From contig CAXXIN010000017.1 of NCBI GenBank assembly GCA_963665275.2, positions 96,001 through 160,000 of the forward strand: 64,000 nt of DNA. Reading direction: 5' to 3'. The translations under genes were made by a program, and so were the position numbers. Shown in pieces: positions 1 through 64,000 of this stretch (position 1 is the stretch's first letter; the number at the start of each line of letters is the position of its first letter). The notes under the pieces were generated by a model. That model was given only the letters and a program-made list of their open reading frames with translations, searched no databases and was not told the DNA's origin. The DNA is from Negativicutes bacterium (lineage in GTDB: Bacteria > Bacillota > Negativicutes > UBA1444).

Positions 1-288
1 CCGCAAACATCGCCCCTCAAGAATCTCGCCCCTTACAATGACTCCTCTATTCTTTCCAACCGCAACCGCTTCGTCTATCATCCTCTGGTCATCCCGGCGA
101 ATTTCTTCAAGCGCCACCAGAACGCTGGCTCCTGGTTCAGCCGTATCATATAAACTGCTTTCTCCAAAAACCTTTACAGCCAAAACTTCCGCTCCTGAAA
201 GAAGGCTTAAATCAATGGCCCAGTTCAGTGCTTTTTTGCTGTGGCCCGACCCATCATATGCGACCAGGATTTTCTTCAATAGCTGCAT
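1..288 (-). CDS. Universal stress protein (UspA family), runs off the left edge of the window
   Basis: Not in the ORF track. Manual translation from ATG 288 gives MQLLKKILVAYDGSGHSKKALNWAIDL..., with the UspA KILVAYDGS motif. SD GGGGAGG upstream. Confidence 0.85.
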   Translation of the reverse strand, partial: MQLLKKILVAYDGSGHSKKALNWAIDLSLLSGAEVLAVKVFGESSLYDTAEPGASVLVALEEIRRDDQRMIDEAVAVGKNRGVIVRGEILEGRCLR

Positions 289-334
289 TTTTCAAGATCC
301 TCCCCTGTGCTAATTTGGGGCTTCGCTTTCGGTA

Positions 335-1105
335 TTAGCGTTTGTACAGAGGGGTCAACGCATCGATTTCTATAAAATCCATTTGCGCTGAATGTTTCTC
401 AGACAGATGAAGAACAGCAACACAGCAAATCCGCTGAGAACCGTCACATTGACCCCCAAATCCCATTATTCCGGTGTGCGTTAACGCTCCGTTCAGCATA
501 TCCACGCCATAGGTAAGCGGCAGGCAATAAGACAACGGACGCAAATAAGCTGGCAAAATGGCAATTGGAATGAACAGGCCGCACAAAAATAGCATCGGGA
601 AGCGAAAAAAGTTGGAAAAGGTTTGCGCTTCAAAAATTTCTTTAGCTGAAATTGCGATAAACAAACCAAGCAACGTAGATGTAATGGCAATGAACAACAC
701 GCCAATCAAAACAGTGCCCCAGTGAACGCCGGACAAATCAATAAAAAATGCGGCAAAAACCGCCGGCACAAATGCGTTGAGAATGCCAAACAGCATGGAA
801 CCCACAGTTTTGGCCAACACCATAGCATTCAGGCTTATGGGAGCAAGCAACAACCGCTCGAAAGAGCGCCCACGCCGTTCAAAAGTGATGGTTACCGCCA
901 GCATGGAGGTCGTCCCGAACAGAACGCTCATAGCCATGAGTCCGGGAAGGATCTCGATGATTTCCACCGACTCTTTGGATCGAATCAACAACATCAGGGT
1001 CCACGCGAGTGGAAAGATGATCCCCCAGCTGATGTTAGGCGGTTTCAGGTAGTAGTTTTGAATGTCTTTCTGAATAATGCTCCAAAAGGCCACCCATGTT
1101 TTCAT
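335..1105 (-). CDS. ABC-2 type transporter permease; C-terminus probably frameshifted (natural stop likely at 370)
   Basis: ABC-2 pattern (ERRGRSFERLLLAPI, PLTY) with multiple TM segments. Removing one G from the G5 run at 453-457 restores a hydrophobic last helix GFGVNVTVLSGFAVLLFFICLRNIQRKWIL*. Confidence 0.85.
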   Translation of the reverse strand: MKTWVAFWSIIQKDIQNYYLKPPNISWGIIFPLAWTLMLLIRSKESVEIIEILPGLMAMSVLFGTTSMLAVTITFERRGRSFERLLLAPISLNAMVLAKTVGSMLFGILNAFVPAVFAAFFIDLSGVHWGTVLIGVLFIAITSTLLGLFIAISAKEIFEAQTFSNFFRFPMLFLCGLFIPIAILPAYLRPLSYCLPLTYGVDMLNGALTHTGIMGFGGQCDGSQRICCVAVLHLSEKHSAQMDFIEIDALTPLYKR

Positions 1106-2067
1106 TTTTGGGCCCCCTCCTTTTCCTGACCCAGTTTCCCTGCTGCAATGCCCGTTATTTTGACGAACACATCCTCCAACGTCGGCCGCATTTCCGCCGC
1201 CTCATAGACTGTGACGCCCTGGCCGTCGAGATATTGCAGTACCGGTAGAAGATTTACGGGTTCAGCGGAGACAATCAGACAGGACTTCTCTCCCTGGGCT
1301 TCAACCCGGTAAGCGGGAAAAGCCCGTTGAAAAAAGAGCTCCGTCTTCTTCACACTTTCACTCAAAGTCAGTCGGACGATGTGTTTCTGTTCAGCGTTTT
1401 GCATCAGTTCATCCACTGTCCCCGTCTTGACGATCCGTCCGTCGACGATAAAGGCTATCCGGTCACAGAGCCGCTGCGCATCTTCAATGTGGTGGGTAGT
1501 CAAAAAAATCGTTGTTCCCTTTTGTTTCATCTCTAAAATCAGCGCTCTGATCTGTCTGGCGCTCTCCACATCGATGCCGGTGGTCAATTCGTCGATGAAC
1601 AGAATCTTCGGATCATGAATAAGCCCCGCAGCAATAGTCAGCTTGCGGCGCATGCCTTTGGAGTAGGCTTTAAACGGCCGCTTTCCCGCACTTGTTAAGT
1701 TAAACTGCGCCAATAACTCCTGCGCCTTTTTTTCACGCTCGGCCCTTCGCATGCCATATAGCGCTGCGCAAAAGCAAAGATTGTCGAACCCGTTCATGTC
1801 ATCATACAGATTGTTTTCGTCGGCAACAACGCCCATAATACCCTGGGCCTTTTTTATCTCCCGCACCGCGTCAATGCCATCAATGGTGATAGCGCCGCAA
1901 GACGGCCTGGACAGACCGATCAGCATATTGATGGTCGAAGTTTTTCCTGCGCCGTTGGGACCTAAGAAGCCAAAAATTTCCCCTGGCTCGATTTGAAAGC
2001 AAACGTCATTAACTGCTTTAACATCGCCGTAGAATTTACTGAGATTTGCAACGGTGACGATAGACAT
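1102..2067 (-). CDS. ABC transporter ATP-binding protein (multidrug/DrrA-like)
   Basis: Walker A GPNGAGKT, signature YSKGM, Walker B ILFIDE, C-terminal PTLEDVF. ATG 2067 follows GGAAGGGG. Confidence 0.93.
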   Translation of the reverse strand: MSIVTVANLSKFYGDVKAVNDVCFQIEPGEIFGFLGPNGAGKTSTINMLIGLSRPSCGAITIDGIDAVREIKKAQGIMGVVADENNLYDDMNGFDNLCFCAALYGMRRAEREKKAQELLAQFNLTSAGKRPFKAYSKGMRRKLTIAAGLIHDPKILFIDELTTGIDVESARQIRALILEMKQKGTTIFLTTHHIEDAQRLCDRIAFIVDGRIVKTGTVDELMQNAEQKHIVRLTLSESVKKTELFFQRAFPAYRVEAQGEKSCLIVSAEPVNLLPVLQYLDGQGVTVYEAAEMRPTLEDVFVKITGIAAGKLGQEKEGAQK

Positions 2068-2207
2068 TCCAACGTCCCCTTCCTGGCATTTCAAATGAAC
2101 CGATCACAGACTTGCACACATCCGTGAATGACTCCATTGAAAATATTGAATCAGCATTTACGCAAGAATATTAATTAGTAAAATTCGCGAGTGCCAAAAT
2201 ATCTATA

Positions 2208-2251
2208 TTGCTAACTATATTTTACAATGTTATTATTAAGTTGTCACTTAA
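2208..2251 (+). promoter_or_regulatory. sigmaA promoter with overlapping ArsR-type operator
   Basis: -35 TTGCTA (2208-2213), 17 bp, extended -10 TGtTATTAT (-10 at 2231-2236). Inverted repeat TTAAG-ttgtca-CTTAA at 2236-2251. Confidence 0.6.
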
Positions 2252-2271
2252 ATAGTTTCCCGGAGGCGCAT

Positions 2272-2739
2272 ATGGAATTATTCGAAACACTCAAGCTTTT
2301 AGCCGATGAAACTCGTTTTAAGATTATCCAACTGCTATTGTCGCAGGATCTGTGTGTCGGTGCCTTGGCCAAAAGACTGGACATATCCGACGCCGCTGTA
2401 TCGCAGCACCTGCAAATTTTACGCAAAGGAAGCTTATTGAAGGGGGAAAAGCGCGGTTATTGGACACATTACGCCGTCGAAAGAACAGCACTCGAACAGG
2501 TGGCAGAACAACTGAAAGCCTATGCCAATTCACCGGCAATTCGCCAATCCAATTGTCAAAAACTTTCCGTACGTCGAAGTGATATTACAGGGAGGGGTAA
2601 AACCATGTGTAAATGCAACTGTGAACAACCTGACAAACTCAAGGAAACCCCGGAAAAGTGCAGCCAGGAACAAATTAAAGAATGTCATGGCGACCAGAAA
2701 CCGCATCCCTGCGAAGGCGAAAAAAACAAGGACAGCTAG
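2272..2739 (+). CDS. ArsR/SmtB regulator with a Cys/His-rich C-terminal extension
   Basis: LADETRFKII..DLCVGALA..VSQHLQIL wHTH. Tail MCKCNCEQP..EKCSQEQIKECHG..HPC. ATG 2272 after GGAGG. Confidence 0.9.
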   Translation: MELFETLKLLADETRFKIIQLLLSQDLCVGALAKRLDISDAAVSQHLQILRKGSLLKGEKRGYWTHYAVERTALEQVAEQLKAYANSPAIRQSNCQKLSVRRSDITGRGKTMCKCNCEQPDKLKETPEKCSQEQIKECHGDQKPHPCEGEKNKDS

Positions 2740-2750
2740 GAGACGTCAAC

Positions 2751-3230
2751 GTGGATATTTTGTTCTTTTATGGGCTGGCAATAGCCGGAGTACTTTGGTC
2801 CTATACGAAGGACCGTCAAAAAACCAAACAGTCGCTAAAAAAAGCCTGGAAATCATTTGAAACCATCTTGCCGGCCTTCGCACTGATTCTACTACTCATC
2901 GGCGCTTCCATGGCCGCTGTGTCCCCTTCATCTGTCACCCGTCTGCTCGGTTCAGGCTCCGGAGCGTATGGCATGCTGATCGCCGCCGCAATCGGTTCGA
3001 TCACGCTAATACCGGGATTCATCGCTTTTCCGCTCGCCAAGGCTGTTCTGGATATGGGAGCTGGCATTATGCAGGTGGCTGTATTCATTTCAACTCTGAT
3101 GATGGTCGGTGTGGTGACAGCGCCGATGGAGATTCAGTTTTTTAGCCGCAAAACCATGCTCCTGCGAAACGGGTTAAGCCTGCTGTTTTCCTTTTTGGTT
3201 GCTTTTGTCATCGGAAAGGTGGTGGGCTGA
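2751..3230 (+). CDS. Permease, ArsP/DUF318-like (half 1 of a split pair)
   Basis: Hydrophobic; IGSITLIPGFIAFPLA and RNGLS motifs. GTG 2751 after AGGAG. Confidence 0.8.
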   Translation: MDILFFYGLAIAGVLWSYTKDRQKTKQSLKKAWKSFETILPAFALILLLIGASMAAVSPSSVTRLLGSGSGAYGMLIAAAIGSITLIPGFIAFPLAKAVLDMGAGIMQVAVFISTLMMVGVVTAPMEIQFFSRKTMLLRNGLSLLFSFLVAFVIGKVVG

Positions 3231-3231
3231 A

Positions 3232-3762
3232 ATGGTGCAATTTATCCGATATAAATGGGTGTTGCTGGCTTTGTTGGCAGATATCGGTCTCTATCTCTGG
3301 AACCCTTCGCTCGGTCAGCAGATTGCCGTGCACACCGGACAAATCTTTTTGGAAATGCTCAGTTTTATCCCGCCAATTTTTGTGCTGCTTGGCCTTCTGG
3401 ACACTTGGGTACCACGCGAGCAGGTAATGAAACATCTTGGCGCTAACTCCGGGCTGAGGGGAATCACCCTCGCCACCTTTCTGGGCGCAGCTGCCGCCGG
3501 TCCCCTGTACGGTGCTTTCCCTGTGTCGGCGGTGATGATGAAGAAGGGCGCAAGTTTTTTCAATGTCATGATCTTTCTTGGAGCCTGGGCGACCCTGAAA
3601 ATCCCCATGTTCCTATTTGAAACTCAGTTCTTGGGATTATTGTTTTCAGTGACCCGCTGGATTTGCAGCTTGGTGGGTGTTGTGCTCATTGCTCTGGCTA
3701 TTGACCATCTGCAGTCTGGAGCGGAAAAACTAGCAATCTCAGCCAAATATCGACAACCCTGA
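3232..3762 (+). CDS. Permease, ArsP/DUF318-like (half 2 of a split pair)
   Basis: GLLDTWVPRE, GPLYGAFP and KIPMFLFE motifs; hydrophobic. Confidence 0.8.
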   Translation: MVQFIRYKWVLLALLADIGLYLWNPSLGQQIAVHTGQIFLEMLSFIPPIFVLLGLLDTWVPREQVMKHLGANSGLRGITLATFLGAAAAGPLYGAFPVSAVMMKKGASFFNVMIFLGAWATLKIPMFLFETQFLGLLFSVTRWICSLVGVVLIALAIDHLQSGAEKLAISAKYRQP

Positions 3763-3786
3763 CGCAAAAACCATCTGAAACTATGG

Positions 3787-3808
3787 AAGGACGCCGCAAG
3801 GCGTCCTT
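3787..3808 (+). terminator. Rho-independent terminator
   Basis: AAGGACGCC-gcaa-GGCGTCCTT hairpin after the permease pair. Confidence 0.75.
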
Positions 3809-3890
3809 ATTTGACTTTCAAACCAATTATCTTCATTGCCACACCTGCCCATATTCCAACGCACGTGTTTTCCTTCTTCCCACTGCACTC

Positions 3891-3945
3891 TTTCACACTT
3901 TCGTTACAGTTGCTTCACAGCATTGTTACAAGTTTACTCTATCAT
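3891..3945 (+). promoter_or_regulatory. OmpR/PhoB-type direct-repeat activator box plus -10
   Basis: TTCACA/GTTACA hexamers at 3892, 3903, 3914 and 3925 (exact 11-bp period), then TATCAT at 3940-3945. No canonical -35. Confidence 0.7.
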
Positions 3946-3980
3946 GAAAACAGGAAAGATTGAGTTGGAGATGGGTGAAC

Positions 3981-4901
3981 ATGAAGGCAATCAGAATGGT
4001 CTGTGTAATTTCAGCCACCGCGCTGCTGATCGGGTTGCCCCTAACGGGTCTAGCCGGGACAAGAACGATTGTTAACATTAAATCTATAGACGAAACGATT
4101 GTGACGAAAACAGCTGCAACCTTTCCGGCGGCAAAAGAGCCACAAAGAGCCGCCTGCTCTTTGGCAACCCAGTTCATCGGCTCGGCCGGTATCTATGCCA
4201 AGAATTTAAAAACCGGCCAGGTGGTGTCCTACAATGAAAATCAGGTGTTTGCCGCGGCCTCTACCATCAAAGTGCCCGTATCCGTCGTTGTTTACAACCA
4301 CTTCTACAAGGACGCCGAAGAATCCCAACGGCACATGTATGACGTCGGAGTGGAACTGATGATGACGATCAGCGACAATGACTATTTCGCCGATTTTTTG
4401 GACGAAATCGAAGAAAAGATGGGTTCAGATGCCATCCGCCAAAACTTTGCCAAGATCGGACTCACGCAAACCACCATTCGCGACGCGCAGTCCAGGCAAA
4501 CTTATGGCTACTCCAACACCACCACCGCAAAAGACATGGCGCTGTTTTTTGAACAGTTGTATGCAGGAAAGCTCTTGCCGCCCGATAAAACTAAATTCAT
4601 GACAGACGCGTTGTCCCATACTATTTTCCCGGACGAACTGGCCCGTTACATGCAGGACCGCCACGTACTCCACAAAATTGGCGAACTGGACAATGTGCTG
4701 GCTGATGTCGGCATCGTTGAAGGCCCGAACGGCCCGATCCTCATTAGCATCTTTACGGAAACAGAACTGGACTCCGACTACGCCAGCGATCAGATCGCTG
4801 CCTTGTCCGCCTGCATCTACAGCCGCCTGACCGGAGAAACAACCGCCTGGCAAGGAAAGCCGACGCCCATATTGGATGGAACTATTGCGTTGGCCCGATA
4901 A
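3981..4901 (+). CDS. Secreted serine hydrolase, class A beta-lactamase/PBP fold
   Basis: Signal peptide. SxxK (AASTIK), SDN and HKIG (KTG-box variant) motifs, plus NTTTAKDM. Confidence 0.85.
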   Translation: MKAIRMVCVISATALLIGLPLTGLAGTRTIVNIKSIDETIVTKTAATFPAAKEPQRAACSLATQFIGSAGIYAKNLKTGQVVSYNENQVFAAASTIKVPVSVVVYNHFYKDAEESQRHMYDVGVELMMTISDNDYFADFLDEIEEKMGSDAIRQNFAKIGLTQTTIRDAQSRQTYGYSNTTTAKDMALFFEQLYAGKLLPPDKTKFMTDALSHTIFPDELARYMQDRHVLHKIGELDNVLADVGIVEGPNGPILISIFTETELDSDYASDQIAALSACIYSRLTGETTAWQGKPTPILDGTIALAR

Positions 4902-4939
4902 TCAGCAATGAATAAAAAAAATTATAGGGAGGGATAACC

Positions 4940-5179
4940 ATGTCAAGGAAAATGAACTATTTAATGCTCTTCTTGATTGCGTTAGTATCATTATTTTCTT
5001 TCGCACCATCGGTTGTGGCCGGACCCGCCGAAGACGAGTTATTCACAGCGCCGAATTCGTATGGCATTCCCACTGACAGCTTCGACGACTTTGTCTCGTA
5101 CGTGTTGCAGCTGTTGACTTCCACTCTGTCGATCGATGCACGATGCGCGCCCTCCGCCGTGTCCATATTTAACCACTGA
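4940..5179 (+). CDS. Small hypothetical exported protein
   Basis: SD AGGGAGGG and a signal-peptide-like N-terminus (..VVA/GP). No family recognised. Confidence 0.55.
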   Translation: MSRKMNYLMLFLIALVSLFSFAPSVVAGPAEDELFTAPNSYGIPTDSFDDFVSYVLQLLTSTLSIDARCAPSAVSIFNH

Positions 5180-5237
5180 CAAACGATAAAATGGTTTCTT
5201 GTTAAGGAGAGGATTCATTATCAAGGAGGATTTAGCA

Positions 5238-5774
5238 GTGTCTAAGGTGAAAGTCTTCTTACTTTTAGTTGTGATTCTTTCACTGCTCATTACAGGCTGC
5301 GATCTGGGCGCTCCGCCGCAAAAGACTCCGATCACAGCTCCTGCCGACTCTCCCCCACAGATTACACCGGCGTCCTCTGCGGAATCTGCTGATGTCAATG
5401 CTGTGGTTCAATCTGTCGTCCAAGCTTTTCTGTCCAACGATTTCACCGCTGCGCAAAAAGTCATGCTGCTGCTCCCCGCCGAACAGGCAGATCCCAAAAC
5501 GCAGCGCATGTTCGCGGACTTTTCGCTCCACCTGAACAAACGTCTGGCTCTTGAAGCGAAAGATGCAGGCGTGAAGACTCCCGTCACTTCCATATCTGTA
5601 TCCAATCTCCGAGCCGCAGAAACAGGAGTCATGTTGGCCGATGTATCCATCCGGGCTGCAGAGGAACTGGAGGCGTTGACCTTGACGGTTAAGGCGACCC
5701 AGATGTCCGGCGTCTGGCTGGTGGATTTTGCCCCATTTATGCTGGCGCTGATGGATGCGCTGGGCGAAGAATAG
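5238..5774 (+). CDS. Hypothetical lipoprotein
   Basis: GTG after AAGGAGGA; lipobox LITG-C; Pro-rich linker. Confidence 0.75.
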   Translation: MSKVKVFLLLVVILSLLITGCDLGAPPQKTPITAPADSPPQITPASSAESADVNAVVQSVVQAFLSNDFTAAQKVMLLLPAEQADPKTQRMFADFSLHLNKRLALEAKDAGVKTPVTSISVSNLRAAETGVMLADVSIRAAEELEALTLTVKATQMSGVWLVDFAPFMLALMDALGEE

Positions 5775-5796
5775 GAACGAAGAAGATGAGGCAGGG

Positions 5797-6981
5797 ATGG
5801 ATATGCGTTTAGACTGGGTAAAAAACAGAAAAAAATCATGGATGATTGGAGCCTCTGTTCTGCTGCTATTGGTTGTTGGCTGGTTTCTTTATGCCAAAGG
5901 GCCACTGGGGCCGACCAGGGTCACCGTAGCAAACGTGCAAAAGCAATCCTTCAAAGCTGGAGTCTTCGGCATTGGGACCGTTGATGCCCGACTGACCTAC
6001 GCCATCGGCCCCACACAGGCCGGTCGCGTTCTCAAAGTATTCGCCGATCAGGGAGACAAAGTGGCTGCCGGTAAAGTTCTGGGCGAGATGGACCCGGTGG
6101 ATCTGGAGCAAAAAATATCCAGTGCCGCCGCTTCTGTGGCCAAATCGCAAAGTGCGCTCCTGGTTTCGGAAGCCTTGGTCCGGGATGCAGCCAGCCGGAA
6201 CAAGCTGGCCCAGGCAAGCGCCGATCGATATAATGCGCTGTTTAAAGCCAATGCTATCAGCCAGGAAACAGTTGATGTGAAAAATAATGAAGCCAATACC
6301 ACGCGGGCATCGCACGAATCTGCCCTGGCTTTGCTGGAATCGGCCCGAGGTGAAATATCGCGGGCCACTGCTGAATATGCCGCCCTCATCAGTCAGCGCA
6401 ACAACCTGCAGCTCATCAGCCCCGTTGACGGCCTCGTCGTCTCCCGCGACGCCGAACCAGGCGCCACCGTGGTAGCCGGCCAGTCGGTTTTTCGTCTGGT
6501 TGATCCCAGCACTGTCTGGATACGGACTCGCGTCGATCAGGCCCGCTTCCATGGAATCTCTGTGGGACAACCTGCCGCCATCGTTCTGAGATCCCGCCCG
6601 GACAAAATATTGCCCGGCAAAGTTGCCCGGTTGGAAGTCCAGGCCGACAGCGTCACTGAAGAGCGCTTTGTTGACGTCGTGTTCAATGAAGCCCCCGGGG
6701 CTCTTCCCCTCGGCGAACTGGCGGAAGTGACCATCGACTTTCCAGTGATTCCTGACGCCATCGTAGTACCGGCGGCGGCATTGAAGAAGCAGGGAAAGCA
6801 AAATGGCGTCTGGATGGTAGATGGCGGTCGCCTGCGTTTTCAACCGGTAGATATTGGAGCACAGTCACTTGATGGAAAAATCCAGATACTCAAGGGCCTG
6901 AGTCCTGAAGACACTGTGGTAGTCTACAGCCAGCAACTGCTCAGCGAAGGTCTGAAAGTCCGAGCCGAGAAAAAGCCATGA
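5797..6981 (+). CDS. MacA-like efflux periplasmic adaptor (membrane fusion protein)
   Basis: N-terminal TM, lipoyl-like halves (GRVLKVFADQGDKV, LISPVDGLVV) and a helical hairpin. Confidence 0.9.
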   Translation: MDMRLDWVKNRKKSWMIGASVLLLLVVGWFLYAKGPLGPTRVTVANVQKQSFKAGVFGIGTVDARLTYAIGPTQAGRVLKVFADQGDKVAAGKVLGEMDPVDLEQKISSAAASVAKSQSALLVSEALVRDAASRNKLAQASADRYNALFKANAISQETVDVKNNEANTTRASHESALALLESARGEISRATAEYAALISQRNNLQLISPVDGLVVSRDAEPGATVVAGQSVFRLVDPSTVWIRTRVDQARFHGISVGQPAAIVLRSRPDKILPGKVARLEVQADSVTEERFVDVVFNEAPGALPLGELAEVTIDFPVIPDAIVVPAAALKKQGKQNGVWMVDGGRLRFQPVDIGAQSLDGKIQILKGLSPEDTVVVYSQQLLSEGLKVRAEKKP

Positions 6982-8171
6982 TCAACCTGGCTTTTAAGGA
7001 AATCTCCTACAGTTGGGTTCGTTATGTTCTGACCGCTGCAGGTTTGGGTCTGCTGATCGGAGTTACCCTGACAATGACCGGACTGGTACGCGGCATGATG
7101 GACGATGCTGTCGCCCTGATTCGCGGCACGCATGCTGATCTGTGGGTGGTGCAGGATGACACCATGGGGCCCTATGCGGAATCGTCCACCCTCTACGACG
7201 ATGTATCCCGCAACATTGCGGGGCTGCCAGGAGTGGCGGAAGCGAGTAACGTCGCCTATCTGACAGTTCAAGTCCGCCACGCCAGCAAAGATATTCGGGC
7301 TCAGGTGGCAGGTTTTGAAATTAACAAACCCGGCGAGCCTCCCTATTTGGTTGCGGGGCGACCTATTGCCCAAGCCCGTTACGAAGCCATAGCCGATACC
7401 AAGACCGGATTTCGCATTGGCGATAAAATCGGCATTCGCCGTACCGAGCTTACCGTAGTCGGCCTGACCACAGGAATGGTATCCTCCGGCGGCGACCCCG
7501 TGGTATTCGTCACCATGAAAGATGCGCAGGATATTCAGTTTCAAAAGGACAACACCACCATCTACAACGAACGTAATCGCCTGAGCGCCAACCCCAAACT
7601 GAACAGACCGGGGTCGCCCGGCTTACTTCAGGCGGTTACCGAATCCCAGCAATCCAACCAAAAGGTCAACGCCGTCCTCGTTCGCCTCAGTCCTGGTTTT
7701 GAACCGGATACGGTGGCGGAAACGATAAGGCGTTGGAAGCATTTTGAGGTATATACCTATGAGCAAATGCGGCAAATACTTCAGGAACGGGTCATCATTA
7801 ATGCACTACGGCAACTGGGGATGTTCATGGTAATCCTCGCCATCGTCAGCACCGCCATCATTGCACTCATCATCTATAACATGACAATGGGTAAAATCAG
7901 GGAAATCGCTGTACTCAAACTCATCGGCGCCAAAAACCAAACCATTATTTCCATGATATTGCAGCAAGCCTGGGGGCTCGGTGTAATCGGTTACATTGTC
8001 GGCAATGCGACAGCTGCAACCTTGGCACCGTTATTCCCCAAGCGGGTCGAATTATTGGCTTTTGACAGCTTCATCGCCTTCCTCATCATATTGCTGATTT
8101 GCTCGTTGGCCAGCCTGGTGGCGATCCGCGCCGCATTGAAAGTCCAACCGGCGTCAGCGATAGGAGGATAA
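6978..8171 (+). CDS. MacB/FtsX-type ABC transporter permease
   Basis: 1+3 TM topology, ADLWV and REIAVLKLIGA motifs; ATGA overlap with the upstream gene. Confidence 0.9.
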   Translation: MINLAFKEISYSWVRYVLTAAGLGLLIGVTLTMTGLVRGMMDDAVALIRGTHADLWVVQDDTMGPYAESSTLYDDVSRNIAGLPGVAEASNVAYLTVQVRHASKDIRAQVAGFEINKPGEPPYLVAGRPIAQARYEAIADTKTGFRIGDKIGIRRTELTVVGLTTGMVSSGGDPVVFVTMKDAQDIQFQKDNTTIYNERNRLSANPKLNRPGSPGLLQAVTESQQSNQKVNAVLVRLSPGFEPDTVAETIRRWKHFEVYTYEQMRQILQERVIINALRQLGMFMVILAIVSTAIIALIIYNMTMGKIREIAVLKLIGAKNQTIISMILQQAWGLGVIGYIVGNATAATLAPLFPKRVELLAFDSFIAFLIILLICSLASLVAIRAALKVQPASAIGG

Positions 8172-8172
8172 C

Positions 8173-8880
8173 ATGGAAGCCATTCGGATGACCAATCTGG
8201 TCAAAACCTATGGATCGGGCGCAACAGAAGTCCGTGCTATCAAGAACGTATCCCTCTACGTCAACCCTGGCGAAGTAGTCGGCTTGCTCGGTCCCAGCGG
8301 GTCCGGAAAGACAACCCTGTTGCAATGTCTGGGAGCTGTCATTGATCCGACGGCAGGCCGGATTGAATTGAATGGGGAAACCATCTTTGACGATGGGTGG
8401 AAAATTGACGACCTCCGAGCACTCCGGCGGGATAAGATTGGCTTTGTTTTTCAAGCAGCCTATCTGATTCCTTTTTTATCGGTTCTGGATAATGTAGCAC
8501 TCCTGCCAATGCTCGCCGGAAAGTCGAACGCAGCAGCCCGCAGCCGGGCCATGGAACTGTTGACCATTCTCGAAGTCGAACACCGCTCACACGCCAAACC
8601 TTCCGAGCTATCTGGGGGCGAACAGCAACGCGTTGCGATTGCGAGGGCGATGGCCAACCAACCGCCCTTTATTCTGGCGGATGAGCCAACCGCCCCACTA
8701 GACAGCGAACGCTCTCTGATCGTCATGAAGCTGCTCGCACGATTGGCCCAGCAATATAACACCGCCATCATGGTCGTGACTCATGACGACATCATCATCC
8801 CCCGCTTCAAGCGCCTTTATCGTTTGCGGGACGGAGTAGCCCACGAAGAAAAAGGTCAAGGACTTCCATTTCCCGACTGA
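8173..8880 (+). CDS. ABC transporter ATP-binding protein (MacB/LolD type)
   Basis: GPSGSGKT, IGFVFQ, LSGGEQQRVAIARA, ADEPT and VTHD motifs. Confidence 0.95.
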   Translation: MEAIRMTNLVKTYGSGATEVRAIKNVSLYVNPGEVVGLLGPSGSGKTTLLQCLGAVIDPTAGRIELNGETIFDDGWKIDDLRALRRDKIGFVFQAAYLIPFLSVLDNVALLPMLAGKSNAAARSRAMELLTILEVEHRSHAKPSELSGGEQQRVAIARAMANQPPFILADEPTAPLDSERSLIVMKLLARLAQQYNTAIMVVTHDDIIIPRFKRLYRLRDGVAHEEKGQGLPFPD

Positions 8881-8892
8881 AAACAGTTACGA

Positions 8893-8947
8893 TTTCACAG
8901 ATTCGTTACAAATAAGACACTGTTTCTTAAAACTTACCCTCTATAAT
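8893..8947 (+). promoter_or_regulatory. Second OmpR-type box plus -10
   Basis: TTTCACAgaTTCGTTACA (8893-8910) is 16/18 identical to 3891-3908. TATAAT at 8942-8947. Confidence 0.65.
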
Positions 8948-9015
8948 CAAAAGTAGCAGGACAAGAGTACTGCAAAAACAAAAAGCACATCATATAATAA
9001 AAGGGGGAAGTTCAA

Positions 9016-9648
9016 TTGAAAAAGAAATCACTGTTAATCGCCGGAGTTGCTGCACTAATGCTCTCGATGGCGTCAGTCTCAATGGCAGGGCCGATGGGTG
9101 GCGGCATGGGTATGGGCGGCGGCGGAATGATGGGTCGCGGCGGCATGGGCATGGGCCCTGGCGTCGGGGGACAGACCGCGCCGCTGACCGATCAGCAAAA
9201 AGCTGATTGGAAAGTCTGGCAGGAGAAGAACCTACAACTGCGCAAGGAATACATCGGCAATCTGGTGAAGTCCGGTGCGTTGACCCAGGAGCAGGCCGAT
9301 GCCCGCATCAAGGCCATGGAAGCCGGATTCGCCTTCCGCGCCAAGAACGGTTTCGTCGCCCCTGGTGCTATTGTCGGAGCTAAACTGACAGACGAACAGA
9401 AAGCCGATATGAAAACTCTGTTTGAACAACGTCTGGCGATCCGCAAGGATGCCTTAGCCGCAGCTGTCACAGCCGGCCAGATTACTCAGGTACAGGCTGA
9501 CAACCAATTGAAATTCATGCAGGATCGTTTCAACTACACCATGGAAAACGGCTTCGGCGGACCGGCTGGCGGCCGTGGCATGGGTGCCGGATTCGGTAGA
9601 GGCGGCATGGGCGGAAGTTTCGGTGGTGGCGGCGGTTGCCGGTTCTAA
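9016..9648 (+). CDS. Exported Gly/Met-rich protein with two DUF2680-like repeats
   Basis: Signal peptide (SMA/GP), GMGMGGGGMMG tracts and twice-repeated LTD.QKAD...G.(L/I)TQ.QAD. Confidence 0.75.
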   Translation: MKKKSLLIAGVAALMLSMASVSMAGPMGGGMGMGGGGMMGRGGMGMGPGVGGQTAPLTDQQKADWKVWQEKNLQLRKEYIGNLVKSGALTQEQADARIKAMEAGFAFRAKNGFVAPGAIVGAKLTDEQKADMKTLFEQRLAIRKDALAAAVTAGQITQVQADNQLKFMQDRFNYTMENGFGGPAGGRGMGAGFGRGGMGGSFGGGGGCRF

Positions 9649-9670
9649 ACTACAAAGCGCATTGAAAAAT

Positions 9671-9706
9671 AGTGGCGGAAAGTGCCCTGGAGCACTCTCC
9701 GCCGCT
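9671..9706 (+). terminator. Hairpin between the DUF2680 gene and the response regulator (weak terminator or stabiliser)
   Basis: AGTGGCGGA..AGTGC-loop-GCACT..TCCGCCGCT with a short T tail. Confidence 0.5.
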
Positions 9707-9728
9707 TTAACCTGCAAGAGGTGTGACC

Positions 9729-10454
9729 ATGAAAAAAGCTGTTGTATTGATTGTCGATGATGATGTCCGCATCCGCGAACTCCTCCGCCTGTATCTGGAA
9801 CAGGCGGGCTTTGCTGTCACGGAGGCGGATAACGGTGTGGCGGCGCTGCTGCTTTTTCAGCAGTCCCGGCCGGATATCATTGTCCTTGACATCATGATGC
9901 CAGTACTCGATGGGCTGGAAACCTGCAGACAAATCCGCAAACTGGGCTCTACCCCGATCATCCTCTTGACTGCCCGATCTGAAGACGAGGATAAACTGTT
10001 GGGATTTGAAACCGGAGCAGACGACTATGTCTCCAAACCATTTGCCCCGGGAGAAGTCGTCGCCCGGGTGCAGGCCATCCTGCGCCGCTTCTCTCCTGCA
10101 GTCGATACACCACAGCTTCCAGAATCGAAACCACCGTTATCCTGCTGTCAGCTCGAAATCGACGCCACGTCCCGCACTGTAAAAATCGCCAACTCAGAGG
10201 TCCCGCTCACCGCCAAAGAGTTTGACCTCTTGTATTCGCTCGCCTCCCACCCCGGCCGCATCCATACCCGGGAAGCTCTGCTTGCTGAAGTCTGGGGCCA
10301 TGAACCTTCGGGAGACACCCGGACCGTGGACGTCCATGTCCAGCGGTTGCGAACCAAATTGCAGAACGGCCAATGCGCGAGTTGGAATATTGCGACCGTC
10401 TGGGGTGTCGGCTATCGATTCGATACAACAGGGAATCTGGAAATCAAATCATGA
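9729..10454 (+). CDS. OmpR/PhoB-family response regulator
   Basis: Receiver (IVDDD, LDIMMP, GADDYVSKPF) plus wHTH (RTVDVHVQRLR, TVWGVGY). Confidence 0.95.
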   Translation: MKKAVVLIVDDDVRIRELLRLYLEQAGFAVTEADNGVAALLLFQQSRPDIIVLDIMMPVLDGLETCRQIRKLGSTPIILLTARSEDEDKLLGFETGADDYVSKPFAPGEVVARVQAILRRFSPAVDTPQLPESKPPLSCCQLEIDATSRTVKIANSEVPLTAKEFDLLYSLASHPGRIHTREALLAEVWGHEPSGDTRTVDVHVQRLRTKLQNGQCASWNIATVWGVGYRFDTTGNLEIKS

Positions 10455-11995
10455 AGAATTTATCGTTTCAAATGCGGCTGGTAGCGGCTTTCATGCTGGT
10501 CATCGTGATTGTACTCGGTTCAGTCTTGTGGGGTGCTTCCGCGTTTATCCGCGACCGCATGATTACCGCCAAACAGCAGGAATTGACCCGCAAAGGCACG
10601 GAGATCGCGGAACGAATCCGCACCGCCCGGGACACTAAGGGCGCTGCCACTAGTCTGAGTGATATCCTCAGCGACGTGGACAGCTACCTGGAAGCCCGCG
10701 TCTGGATTCTGGACGCCTCCCGGCAACCAGTGGCGCTGTCTATCGCCCGGCATACCGGCGCTGGGCGTCAGTCAGGCATGGGCCCCGGTCGCATGAGCGG
10801 GGCGATGCGGAACATGCCTGGCAACGCTTTGCCTCAGATGGGAAATCTTCGCAGTTTGCTGGCGGATCTGGCCCCGGTATATCGGGGCGAAGTCGTCAGC
10901 AAAATCATCGATCACCCTTACTACGAAGAACGGATGGTTGTGGTCGGTGTGCCGATCCTTTTACCGAACGGCAAGGTAGATGGTGCTGTGCTGATCAATT
11001 CGCCGGTTGCCGCCGTAAATGACTTTATGGCACACATTTATGAATTTATCGGCATTGGGGCTTTGATCGGTATTATCTTCTCGTTTCTGCTCGTTCGCCT
11101 ATTCACCCGCAGTTTGGTACGCCCTCTACGCGCCATGCAGTCCACTGCTGCCGCCATCGCGCAAGGCGACTACAGTGCCCGCGTAGATGTTCGCAGCAAC
11201 GACGAAATCGGCAGCTTGGGGAGCACGATCAACGGGCTGGCCCAAGATCTGGGTGATTATATGCTGGAAGTAGGCAAAACGGAAAAACTTCGCCGTGATT
11301 TTATCGCGAATGTGTCCCACGAACTGCGCACTCCGCTCACCGTCATCCGCGGCTACACCGAGGCGATGGCCGATGACGTAGTGAAGGACCCGGTTCAAAT
11401 CAAGCGGTACCAGTATTTGATCCGGGATGAAGCGATCCGGCTGGAACGTCTGATCAAAGACCTGTTAAACTTGAGCCGCCTGCAGTCCGCCAGCGCCGAC
11501 TCTCCGCTAACACCGGTTTCCCTCTCTGAAATCGCCGCTCATGTGATGCAATTGATCTCCCCTCTGGCAGAATCGAAAAACATCTTGCTGCACTGCGATA
11601 TTGGACAGAATTTACCAAAAGCACTAGGCAATCGGGACCGTCTGGTACAGCTCCTGCTCATTTTCCTGGATAATGCCGTGAAATACACGCCAGCCGGTGG
11701 GACTATCGCGTTGTCTCTTGAGCAAAAAGAAACCGGCGCCCTGAATTGTGTGATTCAAGACACCGGCATCGGAATCCCAGAGGCAGACTTGCCATATATC
11801 TGGGAGCGGTTCTATAAAGTGGACAAATCCCATCAGCAAAGCGACGAAGGCACCGGACTCGGTCTCGCCATCGCCCGGCAGATTATTGCCTTGCATGAGG
11901 CGCAGGTCCATATCACCAGTGAACCCCATGTGGGAACACGCATTGAACTTAAGTTCCGTACTGCAACGGCTGATTCATCCCGCATAGAGGCTTAA
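10451..11995 (+). CDS. HAMP-domain sensor histidine kinase
   Basis: Two TMs, HAMP, H-box VSHELRTPL, N-box DNAVKY, G-boxes DTGIG and GTGLGL. The sensor loop is Met-rich. Confidence 0.95.
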   Translation: MKNLSFQMRLVAAFMLVIVIVLGSVLWGASAFIRDRMITAKQQELTRKGTEIAERIRTARDTKGAATSLSDILSDVDSYLEARVWILDASRQPVALSIARHTGAGRQSGMGPGRMSGAMRNMPGNALPQMGNLRSLLADLAPVYRGEVVSKIIDHPYYEERMVVVGVPILLPNGKVDGAVLINSPVAAVNDFMAHIYEFIGIGALIGIIFSFLLVRLFTRSLVRPLRAMQSTAAAIAQGDYSARVDVRSNDEIGSLGSTINGLAQDLGDYMLEVGKTEKLRRDFIANVSHELRTPLTVIRGYTEAMADDVVKDPVQIKRYQYLIRDEAIRLERLIKDLLNLSRLQSASADSPLTPVSLSEIAAHVMQLISPLAESKNILLHCDIGQNLPKALGNRDRLVQLLLIFLDNAVKYTPAGGTIALSLEQKETGALNCVIQDTGIGIPEADLPYIWERFYKVDKSHQQSDEGTGLGLAIARQIIALHEAQVHITSEPHVGTRIELKFRTATADSSRIEA

Positions 11996-12615
11996 ATTTT
12001 TCTTGCCTTGATGACGCCGAACACCCCGTCCCCTGTTCCAGGCCGCACTTCCTGCGGCCTGTTTTCTATAGTAAAAATCGTTTGTCGCGCGTCAACAACC
12101 GTGAACCCAGCCAACTCCAGGTACTGCTTTATCTCGAGCGAGGAGTGGAACTGGGCTTGCTGATAAAACTCACTTGTTTGTTTTTTCTGATCATAGAGCT
12201 TTCCGAGTGGCGTTTCCCTGTCAATGAATGCCACGAGAAAAAATCCACCCGCAGACAATATTCTACAAGCTTCCTTAAAGGCTTGTGCGACATCATCCAG
12301 AAAACAGTCCACGGTAATCATTAGCGCAAAATCAAAGGTTTCATCCAGAATTGGCAACTTTTCCGCCAACCCGTTACGAACATTTATGCCCCGCGCCAAT
12401 GCTTTTCTGCGCATGTTTTTCGAAGGTTCGATCCCGTCTTTTATGCCAAGCGCCGCCGAAAACAGCCCAGTTCCTACGCCGATTTCAACACCTTTTCCGG
12501 ATGTAGGCAGGATTTGTTTTATAGCGGTCAGCTCAGCCTCAAATAGAGCCTTGTTCTCTTGGAACCAACCTTCGTATGCTTCGACCTTTTGATCGAAAAC
12601 TTGCACTCTGTCCAT
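11992..12615 (-). CDS. Class I SAM-dependent methyltransferase
   Basis: VEIGVGTG motif I; AEKLP..DETFD. Confidence 0.9.
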   Translation of the reverse strand: MDRVQVFDQKVEAYEGWFQENKALFEAELTAIKQILPTSGKGVEIGVGTGLFSAALGIKDGIEPSKNMRRKALARGINVRNGLAEKLPILDETFDFALMITVDCFLDDVAQAFKEACRILSAGGFFLVAFIDRETPLGKLYDQKKQTSEFYQQAQFHSSLEIKQYLELAGFTVVDARQTIFTIENRPQEVRPGTGDGVFGVIKARKI

Positions 12616-12636
12616 TTATTGTGGTCACCTTTCAGC

Positions 12637-13518
12637 TTACAACGATTGTAGAATTTTAACCGCCTTTGCCAACGTCGTGCACTCTTCCATGCGCAGAAAG
12701 CGGCGCAATGCCGGAATGATCTCTTTTTGGTGCCATTGACTCCGGGATTGGGTATTGAGCCATACCACTTTTTTCACCTTACTGGCGATCTTCCCCAATT
12801 CGCTAATGGCAAAATCCGGTTCCACCGTTTCTGCATCACTCACCACCAATAGACAGGTAGCCGAACTCAGGGCCCCGGAAAAATCGGTCCGTAAAGAGCG
12901 AAAAGCTTGCCCCAGGTTCGTTCCCCGCCCTACCTGGGTAGTTCGCTGCAGCAACCAGTCCCGCACTTGTTCGAAATCACTGTTCTGTCGAAACAACTCC
13001 GTCACTTCCTCCAGACCACCGGCACAGACAAATGCCCGATTGGTTTCCGCTGTCTGGGACAAGCCAAACAGGAGGGGTAAGGTAAATTGGATATGTCGAA
13101 TCATCGACGCTGAAACATCACACAGAATCACAATCCGTGGTCGACGTAGCCGCAGGCGGCGAAAACCCAGCGCGAACATGGCCCCGCCAAAGCGAAAACT
13201 GCGCCGGACTGTACGTTTCACATCGATCCACTGGGAACGATGGGTTTGTTGCTGGCGCCGCGATGGACGCATTTCCAGTCGATTAATTAGTCGACGGATT
13301 CGCTCCACCAAAAAAGGAAAATCCTCAGGGCTCGTATATTCCAGCTCGCGACTATTCAGAGGTCGCCCTGCATGTCCGCCCCCTTCTCCGCCCCCGCCAA
13401 ACGGTGCGTGAGGCAGTTCCATCTGAGCCAGAAAATCCTGGCATACACTGCCAAACATGGCCTTCTCTTCGGGTTTTGCCATCAAAATCGTTTTGGCTAC
13501 TTTTAATGGCATCTTCAA
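12637..13518 (-). CDS. VWA-domain protein, CoxE-like
   Basis: IDVKRTVRRS, MIDAS LCDVSASM, GTNLG, VSDA and WLN motifs. Confidence 0.85.
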   Translation of the reverse strand: MKMPLKVAKTILMAKPEEKAMFGSVCQDFLAQMELPHAPFGGGGEGGGHAGRPLNSRELEYTSPEDFPFLVERIRRLINRLEMRPSRRQQQTHRSQWIDVKRTVRRSFRFGGAMFALGFRRLRLRRPRIVILCDVSASMIRHIQFTLPLLFGLSQTAETNRAFVCAGGLEEVTELFRQNSDFEQVRDWLLQRTTQVGRGTNLGQAFRSLRTDFSGALSSATCLLVVSDAETVEPDFAISELGKIASKVKKVVWLNTQSRSQWHQKEIIPALRRFLRMEECTTLAKAVKILQSL

Positions 13519-13526
13519 ACTAGCTC

Positions 13527-14486
13527 TTAGAATGGGTTGAACTTTTTTTTTACCGCCCGCTCGAGAAATGAATCTTTTTTGACGATGACTTCGTCACCCT
13601 CCCACCGTTTGTGAAGCATAGCGCAAAAACCTTCGAAGCCGATACTTTTGACAAACACGGTGAAGTCATGATGGTTTTTCAACAACAATCCCAACGTCTG
13701 CTTGATTGTAGCCGGCGTCAATTGCATGCACCCCATGTCCACCAGCATCGTAGTCCAGTCAATCGCTTCGGCAGTGGATGGTGGCTTCTCCAGGTCCATT
13801 TCCTGCCGCAGATACTGCATCGCAGTGGTGATCTCCCATACGAGACGGTCCGGGGCGCCTGGAGCTTTCAGCTGCAGAATTTCAGTTTCTTTTTCCGGTG
13901 ACGGGTAATCAATATACAGATATACACAACGGCGGCGCAAACCATCGGACAGTTCGCGTTCTTGATTGCTCGTCAGCACGACCACCGGAATATGGACAGC
14001 CCGAATGGTCCCCATTTCCGGAATGGATACCTGAAAATCGGATAAAAGTTCAAACAGAAATGCCTCAAATTCTTCGTCCGTCTTATCAATTTCGTCAATT
14101 AGCAGCACCGAACGCCGGGGAGAACGGATTGCCTTGAGTAATGGGCGTTCCAGCAAATACCGGGAGGAAAACAACTCTTCCTCGACGGATTCTTCGCCAC
14201 AAGAGTCCCTGATCATCTGGATTTTGAGCAACTGCGCCTGATAGTTCCATTCATAGAGCGCCTTGCTTTCATCCAGTCCTTCATAGCATTGCAACCGGAT
14301 CAGCTCGGTCTCCATGGCAACGGCCAGCACTTTGGCAATCTCCGTTTTGCCAACGCCCGGAGCGCCTTCGATCAACAAAGGACGTCCCAGTTTTAGTGCC
14401 AGGGATATCGTAATGACCAGTTCGTCTTCGCATATGTAGTTTTCGGCGGCAAATGCCTGGCGGAGGAAGTTTACATCAATGTCCAT
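13527..14486 (-). CDS. MoxR-family AAA+ ATPase, CoxD-like
   Basis: EGAPGVGKT, RLQCYEGLD..KALYEWNY, LLIDEIDK and LRRRC motifs. Confidence 0.92.
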   Translation of the reverse strand: MDIDVNFLRQAFAAENYICEDELVITISLALKLGRPLLIEGAPGVGKTEIAKVLAVAMETELIRLQCYEGLDESKALYEWNYQAQLLKIQMIRDSCGEESVEEELFSSRYLLERPLLKAIRSPRRSVLLIDEIDKTDEEFEAFLFELLSDFQVSIPEMGTIRAVHIPVVVLTSNQERELSDGLRRRCVYLYIDYPSPEKETEILQLKAPGAPDRLVWEITTAMQYLRQEMDLEKPPSTAEAIDWTTMLVDMGCMQLTPATIKQTLGLLLKNHHDFTVFVKSIGFEGFCAMLHKRWEGDEVIVKKDSFLERAVKKKFNPF

Positions 14487-14673
14487 ACATAATATTGTTC
14501 GTCATGGCGCAACAAATTCCTACCCCTTCCAAAAGAATAACGCATCTCCACAGGAGCATCTACCTTATACATACAGCTCAATTTTAAAAAATGGAGGGTC
14601 GGCCCCGCCGCCCCTCCACTGATACATTACTTCTTCACTTGCGTTCGAATTCAGGTGTCAGGATATCAACACC

Positions 14674-15888
14674 TTATTCCCCACATTCATCATGGTGCTG
14701 ATGTTCATGACAGACAGAACCAGTAGACTGCAGCATGCCTTTCAAATATTGCTCGGCTGCGACCTTCGCCGGTCCCATCGCTCCGACAATTACTTCAATA
14801 CCCTTTTCGTTGAAAATTTCGATTGCGCCGGCGCCCATGCCGCCTGAAATAATCACATTGACCCCCATGTCGTTCAAGAAGTTGGGCAGAAATCCTGGCT
14901 TATGTCCCGGATTCGGCACGGACTCACTCTTAACAATCTGCGCGTTTTCAGCTTCATAAATATTGAAATTTACACAATGCCCAAAATGCTCTGTTACCAT
15001 TTCATTTTCACTTGCTACTGCAATTTTCATTTTCTTTCCTCCATTTTTTCCTACTATTTTTTCTGTTTCCAACATTTCAGCGATCCGGTCAAACCAATTT
15101 CCTTCAAAGAATTCAATCATTCCTTTATCACAGGCTACTGCAAGTTTAGGATCGATTGGCATGCTGGCCAAAATATCGAGATTATGTGTCTGGGCGATTT
15201 TTTCAATATTGCTGTCGCCGAATATTTTGTATTCCTTATCGCAGTCCGGGCATTTGAAATACGCCATATTTTCAACCAACCCGATGATTGGTATATTCAT
15301 CATCTTTGCCATTTTAACCGCTTTGGATACAATCATTGAAACCAATTCTTGCGGTGAAGTCACAATGATGATTCCATCGACTTTTATTGACTGGAATACA
15401 GTGAGCGGAACATCTCCTGTGCCCGGCGGCATATCAATAAACATAAAGTCGATATTATGCCATATTACGTCCGTCCAAAACTGTTTGACTGTATTGGCAA
15501 TGATCGGTCCTCGCCACACTACAGGATCTGTATCATTTTCCAAAAGCAAATTAATTGACATAATATCAATACCCGTTTTGCTTTTAATAGGATAAAGGCC
15601 AAGTTCATTTCCAGTAGCCTTTTTGCTTATACCAAAGGCTTTAGGTATGGATGGTCCTGTCACATCCGCATCCAAAACAGCAACCTTATGGCCTCTTCTA
15701 TTCATTGTTACTGCAAGCATGGAGGTTACCAACGATTTACCAACCCCGCCTTTGCCGCTTACAATACCGATTACTTTTTTAATGCTACTTAGTTCATGCG
15801 GTTTTTCGGAAAAATCGACATTGGGTTCCTTCCTCTCATCACAGTCGTCACCGCAGGAGCTGCAAGTTTGATTACAATTTTCGCTCAT
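14674..15888 (-). CDS. Mrp/NBP35 Fe-S carrier ATPase fused to a C-terminal NifB/NifX-family domain (MrpORP-like)
   Basis: N-terminal Cys cluster, SGKGGVGKS, WRGP, DMPPGTGD and ENMAYFKCPDC, followed by MKIAV..HFGHC..ISGGMG and a His/Cys tail. Confidence 0.92.
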   Translation of the reverse strand: MSENCNQTCSSCGDDCDERKEPNVDFSEKPHELSSIKKVIGIVSGKGGVGKSLVTSMLAVTMNRRGHKVAVLDADVTGPSIPKAFGISKKATGNELGLYPIKSKTGIDIMSINLLLENDTDPVVWRGPIIANTVKQFWTDVIWHNIDFMFIDMPPGTGDVPLTVFQSIKVDGIIIVTSPQELVSMIVSKAVKMAKMMNIPIIGLVENMAYFKCPDCDKEYKIFGDSNIEKIAQTHNLDILASMPIDPKLAVACDKGMIEFFEGNWFDRIAEMLETEKIVGKNGGKKMKIAVASENEMVTEHFGHCVNFNIYEAENAQIVKSESVPNPGHKPGFLPNFLNDMGVNVIISGGMGAGAIEIFNEKGIEVIVGAMGPAKVAAEQYLKGMLQSTGSVCHEHQHHDECGE

Positions 15889-15983
15889 TCATTACTCTCC
15901 TATCATATTTTATTATCATACGCTTGGCGTATAACGTTCACTAAATAATATTTTAGCATCTGGTCAAAGACATCTATTGCCGC

Positions 15984-16340
15984 CTATTTATGGAATCCGG
16001 CATGAATCTCATCAAGCAGGAAGAGTTTTCCGTCAATAAAGGCATTAATATTATCCTTTATCGAATCGTTGATCGTCTTGTATATTTTGATATTGGCAGC
16101 TTTAAATACCTCTGCGGCATTCTCGCCGCATCTCGGGGTAATCAATGCGGTAACATTGCTATCTACAACTGCCTGAGCTGCTTTGATTCCGGCGCCACCC
16201 TGGCTGGCTGCTGCGCTATTATCAAGGAAAATAGGTTCCTTCGATTCCGTATCAAAAATCAAAAAATAGGGTGTGCGTCCAAACGAGATGCATACATTCG
16301 CTTCCATAGAATTCCCATCCACAGGTATTGCAATTTTCAT
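15984..16340 (-). CDS. NifB/NifX-family (ORP-like) cofactor-binding protein
   Basis: MKIAIPV..FGRTPYFLI..GGAGIKAAQ..CGENA. Confidence 0.9.
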   Translation of the reverse strand: MKIAIPVDGNSMEANVCISFGRTPYFLIFDTESKEPIFLDNSAAASQGGAGIKAAQAVVDSNVTALITPRCGENAAEVFKAANIKIYKTINDSIKDNINAFIDGKLFLLDEIHAGFHK

Positions 16341-16355
16341 TAGTCTTTATCCTCC

Positions 16356-16730
16356 TCAGCTATCTTCTATCATCTGTATCTGTCTACCGCATTGATGCCT
16401 TCGACACCCGCCACCACCACATGATTCCGCTCGCCCATCACAAAGCTTGTAATCTCCGCCCTCAATTCTCAGCACTTTCCCGTTCACGAGTGACTCAGCA
16501 ATTTTCTTTCTTGCACCAATATAAATTCCTTGAACAGTCGTACGGGCGATATTCATTTGATTGGCGCATTCTTCCTGATTAAACCCTTCTAAATCAATCA
16601 GGCGTATGGTTTCATATTCATCCACAGTCATCGTTATACAATGATCGGGGCTCATCGGAGCGTTAAGCGGACCGAATCGGTTGCTCTCCGGCAAGTTACA
16701 TACTTTTCGCCATTTTCTCGGTCTTGCCAT
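16356..16730 (-). CDS. DUF134 (UPF0251) predicted DNA-binding protein
   Basis: [44 protein letters not shown]. Confidence 0.9.
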
Positions 16731-16814
16731 TGCAAACTCACCTCATATGATCAATATAAGGAACAAGGGAGTGTTACCCCTTGCTCCATCAGTAAATGCA
16801 AAACCGGAACATAC

Positions 16815-16872
16815 TTATCGACATATGTCGCTATTACATTTATTATACTTCGTTTTCGTCATATGTCAATAA
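16815..16872 (-). promoter_or_regulatory. Promoter with paired 20-bp palindromic operators (site 1)
   Basis: TTATCGACATATGTCGCTAT (16815-16834) and TTTTCGTCATATGTCAATAA (16853-16872). The latter contains the minus-strand TTGACA, with TATAAT 16 bp downstream. Confidence 0.75.
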
Positions 16873-16964
16873 TAACAATGCGTTTGTCGGCGGGGCTTTT
16901 GCTTTATACTCACACTCTTTCGTAAATACCCCCAAAAAGCATAGCGACAAAAACGCCCCCAAAA

Positions 16965-17912
16965 CTATTGATTTTCCTGCGGAAACAACCCGGGTTCAAC
17001 CTGTGAAAGTCCTGCACAAAGCGATATGATCTTGAAGCCTTCTGCCATGAGAGGTGCTGTGGTCATCGCTGCCAATTGCCCACTCTTGCAACACAGCACT
17101 AATCTTTTTTCTTTTGGCAGATTCGGTATCCGATTTTTCAGTTCATCGAGCGGTGCGCTGATAGCGCCCCTAATATGCCCTTTTGCATAATCATCACGAG
17201 GTCTGAGGTCGACAAACGCATATTTATCCGGTGATCCCGCTAAAAGTTCTTTGACTTCCGAATTGGCCACTACAAGTGTTTTAACCGCGTGTTGTCTGGC
17301 GATCATGAGCAGATTCGCCTGGATACCGTGCAAAACCGCAACCACCTTCGGATCATGCGGCGGCTCATTTTTAACTGGATAAAAAGAATTTCCGCTTGAT
17401 TCCATGGTGAATCTTGCTTTTTCCATCAGCGAGAACCCACCACTGACAAAAATCGCCTGGTAACCGAATGCTTTTAGCGGCACCATCGCCAACGCCGAAC
17501 TTTGCCCCGTATAACAGTACAACAGCAAGATTTTATTGGGGGGAAGGTTGCCGAGGTTTTCCGCCAGTCCGACAAGAGTCATATTGATCGCACCCCTGAT
17601 GTGTCGCTGCGCATAATGCTCCGGCGATCGTAGGTCAATGACCAAATAGGAGGTTTCGTTTCCATCAAGTTGTTCTTTTGCCATAGCTGGATCGATAGGA
17701 AACTTGCTGTCACTGACTTCTTTTAATATTTTCCCATACGCGTCCCACGTGGCCTGCCGTATTTCCGATGTAAAATTGGAGCCGGTCGTTTGCACAACCT
17801 TAGGATTCGACGCAGCAGGCATATTGGGCTGCAACCCACATCCACCGCAGGAAAAAACGAATACGATAATCAAAAACATAATCGACCAAGAAACCCAACG
17901 TGCATTTGCCAC
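16965..17912 (-). CDS. Exported/lipoprotein tandem rhodanese-domain protein
   Basis: Signal with FSCGGC. Two domains, each DLR...HIRGAI, with active loops CYTGQS and CKSGQL. Confidence 0.88.
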   Translation of the reverse strand: MANARWVSWSIMFLIIVFVFSCGGCGLQPNMPAASNPKVVQTTGSNFTSEIRQATWDAYGKILKEVSDSKFPIDPAMAKEQLDGNETSYLVIDLRSPEHYAQRHIRGAINMTLVGLAENLGNLPPNKILLLYCYTGQSSALAMVPLKAFGYQAIFVSGGFSLMEKARFTMESSGNSFYPVKNEPPHDPKVVAVLHGIQANLLMIARQHAVKTLVVANSEVKELLAGSPDKYAFVDLRPRDDYAKGHIRGAISAPLDELKNRIPNLPKEKRLVLCCKSGQLAAMTTAPLMAEGFKIISLCAGLSQVEPGLFPQENQ

Positions 17913-18031
17913 CCGTATCCCCTCCTTTGAAATTTATGGGAGAATTTCGACTGACTGCGTTTCTTCCAATATTCTTGCGACCAATACAGAATCAACCTCT
18001 CAAAATACCGTGCAGTACCCCTTGTGCCGAC

Positions 18032-18421
18032 CTATTTTGCCAACTCGTGCGCACCATAATAATTCTCAATCGCATTTTTCAATGCCGTTGCGCCCAGTAC
18101 GGAACAATGCAGTTTGTGTTCAGGCAACCCGTCCAGTGCTTTCACAATATCCTGATCGGTTATTTGGATGGCTTCGTCCAGAGTTTTCCCTTTAGCCAGT
18201 TCCGTTGCCATGCTGCTTGACGCAACCGCTGCCACGCAACCATCGACTAAAAAACTGATATCCGCAATCACATTGTCCTTGACCTTGATAAAAATAGCTA
18301 AAAAATCGCCGCAACCAGGTTCTCCACAAATACCCATCGAATCGGCGTCAGGCATATCTCCTAGATTTTGCGGACTCATGAAATGTTCGATTACTTTATC
18401 CGAGAATGCAGCACAAAACAT
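18032..18421 (-). CDS. IscU/NifU-like Fe-S scaffold protein
   Basis: KVIEHF..P.N.G, PGCGD, GC and HCSVL (the three scaffold Cys). Confidence 0.9.
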   Translation of the reverse strand: MFCAAFSDKVIEHFMSPQNLGDMPDADSMGICGEPGCGDFLAIFIKVKDNVIADISFLVDGCVAAVASSSMATELAKGKTLDEAIQITDQDIVKALDGLPEHKLHCSVLGATALKNAIENYYGAHELAK

Positions 18422-18477
18422 AAAATCACTCCCTACTTTATTATTAAATTACCTATTGTTTTTTGTCTTTCTGCAGC

Positions 18478-18531
18478 TTATGATCATATGACCATAAAAA
18501 CTCTAGGATCATTTTGAGCTTATGTCAATAT
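18478..18531 (-). promoter_or_regulatory. Promoter with paired 20-bp palindromic operators (site 2)
   Basis: TTATGATCATATGACCATAA (18478-18497) and TTTTGAGCTTATGTCAATAT (18512-18531, overlapping the minus-strand TTGACA). Confidence 0.75.
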
Positions 18532-18567
18532 TCATTAATAAGTTATTGACAGATATGCCAAAACAAA

Positions 18568-18614
18568 ATACTATATATTCGTATCAACAACTTATTTGAT
18601 ACAACATATAGTGT
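18568..18614 (+). promoter_or_regulatory. Tandem NrdR boxes
   Basis: ATACAACATATAGTGT (18599-18614) fits the consensus acaCwAtATaTwGtgt. A weaker box ATACTATATATTCGTA lies 31 bp upstream. Both are directly before nrdD. Confidence 0.8.
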
Positions 18615-18649
18615 TTTTTAATGAAATTATTTTTGAAAGGATGTTGGCA

Positions 18650-20737
18650 ATGCTGCAGCAAATCATCAAAAGAAATCACTCACATGTTCCTTTTCGCAAA
18701 GAAAAAATCATTTTTGCCATTTTTAAAGCCGCTAACGCTGTTGGCGGAACTGATTTTTCCTTGGCAGAAAAGCTGACAGATCAAGTCGTCGCTTGTGCAG
18801 AACAAAAATACCCTGATGGGATAGCTGACGTCGAGGGCATCCAGGATCTCGTTGAAAAAGTTCTCATCGAGGCAGGCCACGCCAAAACAGCCAAGGCCTA
18901 TATCCTGTACCGGGAAAAGCGGCGTTCCGCGCGTGAATCAAACGCACTGATCGGCGCAACCATCAATATGTTCAGCGAATATCTGAATGACAAGGATTGG
19001 CAGATCAATGAAAATGCCAATACCCAAAAGTCCATCAATGGATTGAACAATTATGTGCGAGAAGCGTTCACCCAAAACTACTGGTTACATGAAATTTATC
19101 CAGATGAAATCCGCAATGCCCATTTGTCGGGTGATATCCATATCCACGACTTGGGCTTCTTCGGTCCGTACTGCGCTGGGTGGGATCTCCAGCAAATTTT
19201 ACGAAATGGTTTTGGCGGCGTACCGGGAAAAGTAGAATCCAAACCGCCTAAACATCTCCGTTCTTTTCTGGGACAAATTGTAAACTCCACCTTCACCACA
19301 CAGGGTGAAAGCGCCGGTGCACAAGCCTGGTCCTCTTTCGACACCTATTGCGCTCCATTTATCCGCTATGACAACCTGGACTACAAAACAGTTCGGCAAG
19401 CACTTCAAGAATTCATCTTCAATCTGAATGTTCCCACCCGCGTGGGGTTTCAATGCCCATTTTCCAATCTAACCTTCGATATCGTTCCGCCACGCACGCT
19501 AAAGACTGAACACGTTATTCTTGGCGGACAATACCAGTCAGAAACATACGGAGATTTCCAGCCAGAAATGGATATGCTTAATCTGGCCTTCTGCGATGTG
19601 ATGATGAGCGGTGATTCCAAGGGTCGGGTATTCACATTTCCAATCCCAACCATCAATGTGACCAAAGATTTCGACTGGAACAGCCCCGTAGTAGATAAAT
19701 TCATGGAAATCACCTGCAAATATGGCATCCCGTATTTCTCCAACTACGTCAACTCCGATTTGTCTCCTGAAGACGCCTTGTCAATGTGCTGTCGTCTCCG
19801 ACTGGATACCAAAGAACTGCGAAAACGGGGCGGCGGTCTATTCGGTTCCAACCCCCTGACCGGTTCCATCGGCGTCGTCACGATTAACTTACCCAGACTT
19901 GCTTATATTTCGAAAAGTGAATCGGAGTTCTTCGCACGATTGTGGCAACAGATGAACATTACCGCGAACAGCTTGGAAATCAAACGCAAAGTCATTGAAG
20001 AACAAACAGCTAAAGGGCTGTATCCATATTCGGCAAATTACCTGAAAGCAATCAAAGAAAAAACCGGTCTGTATTGGTTCAACCATTTCAACACCATTGG
20101 CCTCATTGGCATGAATGAAGCCTGCCAAAATCTGTTCGGCGTTGCTTGCGACCTTACCACTCGGCCGGGCCAGCAATTTGCGATAAAAACTCTAAACTAT
20201 ATGCGCAAGGAAATTAAAGAAATCCAGGACAAAACCGGACACTATTATAATCTGGAGGCAACACCGGCCGAAGGAACCAGTTATCGACTCGCAAAAAAAG
20301 ATACGGAACGCTTCGCCGACATCATCACCGCTGGCGAAAAGTTTCCCTTCTACACCAACTCATCGCAACTTCCAGTTGGATTCACGGACGATATTTTCGA
20401 AACCCTGGACCTGCAGGATGAACTGCAATCTCTATATACCGGCGGCACAGTTCTGCATCTCTATCTGGGCGAAGAAATCAAAGATCGATCTATTGCCAAG
20501 CGGTTGATACAAAAAATATTTACACGTTATAAACTGCCTTATATTTCCCTAACGCCCACGTTCTCAGTCTGCAACGATCATGGTTACCTTGCGGGGGAAC
20601 AGCCGACCTGCCCGGAATGCGGCGCTCCGACAGAAATTTGGAGCCGCGTTGTCGGCTATCTGCGCCCGATTCAGAATTACAACAAAGGCAAGCGGGAAGA
20701 GTACGCCCAACGAAAAAAATACGTGATTAACGAGTAA
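18650..20737 (+). CDS. nrdD: Anaerobic (class III) ribonucleoside-triphosphate reductase with ATP cone
   Basis: ATP cone (IQDLVEKVL, AKAYILYR), IHIHDL, TFPIPT, SMCCRL, EATPAEG and glycyl-radical loop SRVVGYL. Confidence 0.96.
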   Translation: MLQQIIKRNHSHVPFRKEKIIFAIFKAANAVGGTDFSLAEKLTDQVVACAEQKYPDGIADVEGIQDLVEKVLIEAGHAKTAKAYILYREKRRSARESNALIGATINMFSEYLNDKDWQINENANTQKSINGLNNYVREAFTQNYWLHEIYPDEIRNAHLSGDIHIHDLGFFGPYCAGWDLQQILRNGFGGVPGKVESKPPKHLRSFLGQIVNSTFTTQGESAGAQAWSSFDTYCAPFIRYDNLDYKTVRQALQEFIFNLNVPTRVGFQCPFSNLTFDIVPPRTLKTEHVILGGQYQSETYGDFQPEMDMLNLAFCDVMMSGDSKGRVFTFPIPTINVTKDFDWNSPVVDKFMEITCKYGIPYFSNYVNSDLSPEDALSMCCRLRLDTKELRKRGGGLFGSNPLTGSIGVVTINLPRLAYISKSESEFFARLWQQMNITANSLEIKRKVIEEQTAKGLYPYSANYLKAIKEKTGLYWFNHFNTIGLIGMNEACQNLFGVACDLTTRPGQQFAIKTLNYMRKEIKEIQDKTGHYYNLEATPAEGTSYRLAKKDTERFADIITAGEKFPFYTNSSQLPVGFTDDIFETLDLQDELQSLYTGGTVLHLYLGEEIKDRSIAKRLIQKIFTRYKLPYISLTPTFSVCNDHGYLAGEQPTCPECGAPTEIWSRVVGYLRPIQNYNKGKREEYAQRKKYVINE

Positions 20738-20743
20738 TCGGCT

Positions 20744-21430
20744 ATGTTAATTGCCGGACTGGTTAAAAGCTCACTCATCGATTATCCCGGACTGATTTCC
20801 TGTGTGCTGTTCACACCGGGCTGCAACTATAGCTGCTTTTATTGTCACAACCGATCACTGATTGATGGAAGTCATGAATTACTCAATCTGCACGAGATTC
20901 AAACTTTTCTCGCCCAACGAATCGGCTTATTGGACGGAGTTGTCATAACTGGCGGAGAACCGACTCTCCAACCCGATTTACCATCCTATATCGCATCTCT
21001 CAAACAACTGGGTTTCAAAGTCAAACTGGATACGAACGGCTCTTCGCCAGATATTATCAAGCATTTACTGGAAGCCGGTTCCTGTGACTATTATGCCGTT
21101 GACTTCAAAGCGCCGCCGCAACGGTACCATGAAATCTGCGGCGACCGCGCTAATCCTGCGAATGTTTTCAGAACTATCAGCCTGCTATTGCAATACAAAG
21201 TTGATTTTGAAGTCAGAACCACCGTACTGCCCCAATTTAGCGATATCGATCTAATCCACATGGCAGAATTGTTGCCGGTCGTTCCTCGTTATCGCTTGAA
21301 TCGGTATCGAAAACCGGAGAAATATCTAATCAGTGATCAACTCCGAGTCAATGATCCGCCTTACTCACAAGATAAAATAAATTCTCTGGCTGCTACAATC
21401 CAATGCTTGCAGCCAAACATAATAGCGTAA
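20744..21430 (+). CDS. nrdG: Anaerobic RNR activating enzyme (radical SAM)
   Basis: DYPG, CNYSCFYCHN, TGGEPT and KLDTNG; adjacent to nrdD. Confidence 0.93.
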   Translation: MLIAGLVKSSLIDYPGLISCVLFTPGCNYSCFYCHNRSLIDGSHELLNLHEIQTFLAQRIGLLDGVVITGGEPTLQPDLPSYIASLKQLGFKVKLDTNGSSPDIIKHLLEAGSCDYYAVDFKAPPQRYHEICGDRANPANVFRTISLLLQYKVDFEVRTTVLPQFSDIDLIHMAELLPVVPRYRLNRYRKPEKYLISDQLRVNDPPYSQDKINSLAATIQCLQPNIIA

Positions 21431-21433
21431 ATG

Positions 21434-21464
21434 AATCAACCACTCAGAAAACGGGTGGTTGATT
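21434..21464. terminator. Bidirectional terminator between convergent genes
   Basis: AATCAACCAC...GTGGTTGATT hairpin. Confidence 0.7.
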
Positions 21465-21468
21465 TCAG

Positions 21469-21942
21469 TTACGCTTCTGTTCGGCCATGACGCCAACAGT
21501 TACGCCTACAAAATCTTCCTTGGGAAGCTTTCTCACAGGCAACTTTAAGCGAGCCGCAGGCAGGGCAAGTATATTCACCGTTTTTTATTGACTCCAGATT
21601 CTCAAAACTTTCCATCCAAATTTTACCGCAATCCATACATTTTACCGCACAAATATTACGCGTAAAATTGCCACCTTCAACATTTATAGCTTTTCCATTA
21701 ATCAAACTGTCGGCAATTTTTTCTCGTGCTGAAATTAGGATACGCTGAAAAGTCGGCCGTGATACCTCCATTTTTTCGGCGCACTCGCCTTGCTCCAAAC
21801 CCTCTAAATCTTTAAGACGGATAGCTTCCAATTCTTCCATTTTTAAAGTGTTTTTCGGCCCCTCTAGCTCTTTTTCGGAGGGAATAAAATTGAGAACGGA
21901 AGGAACGTTCTCAATTTTTCTCCACTTAATCGGTCTTGCCAA
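21469..21942 (-). CDS. DUF134 protein with C-terminal Zn-ribbon/Cys-rich domain
   Basis: EELEAIRLKDLEGL.Q.ECA..M.VSRPTF, plus CMDC...CPAC. Confidence 0.9.
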   Translation of the reverse strand: MARPIKWRKIENVPSVLNFIPSEKELEGPKNTLKMEELEAIRLKDLEGLEQGECAEKMEVSRPTFQRILISAREKIADSLINGKAINVEGGNFTRNICAVKCMDCGKIWMESFENLESIKNGEYTCPACGSLKVACEKASQGRFCRRNCWRHGRTEA

Positions 21943-22270
21943 AACTATCAGCTCCGTTTGGTTTGTTTGTTTTTAATCTATTAATTTCTTCTTCCACCTC
22001 CCGAGCACCTTCTCCATAAAACTTTTCTTCATCTGGAGCTATTTCTTTCAACAACCTGAGAAATTCTCCCGCATGAACTCTTTCTTCGTCAGCTATATCC
22101 TGTAATACTTCAATTGCCAATTCATTGTCCGTGGATTCGGCCAACTGCATATATAACTGGATGGCTTCATATTCGGCGGAAATCATGAACCTGATGGCTC
22201 TGATCAACTCTTGTTGAGTCAACTTGCGCTCTTTAGCCAGCCCGGAAAACGGATTCCCAAAATCAGGCAT
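21926..22270 (-). CDS. Short ferritin-like/rubrerythrin-family protein
   Basis: AEYEAIQLY..LA and DIADEERVHAGEF (diiron ExxH-type motif). Confidence 0.85.
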   Translation of the reverse strand: MPDFGNPFSGLAKERKLTQQELIRAIRFMISAEYEAIQLYMQLAESTDNELAIEVLQDIADEERVHAGEFLRLLKEIAPDEEKFYGEGAREVEEEINRLKTNKPNGADSFGKTD

Positions 22271-22318
22271 CGTAGTTCCCCTCTCTAAATTTTATTGATT
22301 GAGCTTTCATTATCGAAA

Positions 22319-22810
22319 TCAAATAAAGTCGATAGCCGAAAAATCAATATTTCCCTTATCGTCAACCAATTGTTGATCGGCATGGACGTACTCGATTTTA
22401 CCGATAAACATCTCGTGGGATCCAGTTACAATCGAATCAACGATCGTGCATTCAATATTCACCGGACAATCCAGCAGAATCGGCGCATTGATCTTCTTAC
22501 CGTCGGCGAGTTTCACCTTCGCATCTGCCAATTTATCCCCGTCGCGTTTACTATGACTGCCCAAATAAGCAAACGTTTCCTGATTCTTTTTATCGACCAG
22601 ATTTACGACGAAGCATCCTGACTCCTTAATCATTTGATACGAATACCGAGTCGGCACAATACCGACCATCACCATGGGTGGACTATAACTGCAATTCCCA
22701 CAATACGCGACGGCCAGCACATTGTTTTCGCCATTTAAACCGCGGCAAGACACCAACACTTTGGGCAGAGGTTGAAGACACGATTTCATATTAGCTGAAC
22801 TTTTCTCCAT
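22319..22810 (-). CDS. Flavin reductase-like FMN-binding protein (flavoredoxin family)
   Basis: PLPKVLVS, PPMVMVGI..RYS..I..SG.FVVN, CPVNIEC and GSHEMFIG. Confidence 0.88.
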   Translation of the reverse strand: MEKSSANMKSCLQPLPKVLVSCRGLNGENNVLAVAYCGNCSYSPPMVMVGIVPTRYSYQMIKESGCFVVNLVDKKNQETFAYLGSHSKRDGDKLADAKVKLADGKKINAPILLDCPVNIECTIVDSIVTGSHEMFIGKIEYVHADQQLVDDKGNIDFSAIDFI

Positions 22811-22857
22811 TTTATTCAACTCCTAGATAATAAACTGGGTTCATCTGCATTTTTTTC

Positions 22858-23733
22858 CTATGCGTTCTGACCGGCTGTAACTAGCATTCGAAGTGTTTTG
22901 GCATATACGTCTTTTGCGGCGCTACCTGCCGAGCAATCCATATCAACAATGGTCCGACCTTGATTGACCGCTTCCACAACCTTGGGATCAAAGGGAATTT
23001 TACCGACGAAAGGTAAATCAAATTTTTGGCAATACGAGACGATCTCCTCGGTTTTCACAAAGTTGGTATTATACTTGTTGATACACACGGCGACTTTGGT
23101 TTGAAACCCTTTGGCAGTTTTAATAATACGCTCCATATCACTGATACCGGATACCGAAGGTTCCGCAACAATCAGGACCATATCCACACCGCTAAGAGAA
23201 GCAATGACAGGGCAACCGATGCCTGGTGAACCGTCAATGATAGCGACTTCGGCGTCTTCGCCTGCTGATTTCATCTGCTTCTTTACTTCCGTGACCAACA
23301 TACCGGAGGTTCCACTGCCCATCTTGAGCTGCGCCGTGGAAAACACCGCATCATCCACATAAAGCATCAGCTCTCCAGCGACCGCAGCCTTGAGCGTTAT
23401 GGCGCCAACCGGGCAAATCTTTTCACACACGCCGCAGCCTTCGCATGCGTACTCATCCACCGTATAATGGTAGTCTGCGTCAATAGCATCAAACCGGCAG
23501 TTTCGCCGACACAAATCACACTTCAAGCACAAGTCTGGATTGATTTCCGCCTTTGGCAATCCGAAATAATCAGATCGTTGCGGTGACGTGGTCTGGTTCA
23601 TGACCAAATGCAAGTTAGGCGCATCCACGTCGCAATCCGCATAGGCCTTGGCTTTTGACAACTTAATAAAAGCCCCCGCAATCGTCGTTTTCCCTGTGCC
23701 GCCTTTGCCGCTAAGAATTAACAACTGTTTCAC
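22858..23733 (-). CDS. MinD-superfamily P-loop ATPase with inserted 2x[4Fe-4S] ferredoxin domain
   Basis: SGKGGTGKT, DCDVDAPN, CLKCDLC...C, CEGCGVC...CP and DGSPGIGCPV. Confidence 0.92.
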   Translation of the reverse strand: MKQLLILSGKGGTGKTTIAGAFIKLSKAKAYADCDVDAPNLHLVMNQTTSPQRSDYFGLPKAEINPDLCLKCDLCRRNCRFDAIDADYHYTVDEYACEGCGVCEKICPVGAITLKAAVAGELMLYVDDAVFSTAQLKMGSGTSGMLVTEVKKQMKSAGEDAEVAIIDGSPGIGCPVIASLSGVDMVLIVAEPSVSGISDMERIIKTAKGFQTKVAVCINKYNTNFVKTEEIVSYCQKFDLPFVGKIPFDPKVVEAVNQGRTIVDMDCSAGSAAKDVYAKTLRMLVTAGQNA

Positions 23734-24568
23734 GCCGCACCTCCTTGGTCACAATTTGAAGCAGGGCAGAGAACAACTCCCGATATTTCGGATGTTCTCT
23801 TACCAAAATGCGCGCATTGGAATTCAGCGTTCCGATCTCGGTATCAAAAGGGATTCTGCCCAATATTTTGATATTCTTATCGATACAGAAAAGTTCAGCA
23901 GGATTGTCCCCTTCCAGGCACTTGTTTAGTATCGCGCCGTGCGGTTTATCAAAAAGCTTAACCAACTCATAAACCATGTTAAAATTATGAACGCCAAACA
24001 AGGTCGGCTCCCCAACCAATATGCAATAATCCGCATCTTTGATGCTTTCCATGACAATACAGGCACTCCCTGGCGGGCAATCAATAAACGTGATTTCCTT
24101 TCCACCCGAAGGGGTATCGAGGAGCTTCTTGATAATTGGAATTCCAGAAGCTTCACCGGTATTCAATATGCCTGTAATGACAGAAACGTTTTCCGATGTC
24201 CCGCTTTGAATCTCTCCAATGATTTTGTCTTTCTCCGACAGGGCTTTGACGGGGCAAAACAGTATGCAACCTCCACAGGAATGGCATATTGTTTCAAAAA
24301 TCTTCAATTGTTTATTAATATAGGCTAGTGCATTGAATTTGCAAAAATCAACGCACATGCGGCAGCCATTGCAAAGGGTTTCATCGACAACCGGAATCTT
24401 GACCGAAATTTTTTCCGACGTAATATCTTTTGGCTTGAAAAAAAGGTGCCCATTTGGTTCTTCCACGTCACAATCGATATAGACAGCTTCATCAGCTGCT
24501 GCCGCCAGATTAACGGATAAAAGTGTTTTTCCTGTACCGCCCTTGCCGCTCAAAACGGCGATCTTCAT
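23711..24568 (-). CDS. Second MinD-superfamily ATPase with inserted ferredoxin domain
   Basis: SGKGGTGKT, DCDVEEPN, CNGCRMC...C, CHSCGGC...CP, DCPPG and EPTLFG. Confidence 0.92.
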   Translation of the reverse strand: MKIAVLSGKGGTGKTLLSVNLAAAADEAVYIDCDVEEPNGHLFFKPKDITSEKISVKIPVVDETLCNGCRMCVDFCKFNALAYINKQLKIFETICHSCGGCILFCPVKALSEKDKIIGEIQSGTSENVSVITGILNTGEASGIPIIKKLLDTPSGGKEITFIDCPPGSACIVMESIKDADYCILVGEPTLFGVHNFNMVYELVKLFDKPHGAILNKCLEGDNPAELFCIDKNIKILGRIPFDTEIGTLNSNARILVREHPKYRELFSALLQIVTKEVRRETVVNS

Positions 24569-24939
24569 TTTATTTTCCCCCCATGATTATGAAATCCAGC
24601 ATGGATATCTTCGAGTAAAGACAGCTTCCCAGCATTGAAAGCAATGATATTGTCCATAATGGAATCATTCATCGTTTTATACATTTTCAGATTGGCGGTC
24701 TTGATTACGGATGCGGCATTATCGCCACATTGGGGAACCAGCAACGCAACAGCACCACTATCCACAACGGCTTGCGCCGCCTTAATCCCGGCGCCACCTT
24801 GACTGGCTGCAGCACTGTTGTCGAAAAAAGCGCTTGTTTGTGCTTCGGTGTCATAAATAAGAAAATATGGGGTGCGCCCAAACGATGAGGCAACTGTTGA
24901 TTCCAGGGATTTGTTGTTGACCGGAATTGCAATTTTCAT
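24565..24939 (-). CDS. NifB/NifX-family (ORP-like) protein; paralog of 15984-16340
   Basis: MKIAIPV..FGRTPYFLI..GGAGIKAAQ..CGDNA. Confidence 0.9.
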   Translation of the reverse strand: MKIAIPVNNKSLESTVASSFGRTPYFLIYDTEAQTSAFFDNSAAASQGGAGIKAAQAVVDSGAVALLVPQCGDNAASVIKTANLKMYKTMNDSIMDNIIAFNAGKLSLLEDIHAGFHNHGGKIK

Positions 24940-24961
24940 AGTATATCCCCCTTCAATTTTG

Positions 24962-25207
24962 TTATTCCCTTACCATAGCTGAACCGCATTGCGGACATTG
25001 AACCGAACTACAGGCCTGGGCGCGTTGATGCGGCACTTTGGCGCCACACTGCGGACATACGCAAAAGCCTACCGGACCGGCGCCAATAGATCCGCCCACC
25101 GAGGCTCCACTGCTATTCGCCTGATTACCAATACCCCGCCCCATGCCTCGTCTCCTTCCTCCGCCACCGCCCGAACCCACGGGTCCTGTTCCATCTCTTC
25201 GCGGCAT
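24962..25207 (-). CDS. Small Gly/Arg-rich protein (DUF5320-like start) with Cys-rich ribbon
   Basis: MPRRDGTGP, then CVCPQCG...C....CPQCG. SD GGGGAGG. Confidence 0.8.
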   Translation of the reverse strand: MPRRDGTGPVGSGGGGGRRRGMGRGIGNQANSSGASVGGSIGAGPVGFCVCPQCGAKVPHQRAQACSSVQCPQCGSAMVRE

Positions 25208-25272
25208 ATTCAGCACCTCCCCTCAATTTTAAGAAATCAATTTTTCAAATTGCCTTTCAATTTTCATTGCCG

Positions 25273-25323
25273 TTATGTTCTTATGCTCATAACTATAATG
25301 TTATTATGGATATATGTCAATTT
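25273..25323 (-). promoter_or_regulatory. Promoter with paired 20-bp palindromic operators (site 3)
   Basis: TTATGTTCTTATGCTCATAA (25273-25292) and TTATGGATATATGTCAATTT (25304-25323). Minus strand reads TTGACA-17-TATAGT. Confidence 0.75.
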
Positions 25324-25337
25324 GTTTAGCATTCAAA

Positions 25338-26297
25338 TCAGGCTTTCCCGCGATCATCTTGTATGTTTTTTCGGTAGAATTTTTTTCCTTCATACCAGAA
25401 CTCCAACAGTTTCCCACACGCCACGAGCGCTTCAACATCACTCGGGTCCTCTTCCTGCTTTTTCAGCATTTCATCGACAATCTCCGCCCTCAATGGATGC
25501 ACAGCAGTGATGCCCAATAGATCCTCGACAACGTTTCCCGTGAAGAAGAAACCGTCTTCCCGTTCATCTCCGGTAATCCATTCCACTGGCACACCCGCCA
25601 ATCGGCGAATCAAACGAGCCGCTTCAAGCAACTTTTGATTCGAAGCTCGCTCAACATTCGGTTCCGCTGGTGGACGAGTCGGAACCAGCACGTATGCCTT
25701 TTCCGGTTTTATGATCGCCAGTTGCCCGGCAAGTTTTATAAGATCTTCCGTCGCATCATTCACCCCATCCACAAGCATAGTTTCTGTCACTAGCGAACCC
25801 TTAAACAGCTTGGCGAATTCTCCTATCCCATCGAGAATTTGTTGAATATTTAAAGTGCCATGGGGACGATCAATTTCACGCCAAATCTTCTCATCCACCG
25901 CATCAATTTTCACCGATACCCAGTCAGCCCTCAACAAATCCTTTCTAACATCATCCTTCCATAACAGAGAAGCATTGGTGATCACGGCGATTTTTACATT
26001 CAACCGCTTTAACAAAGCAATTTCTGTTCCGAGATTGATATCCAGCGTAGGTTCCCCATCAGGAACAAACGACAAATAATCAACAAACTTTCCGCTTGTT
26101 TCCACTTGTTTTAGTTTCTGTTCGACCTCAAGGAAAATTTCTTCCGGTGAATAAAATTCACGTCGTACAATCTGCATTTTATCGGTTCTGCCCAGTTGAC
26201 AATAGCAGCAGGAGTAGGAACAGGTCTTGGGGGGAATATGATTGATCCCCAGACTTTGCCCCAGCCTTCGTGACGGTACCGGCCCATAAATGATCAT
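25338..26297 (-). CDS. Radical SAM protein (COG0731-like)
   Basis: YGPVPSRRLG.SLG, CSYSCCYCQLG and GEPTL. Confidence 0.9.
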   Translation of the reverse strand: MIIYGPVPSRRLGQSLGINHIPPKTCSYSCCYCQLGRTDKMQIVRREFYSPEEIFLEVEQKLKQVETSGKFVDYLSFVPDGEPTLDINLGTEIALLKRLNVKIAVITNASLLWKDDVRKDLLRADWVSVKIDAVDEKIWREIDRPHGTLNIQQILDGIGEFAKLFKGSLVTETMLVDGVNDATEDLIKLAGQLAIIKPEKAYVLVPTRPPAEPNVERASNQKLLEAARLIRRLAGVPVEWITGDEREDGFFFTGNVVEDLLGITAVHPLRAEIVDEMLKKQEEDPSDVEALVACGKLLEFWYEGKKFYRKNIQDDRGKA

Positions 26298-26303
26298 GTG
26301 GTT

Positions 26304-26780
26304 TCACCTGCTTTCAAGAACGCAGGGCTCTCCTTCAGGAACGATTTTATCAATAAACAGTATTCCCTCCAAATGATCAATTTCGTGACAAAAAGCGCGA
26401 GCTGTTAATCCCGTTCCGGTAATTTCAACAAATTCGCCATGTTCATTGAGCGCCTGAACAACCACTATTTCGGGTCGTTTCACCATCCCGTACCTTCCTG
26501 GAATACTTAGACAGCCTTCCGAATCCAACTGTTCGCCTACCGTTTCAACTATTACAGGATTCACCAGTTTGATTAAGCCATCTCCGACGTCAACGATAAC
26601 CACCCTTTTCAGGACCCCAATCTGTGGAGCCGCCAATCCAACCCCTGACGAAAAATACATGGTGTCCACCATATCTTGCAATAACGATAGGATTTCGGCA
26701 TCTACTTTTTCTACAGGTCGTGCCTTGCCACGCAATACAGTATCCTGCCAGAGATGTTTCATAATTTCGCGAAGTGCCAT
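26304..26780 (-). CDS. def: Peptide deformylase
   Basis: GVGLAAPQ, EGCLS and HEIDH motifs. Confidence 0.92.
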   Translation of the reverse strand: MALREIMKHLWQDTVLRGKARPVEKVDAEILSLLQDMVDTMYFSSGVGLAAPQIGVLKRVVIVDVGDGLIKLVNPVIVETVGEQLDSEGCLSIPGRYGMVKRPEIVVVQALNEHGEFVEITGTGLTARAFCHEIDHLEGILFIDKIVPEGEPCVLESR

Positions 26781-26810
26781 ATACTTCTCTCCACATTCAA
26801 TAATAGTCAT

Positions 26811-26843
26811 GGAAAGACAGGTGGTTAAACCACCTGTCTTTCC
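26811..26843 (-). terminator. Hairpin after DUF5320 copy 1
   Basis: GGAAAGACAGGTGGT-taa-ACCACCTGTCTTTCC, a perfect stem. Confidence 0.65.
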
Positions 26844-26858
26844 AAACGTCGAAGGCTT

Positions 26859-27182
26859 TTACTCAGCATTTGAAGAAATACTTTCCAAACGCCGTTTCAC
26901 TTGTTGCAACTGCATTTCCAAAAAATTCATTTGATTGGTCAACAACTCTTTTTCATTACCAACGGGATCATTTACACCAGCGTATGGCTGAGTCATAAAT
27001 CGGTTTCGCGCCTGTAAGCCAGCTCCACGCATCATTCCACCAGTACCACGCCGGCAACCAAAGCCACCAAACATACCTGGAGTGTTCATTGCGCCCGGCA
27101 CAGCAAACCCTGAACAAAAACCGGCGCCACGCCCTGTCTTTGAACCCATTCCCATCGGACCGGTTCCATCTCCTCTTGGCAT
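26859..27182 (-). CDS. DUF5320-family protein (copy 1)
   Basis: MPRGDGTGPMG.G..TGRGAGFC.G, a Gly-rich segment and a C-terminal coiled coil. Confidence 0.88.
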   Translation of the reverse strand: MPRGDGTGPMGMGSKTGRGAGFCSGFAVPGAMNTPGMFGGFGCRRGTGGMMRGAGLQARNRFMTQPYAGVNDPVGNEKELLTNQMNFLEMQLQQVKRRLESISSNAE

Positions 27183-27237
27183 ATTTTTTCACTCCTTAAT
27201 TATTTTTTCGGCATCATACGATTTCGATTCGGCACCG

Positions 27238-27291
27238 TTATTGTCATATGCCCATAATTATAGTAACTCAGTTACGGATATATGTCAACAA
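27238..27291 (-). promoter_or_regulatory. Promoter with paired 20-bp palindromic operators (site 4)
   Basis: TTATTGTCATATGCCCATAA (27238-27257) and TTACGGATATATGTCAACAA (27272-27291). Confidence 0.75.
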
Positions 27292-27396
27292 CTATTTTTT
27301 TCTCGCTCCCCAGTACGTTTGTACAAATTTGAACTCAGCCTTTTCTTGGCGGTACCGTTTGAAAAGGTAATTGGTTTCACAGCATCGGCAGAGCCA

Positions 27397-27801
27397 TTGA
27401 GAAATATTGCAATAGACATTTTTAAATTGCTATCTGCAATCTTAATTCTCGTGTTTTTCTTGGCAGGCTTCCCTATTTCAAGCGTATGTTTTTCGGAAAT
27501 CCAGCAACATATCACCGAAAAAGACGCGGAGGGAAATGAAATCACGCTTCTGGCGAAATGTGAACCGGACAGAAATGTTCCCCAATGGAGAATTTGTCAT
27601 AAATTCGCCGAGAGCCGTTTGAGCGCTCTGCAGGTGATCGATATTTTGTCCGCCCTTCAGGAAGACTGGTGTGAAAATACTGCCGGTATCTATCTGAAAC
27701 GCAGCTATCAGTTGCCTCACTGCCCATACACACAGATATATAAGAACAAATTTCAACCAAAACAACACTTCTTCGCTCCTGCGCTTCCCCTTTTGGGCTG
27801 A
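27397..27801 (+). CDS. Hypothetical protein with N-terminal TM/signal (start uncertain)
   Basis: Open frame with hydrophobic LLSAILILVFFLAG. No family recognised and no clear SD. Confidence 0.35.
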   Translation: MRNIAIDIFKLLSAILILVFFLAGFPISSVCFSEIQQHITEKDAEGNEITLLAKCEPDRNVPQWRICHKFAESRLSALQVIDILSALQEDWCENTAGIYLKRSYQLPHCPYTQIYKNKFQPKQHFFAPALPLLG

Positions 27802-27908
27802 ATACCGACAACGCCGACAACTTCAAGTAGCACTTGATCACATCTTCAGCGTAACCGCAATAGGCGCTTTTTTTTGAAGCTTGATACATTTACACATAAA
27901 TATTCTGC

Positions 27909-27962
27909 TTGATTAAATAGTATTTTATGTTATAATCCTAATATCTTAATATATTAATATTA
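27909..27962 (+). promoter_or_regulatory. Promoter and AT-rich ArsR-type operator
   Basis: TTGATT (27909) and TGtTATAAT (-10 at 27931). Imperfect inverted repeat TAATAT...ATATTA at 27939-27962. Confidence 0.5.
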
Positions 27963-27984
27963 TAATTATTGTAGAGGAAGTTTC

Positions 27985-28299
27985 ATGTTGCACATTTATC
28001 GGACAGACCCTGAATTGTTCATAGCTCTGGCAGATACTCTAAAGGCCTTGGCCCATCCCCAAAGGCTTTGCATCGTCAAGACTTTGTGCGAAAAGAAACA
28101 GTCGAATGTAACCGATATGCAAATTTGCCTTGGCGAAGCGCAATCCACTGTTTCCCAACATCTGTCCAAACTGAAATCGGCAAAAATCATTACTGGGAAG
28201 AGAGAAGGAACGACCATCTTCTATTCACTTTATGATGAAAAAACCCGAAAGCTGGTTCAATCACTCCTAAATGAATTCTTCCCGGAAACGAAACCATAA
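27985..28299 (+). CDS. ArsR/SmtB regulator (BigR/SqrR-like branch possible)
   Basis: LKALAHPQRLCI, QSTVSQHL and REG..IFYSL. Confidence 0.9.
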   Translation: MLHIYRTDPELFIALADTLKALAHPQRLCIVKTLCEKKQSNVTDMQICLGEAQSTVSQHLSKLKSAKIITGKREGTTIFYSLYDEKTRKLVQSLLNEFFPETKP

Positions 28300-28338
28300 G
28301 ACCGAAATCTACCAAATTATATGAGGAGGATGAAGTTA

Positions 28339-29712
28339 ATGAAAAAAACGGATCTGTTAGTGATTGGGGGAAGCGCCGGGGGGGTTCTCTCTGCCACAAC
28401 GGCAAGAAAAGCATATGGAAACATCGACATCACCCTGATTCGTGAAACTGAAAATGTCATGGTTCCCTGTGGTATACCTTACATCTATGGAACCTTGCAT
28501 AACACAGACAAAAATGTAATGCCGGATACTGGTCTGATAGATTCAGGCGTTCACATAATTGTCGATCGAGTTACAAGTATTGATCGACATACAAAGACCA
28601 TAACAACGGAAAAAAACGAAACCATCGAATACAAGAAATTAATCCTGGCTACTGGTTCCCTCCCCATTATCCCCACTTTCATTCCTGGACATAATTTGGA
28701 AAATGTGTTTTCTGTTTTGAAAAATCAGGACTACTTGAATTCGCTCCTCGATAAAGTGCAAACCGTTAAAAATGTTACAGTTATTGGCGGTGGTTTTATC
28801 GGAGTTGAGTTCGCAGAGCAGATTTGTTTACTAGGAAAAAATGTTACATTGATTGAATTAGCGGATGCTTGTTTATGGCAAGCTTTTGACCGGACTTTTA
28901 CCGATGACATCGAAGCTTCCTTAAAGGCAAAGGGTATCCATCTCTTGACAGGAACCAAAGTCAAAAAAATTATCGGTACAAACACAGTGGAAGCTGTTGA
29001 ATTAGAGAACGGCGAATTGATTCCGGCGGATTTGGTGATCCTGGGGATGGGAGTCAAACCCAATGCTGCATTGGCAAAAGCTGCAGGTCTCGAATTAAAT
29101 GGCAAAGGAGCCATTGTTGTCGATCAATATACAAGAACTTCCGATCCCAATATTTTTGCCGTTGGCGACTGTGCTGAAAAAAAATGCTTCTTTACCGGAA
29201 AAGATGCCCCGGTTCTTCTGGCGTCAACTGCGGCAATGGAAGCGAAAATCGCGGGCTGCAATGCGTTCCAGTTGAGGCTCATTCGCGCAAACAAAGGAAC
29301 AATCAGTGCATTTTCTACAAAAATATTTGGCAAAACATTTGCCGCTGCCGGCCTTACCGAAGCCAGAACCTCTCAGGAAGGATTCAGTGTCATGGTCGGT
29401 GATTTCACGACCATGGACCGCCACCCCGGTTGTTTGCCGGGCTCACAAAAAACTACCATCAAATTGATCTTTTCCAAGTGCTCTGGCGTCATTCTCGGCG
29501 CACAGATTTCCGGAGGAGACTCAACCGCCGAAATAATCAACATATTGAGTTTGGCTATTCAAAAGGACATGACAGCGACAGAGCTCAACACTTTCCAAGT
29601 GGCAACTCATCCATTAGTCTCGGCCTCACCGGTAGCTTATCCAATTAATGCCGCCGCTATGAATGCCATTGCTCTAAATTGCAGACACTTAAACGAAGGC
29701 TTAATAATCTAA
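28339..29712 (+). CDS. FAD-dependent single-Cys oxidoreductase (NADH oxidase/CoA-disulfide/persulfide reductase family)
   Basis: VIGGSAGG, redox Cys in VPCGIPY, GGGFIG.E and FAVGDC. Confidence 0.9.
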   Translation: MKKTDLLVIGGSAGGVLSATTARKAYGNIDITLIRETENVMVPCGIPYIYGTLHNTDKNVMPDTGLIDSGVHIIVDRVTSIDRHTKTITTEKNETIEYKKLILATGSLPIIPTFIPGHNLENVFSVLKNQDYLNSLLDKVQTVKNVTVIGGGFIGVEFAEQICLLGKNVTLIELADACLWQAFDRTFTDDIEASLKAKGIHLLTGTKVKKIIGTNTVEAVELENGELIPADLVILGMGVKPNAALAKAAGLELNGKGAIVVDQYTRTSDPNIFAVGDCAEKKCFFTGKDAPVLLASTAAMEAKIAGCNAFQLRLIRANKGTISAFSTKIFGKTFAAAGLTEARTSQEGFSVMVGDFTTMDRHPGCLPGSQKTTIKLIFSKCSGVILGAQISGGDSTAEIINILSLAIQKDMTATELNTFQVATHPLVSASPVAYPINAAAMNAIALNCRHLNEGLII

Positions 29713-29754
29713 GCGCCTGTATTGAAGCTAAACAGTAAAAAGCAGCAAAGTCTA

Positions 29755-29972
29755 GTGTGAGAGATCGGCTACTCATTATTTGAGTAGCCGATCTCTTACA
29801 CCACCGTACGTAGCGTTCGGGATACGGCGGTCCAATAACTTGAGTGCAATACCTCGTATCTTTCGGCTATGTCGTCATAACCAATGGACGCGAGGTATTC
29901 GTTTGTTAATGACCGACTCAAGACCCAGCTCCCGGCCAATACTCCAACCGCGTGTTCGCCCATTCTCTGGCA
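29755..29972 (-). mobile_element. Remnant 3' end of a group II intron (class IIC-like): maturase tail plus domains V and VI
   Basis: Minus strand GGACCGCCGTATCCCGAACGCTACGTACGGTGGTGTAAGAG matches IIC domain V (CGC triad). It is preceded by degenerate AREWANTR.YW../SWVLSRSLTNEYLASIGY (domain X tail). Confidence 0.85.
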
Positions 29973-29991
29973 CTTTATAATGTCCCCATGG

Positions 29992-30270
29992 GTTGAGCAG
30001 CTCCTAAAAATCCCAATACTTTTAGTGCCTCGCGAACAGGAACCCGACTAACACCAAGCATTTGAGCCAAATCTCGCTCCGATGGTAACTAATCCCCGTC
30101 CTTCAAGTTTCCCGTCCCTATCCATTGCCAATATGCTCTACAATCTTCCGGTAGAGCCTCTGTGTCTTCTCTTGCGTTACGATCTATTGGCGTAATGTCT
30201 ACGAACATTTTCCTTCCTTACAACTTTGAAAATTTTGAAGGGTATTGGTACTGCCAATACCCTTCAATAG
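29992..30270 (-). pseudogene. GntR/FadR N-terminal fragment; ~280-bp repeat of 33593-33874
   Basis: Direct visual alignment; GD*LPSERDLAQMLGVSRVPVREAL with TAG at 30089-30091. Includes the hairpin at 30235-30267. Confidence 0.85.
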
Positions 30271-31278
30271 GATAACGTGTCCTAAAGTTGCGCACATTTG
30301 AAAAAAGAGTTGTCACGGATGGGCCAACCCGTGTATGTTGAAGGTGCTAGCCACACAACATACGAAAGGAAGGGATCATCCGTGACTGACACTATTATAA
30401 CTCTCAATGAACAAACCTTGAAGAACCAACTGGGAGAACTTGTTCGAACCAGCGTGGAAGAAACGCTGAACAAGATGCTCGGCGCCGAAGCCGATCAGCT
30501 CACCAATGCCGCCAGGTACGAAAGAAACGCACAGAGAAAAGATACCCGCGCTGGTCACTATAAACGCAAACTTACTACCAAGGCAGGTGAAGTTACCTTG
30601 AACGTTCCCAAACTTCGCCATCTCCCTTTTGAAACCGCCATTATCGAACGCTACAAACGGCGGGAAAGCAGCATCGAAGAAGCCCTGATCGAAATGTATC
30701 TGGCGGGCGTTTCCGTTCGCCGGATTGAAGATATTACCGAAGTCCTCTTGGGCAGTAAAGTTTCTGCCGGTACCAGCAGCGAGATGAATAAGAAAGTCTA
30801 CGGTCACATTGAAGAATGGCGAAATCGCCAGCTTAAGTCAACCTATCCTTACGTCTACTTTGACGGCATCTATCTAAAACGCTGTTGGGGCGGTTCGTAC
30901 GACAATGTAGCTATATTGGTGGCCTTGGCCGTAGATGAAGATGGATATCGGGAAATCATCGGTTGCGCCGAAGGCGGCCGGGAAGACAAGGAAAGCTGGT
31001 TGAACTTCTTGCGCGGTTTGAAAGAACGAGGCCTTTCCGGCATGAAACTGAGCGTTGGGGATCGATGTCCGGGATTTGCCGAAGCCCTCGGAGAAGTATT
31101 TCCAGAAGCGAAGTTTCAACCTTGCGTCGTTCATTTCTACCGAAACGTCTTCTCGGTAACCCCTCTTTCCAAAGGCAAGGAAGTAGCCGCCATGCTAAAA
31201 GCAATTCACGCGCAGGACGATCTAGAGAGTGCCCGAGAGAAGGCAAAGTTAAGCATGGAACTATGGGTTTGTATCTGA
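30271..31278 (+). mobile_element. Truncated IS256-family element (transposase from GTG 30382, C-terminus missing)
   Basis: RAGHYKRKL.T..G.V.L.VPKLR, EMYLAGVSVRR, YPYVY.DG and C.VHFYRN. The ORF ends at ~298 aa without the TTN.LER region. A left-end-like sequence starts near 30271; no right end seen. Confidence 0.88.
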
Positions 31279-31284
31279 AGGTGA

Positions 31285-32463
31285 CTAAAATGTTAGCCCA
31301 AGTCTCGCAAACGCACGTTGTGGCGTTTCCTCATTTGTTAAAATAACTTCGGTATTAGAATTAGAAAATACATAAGATGGCCCTTTGCTAGTGAAATCAC
31401 TTTTGACTAAGACTGCATCAACCTTATTTTGCGTTAGAAATTCTGCTGTTAAAATCCCTTTGCCTTTTTCTATTTTGCTATAAGGATTATTAAGGATATC
31501 AACTTTACCAGCAACTTTTTCCCCTGTTCTAAATGTCACAAGCATGAAACAAGATGCTTCGCCAAAATGAGAGTTGATCGAAGCTTGATCATCTGTTAAC
31601 GGAAGAACATAAACAGTTTCTGCCTTCTGTAATGGTTCATAATGAATAAGGACCTGATCAATACTCTTGATCTCGTCTTTGATATGACGCTCAATTTTAT
31701 CTGTTATAAAATGAGCTTTATCTAAGTTGTGAGTTTTTATTACAATACCCACTTCTATAAATTTGAATCGTCCAGAATTGCGTCCGGTTAATTTTTTCAG
31801 TTCAATAACTTGAGGTGTATTGACAATGATCTTTTCTACTTTGCTAAGAGTCTCATAATCCAAGGAAGCATCTAGAAGGACCTTGGTTCCGTCTATCAAT
31901 ATTTGAAAGCCAGTCTTGGCAATAAACCCAACTATAATGAAAGCGGCTATTTTGTCAAATTGATAACCGATCAAGTTGGAGATAATGGCTAATAAAGCGA
32001 CTGCATTGCTTAATACATCAGTACGGATGTGAGCCGCATCAGCTAATAAAACGGGGGAATTGTTTTTTTGCCCAATATTCTTCTCATATCTGGAAAACCA
32101 GAAAGTGATCATTATTGCAGATAATAGGCTGAATATTGCGAGTCCCGGGTTTCTCAAGTCAACTGATTTAGCGGTTATAGCCTCTACCGCAATTTCATAG
32201 CCTGTGTAAAGAATAACCACGGCAATAACAACAGATATTAGATTCTCAATTTTGTACAGTCCATAAGGGAATGACTTGGTTTTACGTTTGGCAATCTTCA
32301 ATCCTACAAAAACAGTTAAAGAGGCGACCAAATCTGCAAAAGTGTGAAACGCTTCAGCTTTTAACGCAAGGCTGCCAGAAACAGCTGCGGAACCATATTT
32401 TATTCCGAATATAACGGAATTGATAGCAATCGAAAATAGCGCTGTTCGTTCACTTTCCTCCAT
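31285..32463 (-). CDS. Cation diffusion facilitator fused to a C-terminal NifB/NifX domain
   Basis: HTFAD, FPYG..KIEN, HIRTD and IHYEP, followed by HFGEA..F...KGI..AEFL. Confidence 0.88.
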   Translation of the reverse strand: MEESERTALFSIAINSVIFGIKYGSAAVSGSLALKAEAFHTFADLVASLTVFVGLKIAKRKTKSFPYGLYKIENLISVVIAVVILYTGYEIAVEAITAKSVDLRNPGLAIFSLLSAIMITFWFSRYEKNIGQKNNSPVLLADAAHIRTDVLSNAVALLAIISNLIGYQFDKIAAFIIVGFIAKTGFQILIDGTKVLLDASLDYETLSKVEKIIVNTPQVIELKKLTGRNSGRFKFIEVGIVIKTHNLDKAHFITDKIERHIKDEIKSIDQVLIHYEPLQKAETVYVLPLTDDQASINSHFGEASCFMLVTFRTGEKVAGKVDILNNPYSKIEKGKGILTAEFLTQNKVDAVLVKSDFTSKGPSYVFSNSNTEVILTNEETPQRAFARLGLTF

Positions 32464-32506
32464 TCCAGCCACCTCCTCGTTATTATGTCCAATGCCGAAT
32501 TTAGCA

Positions 32507-32944
32507 TTATATTTCTTCTACACAATCATTCTTTTTAATTCTACCGCCTGTAGCAACTTTACAAAATAACCCTTCACCCGGCAAAAGACTTACGCCGAAT
32601 GTTCGGCTGACTATACTGAGATGATCATCTTTACCAATTTGAACGACTTCCAATATAACACTTGTTCCTAATTTAATCCTGCTCCCAACTCGTAACCGAG
32701 AAAGTTTCAAGCCATCAATTAAAATATTTTCTGCAAAGTCACCAGGGCCAGCATTTAGCTGATATTCTTTATTGGCATTTCGAACACTAGCCCAATTAAG
32801 ACAAGTAACCTGACGGCCCCAATCACCGGCATGCCCATCGTTTTCTATCCCAAAATTTTCAATAAGATTAGCTTCAAGAACTTCTTTCTTAAGTTGACCT
32901 CTTTTAGGGCTTATAGAGATGGCATAAATGATTCCTTTGGGCAT
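32507..32944 (-). CDS. MOSC-domain protein
   Basis: AISIS..RG..K, GIENDGHAG.W.RQV, GDFAENI and LEV.QIGK. ATG 32944 after GGAAGGAG. Confidence 0.85.
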   Translation of the reverse strand: MPKGIIYAISISPKRGQLKKEVLEANLIENFGIENDGHAGDWGRQVTCLNWASVRNANKEYQLNAGPGDFAENILIDGLKLSRLRVGSRIKLGTSVILEVVQIGKDDHLSIVSRTFGVSLLPGEGLFCKVATGGRIKKNDCVEEI

Positions 32945-33077
32945 CAGTTTTACTTCTATCTCCTTCCGTGCAAGGCAACAATCGCATAATCTAAAATCCA
33001 CATTTTGGATTTTGGCATGCCATTGGGGTTCTGGCATACCATTGGGATGAATTTTATACTTCCCTTTTTCTGTCACT

Positions 33078-33812
33078 TTATCTTCTTGACTCGCTGCATT
33101 CGAATGCAAGAACCTCTTTCTTAGCTGTTTCCAAATGGTCACACAATGCCTTGGCAGCACCTGCACCATCATGTTGGCGAGTTTTTCCCAGAATGAACCG
33201 ATGATCTCTAAGGACATCCGCATAGCGGCTGGGTTTTTGAAACGATCGGCTACACGAAAATCTCAATAAATCCATGAACATTTCATTGATCCGCATCAAC
33301 AGGGCATTATGAGAAGCCGTAATAATTGCCGTATGAAACCGAACTGAAGCTTCTTCCACATCGTCACCGAGAACTATTATCTTTTCCATTTCCATGATTT
33401 CGCTTTCAATTTGCAAAAGGTCCTGCTCTGTACAACGTTCTGCTGCCAACAAGACGGCCTGACACTCCAATCCATGCCTTGCTTCAAATAAATCCGTCAA
33501 CAAATGGGCAGAATCCACCATCAAAAAATCAATATTGCTGAGAACCTGACTAATCCCAATTTTTCTTACATAAACTCCTTTACCGCGGATGTGTTGAACA
33601 GCTCCTAAAAACTCCAATACTTTTAATGCCTCGCGAACAGGAACCCGACTAACACCAAGCATTTGAGCCAAATCTCGCTCCGATGGTAACTAATCCCCGT
33701 CCTTCAAGTTTCCCGTCCCTATCCATTGCCGAATACGCTCTACAATTTGCAGGTATAGAGCAAGGGTTTCTTTTCTTTTGTCGCGATCTATTGGCGTAAT
33801 ATCCACGAATAT
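33078..33812 (-). pseudogene. FadR/GntR regulator with in-frame TAG (33690-33692) and start codon altered to ATA
   Basis: One frame reads IFVDITPI..LYLQIVERIRQWIGTGNLKDGD*LPSERDLAQ and continues into an intact FCD domain. Confidence 0.8.
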
Positions 33813-33838
33813 TTCCCATCCTTGCAACTTTGAAATTT

Positions 33839-33871
33839 TTGAAGGGTATTGGTATTACCAATACCCTTCAA
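33839..33871 (-). terminator. Terminator after prxU
   Basis: TTGAAGGGTATTGGTA-t-TACCAATACCCTTCAA, a perfect hairpin. Confidence 0.7.
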
Positions 33872-33913
33872 TAGAGCTCCGCTCCCTATTATGTTGTGTA
33901 AGTATCTGCTGTT

Positions 33914-34636
33914 TTATTTTTCAAAAGCCATGTCAGGCTGCCATACCTTCCAAACCTTCCCTACCAGATCAGGTCCTGGTTGCAGGGTAGGTTTTCCGGG
34001 TACCCAGCCGGAAGGAGTTGCCTCCCCTGTCGCACGGACGTGTTGGAAAGCCTGAACCTGACGAATCATCTCGGCTACATTGCGCCCCACGGGCGGGGTC
34101 ATCACTTCCATGGCCTGGATGATTCCATCTGGATCAATCAGAAAACGTCCACGGATATCCACCCCAGCTTCCTCATCATAAACACCGTAAATCTCACCGA
34201 TTCGGCCACCGGCATCGGACAGCATGGGAAATGGCACTCCACCGGGAACCATCTTTGAAAGTTCTTCTTCCTGCCAGATTTTATGACTGAACCGACTGTC
34301 TGTGCTCATTGCCAAAACCTGAACTCCTAATGCTTGCAATTCTTGAAATTTGACGGCGACCGCCGACAATTCGGTCGGTCAGACAAATGTAAAATCACCT
34401 GGATAAAAGCAGAGAGAAATCCACTTTCCTTTATAATCGGAAAGTTTCACATTTGAAAACGTCCCATTGATGAACGCATTGGCTTCGAAATCCGGAGCCG
34501 GTTTACCCACTTTAGCCAACATTTTATATTCTCCCTTCGTTTCAGTCTGGTTTTCTTGTACAACCATTGTTTCGATAGGGTTACCTATTGTTGGTCCTTT
34601 TGCCGGGCTCACACAGGAAAGCTTTTCTTCTGCCAT
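33914..34636 (-). CDS. prxU: Selenocysteine-containing peroxiredoxin (AhpC type)
   Basis: ORFs 34379-34696 and 33914-34369 are one frame joined by TGA 34379-34381: [14 protein letters not shown], the peroxidatic Cys position. A SECIS-like hairpin TTGtCGGC-GGTC-GCCGtCAA follows. Confidence 0.92.
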
Positions 34637-34751
34637 CTTTTTCACCTCTCTCTCTTCTTTCTTCCATGCATCATCCTTGCAGCAACCGCAAAGCAAGCTT
34701 CCGACGCAGCACGGAATACAAGGTTAATTGGGTTCTCCATTTTAAAAAAAT

Positions 34752-34791
34752 TGTGGAAAGGGCAGTCAATCGTTTTCCTGCCCTTTCCACA
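34752..34791 (-). terminator. Terminator after DUF5320 copy 2
   Basis: TGTGGAAAGGGCAG...CTGCCCTTTCCACA with a minus-strand T run. Confidence 0.75.
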
Positions 34792-34803
34792 GCGTGGATG
34801 CTT

Positions 34804-35127
34804 TTAGTCGGTATTTGTCGAAATATTTTCCAAACGTTGTTTCATTTGTTGCAACTGCTTTTCCAAAAAACTCATTTGATTGGTCAACAACTCTTTTTCA
34901 TTACCAACGGGATCATTTACACCAGAGTATGGCTGAGTCATAAATCGGTTTCGCGCCTGTAAGCCAGCTCCACGCATCATTCCACCAGTACCACGCCGGC
35001 AACCAAAGCCACCAAACATACCTGGAGTGTTCATTGCGCCCGGCACAGCAAACCCTGAACAAAAACCGGCGCCGCGCCCTGTCTTTGAACCCATTCCCAT
35101 CGGTCCCATTCCATCTCCTCTTGGCAT
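34804..35127 (-). CDS. DUF5320-family protein (copy 2)
   Basis: Nearly identical to 26859-27182. Confidence 0.88.
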   Translation of the reverse strand: MPRGDGMGPMGMGSKTGRGAGFCSGFAVPGAMNTPGMFGGFGCRRGTGGMMRGAGLQARNRFMTQPYSGVNDPVGNEKELLTNQMSFLEKQLQQMKQRLENISTNTD

Positions 35128-35179
35128 CTTTTTCACCCCTTTACTATTTTCGGCATCATACGATTTCAGCTCGGTACCG

Positions 35180-35233
35180 TTTTTGTCATATGCCCATAAT
35201 TATAATAACCCGATTACCGGCATATGTCAACAA
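35180..35233 (-). promoter_or_regulatory. Promoter with paired 20-bp palindromic operators (site 5)
   Basis: TTTTTGTCATATGCCCATAA (35180-35199) and TTACCGGCATATGTCAACAA (35214-35233). Confidence 0.75.
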
Positions 35234-35589
35234 CTTAACAAAAAACATCTCCTCTTCTTGAAATAAAACCCGAAACTTCTACCTCATATCTATGCCGTTC
35301 CCCATCTTATCTTTACCTCTAAATATATTTCACCCCGTTTTACATAAGAGTTCTAAAATCACCAATCTCGCAAAACTAAATCTCTGATGATAAAAAAACA
35401 ACCGGTAGCACAGCCACCGGTTTCATCAATATCAACGCTCAAAACTCAGCCTACAACTTCAGTTTTTCTCTTTGCAGGCTCAACGTATTCCCTAATGAAC
35501 GTGCGCCAAGATTTTGTTTAAACATCAACATATCGGTCTAATCACTCCAACCAGCCCTGCACAACCGTTTAAATTGTTTAGTCATTGCT

Positions 35590-36585
35590 TCATTCTTCAG
35601 GCACGCACAATTTTCCTCTTCTAATAAGGCCGATCGTCTTATACGCCACCATCATAACCACAAGAGTAGCGATCAGTAGCATAAGTCCGCCGAAAATATT
35701 GAAAATGGCGAGTTGTGTGGCTCGAAATGCAACAAAAAGAGAGATGGTAAAAGCGCACAGGGGAAAGGTATATCCCCACCAAGATAGGAAAAACGGCAGT
35801 TTAACAAATTTTCGATACATTGTGAATAATAACAAAGTAAGAAATACAGCAACATACAACAGCACTCTAGCAGCCGGATCAAAACTACCGGTAAGCCGAA
35901 AATAGGATACAAAGGCAATGGCGGGTGGCGCGATTAGAATAAACAGCGTCGGAAAAAGTTTTTCCGGCAAATGATCGTGGAAACCCAATCGGTACACCAT
36001 AATTGTAAATAAACTTAACCAAAAAACGAGTCCCACACTAAAAAAGAACCAGGAAATTTCTTTCGAAGCAAATTCCACGCCGGCAATGGGGACCAAAATA
36101 TTACCCACCACAGGAATGAACCATGCCGGATTGAACTGTTGGATGCTGTAGAGGCGGTTAATCCAACGCGATACAGCTATCACTGTAAAGGCCAAGTGAG
36201 CCACCGCGCCGACCACCCACAATCCTCTCGCCAAATCTGGAGCATGCTCCATGGCTGCAATCGCCAGTAGTAACAGACTGATCGATATCGCAGGGAAAAA
36301 ATTAAATCGTACGGGGTGATTGAATTCTTTCAATGCCTCCTCAGGATAATGCAGTATTTTCCAGAGATACAAAACACCAATGCCAGAAAAAAGGCTGAAT
36401 GCAAAGAACAATAAACCGATTCCAACATCACCTGCTAACGAAAAAAAATGTCCCGCTCGTTGGTAAGCAATGGACAACCCGGTAATCCCCATGACGCTGA
36501 CGAACAATGTTACTGGAAAATATTGCATTTTTAAAACTCCTTGCATTTTTGTCGGGTTTAATCGGTCTTGTTCATTTAACTTCAT
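35590..36585 (-). CDS. SLAC1/TDT (TehA-like) anion channel
   Basis: VMG.TGL, EFNHPVR.NFFPA, PAWFIPVVG and SWWGYTFP. Confidence 0.9.
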   Translation of the reverse strand: MKLNEQDRLNPTKMQGVLKMQYFPVTLFVSVMGITGLSIAYQRAGHFFSLAGDVGIGLLFFAFSLFSGIGVLYLWKILHYPEEALKEFNHPVRFNFFPAISISLLLLAIAAMEHAPDLARGLWVVGAVAHLAFTVIAVSRWINRLYSIQQFNPAWFIPVVGNILVPIAGVEFASKEISWFFFSVGLVFWLSLFTIMVYRLGFHDHLPEKLFPTLFILIAPPAIAFVSYFRLTGSFDPAARVLLYVAVFLTLLLFTMYRKFVKLPFFLSWWGYTFPLCAFTISLFVAFRATQLAIFNIFGGLMLLIATLVVMMVAYKTIGLIRRGKLCVPEE

Positions 36586-36589
36586 TTCT

Positions 36590-37777
36590 TCACCCAGCCG
36601 CACTGCGCTGGAGTCGAGCCGCCGGACGGTTTTTCATCAACAAGGCTGCCAACCCGGCCACTAATGGAAGCAGAAAAATAACGAAAATTGCCGATGCCAG
36701 GCCCCAAATATCACCGATGCGACCAATAAGGATTACAGCCAGACCGCCTACCCCACCGGCAAATCCCATGGTAAGCCCTGCCGCCAACGCTTTGTTATCA
36801 GGAATCGCCTCCTGTGCCGCAATCACAGTAACGGAAAAACTGGATAACAGAGTTGCTCCGGCCAAAGCGAGAAACAGCATACTCAATACCCCTTGCGTGT
36901 AAAAAAACGCAAAAAACAATGGCGTTGAAAGGACTAAGGACCCCACAATCAATCGTTTTCGCCCATAAAAATCAGAGAGAAACCCTCCCAATACTCCCCC
37001 CATCGCTCCTGCAAAAAGCATGATCGTAAGCAGATGACTCGCTGCAACATTGGATAGGTTTTGTGATTTAAAGTACAGGGGCAACAGTGCCAGCATCCCG
37101 GTATAAGATAGGGAACGAATGGCGATAACACTAATGATGGCTACAAGTTCTTTTTTTGAGGCTTTCAACGAGCAAAGAACCTCGGAAAAGTCCGGGACGG
37201 TGCCGGATAATACATTATCGCGCGGAGCGTAGAAAAACAATAATATCGCTACCAAAATTCCAGGAATCACTGTAATGGCGGTTGCGTGCAGGCCATAAGC
37301 TTCGAACAACGGTACCAGCAAGAGTGGCCCCAGAGCAAACCCGACATTTCCAAAGGCTACAAAGGTTGAAAGCATAACTGCCTTATGTTCGCCGCTCAAA
37401 ACATTAACCATCGTGGATGCCTGGGGATGAAACGCCGCCGTACCCAAACCAGCTAAGGCCGCCAAAACAACAATGGCCCAATAATTTTCAACCAGGCCGG
37501 TCATGCTCAGCATAATCGCCATCCATAGGGTCCCCACATGCACGAGCCAACGTTTACCCTGGCGATCCAAGAAATAGCCAAACATCGGCTGAATCAATGA
37601 CGAAGTAAGAGTAAACGCAGAAACCAGAATCGTAGCCCGAGTGGCGGTAAAGCCGGGACTTAACACAATCAAAAAGGGAAATAGCTGAGGTAGATAATTG
37701 CTATACAAATCATTGAGCGTGTGCGCTACTGAAAGCACTCCGATTTTAGTGTACTGGATCTCTGACTTATCATCCAT
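36590..37777 (-). CDS. MFS transporter (Fsr-like)
   Basis: H..NDLY, QPMFG..LDR.GKR, AAFHP and SDFYGRKR. Confidence 0.9.
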   Translation of the reverse strand: MDDKSEIQYTKIGVLSVAHTLNDLYSNYLPQLFPFLIVLSPGFTATRATILVSAFTLTSSLIQPMFGYFLDRQGKRWLVHVGTLWMAIMLSMTGLVENYWAIVVLAALAGLGTAAFHPQASTMVNVLSGEHKAVMLSTFVAFGNVGFALGPLLLVPLFEAYGLHATAITVIPGILVAILLFFYAPRDNVLSGTVPDFSEVLCSLKASKKELVAIISVIAIRSLSYTGMLALLPLYFKSQNLSNVAASHLLTIMLFAGAMGGVLGGFLSDFYGRKRLIVGSLVLSTPLFFAFFYTQGVLSMLFLALAGATLLSSFSVTVIAAQEAIPDNKALAAGLTMGFAGGVGGLAVILIGRIGDIWGLASAIFVIFLLPLVAGLAALLMKNRPAARLQRSAAG

Positions 37778-37808
37778 GAGAAAACTCCTTCGGCTTATAT
37801 TTCCCCGG

Positions 37809-37866
37809 ATACACCGGGGGGGTATAAAGATGTATTTATCATAACCTCTTCCCACCCGCTTGTCAA
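37809..37866 (-). promoter_or_regulatory. sigmaA promoter with CsoR/RcnR-like G-tract operator
   Basis: TTGACA (37866-37861), 17 bp, TATGAT. ATACACCGGGGGGGTAT at 37809-37825 lies just downstream. Confidence 0.6.
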
Positions 37867-37984
37867 GAAACGGCGTAGTTATTATCGCCACACACCTGAC
37901 ACTCGCATGGAAATCAACCAGGTTTAATGCTACAATATTTCGAGCAGAGTTGCCTCCTGACTTCTATAACGAATGAGGTGTGTT

Positions 37985-38464
37985 ATGATCCACTACCAAC
38001 CGATCGGCATTATCCGCACGCCGTTTTCAAAACCCAAAGGAACACCGATCCAGGCGACCGCCGCACAAGGTGTCACCGGAACTATCGAAATATATTCAGA
38101 GTTTGCAGATGGCTTAAAAGATATCGAGGGGTTCTCCCATCTAATATTGATTTACCATTTGCATTTAATTAAAAAATGCGATTTATTGGTCAAGCCTTTT
38201 TTAGGCAACGATTTACACGGAATATTTGCAACGCGCTCTCCAGGCAGGCCCAATCCCATCGGATTTTCCATTGTGCGCCTTACCCATGTTGAAGGAAACG
38301 TGCTGGCGATTGCGGATGTTGATATTGTCGACGAAACGCCTTTATTGGATCTCAAGCCCTATGTTGGCGAATTCGATGTCAGACATGCACCAAAATCAGG
38401 TTGGTTTGAGGAAAATTTGCATAAACTTCCTTTCACAAAGGACGATGGAAGATTCGTGGAATAA
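37985..38464 (+). CDS. tsaA: tRNA m6t6A37 methyltransferase TrmO/TsaA-family protein
   Basis: PIG.I.TPF, GIFATRSP.RPNPIG and TPLLDLKPY. Confidence 0.88.
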   Translation: MIHYQPIGIIRTPFSKPKGTPIQATAAQGVTGTIEIYSEFADGLKDIEGFSHLILIYHLHLIKKCDLLVKPFLGNDLHGIFATRSPGRPNPIGFSIVRLTHVEGNVLAIADVDIVDETPLLDLKPYVGEFDVRHAPKSGWFEENLHKLPFTKDDGRFVE

Positions 38465-38499
38465 TCTGTTACCTCCGCCAGCAATAATGAATTAATTGG

Positions 38500-38545
38500 A
38501 AACAAGGGACGTGCTAAAGCATTAGCTTTAGCACGTCCCTTGTTT
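38500..38545. terminator. Bidirectional terminator
   Basis: AAACAAGGGACGTGCTAAAGC-atta-GCTTTAGCACGTCCCTTGTTT. Confidence 0.8.
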
Positions 38546-38616
38546 TTTCATTCAATTTGATTACGATCTCAAGGTTTTGATCAGAAACTTATCGCCAGAT
38601 GCTCGATTCATTCCTT

Positions 38617-41064
38617 TCACTTCTCTTTATTTTGAAATTTCACCTTGAAAAAATCGTTAATGCCAAGGGAAAACAGCAGGCTATAGGCAACGATGAACAG
38701 CAGAATCGGCCAACTGATCCCCGGCAAGTCGGAAAGGCCAAACGCGCCAATCATACTGGCGATAATGGTGTCGGCAGCAATGACTCCGCCTAGCGTAGCG
38801 CTGGGCCTTGACTGCCAGAAGTGTCCATCCTGCCGGACTACGAACAGTGAAAATATCGCAAAAAAGAATAGACTCAAGAAAGAAAAAGTGTTTAGCGTGC
38901 TCTCGCCAGGGCGCAACTTGAAATAGTGGATTCCGATGAACATCAACAGGGCAATTTCCAGCACCATGGCCGTCCCCAGAATGGTTCCCATTCTCGTCAT
39001 CGGAGCGATGTTGAGGGTGGTGGGGTTGGGCGATGATTGCACCCGGTCTGTCGCCAAAGCTATTTTGGCGAAGTCGGTCATGAAAATCAGCAACAACATG
39101 GCTAAGGCCGAAACGAGAAAACTGCCGGTAAGTAAGAATGAGCCGACAACAAAAGTCGCCTTGAGGATCGTCCTGGAAATTTTGTTGAGCACCCAGATTT
39201 GAATCCGACGGTGTACGGTTCTGCCGATTTTGATCAGACTGATAATCCCGGCCAGCCCTTCCGTTGTCAGGACGACGCTGGCTGCTTCCTTGGCAACATC
39301 GGAAGCATTGCTGACAGCGATCCCCACTTCCGCCTGCTTTAACGCCGGCGCATCATTTACACCGTCGCCGGTCATTCCCACCACGTGACCCGCATCTTGC
39401 AGCGCTTTTACAATCAGGAACTTATCCTCGGGATAGACTTCGGCAAATCCACCCGAATCTCGTATGAGCTGAAGAGCCTGCTTCGGTGATGTCTTGAGCA
39501 ATTCTCGGACGGCTTTGACAGACACCACCTCGCCGGGAATTCCTACCTGTCGCGCAATTTCCCTCGCAGTGCCCAGCGCATCGCCGGTGAGCATCTTAAT
39601 GCTGATCCCCAGTGAATATGCCTGCGAAATTAACTCTTTTGAATCGGGCCGCGGTGCATCATTGAGTCCTAGCAGTCCGATGAAAGAATAAATCGCATTG
39701 TCATCGACTGTAGCAACGGCGATAACTTTATTACCCGCATTGGATAGTTCTGCGGCCATCTGGCGAATTGCTTTAGCGCCTTTATCAGACAAGCCGCAAA
39801 GATCAACAACCACATCCACTGCTCCTTTCATCACCCGATAGTGTGATTCTGGTTCAGTGACTGTAGCCTCCGTGCGACGGGTTTCCGGGCTGAAGGGAAC
39901 GAAGTGGTCGACTTGGCTTGAACCTACGACAATACCGCGAGCAGTAGCCGCTTTGATGACCGCAATGTCGATCGGATCCTGATCGGCTTCTTGGGAAGCC
40001 AACAGGCCAGCTTTCAGAACGAAGTCTTCACTATAGGGAGGTTGGGGCAACACCTGGGTCACGGAGAGCTTGTTCATTGTGATTGTGCCGGTTTTATCGA
40101 CGCAAATCACATCCACCATGGCGGCATCTTCCGAAGCGCTGAGTCGGGTAACCAGCACTCCTTGACTGACGAGTTCTTTGGCGCCAAAGGTTGTTGCCAC
40201 CGTGAGCATGACCGGTAATGCTACAGGTACTGCCGATAACAAAACGACGAGAACAAGCGGCAACGTCGCTATGACGGAAAGTTGCCGATAAACCACTACC
40301 GCCAGCATAATCGACAAGAGCACTGCCACAATGACAAACAACCGCCGAACAACTTTCGTGATGATCTCTTCGATGTGGAGTTTCGGCCGGGCGGATTGCA
40401 CAAGTTGCGTGGTCTTGCCAAAAAAGGTCGCTTTCCCCGTAGTGAGCACCACACCCGTAGCTTCGCCTCGCTGTACGACTGAACTACTGTATAGATTATC
40501 CGCTTTCACCTTAACCACCACGCCAGACTCGCCTGTCAAGCTGGACTGGTCTACCCGCAACTCGCCATCCGCCAACTTTATGTCAGCCGGCACAAAGTCG
40601 CCGGCTCGCAGTCTGATAATATCCCCAGGCACCACCTGCCGGGCCGGGGTAGTGGTCCATTGTCCGTCCCGCAAAACCTTGGCGTTAATCGACAATTTAC
40701 TCTTTAGCGCGTCAACCGCCCGCTCAGCTTGTCCTTCTTCAATATAGCTCAACACCGCATTGACAATCAACAATCCGGCGACGATAGCCATATCCGAATA
40801 TTTTTGCAGATACCAGGACAAGATCACGACCAATTCCAGCATCCAGGCAGAAATGCCCCAAAACTTCCCTGCGAAGCGCAGGATGGGATTGGCTTTGGTT
40901 TCCGCTACCTCATTGTACCCCGATTGCGCAAGACGCTTTGCAACTTCACTGCCGCTCAGGCCTTGGGCGAGCGCCACGTTCAGATCCCCAATCGCTTTAT
41001 CCAGCGTGGCATCAAACAAAGTGGCTTTGACCCCACTGGACTGTGGTTCTGTCTCCATAATCAT
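38617..41064 (-). CDS. P-type ATPase, P3A (plasma-membrane H+-efflux) type
   Basis: DQSSLTGES, TM4 AVPVALP, DKTGT, DPID, VPFSP, KGA, MTGDGVNDAPALK and a TM6 Asp (MTDF). Confidence 0.9.
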   Translation of the reverse strand: MIMETEPQSSGVKATLFDATLDKAIGDLNVALAQGLSGSEVAKRLAQSGYNEVAETKANPILRFAGKFWGISAWMLELVVILSWYLQKYSDMAIVAGLLIVNAVLSYIEEGQAERAVDALKSKLSINAKVLRDGQWTTTPARQVVPGDIIRLRAGDFVPADIKLADGELRVDQSSLTGESGVVVKVKADNLYSSSVVQRGEATGVVLTTGKATFFGKTTQLVQSARPKLHIEEIITKVVRRLFVIVAVLLSIMLAVVVYRQLSVIATLPLVLVVLLSAVPVALPVMLTVATTFGAKELVSQGVLVTRLSASEDAAMVDVICVDKTGTITMNKLSVTQVLPQPPYSEDFVLKAGLLASQEADQDPIDIAVIKAATARGIVVGSSQVDHFVPFSPETRRTEATVTEPESHYRVMKGAVDVVVDLCGLSDKGAKAIRQMAAELSNAGNKVIAVATVDDNAIYSFIGLLGLNDAPRPDSKELISQAYSLGISIKMLTGDALGTAREIARQVGIPGEVVSVKAVRELLKTSPKQALQLIRDSGGFAEVYPEDKFLIVKALQDAGHVVGMTGDGVNDAPALKQAEVGIAVSNASDVAKEAASVVLTTEGLAGIISLIKIGRTVHRRIQIWVLNKISRTILKATFVVGSFLLTGSFLVSALAMLLLIFMTDFAKIALATDRVQSSPNPTTLNIAPMTRMGTILGTAMVLEIALLMFIGIHYFKLRPGESTLNTFSFLSLFFFAIFSLFVVRQDGHFWQSRPSATLGGVIAADTIIASMIGAFGLSDLPGISWPILLFIVAYSLLFSLGINDFFKVKFQNKEK

Positions 41065-41090
41065 TACCGTCCTTTAAGTTTGGAAATCAT

Positions 41091-41770
41091 TTAGTTGACC
41101 CGCTTCACATAATACAAATAACCCCACAAGATCAGCAGCGAGATCATGACGAGGCCGATCAATCTCGGCAGGTGCTGATGGAAAGCGATCACATCATGTC
41201 CTGATAAGACTTCAATTGCTACTGAAGGAATTTTTCCGATGCAGGTCGCGATAAAGAAATCTTTAAATGACACGGTACTGATTGCACCAGCGGTTGTCAG
41301 CGCCCCGGAAGGCATATAAGGAAGAGCTCGTCCCGCCAGAATAAGGCCAAACCCACTTTGGCTGCTGAACGCCTCCACTTTTTCGTTGTAGCCTCTACGC
41401 ACCAGAAATGCCCGGGCCGAGTCTTGAAAGAGCCGTCTTATCATAACAAATCCCAGCGCCGCGCCAACGCATTCGCCAGCCCAAGAGATCAGAATACCAG
41501 GCAAAAGTCCAAACAAAAAACCATTCGCCACCAGTAAAAAGATATTGGGCAAGAAGCCTAATACATTGAGCATAACCAAGAGAAAAAAGCTAATCCAGGC
41601 AGCCTTCTCACCGAAGGATTGAAGGTATGCAATAGCTCCCTGCATATCTCCTCATAACGATAGGGAAAAAACCTCGGGAAAAACTCTTGATCCATAAAAT
41701 AGATGCCAGGTCCCAATAAAATCATTGTTGCTGTTAGAGCGGTTTTTAGCCATAACTGTGAACCTCGCAT
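41091..41770 (-). pseudogene. TVP38/TMEM64 (DedA-family) membrane protein with a disrupted 5' end
   Basis: 41091-41645 has the family motifs (NG.LFG...G, GKIPS). The N-terminal TM from ATG 41770 (SD GGGAGG) is in another frame, and the main frame has a TGA three codons before ATG 41645. Confidence 0.65.
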
Positions 41771-41997
41771 ATTGCCTCCCAGCGCCATCGACATAAAACA
41801 CGTTCCCAGCAAAACATAAATCAAACACAAAATAGCCCCATCGATCAATAAAGGATCAGCTTGGGCCTAGGCAATCCAGATCCTTTCCATCTGTTATTGC
41901 TCGTACGCAAGAGTCGCCGCTTGTCCGCGGCAACCCCTTGTCTCAAAGCCTTTACAGGTAGTTCAACCTTGTAATCAAACAGAGCAATATCGTATGA

Positions 41998-42237
41998 CTA
42001 CAAAAGATTAGCCTTCATTTTCTCGAATTCTTCGTGACTTATTTCACCGCGCGCATAGCGCTGTTTCAAAATTTCAAGCGCCGTATTTTCTGTCATCCCA
42101 GCAGTTGTCTTTGAATGATTCATCAGCATACGGATCAGAAAAAAGCCACCAACGAAAAAAATCACCACAAAAATCAGCATAATAAGCCCTCCTCCGAACC
42201 AACCATCCATCATTCCATATCCACGGCCATATCCCAT
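41998..42237 (-). CDS. Small SHOCT-domain membrane protein
   Basis: GYGMM, one TM, then ALEILKQRYARGEIS.EEFE.MK. SD GGGAGG. Confidence 0.88.
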   Translation of the reverse strand: MGYGRGYGMMDGWFGGGLIMLIFVVIFFVGGFFLIRMLMNHSKTTAGMTENTALEILKQRYARGEISHEEFEKMKANLL

Positions 42238-42435
42238 GATTGTTACCTCCCTTTTACAGTTAACATCCTCGTCTTTTCCGCAGGAATAGCCTCCTGACAC
42301 TTCAAGTTTATGGCATATTGGTGTATAGATCATTAGAATGACGATATAAGTTTTGCAAGGAGAATTTAGCTTTCTTTTATTATGGTTGCACAAATTGACG
42401 ATCACATCAAAACCACTCTAGTTCCCGAAGAAGAA

Positions 42436-43203
42436 CTAAATATTGCTCAATATCATCCGTAAGCCCAAAAAAAGTAACGCCAGGCAAAGTAGTAGCGTAA
42501 TCGACCTTGCTTTCGTTTTTGGCGCAACGTAAGCGCCGATTTGCGCTCCGATAGCAGCGCCACTGCCAACGATAAGCGCCGGGCCAATCAGGATATTGCC
42601 CAAAAAATAATGAGAAACCACGCCAAAAAAAGTGGAAACAGCTAACACAAAGTGTGACGTGGCGGTGGCAACATGAGTAGAAAAACCGAGCAAAGCAATC
42701 ATGGCGGGTACATGGATAATACCGCCGCCGATACCAAAAGTGCTGGATAAAAATCCAACCATTACACTTAAAGATATTCCCAAAAATCGATTGTATTGTG
42801 CTGGGAAAACATCTGCTCGGCAAACAGTTTCGTCTTCTTCTTTCAAAAGCCAATATAGAAGACCGGCAATCGAAATCAGCAACAGGCCAAAGCTGATGTA
42901 AAATATGTGGCTGGTAAAATAGCGGGCAAGATAACTGCCGATTACAGCTCCTGGCAGTGTTGCGAGACTAAAGCGAATCGCGGCATCATAATATACTTTC
43001 TTTTGCCGCATGTATGCAATCGTTCCGGAAAAAGCATTGAAAAAAACAACTACCAGCGAGGTGCCGACAGCGAACTGGGGAGTATAGTCAAATAGCAGCA
43101 AAAAAACTGGCACCAAAATAAATCCACCGCCGACTCCTATCAATGTGCCAAAGGAACCCACTCCAAGACCAACAATAAACAATTCTATGGTTAACAGCAT
43201 CAC
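42436..43203 (-). CDS. Sulfite exporter TauE/SafE family
   Basis: G.GGG.I.VP twice, AVGTSL and ATATS. Confidence 0.9.
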   Translation of the reverse strand: MMLLTIELFIVGLGVGSFGTLIGVGGGFILVPVFLLLFDYTPQFAVGTSLVVVFFNAFSGTIAYMRQKKVYYDAAIRFSLATLPGAVIGSYLARYFTSHIFYISFGLLLISIAGLLYWLLKEEDETVCRADVFPAQYNRFLGISLSVMVGFLSSTFGIGGGIIHVPAMIALLGFSTHVATATSHFVLAVSTFFGVVSHYFLGNILIGPALIVGSGAAIGAQIGAYVAPKTKARSITLLLCLALLFLGLRMILSNI

Positions 43204-43284
43204 AAGTCCTCCTGAAAAAGCAGAACCGCCTCAACAATGAGGCAGTTCCTCTACGATAAGGTTTGATCTCCTACAAAAGCGCAT

Positions 43285-44061
43285 TTATGACGTCCGTATT
43301 TTACCCACCAAAATTTCTATTTGACTTCGCCACACGCGATAGGCATTGTCATTCAAGTGTAGACCATCATAGGTATATTCGGGTGACAACCGTCCATCAC
43401 TCCCAGTGAAACCTGTCGCCAAGTCGATATAGCGATAGCCATGCTTGTGAGCCATTGTTTTGAGTTCCTCATTCAACACGCGTATATTTTCGTTCTTCCA
43501 GAGGCCCCTTGACGGAAAAAGCTTGTCGTTAAAAGGCAGAATACTTTGAACATAAACGGGCGTACTTGGCAATTCCCTTTGAAACCGCTCCAGGATGCGT
43601 TGATAATTTGCCAGTATTTTTTCTGGCGGCTGTTCAAAACACAAATCATTGGTTCCGATCATGAGGAAAATTTGACGGGGTCGCAGTGCGATGACTTCAT
43701 CCTGCCGATTCAAAAGCCCAAGCGTCGTATCGCCGCTTATGCCTCGATTGACTACATTAATTCCCGGGAACAGTGCTGGCCAGTCAGCGCCAAAAGTGAT
43801 ACTGTCACCAAAAAAGACTATAGGCTCTTTGGTTTTGAATGAAGTAATTTTAAAGTACATCCGTCGGATTCGATAATTCATCGTGAGATAGGGCGGGTCC
43901 TCGGGTTTTCTGCCCAAATTGTTGGCCCAAACGACAACCTCTTCGCCCATAAGCTTTGCCATTGGTGAGACAGAAAAGATTGTCGGTGCGACTACGATAA
44001 GCAACAAAACAACAACGGCAATCTTAGAGAACCGCTTCACTGGCCAACCCCGCCTGTCCAT
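43285..44061 (-). CDS. GDSL/SGNH hydrolase with N-terminal anchor
   Basis: GDSIT, NRGISG, GTND and DGLH blocks. Confidence 0.9.
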   Translation of the reverse strand: MDRRGWPVKRFSKIAVVVLLLIVVAPTIFSVSPMAKLMGEEVVVWANNLGRKPEDPPYLTMNYRIRRMYFKITSFKTKEPIVFFGDSITFGADWPALFPGINVVNRGISGDTTLGLLNRQDEVIALRPRQIFLMIGTNDLCFEQPPEKILANYQRILERFQRELPSTPVYVQSILPFNDKLFPSRGLWKNENIRVLNEELKTMAHKHGYRYIDLATGFTGSDGRLSPEYTYDGLHLNDNAYRVWRSQIEILVGKIRTS

Positions 44062-44719
44062 AGATCCACCGCTGTTGCAAAAGCTGGACCATATTGCCGG
44101 CGGCCCAATATAATCCTAAACCTGCCGGAAAAGATATCGCCATGTATCCGACAAAAATCGGCATCAATAGCAACATCATTTGATTTTGCTGCGACTTATT
44201 CATCGAAGTTTGTTTTTGTTGAAAATATGTTGTCAGCGCGCACAACAGTGGAAGGATAAAATAGGGATCACTCGGCACATTAATCGACGCGCCCCGGGCG
44301 AGGTCGGGCAACCAAAGAAAGCCAGACCCGGCCATCTCTTTGTATTCTCTTATCGCATAGAAGATTGCTGTCAAGATCGGCATTTGGATAAGCAAAGTCA
44401 CAAAGTTACCCAAAGGATTGACTCCTGCAGCTTTGTAGATGCCTGCCATTTCTTTTTGCAACTTTTCCTTATTATCCTTATATTTTTCCTTAATCTCTTG
44501 CATCTGCGGCTGCAAATCCTGCATCGCTTTCATAGACCGTATCTGCTTCACCATCAACGGATACAGAAGCATTTTGATAACTACTGTAAGCATGATAATT
44601 GCAAGCCCATAGCTGGGAGCGCCCAACATCGCGGTTAGTTGATAACAAAAGGTTAAAGCCGCCGTTAATGGAGTTATGAGAAAATTTAAATTGAAATGCA
44701 ATCCAACATCAATCTCCAA
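44024..44719 (-). CDS. yidC: YidC/Oxa1 membrane protein insertase (accessory copy)
   Basis: YGLAII.LT..IK.LL.PL, LQP....K.KY, G.NP...IQMPI and PAGL.LYW. Confidence 0.88.
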   Translation of the reverse strand: MEIDVGLHFNLNFLITPLTAALTFCYQLTAMLGAPSYGLAIIMLTVVIKMLLYPLMVKQIRSMKAMQDLQPQMQEIKEKYKDNKEKLQKEMAGIYKAAGVNPLGNFVTLLIQMPILTAIFYAIREYKEMAGSGFLWLPDLARGASINVPSDPYFILPLLCALTTYFQQKQTSMNKSQQNQMMLLLMPIFVGYMAISFPAGLGLYWAAGNMVQLLQQRWIYGQAGLASEAVL

Positions 44720-44801
44720 TTCAAAATATTTGCCGGGAATCTCCTCGCCAATTCAATGAATGAACCTGCAATCCATCACACTTTGAAACGATTCAATCTG
44801 G

Positions 44802-45026
44802 CTATTTTACCTTACGACACAAAATCAGCCCTTCAAAGTTACTCATATTTCGATAATCCACAACATCATAGGAATTAATCAAGGCATGCAAATCGTCTTC
44901 AACCTCGATATCTTTCGGACACTCAAAGGCCTTTTTTATAGCGGATGCCAACTCGCCGACCACCACCACTTCCTGATTTTTTTCATGAGCCGCTTTACGC
45001 ATTTATGAAAACGAGCGAACAATCAA
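44802..45026 (-). pseudogene. Small hypothetical gene with early in-frame TAA
   Basis: Strong SD AGGAGGAAGG precedes TTG 45026, reading MIVRSFS*MRKAAHEK...; TAA at 45003-45005. Confidence 0.5.
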
Positions 45027-45154
45027 GTTAATCCTTCCTCCTATCGCATCGCCATGCACAGTTTATCCTACTAGTAATATACGCCATAATTAAATATATT
45101 TAAAATATAAATTTTTGGTATTATAATAGTTATAAACTATATTAAGAGTGAGGC

Positions 45155-46066
45155 GTGATTCAGTTGGAACTTCGTCAGCTACAATATTTCCAGTCAGTCG
45201 GTCGACTGCTTAGCATAACCAAGACGGCAGACAAGTTTAATATTGCTCAACCCTCTGTCAGCATTGCCATACAAAGTCTGGAAAAAGAAATGGGTGTCCA
45301 ACTTCTAGACCGTAGTCATCGCCGAATTGCCTTTACTGCGGAAGGTGATATTTTTTTGCAGAAAGTCGATGAAATTCTTGCGCTACTAACAGATGCCGTA
45401 CGCCAAATGACTGATTATAGGGCACTTGACCCAGGATACATTAGCCTGGGAATTACGCCGACAACCAGTGGCGTTTTATTCCCCAAAATTTTTGCTGATT
45501 TTCACACCCAATTCTCGCACATTAACCTTACCAGTGTTGAAGAAGGCTCGCTGGCAATTGTTAAGCTATTGAAGCAAGGTAAAGTGGATATCGGAATCAT
45601 TATAAATTCAGAATTCGCATCTGGATTAGAGATATTACCCTTAAAAACAGAGCAGATCGTACTTTGCCTACCACCCCGCCATCCGCTAGCTGCCAGCAAA
45701 AAAGCAACCTTTGATACTCTCAAAAGCTATCCCTTTCTTTTATTTAAAGAAGATACCTATTTGCGCCAAATAATCTTGCAAGAATGTGCTAAAAACCATA
45801 TCACTCCCAAGGTCGCTTTTTCTTCCAGCCAAATTGAAACGATTGTAAGTCTTGTACAGGAAGGAGCCGGCATCACTTTTCTGCTTGAGTCCACGGTCCG
45901 TAAATACGCAGACATTATGGGGCTTCCGTTAGCGGAACCAATATGGGTCCAGATGGGGTTAGCCTGGAATAAGGATAGATATTTATCGAAAGCGGCCAGA
46001 ACCTTTATCAACTTTGTTACAGAAAAACAATCGCCAGAATCCGAAATTGAATGCGGACCTGAATAG
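45155..46066 (+). CDS. LysR-family transcriptional regulator
   Basis: LRQLQYF..SIT..A....AQPSVS..I..LEKEMG..L.DR plus a substrate-binding domain. Confidence 0.95.
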   Translation: MIQLELRQLQYFQSVGRLLSITKTADKFNIAQPSVSIAIQSLEKEMGVQLLDRSHRRIAFTAEGDIFLQKVDEILALLTDAVRQMTDYRALDPGYISLGITPTTSGVLFPKIFADFHTQFSHINLTSVEEGSLAIVKLLKQGKVDIGIIINSEFASGLEILPLKTEQIVLCLPPRHPLAASKKATFDTLKSYPFLLFKEDTYLRQIILQECAKNHITPKVAFSSSQIETIVSLVQEGAGITFLLESTVRKYADIMGLPLAEPIWVQMGLAWNKDRYLSKAARTFINFVTEKQSPESEIECGPE

Positions 46067-46102
46067 AACAAAGACGCCCGTTTTCGGGGCGTCTTTGTTC
46101 TA
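46064..46102. terminator. Bidirectional terminator
   Basis: TAGAACAAAGACGCCC...GGGCGTCTTTGTTCTA. Confidence 0.8.
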
Positions 46103-46106
46103 TCCG

Positions 46107-46409
46107 CTATTCCAACACATTTCTCAAAACCAGCCGCTTAAAAAACAAAACAGTTTTCAGCTCGATTTCCCAAGCTGCCGGCTTCACTTCCTCAAGCGAG
46201 TGATGAAGATACAGGGTTATCTCGTCGGAAGCGGACACTTCATATTCTTGTCTATCTTTTTCCTCGGGCAATCCCAGTCGCACGGACGGGGTGGCTGTAA
46301 GCCGGGAGCCTCCTCAACCACCGGTCAGACAATAATAAACCCGGGCTGTGACAGAACCGCCCTTCGCCTGGATAAAGTTACGGGCTTGGAGCGTCATTTC
46401 CAGTTTCAT
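46107..46409 (-). CDS. Probable selenoprotein, HesB-like/'CC-Se motif' type (100 aa, UGA at codon 32)
   Basis: Absent from the ORF track. SD GGAGG and ATG 46409 give MKLEMTLQARNFIQAKGGSVTARVYYCLTGG-U-GGSRLTATPSVRLGLP...FFKRLVLRNVLE*. TGA at 46314-46316; the ORF fills the gap up to the terminator. Confidence 0.8.
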
Positions 46410-46460
46410 CAGGTTCTTTTCCTCCAATTGTGTCAGCAAACGAGCTTATTTCGCATCGCG

Positions 46461-46877
46461 CTATTTTGTGTTTTTACTCAAAACCTCGTCAAATTGCTGC
46501 GTCACTACCGCGACTACTTTCGCCACCATTGCCGCGTGCTCTGCCGTCAAATCCCTAGTTGATAAAGCCGGTCCTTCAGCCAGTTCGTCGCCAATGATAT
46601 CCGAAACAAACACCACGCTGTTAACCTTACCGCTGTACTTCTCCGTGGCCCGCTTGGCACAGGCCTTACTGCAGCCATCCACCGCGATAGTCGGATACTC
46701 CTGGGCGAACATCCGCTCTTCCTGCCCGCCGGCTATATAGAGAGGCAGGCAGATGGTCACGGTCTGATCGGGTCGCACCTCATCCAGCATTTTGCGGGTG
46801 GCCAGCCGAGAAATCGTGCCACCCAGGCAGTCTTCGCCGCTACAGGAAACCACGCCGATTTTTAATTCTTCCGCCAT
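46461..46877 (-). CDS. DGC-domain putative zinc-binding protein
   Basis: SCSG...TICL...VDGCSKAC. Confidence 0.85.
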   Translation of the reverse strand: MAEELKIGVVSCSGEDCLGGTISRLATRKMLDEVRPDQTVTICLPLYIAGGQEERMFAQEYPTIAVDGCSKACAKRATEKYSGKVNSVVFVSDIIGDELAEGPALSTRDLTAEHAAMVAKVVAVVTQQFDEVLSKNTK

Positions 46878-46881
46878 TTCT

Positions 46882-47301
46882 CTATCGTCCTTCGCTCTGA
46901 ATTTGCGCCACCTCAGCGCATAGTTTGGCCGCAATTTCATCCACGATGGCCCAGCCCTCTTCCGTCAGTTCGGTAGCGGTCCCGGGCTTGGCGCCTTTAT
47001 GCAGGCGCATGACATCCAGCACTTTGAACTTGGCCTTGATATCGCCGCCCATTTCTTCCGCGCTTTTTGCGGAGCACATGGCTGGACAGCCGTCAATGGT
47101 GATGCAGGGCTGGTCGACGATCTTCGCCGTAGCCTCGGCATCGCCGGTGACGATATAGGCCAGGCAGGTAGTATCGGCCTGTTCGGGGCAGAGATGCTGC
47201 ACTGTCTGCAGCACCGCTTCCCGGGCCATCAACCCGTACACCTTGCCCATGCCGCTGCAGGCCATGACTTTAACTTTACTTTTTGTTGGCATGATACTCA
47301 T
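46882..47301 (-). CDS. DGC-domain putative zinc-binding protein
   Basis: ACSG...TTCL...IDGCPAMC. Confidence 0.85.
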   Translation of the reverse strand: MSIMPTKSKVKVMACSGMGKVYGLMAREAVLQTVQHLCPEQADTTCLAYIVTGDAEATAKIVDQPCITIDGCPAMCSAKSAEEMGGDIKAKFKVLDVMRLHKGAKPGTATELTEEGWAIVDEIAAKLCAEVAQIQSEGR

Positions 47302-48142
47302 CCGCCTTTTTCTTCAGTACTTTCAGATAGCCCTCCGCATCAAGCAGAAATTCTTGTTCTTCCGCGAAATTCGTCAATTCGATTTCAGCAATCCAGCCTT
47401 GTTCATACGGATTCTGATTGATCAGTTCCGGCGCGTTCAGCACGGGGGTATTCACCGCCGTGATTTTGCCGCTGACCGGACTCACCAGTTCAAAGACCGC
47501 TTTGCCGGATTCGAGCGTTCCGGCTTCGTCGAATTGATCGATGGTCGCGCCTACCGACGGCGGTGTGACGAACATGATGTCCGACAAGCTTTGCTGCATG
47601 AAATCCGTAATGCCGATCCGGGCCCGGTTGCCGACCGGTTGCACCCAGCAATCGTTCTCCGTGAAATAAAAGCCTGTCGGCGGAACACGGAAAATGAACT
47701 TATCTTTCTTGTGGATGATATATTCCTCGGGTACGGGATAGAGCACGCCGGAATCGACGCTGGCATCCTCCGCTTCCGCCTTGACCAGTTCGGCGGCAAG
47801 CTCCGCGCCAAGGGCGAGTTCGGCCGCACCCAGCCGCAATGGCGTAACTGCCAGCGGCGCTCCGCGCTTTTGCGCTTCTTCCGTCACCGTCATTTTGCGG
47901 AAAATCTTCAACCCTTTTTCGCCCGCCAATTTGCTGGCGCAGCGCGTCGCACAGCCGTCAATCACCAATAACGGATTCTCTTTGGCGATTTTATCGTACC
48001 GGGCATCCGACACCCGGTAAAACACCGGGCAAATCAGTTCATTCTCCGTGTTCTCGCAGACGATCTGCGCGATCTCCCGGGCTACCTGACCCGCACATTT
48101 ATCCAGTCCGTTGCAAGGCAATACCGCAAATTTTTCACTCAC
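47276..48142 (-). CDS. DGC domain fused to a glycine-cleavage H-protein (lipoyl) domain
   Basis: N-terminus PCNG...ICP...IDGCATRC. C-terminus IGITDF.Q..L.DI.FV, ESGKA (lipoyl-Lys), SPVSG.I..VN and IN..PY..GWI. Confidence 0.9.
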   Translation of the reverse strand: MSEKFAVLPCNGLDKCAGQVAREIAQIVCENTENELICPVFYRVSDARYDKIAKENPLLVIDGCATRCASKLAGEKGLKIFRKMTVTEEAQKRGAPLAVTPLRLGAAELALGAELAAELVKAEAEDASVDSGVLYPVPEEYIIHKKDKFIFRVPPTGFYFTENDCWVQPVGNRARIGITDFMQQSLSDIMFVTPPSVGATIDQFDEAGTLESGKAVFELVSPVSGKITAVNTPVLNAPELINQNPYEQGWIAEIELTNFAEEQEFLLDAEGYLKVLKKKADEYHANKK

Positions 48143-48428
48143 CGCTCGCCACCCCGCTCCGTGTTTCCTTTATCTTCTTCGTCACTTCGACTTTATTGGG
48201 AAACTCCAGTGCGTCCAGTCCGCAGGTCTTACTGCAGGCCCGGCAGAACACAACGCAGTTGAGGGGATTTTCGACAATCAGCTTGATGGGGTCATCTTCC
48301 TGCTTCTTAAATACTTTGTGGGGACAAAAATCGAAGCACTCCATGCAGTAATTGCACTTTGTATAGTCAATGGTCGGTTTCCAGTCGATGGTATTGCGGG
48401 GTACCCCCATGAAAGTATCTTCGCTCAC
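48135..48428 (-). CDS. 2x[4Fe-4S] ferredoxin-family protein
   Basis: CNYCMEC...CP and CVVFCRAC...C. Confidence 0.88.
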   Translation of the reverse strand: MSEDTFMGVPRNTIDWKPTIDYTKCNYCMECFDFCPHKVFKKQEDDPIKLIVENPLNCVVFCRACSKTCGLDALEFPNKVEVTKKIKETRSGVASGE

Positions 48429-48808
48429 TGCTTAGCCTCCATTTCTTCCAATGCTTTGGAAACTTTTTCAAATGCCTGCTCATTGGTCATATCGCGGATA
48501 TCCAGCGCCACCAAGTCTTTGGTGACATCCAGCCCGGCCGCCTTGAAGGCATCCTTGAACATTTTGATCTGCATGTTTTTGGCGCAGGCCCCGATGACCA
48601 TCGGCCGGTCGGCTTTGAGCATATCCGCCAGGAAGCGGTCGCCGTCCTCTTCACACAGTTGCGGGTGTATGAACCCGTATTCCACCGGCAATTCCACCCG
48701 GACCTGATTGATGAAATCCCAGATATCCATGGCTTTAAAGCCGGGGCACTTGCCTGTGCACACGCACATAATAAAACCGGGTAGTTTTTTTTCTTCTTCG
48801 CCCATCAT
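48425..48808 (-). CDS. Stand-alone protein resembling the N-terminal Cys domain of HdrA
   Basis: CVC...C, LC...G, VIGAC and DIRD spacing, as in the HdrA N-terminal domain. Recognised by eye only. Confidence 0.65.
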   Translation of the reverse strand: MMGEEEKKLPGFIMCVCTGKCPGFKAMDIWDFINQVRVELPVEYGFIHPQLCEEDGDRFLADMLKADRPMVIGACAKNMQIKMFKDAFKAAGLDVTKDLVALDIRDMTNEQAFEKVSKALEEMEAKQ

Positions 48809-48839
48809 TGCATCTCCTCTTACGTAATTTTATATTTTC

Positions 48840-50237
48840 TTACCCTTTATGGATTGACCTGCCGAGCGCGTCGGCACAAGCCTCCATCACTGCTTCGCTC
48901 AGCGTGGGGTGCGGGTGGACCAGGTCGGCGAGTATGTCGGCCTTGAGCCCCAGCGAGACTGCCAGCGTCAATTCCGAAATCAGTTCCGTCGCCTGCGGAC
49001 CCAGGATCTGCGCGCCCAAAATCACATGGGATTCCTTATCCGTCACGACCTTTACCATTCCTTCCCGCTCGCCCATGCACTGAGCCCGGCCATTGGCACG
49101 AAAATCAAAGCGCCCGGTCTTCACTTCGCGGCCCTGCGCGGTCGCCGTTTTTTCATCCATACCGACCGAAGCCAGTTCCGGCTGAAGGTACACACAGGAA
49201 GGAATCGCGTTATAATTCAGGAAAAGGTTCGCGCCCAAGGCATTTTCTATTGCCACCCGGCCTTCCACATAGGCTTTGTGCGCGAGCAGCTTGCCGCCCG
49301 TCACATCACCGGCCGCGTAAATGCCCGGAACTGTCGTTTCCATTTGCTCGTTCACAATCAGCGCTCCCTGCGCGCCGGTAGCTGCGCCCAGTGCAATTAA
49401 TTCGCGGGGCACCGCCGGTTTGCGGCCCACTGCCAGTAGCACACGATCGGCCTCGATCAGGGTTTCCTTCCCCTGGGTCTGAAACAGGACTTTTGCTCCC
49501 GCTCCCTCAGCAACGATTGCGGAAACGGTGCTGGCAATATAAACCTTCACGCCCTGACGTTTCAAAACTTTGAGCACTTCACCGGCAATCTCAGCATCTT
49601 CCTGCGGCAAGATCTGATCCGCCATTTCGATGACGGACACCTTCGTTCCCAGTCCGTTGAACATTTGGGCAAACTCCAGCCCAATAGCGCCGCCGCCAAT
49701 AATAGTCAAACGCTGGGGCACTTCCTCCAGCGACAACATCTCATCACTGGTCAGCACTACCGGCAAATCCAGACCGGGAATATTGGGCCGCACTGGCCCG
49801 GAACCTGTAGCGACCAGGATTTTTTTACAATGAATGACCACTTGGCCTTCCGTTGTTTCAACATGCATCTGTTGGGTATTAATAATAAGGCCCTGGCCTT
49901 TTATGATAGTAATGGCATCCTTGTGCAGCAAATGTTCCACACCCAGGCGCAGACTTTTGACGACCCGGCCTTTGCGGCTATGCCCTGCCGGCCAGTCGAT
50001 CACAGGTGGCGGCCCCACCACGCCGAACTCCTGTCCCTTGCGGGCAAGCGCCGCCAGCTCCACCGTCCGCAGCAATGCCTTGGTAGGAATACAGCCACGA
50101 TTCAGGCACACCCCGCCCAACAAGTCCTGTTCGACGATCGCTGTGCGAGCGCCTAACTGAGCAGCCCGCACGGCAGCCACATATCCGGCAGGTCCGCCGC
50201 CAAGAATGGCAACTTCGACATCAACCTCTCGTTGCAT
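48840..50237 (-). CDS. lpdA: Dihydrolipoyl dehydrogenase
   Basis: GGGPAGY.AA.RAAQLG, GGVCLNRGCIPTK, GGGAIGLE, LAHKA..EG and HPHPTLSE. Confidence 0.95.
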   Translation of the reverse strand: MQREVDVEVAILGGGPAGYVAAVRAAQLGARTAIVEQDLLGGVCLNRGCIPTKALLRTVELAALARKGQEFGVVGPPPVIDWPAGHSRKGRVVKSLRLGVEHLLHKDAITIIKGQGLIINTQQMHVETTEGQVVIHCKKILVATGSGPVRPNIPGLDLPVVLTSDEMLSLEEVPQRLTIIGGGAIGLEFAQMFNGLGTKVSVIEMADQILPQEDAEIAGEVLKVLKRQGVKVYIASTVSAIVAEGAGAKVLFQTQGKETLIEADRVLLAVGRKPAVPRELIALGAATGAQGALIVNEQMETTVPGIYAAGDVTGGKLLAHKAYVEGRVAIENALGANLFLNYNAIPSCVYLQPELASVGMDEKTATAQGREVKTGRFDFRANGRAQCMGEREGMVKVVTDKESHVILGAQILGPQATELISELTLAVSLGLKADILADLVHPHPTLSEAVMEACADALGRSIHKG

Positions 50238-50273
50238 ATTCAATCCACCTCTATTTTTTACACTTGACGATTA

Positions 50274-50338
50274 TGTTGATATATAATTTTATATTTATAT
50301 GTTAACACAATGATAGTACAAAAATTTTTGCCTGTCAA
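50274..50338 (-). promoter_or_regulatory. Promoter of the lpdA operon with downstream inverted-repeat operator
   Basis: TTGACA (50338-50333), 17 bp, TATCAT (50315-50310). Inverted repeat TGTTGATATATAA-N8-TTATATGTTAACA at 50274-50307. Confidence 0.7.
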
Positions 50339-50459
50339 TTTTCTTTTCTTATTCTCGACTCCCCAAATTGAAGAGAAAATAATCCCTGCTGCAATCCGGA
50401 GCTGCAAAGCATAAGGAGTTGTCTGCTGTATTCCTTCTCCGTAAGCGTACCGCAATATA

Positions 50460-50495
50460 AAAACACCTTGCGGCAAAAGTTGTGCAAGGTGTTTT
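50460..50495 (-). terminator. Terminator after the MFS gene
   Basis: AAAACACCTTGC...GCAAGGTGTTTT. Confidence 0.7.
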
Positions 50496-50590
50496 GGCTA
50501 TGTGCAGCTATCGTCCGGCATTGGAGCCCTCCGGACCCAGCACACATATTCTCAAGACCGCAGGCCATGAGCATCGCATTTTAAAAACTT

Positions 50591-51778
50591 TCACTCATTC
50601 TTCCGAGCACTGTTTTGGAAAATATAAAAGCACCCCAGCGCGATGGTTTGAGCGACGACAATAAAGCCGAATACAAAAGTCAGGTTAAAGTCGTACAAAT
50701 ACCCCACCGCCGTACTGCCGAGGAACCATGCAACACCATAAATCGTGTTAAAGATCCCGTAAGCCCTTCCCCTGGCCGAGATAGCCGTCATGTCTGCAAT
50801 CGCAGCCCGCATGATCGTCTCGTGAATCCCCATAACCGCACCCCACAAAACTACCGCCGTTATCGCCAGCGCATAGCTCTCGGAGAATCCGAAAAAAGGA
50901 ATGGGAAGGCTGAGGAAAGGAATTGCGAGTAAAACTCTCATGCCTTTCTTATCGTACAATTTTCCCACAAACAGCGCCACCCCTGCGTCCACTCCCATAG
51001 AGAGGGCATACAGTGTCGGAATAAGAGCTTCAGGCAAGACGTCTTTCACCTGCAAATGATACGAGATCAGTTGAAAGCTGGCAAAGCCCAACACGCAGAA
51101 AAATGAAAAAACAGAGTATCGCCAAAAACTTCGCGATAACGGTTGCGGCCCCAATGCAGAGTCTTCTTTGTGCAGGGTAACGCGCTCTTCCAGCTGGGCT
51201 GGATCAGGATACTTCAAACTGGTAAAGATCACGACCGCCACCGTCAAGAGAGCAGGCACCCACATCATTTGAAATCCAAGTGCATAGCCGCCATGCAAGG
51301 CTAAGCCTGCGGTAAACAACAATGGGCCGATAAATGCGCCGATTTGGTCCATCGCTTCGTGCAAGCCGAACCCGAACCCGGTCCCCACTTGCTTCGTCGC
51401 ATGGGACAACAAGGCATCCTTGGCCGGGCTGCGGATCGCCTTGCCGATTCGTTCCAGCATAATAAACACGACGGCTATCTTCCAATCGCCCGCTATCGCC
51501 AACAGCGGCACGGAAACCAGCAGACCATATCCCAGAATAGTTACCGGCCAGTAAAGCTTCGTCCGATCGACAAAATATCCCGACACCAGCCGCAGCGCAT
51601 AGCCCAAAAACTCGCCGATACCGGTCACCAAACCCACCGTAGCTGCACTCGCACCCAAAAAACCGAGATAAGGCCCGTAGATACTGCGAGCGCCCTCGTA
51701 GGTAATGTCTCCGAATGCACTGACCAAGCCAAAAAGCAAGATAAACTGCATGGCTTGCTTCTTTTTGTCCGTTTTCAT
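50591..51778 (-). CDS. MFS transporter
   Basis: 12-TM pattern; YEGARS, ER.GKAIRSP, GKLYDKKG and RGRAYG. Confidence 0.9.
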   Translation of the reverse strand: MKTDKKKQAMQFILLFGLVSAFGDITYEGARSIYGPYLGFLGASAATVGLVTGIGEFLGYALRLVSGYFVDRTKLYWPVTILGYGLLVSVPLLAIAGDWKIAVVFIMLERIGKAIRSPAKDALLSHATKQVGTGFGFGLHEAMDQIGAFIGPLLFTAGLALHGGYALGFQMMWVPALLTVAVVIFTSLKYPDPAQLEERVTLHKEDSALGPQPLSRSFWRYSVFSFFCVLGFASFQLISYHLQVKDVLPEALIPTLYALSMGVDAGVALFVGKLYDKKGMRVLLAIPFLSLPIPFFGFSESYALAITAVVLWGAVMGIHETIMRAAIADMTAISARGRAYGIFNTIYGVAWFLGSTAVGYLYDFNLTFVFGFIVVAQTIALGCFYIFQNSARKNE

Positions 51779-51810
51779 TATGCGGCCCCTACTTTCATGA
51801 ATGGTTGCAA

Positions 51811-52062
51811 CTATTTCTTCGCGATTGCCTTCTCCAGCCAGTCATGAACTTCCGAAGCAGCCGGGATGCGGCCGGAGGAAACCACTTCTTCATTGATGAC
51901 CAGAGCTGGCGTGGTCAATACATTGTAGTTCATAATGTCGGCATAATCCATCACCTTGATGACTTGAGCTTCCAGGCCCATTTCCTCGGATACTTTGCGC
52001 GCAATGCCCTCAAGCCGCTTGCAGTTGGCGCAGCCTGAACCCAGAATTTTAATGGTGACCAT
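51811..52062 (-). CDS. Small thioredoxin-like protein (MTH895/ArsE-like)
   Basis: IKILGSGCANC, TPALVIN and GRIP. Confidence 0.9.
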   Translation of the reverse strand: MVTIKILGSGCANCKRLEGIARKVSEEMGLEAQVIKVMDYADIMNYNVLTTPALVINEEVVSSGRIPAASEVHDWLEKAIAKK

Positions 52063-52102
52063 TCTTCTCCCCTCCCCTCGTATTGATGGAAAAGTTTGGC
52101 GC

Positions 52103-53548
52103 CTATGCCACGTTTCGCTTGCTAGCTCTCCACAGTCCGATAAAAAGGGTCGCAAGAAAAACAACCAGATAAAGCATAATCACAGTAAGGCTGGCGCCAT
52201 CGATCCACATGCCGTAGAGCAGTCCAGAAAGAGCGCTGAAAATTGCGACGCATACCACATAGGTCGCGGTTTTGGCACGACCGATAATGGCCGCGGTAAT
52301 GAGCATGCTTTGCAGACTCAGCTCGGGATCCGCCATGAGGTAGGCAAGCAGCGGCCCCCTATGCATACCCAGATCGAGGAACATCTTGGCGATGGGGACT
52401 TCCACCAGGGTCGGAAAATACATGAATATCCCGAACAATACGCCAGCCAGGTTCCCAGTCAGAGAGTTGTCGCCAGCAATGGCTTCAATCCATTCCGGTC
52501 TGATTATCTGCCTGATGACCCCCACGACAAAAACGCCGACAATCAACAGCGGGAAAATCTGTTTGACGAATTTCCAAGACTCCCAGAGAAAGCTGCAAGT
52601 CTCATCTTCCGTAAACTTTGTTACGAGCAACCCGTAAATTGCAGCCAACGACAAGGCCACGCCTATGAACTTGCCATTGACAAGAATGTCGAGGCCGCCG
52701 GCATGCGGCGTCATGCCCACCGCCGCACACAGAAAGGTTATCGCCACTAGCGTTAAAGAAATCACCGACCAGCGGTTCAACCCGTCAAAAACATTTTCTA
52801 GACCTTTCCAGGCCGTCCAACCGATAAGCGCCAACAGGACAATCAGGATAGCACCTTGCGCAGAAACTCCCTCTTCCCCTTTTGCCGGATCAAAGGGTAC
52901 CAGTCGGAGCAAGGATTCCTGCACTGTATCCATGCCGGCAACCGGCAACGTGATCGTTGCATACGTGTTGGTGAGCAGACCGATTTTCAGCGTACCTGAA
53001 AGGAGCAATGCAACCAGCAGGGCGATCAGGGCGAAAGCCGAGCGCTTCATTTCCTGATTGCCGGCAAACAGCGCATCTGCGGCTGCATCATGGGCCGTAT
53101 CTTCTTTGCTGAAAACCAGCGCCATGATCATCCCGATACCGATCCCGAATACCAGGGAAAGAAAAAATCTGGCAAAAGCCAGATCAGCGCCGATCAATCC
53201 GCCGGTGTAAATTAACGCGAGAATATTGGCGGCTGGCGCAAAGAACAAAAATGTGATCGCAGGGCCGATGCCCGCGCCTTTCTTATATATTCCGGCAAAC
53301 AGGGGGACAATCGTACAGGAACACACGGCAAGCAATGAGCCTGATGCAGCTGCGGCAGGATAGGAAATATATTTCGGCCGGTTCCGCCCCAGAAACCGGG
53401 TTACCGATTCTTTGGGGATGAGCGCGGTCATTGCGCCGGCAATAAAGAATGCCGGCAACAAGCACAATAGTACGTGCGCCGCAAGATAGGCCGCCAAATT
53501 TCCCAAACCGCTGTTGAGGAGGCTTACGAAGTTATATGTTGTTTCCAT
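52103..53548 (-). CDS. ArsP/DUF318-family permease
   Basis: HVLLCLLPAFFIAG, AVCSCTIVP, MYFPTLVEVP and PELSL. Confidence 0.88.
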   Translation of the reverse strand: METTYNFVSLLNSGLGNLAAYLAAHVLLCLLPAFFIAGAMTALIPKESVTRFLGRNRPKYISYPAAAASGSLLAVCSCTIVPLFAGIYKKGAGIGPAITFLFFAPAANILALIYTGGLIGADLAFARFFLSLVFGIGIGMIMALVFSKEDTAHDAAADALFAGNQEMKRSAFALIALLVALLLSGTLKIGLLTNTYATITLPVAGMDTVQESLLRLVPFDPAKGEEGVSAQGAILIVLLALIGWTAWKGLENVFDGLNRWSVISLTLVAITFLCAAVGMTPHAGGLDILVNGKFIGVALSLAAIYGLLVTKFTEDETCSFLWESWKFVKQIFPLLIVGVFVVGVIRQIIRPEWIEAIAGDNSLTGNLAGVLFGIFMYFPTLVEVPIAKMFLDLGMHRGPLLAYLMADPELSLQSMLITAAIIGRAKTATYVVCVAIFSALSGLLYGMWIDGASLTVIMLYLVVFLATLFIGLWRASKRNVA

Positions 53549-53900
53549 GCTGCACCCCCTGAAGCCCTGCGCAGATCAAACAACTCCCTGAAGTGTGGTG
53601 AAGAAAAACCAACGCCTATTATAATTTTATATCAAACTCTTTTTCCCGCCATTATCAACCCCTAATCACAAAATCCAATAATTTTACCGAAAAACTAGCT
53701 GCTTTGTATAAGACGGAGAATCAAACGCAAGTGAGACGTTGAAGCGATCCTCCCTTTTTGCAAGCAGTTTCCCGTTTTAACCATACAAAAAGATGTTCAT
53801 GCCACACCAGCCCGAAGGACGGTTTCAGGCAAAAAGAAGGAACTGCCTCATTTGTTAGTGCGACAGCCCCTTATGACATCCATATAATGCTTAGATAATG

Positions 53901-54923
53901 TTATTTCGCAGACTTGGCTATAGCTTCCAACTCAGCCTTGTATTCAACGCCATATTTTTCAACGACACTCTTGACCGCTGCTTTCCACGGCGCAACGTCT
54001 TTTACTTCCGTTACGATTACTCCGCCCTGGATCAGTTTTGCCAAGGCATCTTTCTCAAATTTATCCCAGGCCTCTTTCTGGAACTTCACGGAATCCTGGG
54101 CTGCCTGCTGGATGATCTTCCGATCTTCATTCGACAGTTTGTCCCAGGTTACTTTGCTCACCATCAGCACTTCAGGCACACGTTGATGACCATCGAGGAT
54201 ATAGTTTTTTACTGCCTGATGATGGCTCGCTGTCAGATAGCTCGGGGGGTTATTTTCCGCTCCGTCGATAACGCCTGTCTGAAGAGCGCTGAACACTTCG
54301 CCGTAAGGCATGGGGGTTGCGCTGGCGTCAAAGGCTTTCATCAGTTCAATATTGATGGCGTTTTGAATAACACGGATTTTAAGACCTTTTAGGTCCTCCG
54401 GACTTTTAACCGGTTTCTTGGTGTAGAAGCTACGGGAACCGGAAGCATAATAAGCCAGTCCCATCATCCTTGATTTTTCCAGGTTGGTCAACATACCTTT
54501 GCCATAATCGCTGTCAAGGAATCGCCAAACATGATCATTGTCATTGAAGACATATGGCAGGGAAAAAACGCCGAACTGTTTGTTAAATTCAGCCAAAGTT
54601 CCGGAGCTGATCCGCGTGAACTCGATGGACCCTAGTTGAACCTGCTGAATGACCGAATTTTCGTCGCCGAGCGAACCTGAATCAAACACTTTGACCTGAA
54701 TCCGGCCCTGCGTTCTTTCATTCAAAAGTTCGGCGAATTTCTTGTCGCCCAGGGTAGTGGGATAATCCGCCGGATGAGCTTCAGCCAGCCGAAAATTTAA
54801 TTTGGGTTTTTGTGGTGCATTCCCAGCCGCCGGAGTCGCCTCTTTTTTGCCGCAACCAGTGATAAGAACTGTCAGTGCCAGAATTGCCGTGAAACAAACG
54901 ACCAGCCACTTTTGATTTTTCAT
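53901..54923 (-). CDS. dctP: TRAP transporter substrate-binding protein (lipoprotein)
   Basis: Lipobox LITGC, DLKGLKIR and GEVFSALQTGVIDGAEN. Confidence 0.93.
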   Translation of the reverse strand: MKNQKWLVVCFTAILALTVLITGCGKKEATPAAGNAPQKPKLNFRLAEAHPADYPTTLGDKKFAELLNERTQGRIQVKVFDSGSLGDENSVIQQVQLGSIEFTRISSGTLAEFNKQFGVFSLPYVFNDNDHVWRFLDSDYGKGMLTNLEKSRMMGLAYYASGSRSFYTKKPVKSPEDLKGLKIRVIQNAINIELMKAFDASATPMPYGEVFSALQTGVIDGAENNPPSYLTASHHQAVKNYILDGHQRVPEVLMVSKVTWDKLSNEDRKIIQQAAQDSVKFQKEAWDKFEKDALAKLIQGGVIVTEVKDVAPWKAAVKSVVEKYGVEYKAELEAIAKSAK

Positions 54924-55037
54924 TTCATTTCCCCCTTACTCCTTTTCCGTAATCGCAGTATGAAATCGCAACCCTAATCCAATATATTTTTTCTTGTCGC
55001 CTCCCCCACTCGCAAATCCATCCACAAACTGATTTTG

Positions 55038-56330
55038 TTAAGGAAACATAGAGGGCAACCAAAGCACCGTTGCAGGCACGTAGGTTATCAATGCCAACAC
55101 TACAAGCATGGCGTAGAAAAACGGCATCATGGCTTTTGTCCCCTGCGAAATCGAAATATTACCAATCGCGCAGCCGATAAACAGCACTGTACCAACCGGT
55201 GGGGTAAGCAGTCCCATACCGGCGTTAAAAATAAGCACCAGTCCAAAATGAATAGGGTCCATTCCAATCGCTAGGCATACTGGCAGCAAGACTGGCGTGA
55301 GAATCAGGATCATCGGCGCCATATCCATCGGCCCGCCCAGGATCAGGAGCAAGACATTGATGAGGAGCAGGATCACGTACGGATTGTTGGAAACACCCAA
55401 AAACCATTCCGTGATCATCTCCGGCACGCTCAGAAAGGCCATGACATAGCCAAATGCGGCCGAAGCCGAAATCAGGAAATATACCATCATAACCGTACGT
55501 AGCGTTCGTTTGAGCACATTCCACATTCGGGACAGAGGTACTTCCCGGTATACACCGAAGGCGAGAATAAATGAGTACACCACTGCCAGAGCCCCCGACT
55601 CGGTAGCAGTAAATGTGCCGGAAATAATGCCGCCCAAAATAATGAAGGCCGGCGAGATGGAGAGTAATCCATGGAAAATAATACCGGGGCGCTGCGAACT
55701 TGGCACCGGTTCACTGGCTGGATATCCACGTTTGATAGCCATCAGGTACGCAACTGTCATTAGGGAGCCCAGCAACAAAAAACCCGGAACAATTCCGGCC
55801 AGAAACAGGCTCTTGATGGACAGGCCGCCAGCCACAATGGAGTACAGCACCAGATTATGACTGGGCGGAACAACAACGCCCTGGATGGCTGACGAGATTG
55901 TCAGCCCCACCGCATAATCAGCGTCGTAGCCTTTTTTCACCATCGCCGGGATCATGACCGAACCGACCGATGCGGCATCCGCGCCTGCGGAACCGGAAAT
56001 ATTGCCGAAAAACATACAGGCAATACAATTAACCAGTGCCAGACCGCCCCTGATCCGACCCACAATGAGACTCGCTAGGTCAACCAATCGCTGTGCCAGG
56101 CCGCCTTCACCCATAATTTGTCCGGTCAGAATAAAAAATGGAATCGCCAATAGAGAAAAAGTGCGAACACCATTGATCATTTGCTGACCGATGGTCGGTA
56201 GCGGCACATCAAGATAAACCATTGTCAGCAGGGAGGATGCAAACAGAGCCTGCGCTACCGGCAGCCGCAACAACGTAAATACCAGAAAACTGATCCCTAA
56301 TAACCATACCGCTATGTCATTTGCTTCCAT
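55038..56330 (-). CDS. dctM: TRAP transporter large permease
   Basis: LLAIPFFIL.G, ISGS..AD, PPS and TPPVG. Confidence 0.93.
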   Translation of the reverse strand: MEANDIAVWLLGISFLVFTLLRLPVAQALFASSLLTMVYLDVPLPTIGQQMINGVRTFSLLAIPFFILTGQIMGEGGLAQRLVDLASLIVGRIRGGLALVNCIACMFFGNISGSAGADAASVGSVMIPAMVKKGYDADYAVGLTISSAIQGVVVPPSHNLVLYSIVAGGLSIKSLFLAGIVPGFLLLGSLMTVAYLMAIKRGYPASEPVPSSQRPGIIFHGLLSISPAFIILGGIISGTFTATESGALAVVYSFILAFGVYREVPLSRMWNVLKRTLRTVMMVYFLISASAAFGYVMAFLSVPEMITEWFLGVSNNPYVILLLINVLLLILGGPMDMAPMILILTPVLLPVCLAIGMDPIHFGLVLIFNAGMGLLTPPVGTVLFIGCAIGNISISQGTKAMMPFFYAMLVVLALITYVPATVLWLPSMFP

Positions 56331-56850
56331 CGCTTTTTTCCTCCAACTCCGCGCCTACTTCAATATCCGCTCCCTTATGGCGTCTCGTGTCAATCCCCAT
56401 CATCTGCAGAATGGAGTATGCGCAGACCATAACCCCGCTGACCGGCATCACCAGATAGACGACACTATTGGGCAACTTGGTGGCCGGCAATGTGGATTCA
56501 AACATGAGCACTGTAAATTCCCAGCCGTAAACAACAAAATAGAGCCCATAAATCAGGCCCATGATATCAATCCATTTATTAATCCAGCCATTTACACGGG
56601 GAGAAAAATGTTCAGTCAAAGCATCCACGCCCATATGCACGCCTTCGCGGAAACCGATGGCAATACTCATGAAAGCAAACCATACCAAACAAAGCAGAAT
56701 ACCTTCTTCCGACCAAAAAAAGACAAAATTAAATATTTTTCGCGTCACAACTTGCAGTGTCATGACCAAAATAACACCCAGCAACGCAAATATTGCACAA
56801 GTCTCAAACAGCGTATCCACTTTTAGAGCCAGCTTCTTTAATTCGTCCAA
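56317..56850 (-). CDS. dctQ: TRAP transporter small permease
   Basis: QV.TR, WSEE and H..VD; 4 TM. Confidence 0.92.
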   Translation of the reverse strand: MDELKKLALKVDTLFETCAIFALLGVILVMTLQVVTRKIFNFVFFWSEEGILLCLVWFAFMSIAIGFREGVHMGVDALTEHFSPRVNGWINKWIDIMGLIYGLYFVVYGWEFTVLMFESTLPATKLPNSVVYLVMPVSGVMVCAYSILQMMGIDTRRHKGADIEVGAELEEKSDGSK

Positions 56851-56895
56851 TGCATCTGCCTCCCTTTCTGCAACCGCAAATCAGAATATCAACCT

Positions 56896-57741
56896 TTATA
56901 CCCCTGAATATGCCATGAAACCGCCATCAACCGGTACTACAATGCCGGTCACAAATCCGGCCGCCTGCTCGTCCAGCAACCACAGTAACGTCCCCAGTAG
57001 ATCTTCCGGTTTGCCGAATCGGCGCATAGGCGTATGAGCAATGATTTTGTCAGCTCTGGCAGTTAGCGAACCATCTGGATTTGTCAGCAAAGCTCGGTTT
57101 TGTTCAGTGAGGAAGAAACCAGGCGCAATAGCATTGACTCTTATCCCCGCTTCTGCCATATGAACTGCCAACCACTGCGTAAAATTGTCGATTGCCGCTT
57201 TGGCTGCGCTATACGCAGGAACTTTGGTCATGGGGCAGGGCGCACTCATCGACGAAATATTGATAATTACCGCACCTGTTCGCCCCAGCATCTGGCGAGC
57301 AAAAATCTGACTCGGAATCAACGAACCAATAAAATTGAGGCGTAAAACATAGTCGAAACCGTCAGTTGTCATGTCGAAGAAGGTTCTGAGTTCGCCTGCC
57401 TTGCATTCCAGATCAGACAACTGAAAGATTTCTTTCGTAGTCGTGCCACTGGGGTCGTTGCCTCCTGCGCCGTTAATCAAAATATCACAGGGTCCCAGTT
57501 CTTGTTCGACGACAGCCGCAGCGCGACTGACGCTGTCGCGGTCAAGCACATCGCAGGCGACAGCAATAGCGCATCCACCATTTTGTACAATATCCGCGGC
57601 CACGATCTTTGCTTTCTCCTCACCCCGGTTCAAAACAGCGACCTTTGCACCCTGACGACCGAGTTCCCGCGCCATTGCCCCGCAGAGTATTCCGCCACCG
57701 CCTGTAACGACGGCAACCTTGTTTTTCAAAGGACTATTCAC
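56896..57741 (-). CDS. uxuB: SDR-family D-mannonate oxidoreductase (fructuronate reductase)
   Basis: [18 protein letters not shown] and [10 protein letters not shown]; GTGA overlap with uxuA. Confidence 0.85.
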
Positions 57742-58817
57742 TTTTCCCCTCTTCTCCTTTCGATCGCGTCCCAAAGTCCGGTCAGATAAACTGCCCCTAG
57801 TGCACGGTCATACAATCCGTACCCTGGTCTGCCTTTTTCTCCCCATATCATGCGACCATGATCCGGCCGAATCGGCCCTGTAAAATCAATATCATGGAAC
57901 GCTTTCATGACTTCATACATATCAATCGACGCAGAAGCATCCTTATGTGCGGTTTCGTGAAAAACACCCTGTTCGTCAATTTTAATATTACGGACATGCC
58001 CGCAATTGATTCGCCCCATTTTGCCAAAATAACGGATGATTTCCGGCATATCATTTGCCCTATTTGCGCCAAGGGAACCGGTGCAAATCGTCAACCCATT
58101 ATTAGGACTGTCCACCAGACGAACAATGCGTTCCAAGTTTTCCTTGGAGGTTACGATCCGTGGCAGGCCAAACACCGGCCAGGGGGGATCATCCGGGTGA
58201 ATCGCCATCTTGATTTCGCATTCCTCCGCAACAGGAATAATCGCCCGCAAAAAATAACCGAGATTTTCAAACAGATCTTCTGCATCGATATTTCTGTACA
58301 AAGCGAATACTCTCTTAAGTTCGCCCATGCGTTCTTTTTCCCAGCCCGGCAGTTCAAATCCATTAGACCCTTCATACATTGATTCCATTAGTTTTTCCGG
58401 GGTCAATGCACGTATTACATTTTCGTTATACGACATCGTATTGGAGCCGTCCACCAGGTTCTTGGCCAGCTCGGTCCGCAGCCAGTCAAAAACCGGCATA
58501 AAATTGTAGCAAATGACTTTTGCGCCGGCAGTGCCCAAATTTCGGAGTGTTTCGCAGTAGTTTTCGATGTAACGGTCGCGTGTCGGCAGTCCGAGCTTGA
58601 TGTCTTCATGCACATTCACGCTTTCAATGGTATGGAACAGCATCCCCTGTTCCTCGATCATATTTTTCAGCGCCAAAATTTTATCCAGCGGCCATACTGC
58701 TCCAACCGGAACATCAAATAACGCACTCACGATACCTTTCATGCCGGGAATTTGGCGAATATACTCCAGCGAAATGGGATCATCTTTTTCCCCGAACCAA
58801 CGAAACGACATGATCAA
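57738..58817 (-). CDS. uxuA: Mannonate dehydratase
   Basis: M.FRWFG, ESVNVHE.IK, CYNFMP, HPDDPP, RPDHG and PGYGLYDR. Confidence 0.96.
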
Positions 58818-59035
58818 TAGAGTCAACCTCCCAAAACTCAAGCACATGCAAGTTATATTATCGAACAGAAAACCTCGTCTTTTTTTGTATACTACCATAC
58901 TACCATACCGTCGTCAATCAATTTTCTCACACTAATCTGATTTATTTATGAAAATAAAAAAAATATTGACACCGCTATTTGAGTATAGTAGTGTCAATAA
59001 TGAGTTTGTGTTTATCAGGAATTCGGGGAGGATGT

Positions 59036-59743
59036 ATGGACCTTCAGATGTTGAAGCGGTCACCGCACGAATCGACACGCAACTACGTTTATCAGATAAT
59101 GAAACAAAACATCATGACGCTTCAATTACCGCCGGGAACTGCCCTGTCCGAGCAGGAAATCGCCACAGCGCTTTCCGTGAGCCGAACTCCGGTTCGGGAA
59201 GCTTTTATCCGTTTATCCCAGGAAAATCTTCTGGACATTATCGCGCAGCGTGGGACCTATGTATCGTTGATTGACCTGGATAGTGTCCGGGAGTGCAAGT
59301 TTTTACGTGAAACCCTGGAAAAAGCCGTCATACGTCTGGCATGCGCAAATTTTCCCAATGACAAATTATTTGATCTCCAGTCCTATCTCAGTGTTCAGGA
59401 GCTGTGCCTGCAGGAAAACAACTATCTGAAGTTTTATGAACTGGATGAAAAATTGCACCGTACGATCTTTGACGGCTGCCAAAAAGCCCGCATCTGGGAA
59501 CTCATCCAACAACTGGGCAGTCACTACAACCGCGTACGCTTGCTCAATCTGGCCCGGGGGCATGAGCTGGGCCAATTGCTTGAGCATCACAAAAACATTG
59601 TTCTTGCCATTCAAACCCGCGATGCCGCTTTGGGTAGCCGTACCATCAATCAACATTTAAACAAGGTACGCGTTGACATCGTGGATTTGCTGCAGGATTA
59701 TGGCTCCTATTTCAAACAATCCGATTCTGATGGGGTTAATTAA
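59036..59743 (+). CDS. GntR-family (FCD) regulator, divergent from uxuA
   Basis: [26 protein letters not shown]-type direct repeats at ~58888-58908 in the intergenic region. Confidence 0.92.
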
Positions 59744-60800
59744 TTTTTAGCGTACAATTAAACTTCGCAAAAGAATTGCGAAAATGCAGCGCCACATTCA
59801 CCAGCGCGATCATCACCGGCACCTCGATCAACGGCCCGATGACTGCGGCAAAAGCCTGCCCCGAATTGATGCCAAAGATTGCAACTGCTACCGCAATCGC
59901 CAATTCAAAATTGTTGCTTGCCGCAGTAAATGACAGGGTCGTCGTCTGTTCATAGTTCACACCCATGCGCCAACTCATGAAAAAAGAAACCGCAAACATG
60001 ATCGTAAAGTAGATGATCAACGGAATCGCAATCCGCACCACGTCCATCGGCAGTTTCACAATATAGCTGCCTTTCAATGAAAACATTACCATGATCGTAA
60101 ACAGCAGCGAAATCAACGCCAGAGGACTGATCTTGGGAATGAACGTATTTTCGTACCATTCGCGCCCTTTGGCCGGCAACAGGAATCTGCGGGTAAGAAA
60201 TCCAGCCAAAAAAGGAATCCCCAGATAGATCGCCACACTCGTGGCCACATCCTTCATTGAGACTTGGATACTCATCCCCTTGAAGCCGATCCAGCCTGGC
60301 AATACGGTAATGAAAAAATAGGCGAAAACCGAGTACAACAACAATTGAAAGATCGAATTCAAAGCCACCAAAGCCGCTGCATATTCATTGTCGCCGTCCG
60401 CAAGTGAATTCCATATGATGACCATCGCGATACAACGAGCCAGTCCGATGAGGATCAAGCCCACCATGTATTCCGGCATGTCAGCGAGAAAAATGATCGC
60501 CAGTGTGAACATCAGCACTGGGCCGATAATCCAGTTCTGCACTAGAGACAGCGTCATGACCTTGCGGTTGCTGAATACTTTTCCCAGTTCTTCATACTTC
60601 ACTTTGGCCAGTGGCGGATACATCATCACGATCAGGCCAATGGCGATCGGAAGCGAAGTAGTACCTACCGAAAACTTGTCCAGCCACGCCGGTATGCCAG
60701 GAAATAAGTACCCCCCACCGACTCCAATGGCCATGGCCACAAAAATCCACAGGGTCAGAAACCGGTCAAGAAATGACAGTCCTTTTTTCGTTTGCGCCAT
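59736..60800 (-). CDS. acr3: Acr3-family arsenite efflux transporter
   Basis: [38 protein letters not shown] and GPLIEVP. Confidence 0.96.
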
Positions 60801-60905
60801 AAAAATCACTCCCCTTCCATGCTGAATAGTAGGATTACAGTCGCCGCCCAATTCACGCTACCCTTTCGATCACGCGGCATAATAAGGATCCACTTCAGTA
60901 TTCTT

Positions 60906-60940
60906 ATATTCAATTTTACTCATGTATCAACAATTGTCAA
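60906..60940 (-). promoter_or_regulatory. acr3 promoter with probable ArsR operator
   Basis: Minus-strand TTGACA at 60940-60935 and TAAAAT. Imperfect inverted repeat ATATTCAA-N6-TCATGTAT at 60906-60927. Confidence 0.55.
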
Positions 60941-61038
60941 TCGATAGAATTGTTGTGTTTCTATTAATGTGGTGACAGAATGTGACAAAAAGGGAGAGGG
61001 ACGAAGAAATCGTCGAGTCAACGAGCGCAATATTCGAC

Positions 61039-61079
61039 CAGTATAAAGGGCATTGCCGTCGGCAATGTCCTTTATACTG
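61039..61079. terminator. Terminator hairpin
   Basis: CAGTATAAAGGGCATTGCC-gtc-GGCAATGTCCTTTATACTG. Confidence 0.7.
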
Positions 61080-61084
61080 TAACT

Positions 61085-61614
61085 CTATACCTGCTGGTGC
61101 TTCAGATAGATCGCCTGCTTTTCCGCCTCGGAATGCATCCGATCTGTAACATAGGCAATCGATATGATTCCTATCAAACTGCAAACCCACCGTGTGGTCG
61201 AAAAAGGAACGCCGAGGAACTGGATTTCAAACAGGAACATCGGAATTTTCAGGGTCGCCCAGGCTCCGATAAAAAGAATCACATCGAAGAGGCTGGTCCC
61301 TTTTTTCAACATTACGGCCACTACCGGAAAAGCGGCATATAACGGTCCGGCATTTGCCACACCCAACAGTACCGCCAGCGCCATTCCCTTTACTCCTGAT
61401 CCCGGCCCAGATGGCTGACCACCTTTTCCCGAGGCACCCATGTGTCCAGCAATCCCAGGATGATAAAGACAAGGGGAATGAAGCTGAGCATCTGCAGAAA
61501 ACTGTCCGATGTCTGGATGACAATATTCTTGCCCAGACTCTGGTCCCATATATAAAGCGCGATATCTACCAAAAACAGCAACAGCACCCACTTGTAACGG
61601 CTCCATTTTGCCAC
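61085..61614 (-). pseudogene. Frameshifted permease; paralog of 3232-3762
   Basis: RYKWVLL..GLLDTWVPRE in one frame and SGVKG..GPLYAAFP..KIPMFLFE in another. Confidence 0.88.
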
Positions 61615-61615
61615 T

Positions 61616-61897
61616 TTACCCGGCCACCTTTCCCAGTACAAACGCTACGGCGAAAGAAAATATCAGACTCAAGCCGTTTCGCCACAACATCACTTTTCGG
61701 CTGAGAAGCGGTAACGGTTGCTGGAGAAACCATTGCCATTATCATGCCGACCAACAGCAGAATGGCAGCAAAAGCCGGCAGAATATTATCAAAAGCTTTC
61801 CAGGCTTTTTTCAGAGACTGTTTTGTTTTCTGTTTATCTTTCCTGTATGACCAAATGATTCCACCTGCAGCCAGTCCATAAAAATCACAATGTCCAA
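61616..61897 (-). pseudogene. Internally deleted and frameshifted permease; paralog of 2751-3230
   Basis: KDKQKTKQSLKKAWK..VSPATVT is joined directly to FSRKVMLWRNGLS; about 200 bp missing. Confidence 0.85.
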
Positions 61898-61924
61898 AGA
61901 ACTCACTCCAAATCGCTTGCCGCT

Positions 61925-62896
61925 TTAGCTTCCTGCATGCGTCGCCAACTCAAAAGGGCATTCGCCACCCCGGCAACTCAGGTTCCTGCAGTCTGAGTCT
62001 TCCTCCAACACCTGAATGGTGGAGTGGCGAATCCCATAGTTTTTCTCGAGCATTGCCGAAGCGTTGGCAATCAATTGCCCGATGTTCGTCCCCTTGGCCA
62101 CCACAATATGGCCACTGAATACGTCATAGCCTGAAGTTACCGTCCAAACATGCACATCATGAACATTGCAAACCCCCTCGATCGATTCCAACGCCGAAAC
62201 GATGGCCTCCACGTCAGCTCCCGCCGGGGCGCCCTCCATGAGGATATGCAAGGATTGCGACAACACTCCCCACGCCCCGCGCAGGATCAGCACCGCAACG
62301 AGAACGCTAACGATGGGGTCGGCAATATACCAACCATAGAGGTACATGAGCGCGCCGGCCACGATGGCGCCGACCGAACCGAGCGCATCACCCAGCACAT
62401 GCATGTAGGCGCTGCGCAAATTCAAATTATCTTTCACATCCCCTTGGTGAAGCAGAACCCAGGCGCTGGCGAGATTGGCCAGCAAGCCGACGACCGCGAT
62501 CCCCATCATGGGTCCGCTAGCTACTGTCGGCGGTTCGTATAATCTGTGCCACGCTTCCCAAGCAATAGCAATCGCAATCAGAAATAGGGCAACACCGTTG
62601 GCGAGTGCGGCCAATATTTCAAGCCGGCGGTAGCCATAGCTTTTTCTTGGCGATGCAGCCTTCGCAGCAAATCGGATTGCCACCAAGCTCAGACCCAACG
62701 ACGCAGCATCGCTGAGCATATGACCAGAATCGGATAAAAGTGCGAGACTGTTGGTCAGCCAACCACCCACCACTTCGGCAACCATGATTACCAAGGTGAT
62801 GCCAAATGCCCAGGCGAGGGCTGAACTGTTACCTTCGCGTTTCAAACCATGCGTATGGTCGTGTCCATGTCCGTGGTCGTGATTGTGATCGCTCAT
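61925..62896 (-). CDS. czcD: CzcD-like cation diffusion facilitator (Zn/Co/Cd)
   Basis: His-rich N-terminus, HMLSD, R.EILAAL.N, HVLGD and HDVHVW. Confidence 0.9.
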   Translation of the reverse strand: MSDHNHDHGHGHDHTHGLKREGNSSALAWAFGITLVIMVAEVVGGWLTNSLALLSDSGHMLSDAASLGLSLVAIRFAAKAASPRKSYGYRRLEILAALANGVALFLIAIAIAWEAWHRLYEPPTVASGPMMGIAVVGLLANLASAWVLLHQGDVKDNLNLRSAYMHVLGDALGSVGAIVAGALMYLYGWYIADPIVSVLVAVLILRGAWGVLSQSLHILMEGAPAGADVEAIVSALESIEGVCNVHDVHVWTVTSGYDVFSGHIVVAKGTNIGQLIANASAMLEKNYGIRHSTIQVLEEDSDCRNLSCRGGECPFELATHAGS

Positions 62897-63101
62897 CTTT
62901 CATCCATCCTTTATAACTGCACTTTGCAGGTTGGAACCTGCCTGTGTTATTTCACTATTGATAAAAGCTCCTATTATTAAAACATATAACTAACTATTAA
63001 TAGATTAATCCTCTTTTGAAATTTATGCAACTCTCGCTTGACGAATTGCATAAAAATATTTTAATATATTATTGAAGATATGTGAAAGGAATGTGATTGT
63101 C

Positions 63102-63476
63102 ATGGCTGATTGCTCCAATGGATGTAGTTCCAATGGGAAATCCCGCTTGCTGTATGCTTGTTCGGGTGCGGCAGACGTTGGTCAGATTGCGGACCTCACT
63201 GCACGGAAACTGGCAAAGGAAAAATTCGGTGCAATGAGCTGCTTGTCAGGCATTGGCGCTGGATTATCCGGTTTTCTGGATTCAGCCAAAGAAGCGGAGA
63301 ACATCGTGATTGATGGATGTCCTGTCAGCTGTGGCAAAAAGATGTTCGAACAACACGAACTGCCCTGCACGGAGTTTGTGATTACTCAACAAGGCGTCGT
63401 CAAAGGTTCTGCACCCGCAACGCCAGAAGTGGTCGAACGCATGGCGAAAGCGCTAAAGTCCAGCGTAATCCTATAA
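63102..63476 (+). CDS. DGC-domain putative zinc-binding protein
   Basis: YACSGAADVG...SCL...IDGCPVSC. Confidence 0.9.
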   Translation: MADCSNGCSSNGKSRLLYACSGAADVGQIADLTARKLAKEKFGAMSCLSGIGAGLSGFLDSAKEAENIVIDGCPVSCGKKMFEQHELPCTEFVITQQGVVKGSAPATPEVVERMAKALKSSVIL

Positions 63477-63489
63477 TGAGGTTAATCAC

Positions 63490-63831
63490 ATGACAAACAA
63501 AGCTTTGGCGAAAATCTTCAAGGCGCTGGGCGATGAAACACGTCTGGAAATTGTTCGGATGTTGGCCGGCAAAGAGCGCTGCGTGTGCGCATTTCTCAAC
63601 TCCTTTGCAATGAGCCAACCAGCCATATCCAACCATCTGCGTGTGTTGCGCGAAGCCGATGTCGTTATTGACACGCGTGAAGGACGCTGGATTTTTTACC
63701 GCCTCAATCCCGAAGCTTTTCACGCCGTCGAAGCAATCTGCGAGCTTGTCCTTCCAGCCGGAGAACCCGAGCGCATCAATCCAACAACAGAACCCTGTGC
63801 TTGTCCCAAAGGAACGGAAAAATCCGCATAG
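63490..63831 (+). CDS. arsR: ArsR regulator with the alpha3 CVC As(III) site
   Basis: FKALGDETRL.I, ERCVC, SQPAISNHL and REGRWIFY. Confidence 0.92.
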   Translation: MTNKALAKIFKALGDETRLEIVRMLAGKERCVCAFLNSFAMSQPAISNHLRVLREADVVIDTREGRWIFYRLNPEAFHAVEAICELVLPAGEPERINPTTEPCACPKGTEKSA

Positions 63832-63841
63832 AAAATATATG

Positions 63842-63876
63842 AAAACCCCTCCAACTTATATTGGAAGGGTTTTTTT
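63842..63876 (+). terminator. Rho-independent terminator
   Basis: AAAACCC.TCCAA...TTGGA.GGGTTTTTTT. Confidence 0.75.
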
Positions 63877-63925
63877 CATGATCGCACTATTTCATTGATG
63901 TCCCGAGTCTCCCGGGAGCAAGCAA

Positions 63926-64000
63926 TCAAGATTCCAGTTCATTCTCCAACGCCTTGCTCAACTGATCCACGCAAGAGGTCGGCTTACTTTCACAAGTAAT
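63926..64000 (-). CDS. C-terminal end of a TSCPD-domain (TIGR03905-like) protein
   Basis: Manual translation ITCESKPTSCVDQLSKALENELES* resembles I.C..K.TSCPDQL..AL. Confidence 0.7.
   Translation of the reverse strand: MTCESKPTSCVDQLSKALENELES

Follow-up and report, generated by a model that had tools for sequence, protein, structure and literature searches.

A DGC-lipoyl carrier fusion in a six-gene operon, and its link to arsenic-resistance genes

The fusion protein and its conserved residues

The window analysed here is a stretch of 64,000 nucleotides from a Negativicutes bacterium (assembly GCA_963665275.2, contig CAXXIN010000017.1, positions 96,001 to 160,000), and it contains a gene that joins a DGC domain to a lipoyl carrier of the glycine-cleavage H-protein (GcvH) type. 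The gene and its parts are:

47276..48142, minus strand: DGC-GcvH fusion, GTG start, 288 amino acids plus stop
47858..48127, minus strand: DGC domain, residues 6-95, holding Cys10, Cys38, Cys64 and Cys68
47723..47857, minus strand: Ala-rich linker, residues 96-140, a helix and then a stretch of lower confidence
47501..47503, minus strand: codon AAA of the predicted lipoyl-lysine, Lys214
47279..47722, minus strand: H-protein (lipoyl carrier) domain

A first-pass annotation had read this gene as a DGC domain followed by an Ala-rich linker and a full H-protein fold, and Pfam, AlphaFold2, Foldseek and VIA-align all agree with the two domains. Residues 6-95 match Pfam DGC (PF08859; E-value 1.4e-17, 64.1 bits against a cut-off of 27), and residues 159-278 match GCV_H (PF01597; E-value 8.3e-33) over profile positions 2-121 of 122. 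AlphaFold2 models a complete H-protein fold (mean pLDDT 93.2), shared with the GcvH structures 1onl, 1dxm and 3a7l; the match is with 1onl_A in Foldseek (E-value 3.3e-14, TM-score on the target 0.93, rmsd 1.2 Å) and with 1dxm_A in VIA-align (Z 22.6, rmsd 1.0 Å, 131 of 131 residues aligned). As for the linker, 10 of its 45 residues are Ala (22%, against 11% protein-wide), in line with its first description; residues 106-128 form one long helix in the model, and its length differs between the homologues aligned. With a pTM of 0.61 for the fusion model, the orientation of the DGC domain relative to the H-protein domain is unsure, and a fixed contact between them is unsupported.

The DGC domain is modelled as a flavodoxin-like α/β fold, whose closest solved relative in VIA-align is 3pu6_A from Wolinella (Z 9.7, rmsd 3.1 Å, 115 residues aligned). 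A profile search returned no solved member of the DGC family (lowest E-value 0.7), and the ESM Atlas gave no match to the domain. A low-molecular-weight phosphatase or ArsC-like fold was considered and rejected, its Z-scores of 6.6-6.8 being not above those of other flavodoxin-like folds. The Cys of the fusion are residues 10, 16, 29, 38, 64, 68 and 165; the domain thus holds six of them and not the four first described, which do correspond to the set conserved in the family (Cys10, Cys38, Cys64 and Cys68), Cys64 being part of the D62-G63-C64 motif.

The search for the same domain architecture showed that the fusion is not peculiar to one assembly: 1177 homologues were found, the full-length fusions fall in at least 24 clusters at 50% identity, and the gene is present at 25 genome loci from several phyla. 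Judged from these sequences, the joining of a DGC domain, with its Cys site, to a lipoyl carrier is genuine and ancient. Residue conservation was read in two samples, one of 35 diverse fusions and one of 145 fusions, mostly close ones. In the larger sample Cys10 and Cys64 are kept in all 145 proteins, Cys68 in 144 and Cys38 in 132; among 23 DGC domains of all paralogue types, Cys10, Cys64 and Cys68 are invariant and Cys38 occurs in at least 90%, while in the diverse sample Cys38 is missing from about 14 of the 35 fusions, as read from the alignment. The lipoyl arm had been proposed to be tethered to a Cys4 site; the fusion stands, and the site, on the alignments, consists of three invariant Cys (Cys10, Cys64 and Cys68) and a frequent fourth, Cys38.

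Regarding the carrier domain, the ESGKA motif covers residues 211-215 and its Lys is encoded exactly where it had been placed, at 47501-47503. This lipoyl-Lys hairpin (E-S-x-K-A) is a likeness to GcvH: it aligns with ESVKT and ESVKA of the solved Thermus and human H-proteins, and Lys214 with their lipoyl-Lys. The conservation of this residue, on which much of the first reading depended, is complete (35 of 35 diverse fusions and 145 of 145 in the larger sample), and Lys214 is the predicted site of lipoylation. The fusion also keeps most of the generic conserved residues of GcvH, including D180, Q183, D188, N231, N242 and W250. It differs from GcvH in the DGC domain, added through a helical linker, and in an extra N-terminal β-hairpin, in which K148 is invariant and F151 and P154 nearly so.

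A further difference concerns the HEW motif, whose Glu in the pea H-protein shelters the aminomethyl-lipoyl arm. In the fusion the aligned residues of the Thermus and human proteins are replaced by DCW (residues 164-166), a change first noted for the Cys that it adds. This is true of the source protein, but Cys165 occurs in only 11 of the 35 diverse fusions and in 110 of the 145 mostly close ones, the alternatives being V, S, T, A, F, I or G. Asp164 is kept in 143 of 145, and the conserved change is rather from His to Asp164 together with the loss of the Glu, giving D-x-W.

It is extremely unlikely that the protein is an ordinary H-protein of the glycine-cleavage or reductive-glycine pathways that simply bears an additional domain. 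Some public sources do name its homologues GcvH, and its score against the GcvH subfamily model NF002270 is just past the cut-off (118.1 bits against 117); the score against the GcvH equivalog model TIGR00527, however, is 105.3, under the cut-off of 115.85, and the middle residue of D-x-W is variable. A canonical GcvH of 130 amino acids is encoded elsewhere in the genome, on contig C4. Neither GCV_T nor GDC-P domains were found among the 22 window ORFs scanned between 35590 and 58898, operon included, nor were gcvT or gcvP found among the 280 ORFs that flank the 25 loci; the fusion always adjoins DGC and Fe-S genes instead, and these constant partners are unrelated to glycine metabolism.

As for the enzyme that would lipoylate Lys214, a genome-wide search with PF03099 and PF21948 placed no lipoate ligase in the 64-kb window or anywhere on its contig; matches are confined to contigs C3, C8, C15, C16 and C18. 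The earlier remark that no ligase lies in the window, and that lipoylation would depend on enzymes encoded outside it, is therefore borne out, the genome having six LplA/LipB-type genes elsewhere. The ligase on C18 is 61% identical to one that adjoins the cassette in a related genome.

The six-gene operon and its promoter

The fusion is the central subunit of a translationally coupled operon of six genes, whose other members and control elements are:

48840..50243, minus strand: dedicated dihydrolipoyl dehydrogenase (Lpd), 467 amino acids as listed, though translation may really begin at an ATG two codons further in
48425..48808, minus strand: Fe-S protein of 127 amino acids resembling the HdrA N-terminal domain, by profile and fold match
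48135..48428, minus strand: ferredoxin-like protein, 97 amino acids, matching Fer4, Fer4_10 and Fer4_7
46882..47301, minus strand: DGC paralogue B, 139 amino acids (PF08859, E-value 2.5e-12)
46461..46940, minus strand: DGC paralogue C (PF08859, E-value 8.5e-18), 159 amino acids as listed, true start probably later
50310..50338, minus strand: sigma-70-type promoter, TTGACA, 17-nt spacer and TATCAT, 11 of 12 consensus positions
50270..50311, minus strand: operator-like inverted repeat just 3' of the -10 hexamer, two 17-nt arms, 82% complementary, 8 nt apart

The order is Lpd, 127-amino acid protein, ferredoxin, fusion, DGC-B and DGC-C, with gaps between consecutive genes of 31, -4, -8, -26 and -59 nt; the ferredoxin gene accordingly shares 4 nt with its upstream neighbour and 8 nt with the fusion. 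The set is conserved across the 25 loci as far as the contigs reach: the fusion is adjoined by the 127-amino acid protein and the ferredoxin at all 25, by DGC-B and DGC-C at 24 each, and by Lpd at 18, with five loci keeping the core without an adjacent Lpd. The operon is widespread, the fusion and the 127-amino acid protein having more than 1000 homologues each, and apparently so far undescribed; a literature search, with subscription journals and supplements outside its scope, found no paper on the fusion or the cassette, and none of 23 RNA runs listed includes the stretch.

The promoter is the top-scoring site within 45900-50700. Its -35 and -10 hexamers are conserved at four related loci (L002, L003, L005 and L025), and an AT-rich dyad occupies the matching promoter position in loci L002-L005 and L025. 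A LysR gene at 45155-46066 was considered as the regulator of the cassette and dropped, as it is convergent with the cassette and not divergent from it.

Among the partners, Lpd scores 506.2 bits against TIGR01350 (cut-off 408.8) and matches Pyr_redox_2 and Pyr_redox_dim; it is the fourth Lpd of the genome, its three paralogues elsewhere being 41-45% identical to it. The ferredoxin has, in its translation, the motifs CxxCxxCxxxCP and CxxxCxxCxxxC, of the 2x[4Fe-4S] type. The 127-amino acid protein is the most conserved product of the cassette (1142 homologues, the best 120 of them at 77-98% identity), with five invariant Cys at positions 15, 17, 21, 52 and 75. It matches no Pfam or NCBIfam model, and the ESM Atlas offered for it only unnamed or 'HdrA-like' clusters; its profile, instead, matches HdrA residues 7-93 (E-value 6.2e-4) with four Cys aligned.

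The model of this protein shows an HdrA-N-like fold. In a second-look VIA-align, HdrA residues 2-141 were matched in seven of seven HdrA entries (among them 5odc, 7bkb and 8rvy) with Z-scores of 10.7-11.8 over 117-119 of the 127 residues, the next fold scoring 8.9; this match arose in Foldseek and the second-look alignment only, the wide VIA-align having returned generic α/β folds with Z-scores not above 7.5. The protein differs from HdrA in standing alone, without the FAD and ferredoxin domains, and in a fifth invariant Cys, Cys21; it is about 80% identical across phyla, while HdrA is only 17-22% identical to it.

These features bring up a different view of the operon, that of an electron-transfer complex in which the DGC domains, and the HdrA-N-like protein too, would each bind an Fe-S cluster through their Cys, forming a chain between ferredoxin-level electrons and the lipoyl disulfide, with Lpd linking the latter to NAD+, in either direction; arsenic would then matter only for regulation, or as the stress that makes the complex necessary. 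The four Cys shared with HdrA speak for it, the N-terminal domain of HdrA reportedly holding a [4Fe-4S] cluster, according to a structure paper of 2017; so do the ferredoxin and the five loci at which the core lacks an adjacent Lpd. Moreover, the DGC domain and the 127-amino acid protein are both flavodoxin-like α/β folds with Cys after the first and third strands, and 3pu6_A is common to their fold lists (Z 6.7 for the latter). Homology between the two was nevertheless rejected, since the profile comparison is not significant (hhalign probability 5.6%). In addition, a cluster site would not normally lose a ligand as often as Cys38 is lost in the diverse fusions, DGC proteins are labelled 'putative zinc-binding' in public sources, and we know of no system in which Fe-S clusters feed a lipoyl group with electrons like this. 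For these reasons we regard an electron-transfer role as unlikely, if the most serious of the competing explanations.

The DGC paralogues of groups A and C form separate clades, with support of 100/99 and 100/100, each spanning several phyla; therefore the DGC triplet is old and its members are not interchangeable.

Arsenic genes around the cassette

In the window, the genes of the wider context, among them those that point to arsenic, are:

52103..53548, minus strand: ArsP_1-family permease (PF03773, E-value 2.2e-70), 1.9 kb upstream of the cassette
50591..51778, minus strand: MFS transporter between permease and cassette, followed by a hairpin and T-run (by eye)
59736..60851, minus strand: ACR3 arsenite efflux transporter (TIGR00832, 465.7 bits against 282.8), 9.5 kb from the cassette
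63072..63476, plus strand: fourth, stand-alone DGC protein (PF08859, E-value 1.6e-26), directly upstream of arsR
63490..63831, plus strand: ArsR/SmtB regulator with a CVC motif (NF033788 and HTH_5), 13 kb away

In this window the cassette has no ArsR gene beside it, the nearest being that at 63490. In relatives an arsR follows the cassette, and the source genome has no close orthologue of that gene, the best candidates being 29-36% identical. The cassette has its own promoter, and its dyad is absent from the DGC-arsR promoter of the same window; the ATGCAA...TTGCAT dyad of the latter, in turn, was found at that site only. The 9-mer AACATATAA, with three copies against 0.53 expected (three were reached in 2 of 100 shuffles), was evaluated as a shared ArsR operator and rejected: one copy sits within the coding start of ArsP, and the dyads around the copies differ. 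A CDF transporter adjoins the DGC-ArsR pair.

In other genomes, the cassette is strongly linked to ArsR and to ars genes. The survey covered 280 ORFs flanking the 25 cassette loci: ArsR is present at 19 (chance alone, judged roughly by the 12 HTH_5 genes of the 3.97-Mb source genome, would place one within 17 kb in 5% of cases), LplA at 11, ArsP_1 at 9, and ArsA, ArsD or an ACR3-like SBF permease at 8. A C[VA]C motif is present in 24 of 25 flanking ArsR ORFs. ArsR was not seen at six loci, five of which have short or incomplete flanks, an excuse that does not apply to L018; the closest relative of the source locus (L001, 96% identity) has no ars gene in its 7.4-kb downstream flank. We infer that arsenic is the substrate in the source genome too, where the linkage is looser. 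It should be noted that the fusion itself had been singled out as the strongest functional clue for the DGC family; the six-gene operon and the arsenic context of its relatives are stronger ones.

Stand-alone DGC genes share this neighbourhood: besides the pair at 63072-63831, a preprint describes a PF08859 gene of unknown function within an arsR-arsP-arsE operon (10.1101/2022.10.17.512643). This placement, together with that found in the survey, tells against a structural or regulatory Zn domain that merely anchors or regulates the H-protein in some lipoate-dependent enzyme. Public annotation of fusion homologues and DGC proteins as 'putative zinc-binding' favours such a domain, and four Cys are a common Zn site, but here the fourth is dispensable, the operon has kept three distinct DGC paralogues from a time that precedes the split of the phyla, and it lacks a partner enzyme that would use an H-protein; a Zn domain of this kind thus seems very unlikely.

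The flanks contain other genes as well, which would suit a general module for soft-metal, organometal or disulfide stress, in which the lipoyl and DGC thiols buffer or repair damage by Hg, Sb, Cd, organomercurials or oxidants. At two loci (L017 and L019), the neighbours of the cassette include thioredoxin-MerB fusions and RND efflux genes; pairs of thioredoxin and DsbD_TM occur at six, Thioredoxin_3 at four, and AhpC, desulfoferrodoxin and CDF transporters at single loci; the CDF transporter of the window may be counted here too, and known lipoyl relays serve peroxidases. On the other hand, ArsA, ArsD and ACR3-like genes are the commonest specific neighbours, ArsP_1 is about as frequent, and the conserved core has no peroxidase gene, so that a general stress module appears unlikely.

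Proposed working and comparison with known systems

The reading that we prefer, with moderate confidence, is that the cassette forms a lipoyl-dithiol/Fe-S relay whose substrates are arsenic species. Lys214 would receive its lipoyl group from a ligase with a gene elsewhere in the genome, and Lpd (with NADH), the two Fe-S proteins (with electrons at ferredoxin level), or both, would hold the lipoyl arm as a dithiol. On its flexible helical linker, the arm would service sites of three to four Cys atop the flavodoxin-like folds of the three DGC modules, through dithiol/disulfide exchange or else by handing on bound As(III). The net task would be a thiol-based processing of arsenic, by reduction and/or by capture and passing to exporters of the ArsP or ACR3 type, and the metabolic lipoyl enzymes of the cell may thereby be spared from arsenite, of which such enzymes are the classic target. 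The direction of electron or arsenic flow in this scheme, and the ligands of the DGC cysteines, are what we infer.

As(III) prefers trigonal S3 sites, and Cys triads are its usual ligands in ArsR, ArsD and ArsA; the presence of exactly three invariant Cys in DGC domains fits such sites. To our knowledge, arsenic chemistry has been shown for no DGC protein. Metals other than arsenic are sensed by CxC-type ArsR/SmtB regulators too, and thioredoxin-MerB fusions occur at two loci; the substrate could therefore be another soft metal or an organometal. As for the reductant, the five loci that keep the cassette without an adjacent Lpd argue that NADH is not the sole electron source. A simple chelation model does not account for the role of the two Fe-S proteins.

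A bolder version would make the cassette an arsenic-transforming complex, in which the arm chelates an arsenical and ferries it between the three DGC sites while the Fe-S proteins supply low-potential electrons. We consider this unlikely. If true, it might reduce pentavalent methylated or aromatic arsenicals to exportable trivalent forms, or cleave carbon-arsenic (or carbon-mercury) bonds reductively, for which we know of no anaerobic enzyme; lipoic acid, the classic victim of arsenite, would then become a catalytic tool.

Three groups of known systems resemble the proposed relay in part. In sHdr-LbpA sulfur oxidation, lipoate-binding proteins of GcvH type, served by a ligase of their own, work with an Hdr-like complex. 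The cassette likewise combines a GcvH-like lipoyl carrier with Hdr-related Fe-S proteins outside glycine metabolism, and an LplA-type ligase, which may be dedicated to it, is often close by, at the 11 loci given above and not in the source window. Unlike sHdr-LbpA, it lacks HdrB/CCG, HdrC and a full-length, FAD-containing HdrA, having only the 127-amino acid copy of the HdrA N-terminal domain (no CCG domain was found in the operon, and the sole Pyr_redox match is Lpd); in place of the DsrE/TusA sulfur carriers, it has three DGC modules and Lpd, and its context is arsenic and not sulfur oxidation.

The second group comprises the lipoyl peroxidase relays, Lpd-SucB-AhpD-AhpC of mycobacteria and Lpd-H-protein-OsmC/Ohr, in which NADH reduces Lpd, then a protein-bound lipoyl group and finally a Cys-based acceptor protein. 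The operon similarly carries its own Lpd and lipoyl carrier, but its putative acceptors are DGC domains, it includes two Fe-S proteins besides, and none of its six products has a match to AhpC, AhpD/CMD or OsmC.

Finally, ars operons are known to include, beside ArsR, ACR3/ArsB and ArsP, thiol accessory proteins such as ArsD with ArsA, the thioredoxin-like ArsE and the thioredoxin-coupled ArsC. The neighbourhood of the cassette in relatives and the CxC-motif ArsR are of the same kind, as are the stand-alone DGC genes of arsR-arsP-type operons; the source cassette differs in its own promoter and in having no adjacent ArsR. We know of no described ars gene that uses lipoic acid, Lpd or HdrA-like Fe-S proteins.

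Lipoic acid is known from sulfur oxidation, from a small number of enzymes of central metabolism and from a few relays that serve peroxidases. If the preferred relay is correct, a lipoyl carrier with its reductase, Fe-S proteins and three DGC copies in ars islands would be a new role for this cofactor, and a first function could be assigned to the DGC family (PF08859). The relay might also matter for the fate of inorganic and organic arsenic among anaerobes in soil, sediment, wastewater and guts; carriers of the cassette include the cultured anaerobes Desulfitobacterium hafniense, Clostridium ljungdahlii, Fusibacter sp. 3D3 and Lucifera butyrica.

The fusion protein and its operon

Six genes run in the same direction, the DGC–GcvH fusion being the fourth, with successive gaps of 31, −4, −8, −26 and −59 nt.

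Genes and sites of the cassette
50338-50310 (-), promoter-like site TTGACA-17-TATCAT, 11 of 12 positions, the best of the region, ahead of Lpd
50270-50311 (-), 17-nt inverted repeat after the promoter-like site
48840-50243 (-), gene 1, dihydrolipoyl dehydrogenase (Lpd), TIGR01350 at 506 bits against a cut-off of 408.8
48425-48808 (-), gene 2, 127-aa protein without Pfam or NCBIfam match
48135-48428 (-), gene 3, ferredoxin, 97 aa
47276..48142 (-), gene 4, DGC–GcvH fusion, GTG start, 288 aa, two Pfam matches
47501-47503 (-), AAA codon of Lys214, within ESGKA (residues 211-215)
46882-47301 (-), gene 5, DGC-B, DGC match
46461-46940 (-), gene 6, DGC-C, DGC match

The promoter-like site and the dyad are kept in five related loci. 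A LysR gene at 45155-46066, convergent with the cassette, was considered as its regulator and set aside.

Regarding its domains, the fusion matches DGC (PF08859) at residues 6-95 (E 1.4e-17) and GCV_H (PF01597) at residues 159-278, over almost the whole profile (E 8.3e-33); its Cys are at positions 10, 16, 29, 38, 64, 68 and 165. The first-pass annotation had placed the Lys codon exactly, and the Ala-rich linker that it described has 22% Ala over 45 residues. Its replacement of HEW by DCW also holds, since phmmer against solved H-proteins aligns "DCW" with the "HEW" of the Thermus and human proteins, and "ESGKA" with their lipoyl-lysine hairpin. The 35 fusion sequences gave an AlphaFold2 model with a mean pLDDT of 93.2 yet a pTM of 0.61, so that each predicted domain is confident and their mutual orientation is not. 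The modeled C-terminal domain superposes on H-proteins with a Z of 22.6 and an rmsd of 1.0 Å (1dxm_A), with TM values of 0.93-0.95 by Foldseek; by fold and lysine, it is an H-protein. Several features, however, set it apart from the H-protein of the glycine cleavage system: it scores under the equivalog cut-off, HEW is gone, and no T- or P-protein partner gene lies near the fusion among the window ORFs scanned and the 280 flank ORFs (at least 85 aa, all scanned against Pfam) from the 25 genome loci that carry it.

As for the second gene, its product is the most conserved member of the cassette, with 1142 homologues, the best 120 of which have 77-98% identity and include cultured clostridia, Acetobacterium and Pelosinus; the cysteines C15, C17, C21, C52 and C75 never vary. 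Profile comparison aligns it, four Cys included, with the first ~90 residues of HdrA (E 6.2e-4), and its model (pLDDT 81.9) matches HdrA residues 2-141 in all seven HdrA entries with Z 10.7-11.8, against 8.9 for the next fold; Foldseek alone gave an E of 4e-3 at best. The N-terminal domain of HdrA binds a [4Fe-4S] cluster, and we read the 127-aa protein as a free-standing copy of this domain.

Conservation and distribution

The first-pass annotation had allowed that the fusion might be unique to this assembly, or its Lys not conserved; neither is the case. A word-indexed search returned 1177 homologues at E ≤ 1e-3, the best 120 of which all have both Pfam domains and 57-97% identity, and a survey in which each species was represented by one genome found the fusion at 25 loci. 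Among 50%-identity representatives, an exhaustive search gave 34 matches at E ≤ 1e-30, and the 150 matches listed include full-length fusions with identity as low as 26%. The ~150-aa stand-alone H-proteins among these 150 matches align only to fusion residues ~140-282; they include P0147, P0157, P0160 and P0167-P0170 (about 145-165 aa, extra N-terminal hairpin included), and probably represent the same cassette in split form.

In alignment A1, composed of 35 fusions (the window protein, 4 of the best 120 homologues, 24 full-length proteins of the 150 listed representatives, and 6 of the 25 loci), the invariant residues are C10, G18, G63, C64, C68, K148, W166, G177, D180, Q183, D188, E211, K214, N231, N242 and W250. 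A wider set of 145 fusions, made of the best 120 homologues, the 24 full-length representatives of A1 and the window protein, was counted as well.

Residues kept among the 145 fusions
K214, 145/145
E211, 145/145
C10, 145/145
C64, 145/145
C68, 144/145
C38, 132/145
C165, 110/145
C16, 98/145
C29, 35/145

The Cys added by DCW, which the first-pass annotation pointed out, is frequent but dispensable, because C165 falls from its share of the 145 fusions to just 11 of the diverse 35 (counted by reading the alignment); the conserved change relative to HEW is N163-D164-x-W166.

The 25 loci are assigned to Negativicutes, several clostridial families, Symbiobacteriaceae, Limisphaerales, Acidobacteriota and Bathyarchaeia; carriers in culture include Desulfitobacterium hafniense Y51, Clostridium ljungdahlii, Lucifera butyrica and Fusibacter sp. 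3D3. Searches by tblastn with the proteins of the window place the 127-aa gene and the ferredoxin beside the fusion in all 25 loci, DGC-B and DGC-C in 24 (the remaining locus stops at a contig edge), and Lpd in 18, with two more loci stopping at contig edges and five without it. In an even sample of the window's phylum, a match at E ≤ 1e-30 occurred in 12 of 401 genomes, at full length in 10 of them with the window's genome counted in, and 8 of 278 genera are represented; such a patchy spread is as expected of an accessory module. In a maximum-likelihood tree of 72 DGC domains, the fusion's domain (A) and DGC-C each form a single branch (support 100/99 and 100/100) and DGC-B is not resolved; the Acidobacteriota copy stands next to one from Symbiobacteriaceae, and those of Verrucomicrobia type are nested among Bacillota. 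This tree indicates that the DGC triplet is old and that the module moves horizontally. Mobile-element genes lie beside the cassette at three loci (L012:754-3265, L015:775-2261 and L022:3620-4942), namely plasmid Mob_Pre and Rep_OBD, IS200/IS605 transposases and a Mutator-family transposase, consistent with horizontal spread.

Lipoylation capacity of the genome

The genome has six LplA/LipB-type genes, all on contigs other than the window's, in line with the earlier remark that the window lacks a lipoate ligase. The one on contig C18 is surrounded by housekeeping genes, and its product shares 61% identity with the ligase linked to the cassette in a related Negativicutes genome. A canonical 130-aa GcvH is encoded on contig C4, two more GcvH-like genes are on C15, and there are three other Lpd paralogues; therefore, the carrier and the reductase of the cassette are extra copies, not the metabolic ones.

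A second lipoate-related cluster is found on C15 (L039, C15:36000-50000, about 820-13990). It contains GcvH-like proteins of 138 and 139 aa, LplA-type ligases of 300 and 382 aa, three radical SAM proteins, a FAD_binding_4 oxidase, a CCG/Fer4_8 protein and a FAD monooxygenase-like protein, and it adjoins 2-oxoacid dehydrogenase E2 and E1-beta; it is similar to the alternative sets of lipoate-assembly genes that have been described together with LbpA proteins. On contig C8, a match to PF03099 of 83 bits (C8:31207-31578, in a 347-aa frame), which the LplA/LipB catalytic-domain model does not match, is probably a biotin ligase and not a lipoate ligase.

The DGC site and the proposed link to arsenic

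The 23 DGC domains compared, which cover all paralogue types, share C10, G12, G18, G63, C64 and C68 without exception, and C38 and D62 occur in at least 90% of them. The fold class is clear from the model, a predicted three-layer alpha/beta domain (strands 6-9, 58-62 and 80-85; helices 16-31, 39-55 and 68-75) that places C10, C64 and C68 after strands one and three, at the C-terminal edge of the sheet. Among solved structures, it comes closest to an uncharacterised Wolinella protein (3pu6_A, Z 9.7, rmsd 3.1 Å over 115 residues), followed by generic flavodoxin-like folds with Z of about 8 or less; by sequence, the profile of the 23 domains found no solved relative (best E-value 0.7).

Judged from sequence and gene context, arsenic binding or thiol chemistry at this site would be weakly favoured over a tetrahedral Zn or cluster site, because the number of Cys that are invariant among the fusions is exactly three, and because stand-alone DGC genes adjoin arsR and arsP: one is beside arsR in the window, and another is beside arsR and arsP in Pseudodesulfovibrio mercurii, according to a preprint (10.1101/2022.10.17.512643). 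In the main rival explanation, the DGC domains would hold Fe–S clusters and the cassette, with its ferredoxin and HdrA-N-like protein, would be an electron-transfer chain. The best-supported reading of the cassette is a lipoyl-dithiol relay acting on arsenic species: Lpd, and possibly also the Fe–S pair, would keep the lipoyl arm reduced, the arm, with the reach of roughly 14 Å usual for lipoyl groups, would serve the Cys sites of the three DGC modules, and the whole would work on arsenic species. Full-text literature searches, which did not extend to subscription journals or supplements, turned up no account of either the fusion or the cassette; we class the cassette with the protein-bound-lipoyl thiol relays, with a real chance that it is something more distinct than those known.

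The gene neighborhoods of the relatives were drawn from the 280 flank ORFs.

Genes flanking the cassette
ArsR-type regulator, 19/25 loci
LplA-type lipoate ligase, 11/25 loci
ArsP_1 permease, 9/25 loci
ArsA, ArsD or ACR3-like SBF permease, 8/25 loci
Thioredoxin and DsbD_TM pair, 6/25 loci
Thioredoxin_3, 4/25 loci
Radical SAM-SPASM protein, 3/25 loci
Thioredoxin-MerB fusion, 2/25 loci

Of the six loci without ArsR, five have flanks that are short or truncated, and 24 of the 25 flank ArsR ORFs contain a C[VA]C motif, which is read as a metalloid-sensing site. As a rough control, the 12 HTH_5 genes of the window's 3.97-Mb genome would put one in a random 17-kb span about 5% of the time.

Compared with its relatives, the cassette of the window is a looser case of arsenic linkage: neither ArsR nor a ligase is adjacent, and an MFS transporter and a permease lie upstream.

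Arsenic-related features of the window
52103-53548 (-), ArsP_1 permease, upstream of the cassette
59736-63831, island with ACR3 (TIGR00832, 466 bits), a CDF transporter, a fourth stand-alone DGC gene and an ArsR with CVC

No operator common to the cassette promoter and the DGC-arsR promoter was found in the window, nor a close orthologue of the relatives' cassette-following arsR in its genome; the nearest relative, L001 (96% identity), likewise shows no ars gene in the 7.4 kb of flank downstream of the cassette. Between the cassette and the island is a hexuronate-type cluster (53901-59743) with a DctPQM TRAP transporter, a short-chain dehydrogenase, the mannonate dehydratase UxuA and a GntR-like regulator. 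Two ORFs that overlap in different frames (61085-61641 (-), 173 and 83 aa) lie between ACR3 and the CDF transporter and look by eye like membrane proteins; neither has an NCBIfam match, and the 173-aa one has no Pfam match. Together they may represent a permease that has diverged or been frameshifted; split ArsP_1 halves occur in a similar setting at other loci.

At two Verrucomicrobia-type loci (L017:9734-11026 and L019:13376-14683), fusions of thioredoxin domains with an alkylmercury-lyase (MerB) domain are encoded a few kb away from the cassette, next to RND/OEP efflux genes; this hints at an organometal link. DUF2703 recurs at L003, L020 and L022, and DUF5714 adjoins the cassette's ligase at L014:6209-8335 and L023:6200-6877; one locus has it fused to a radical SAM domain, and the Bathyarchaeia locus has it as a stand-alone protein.
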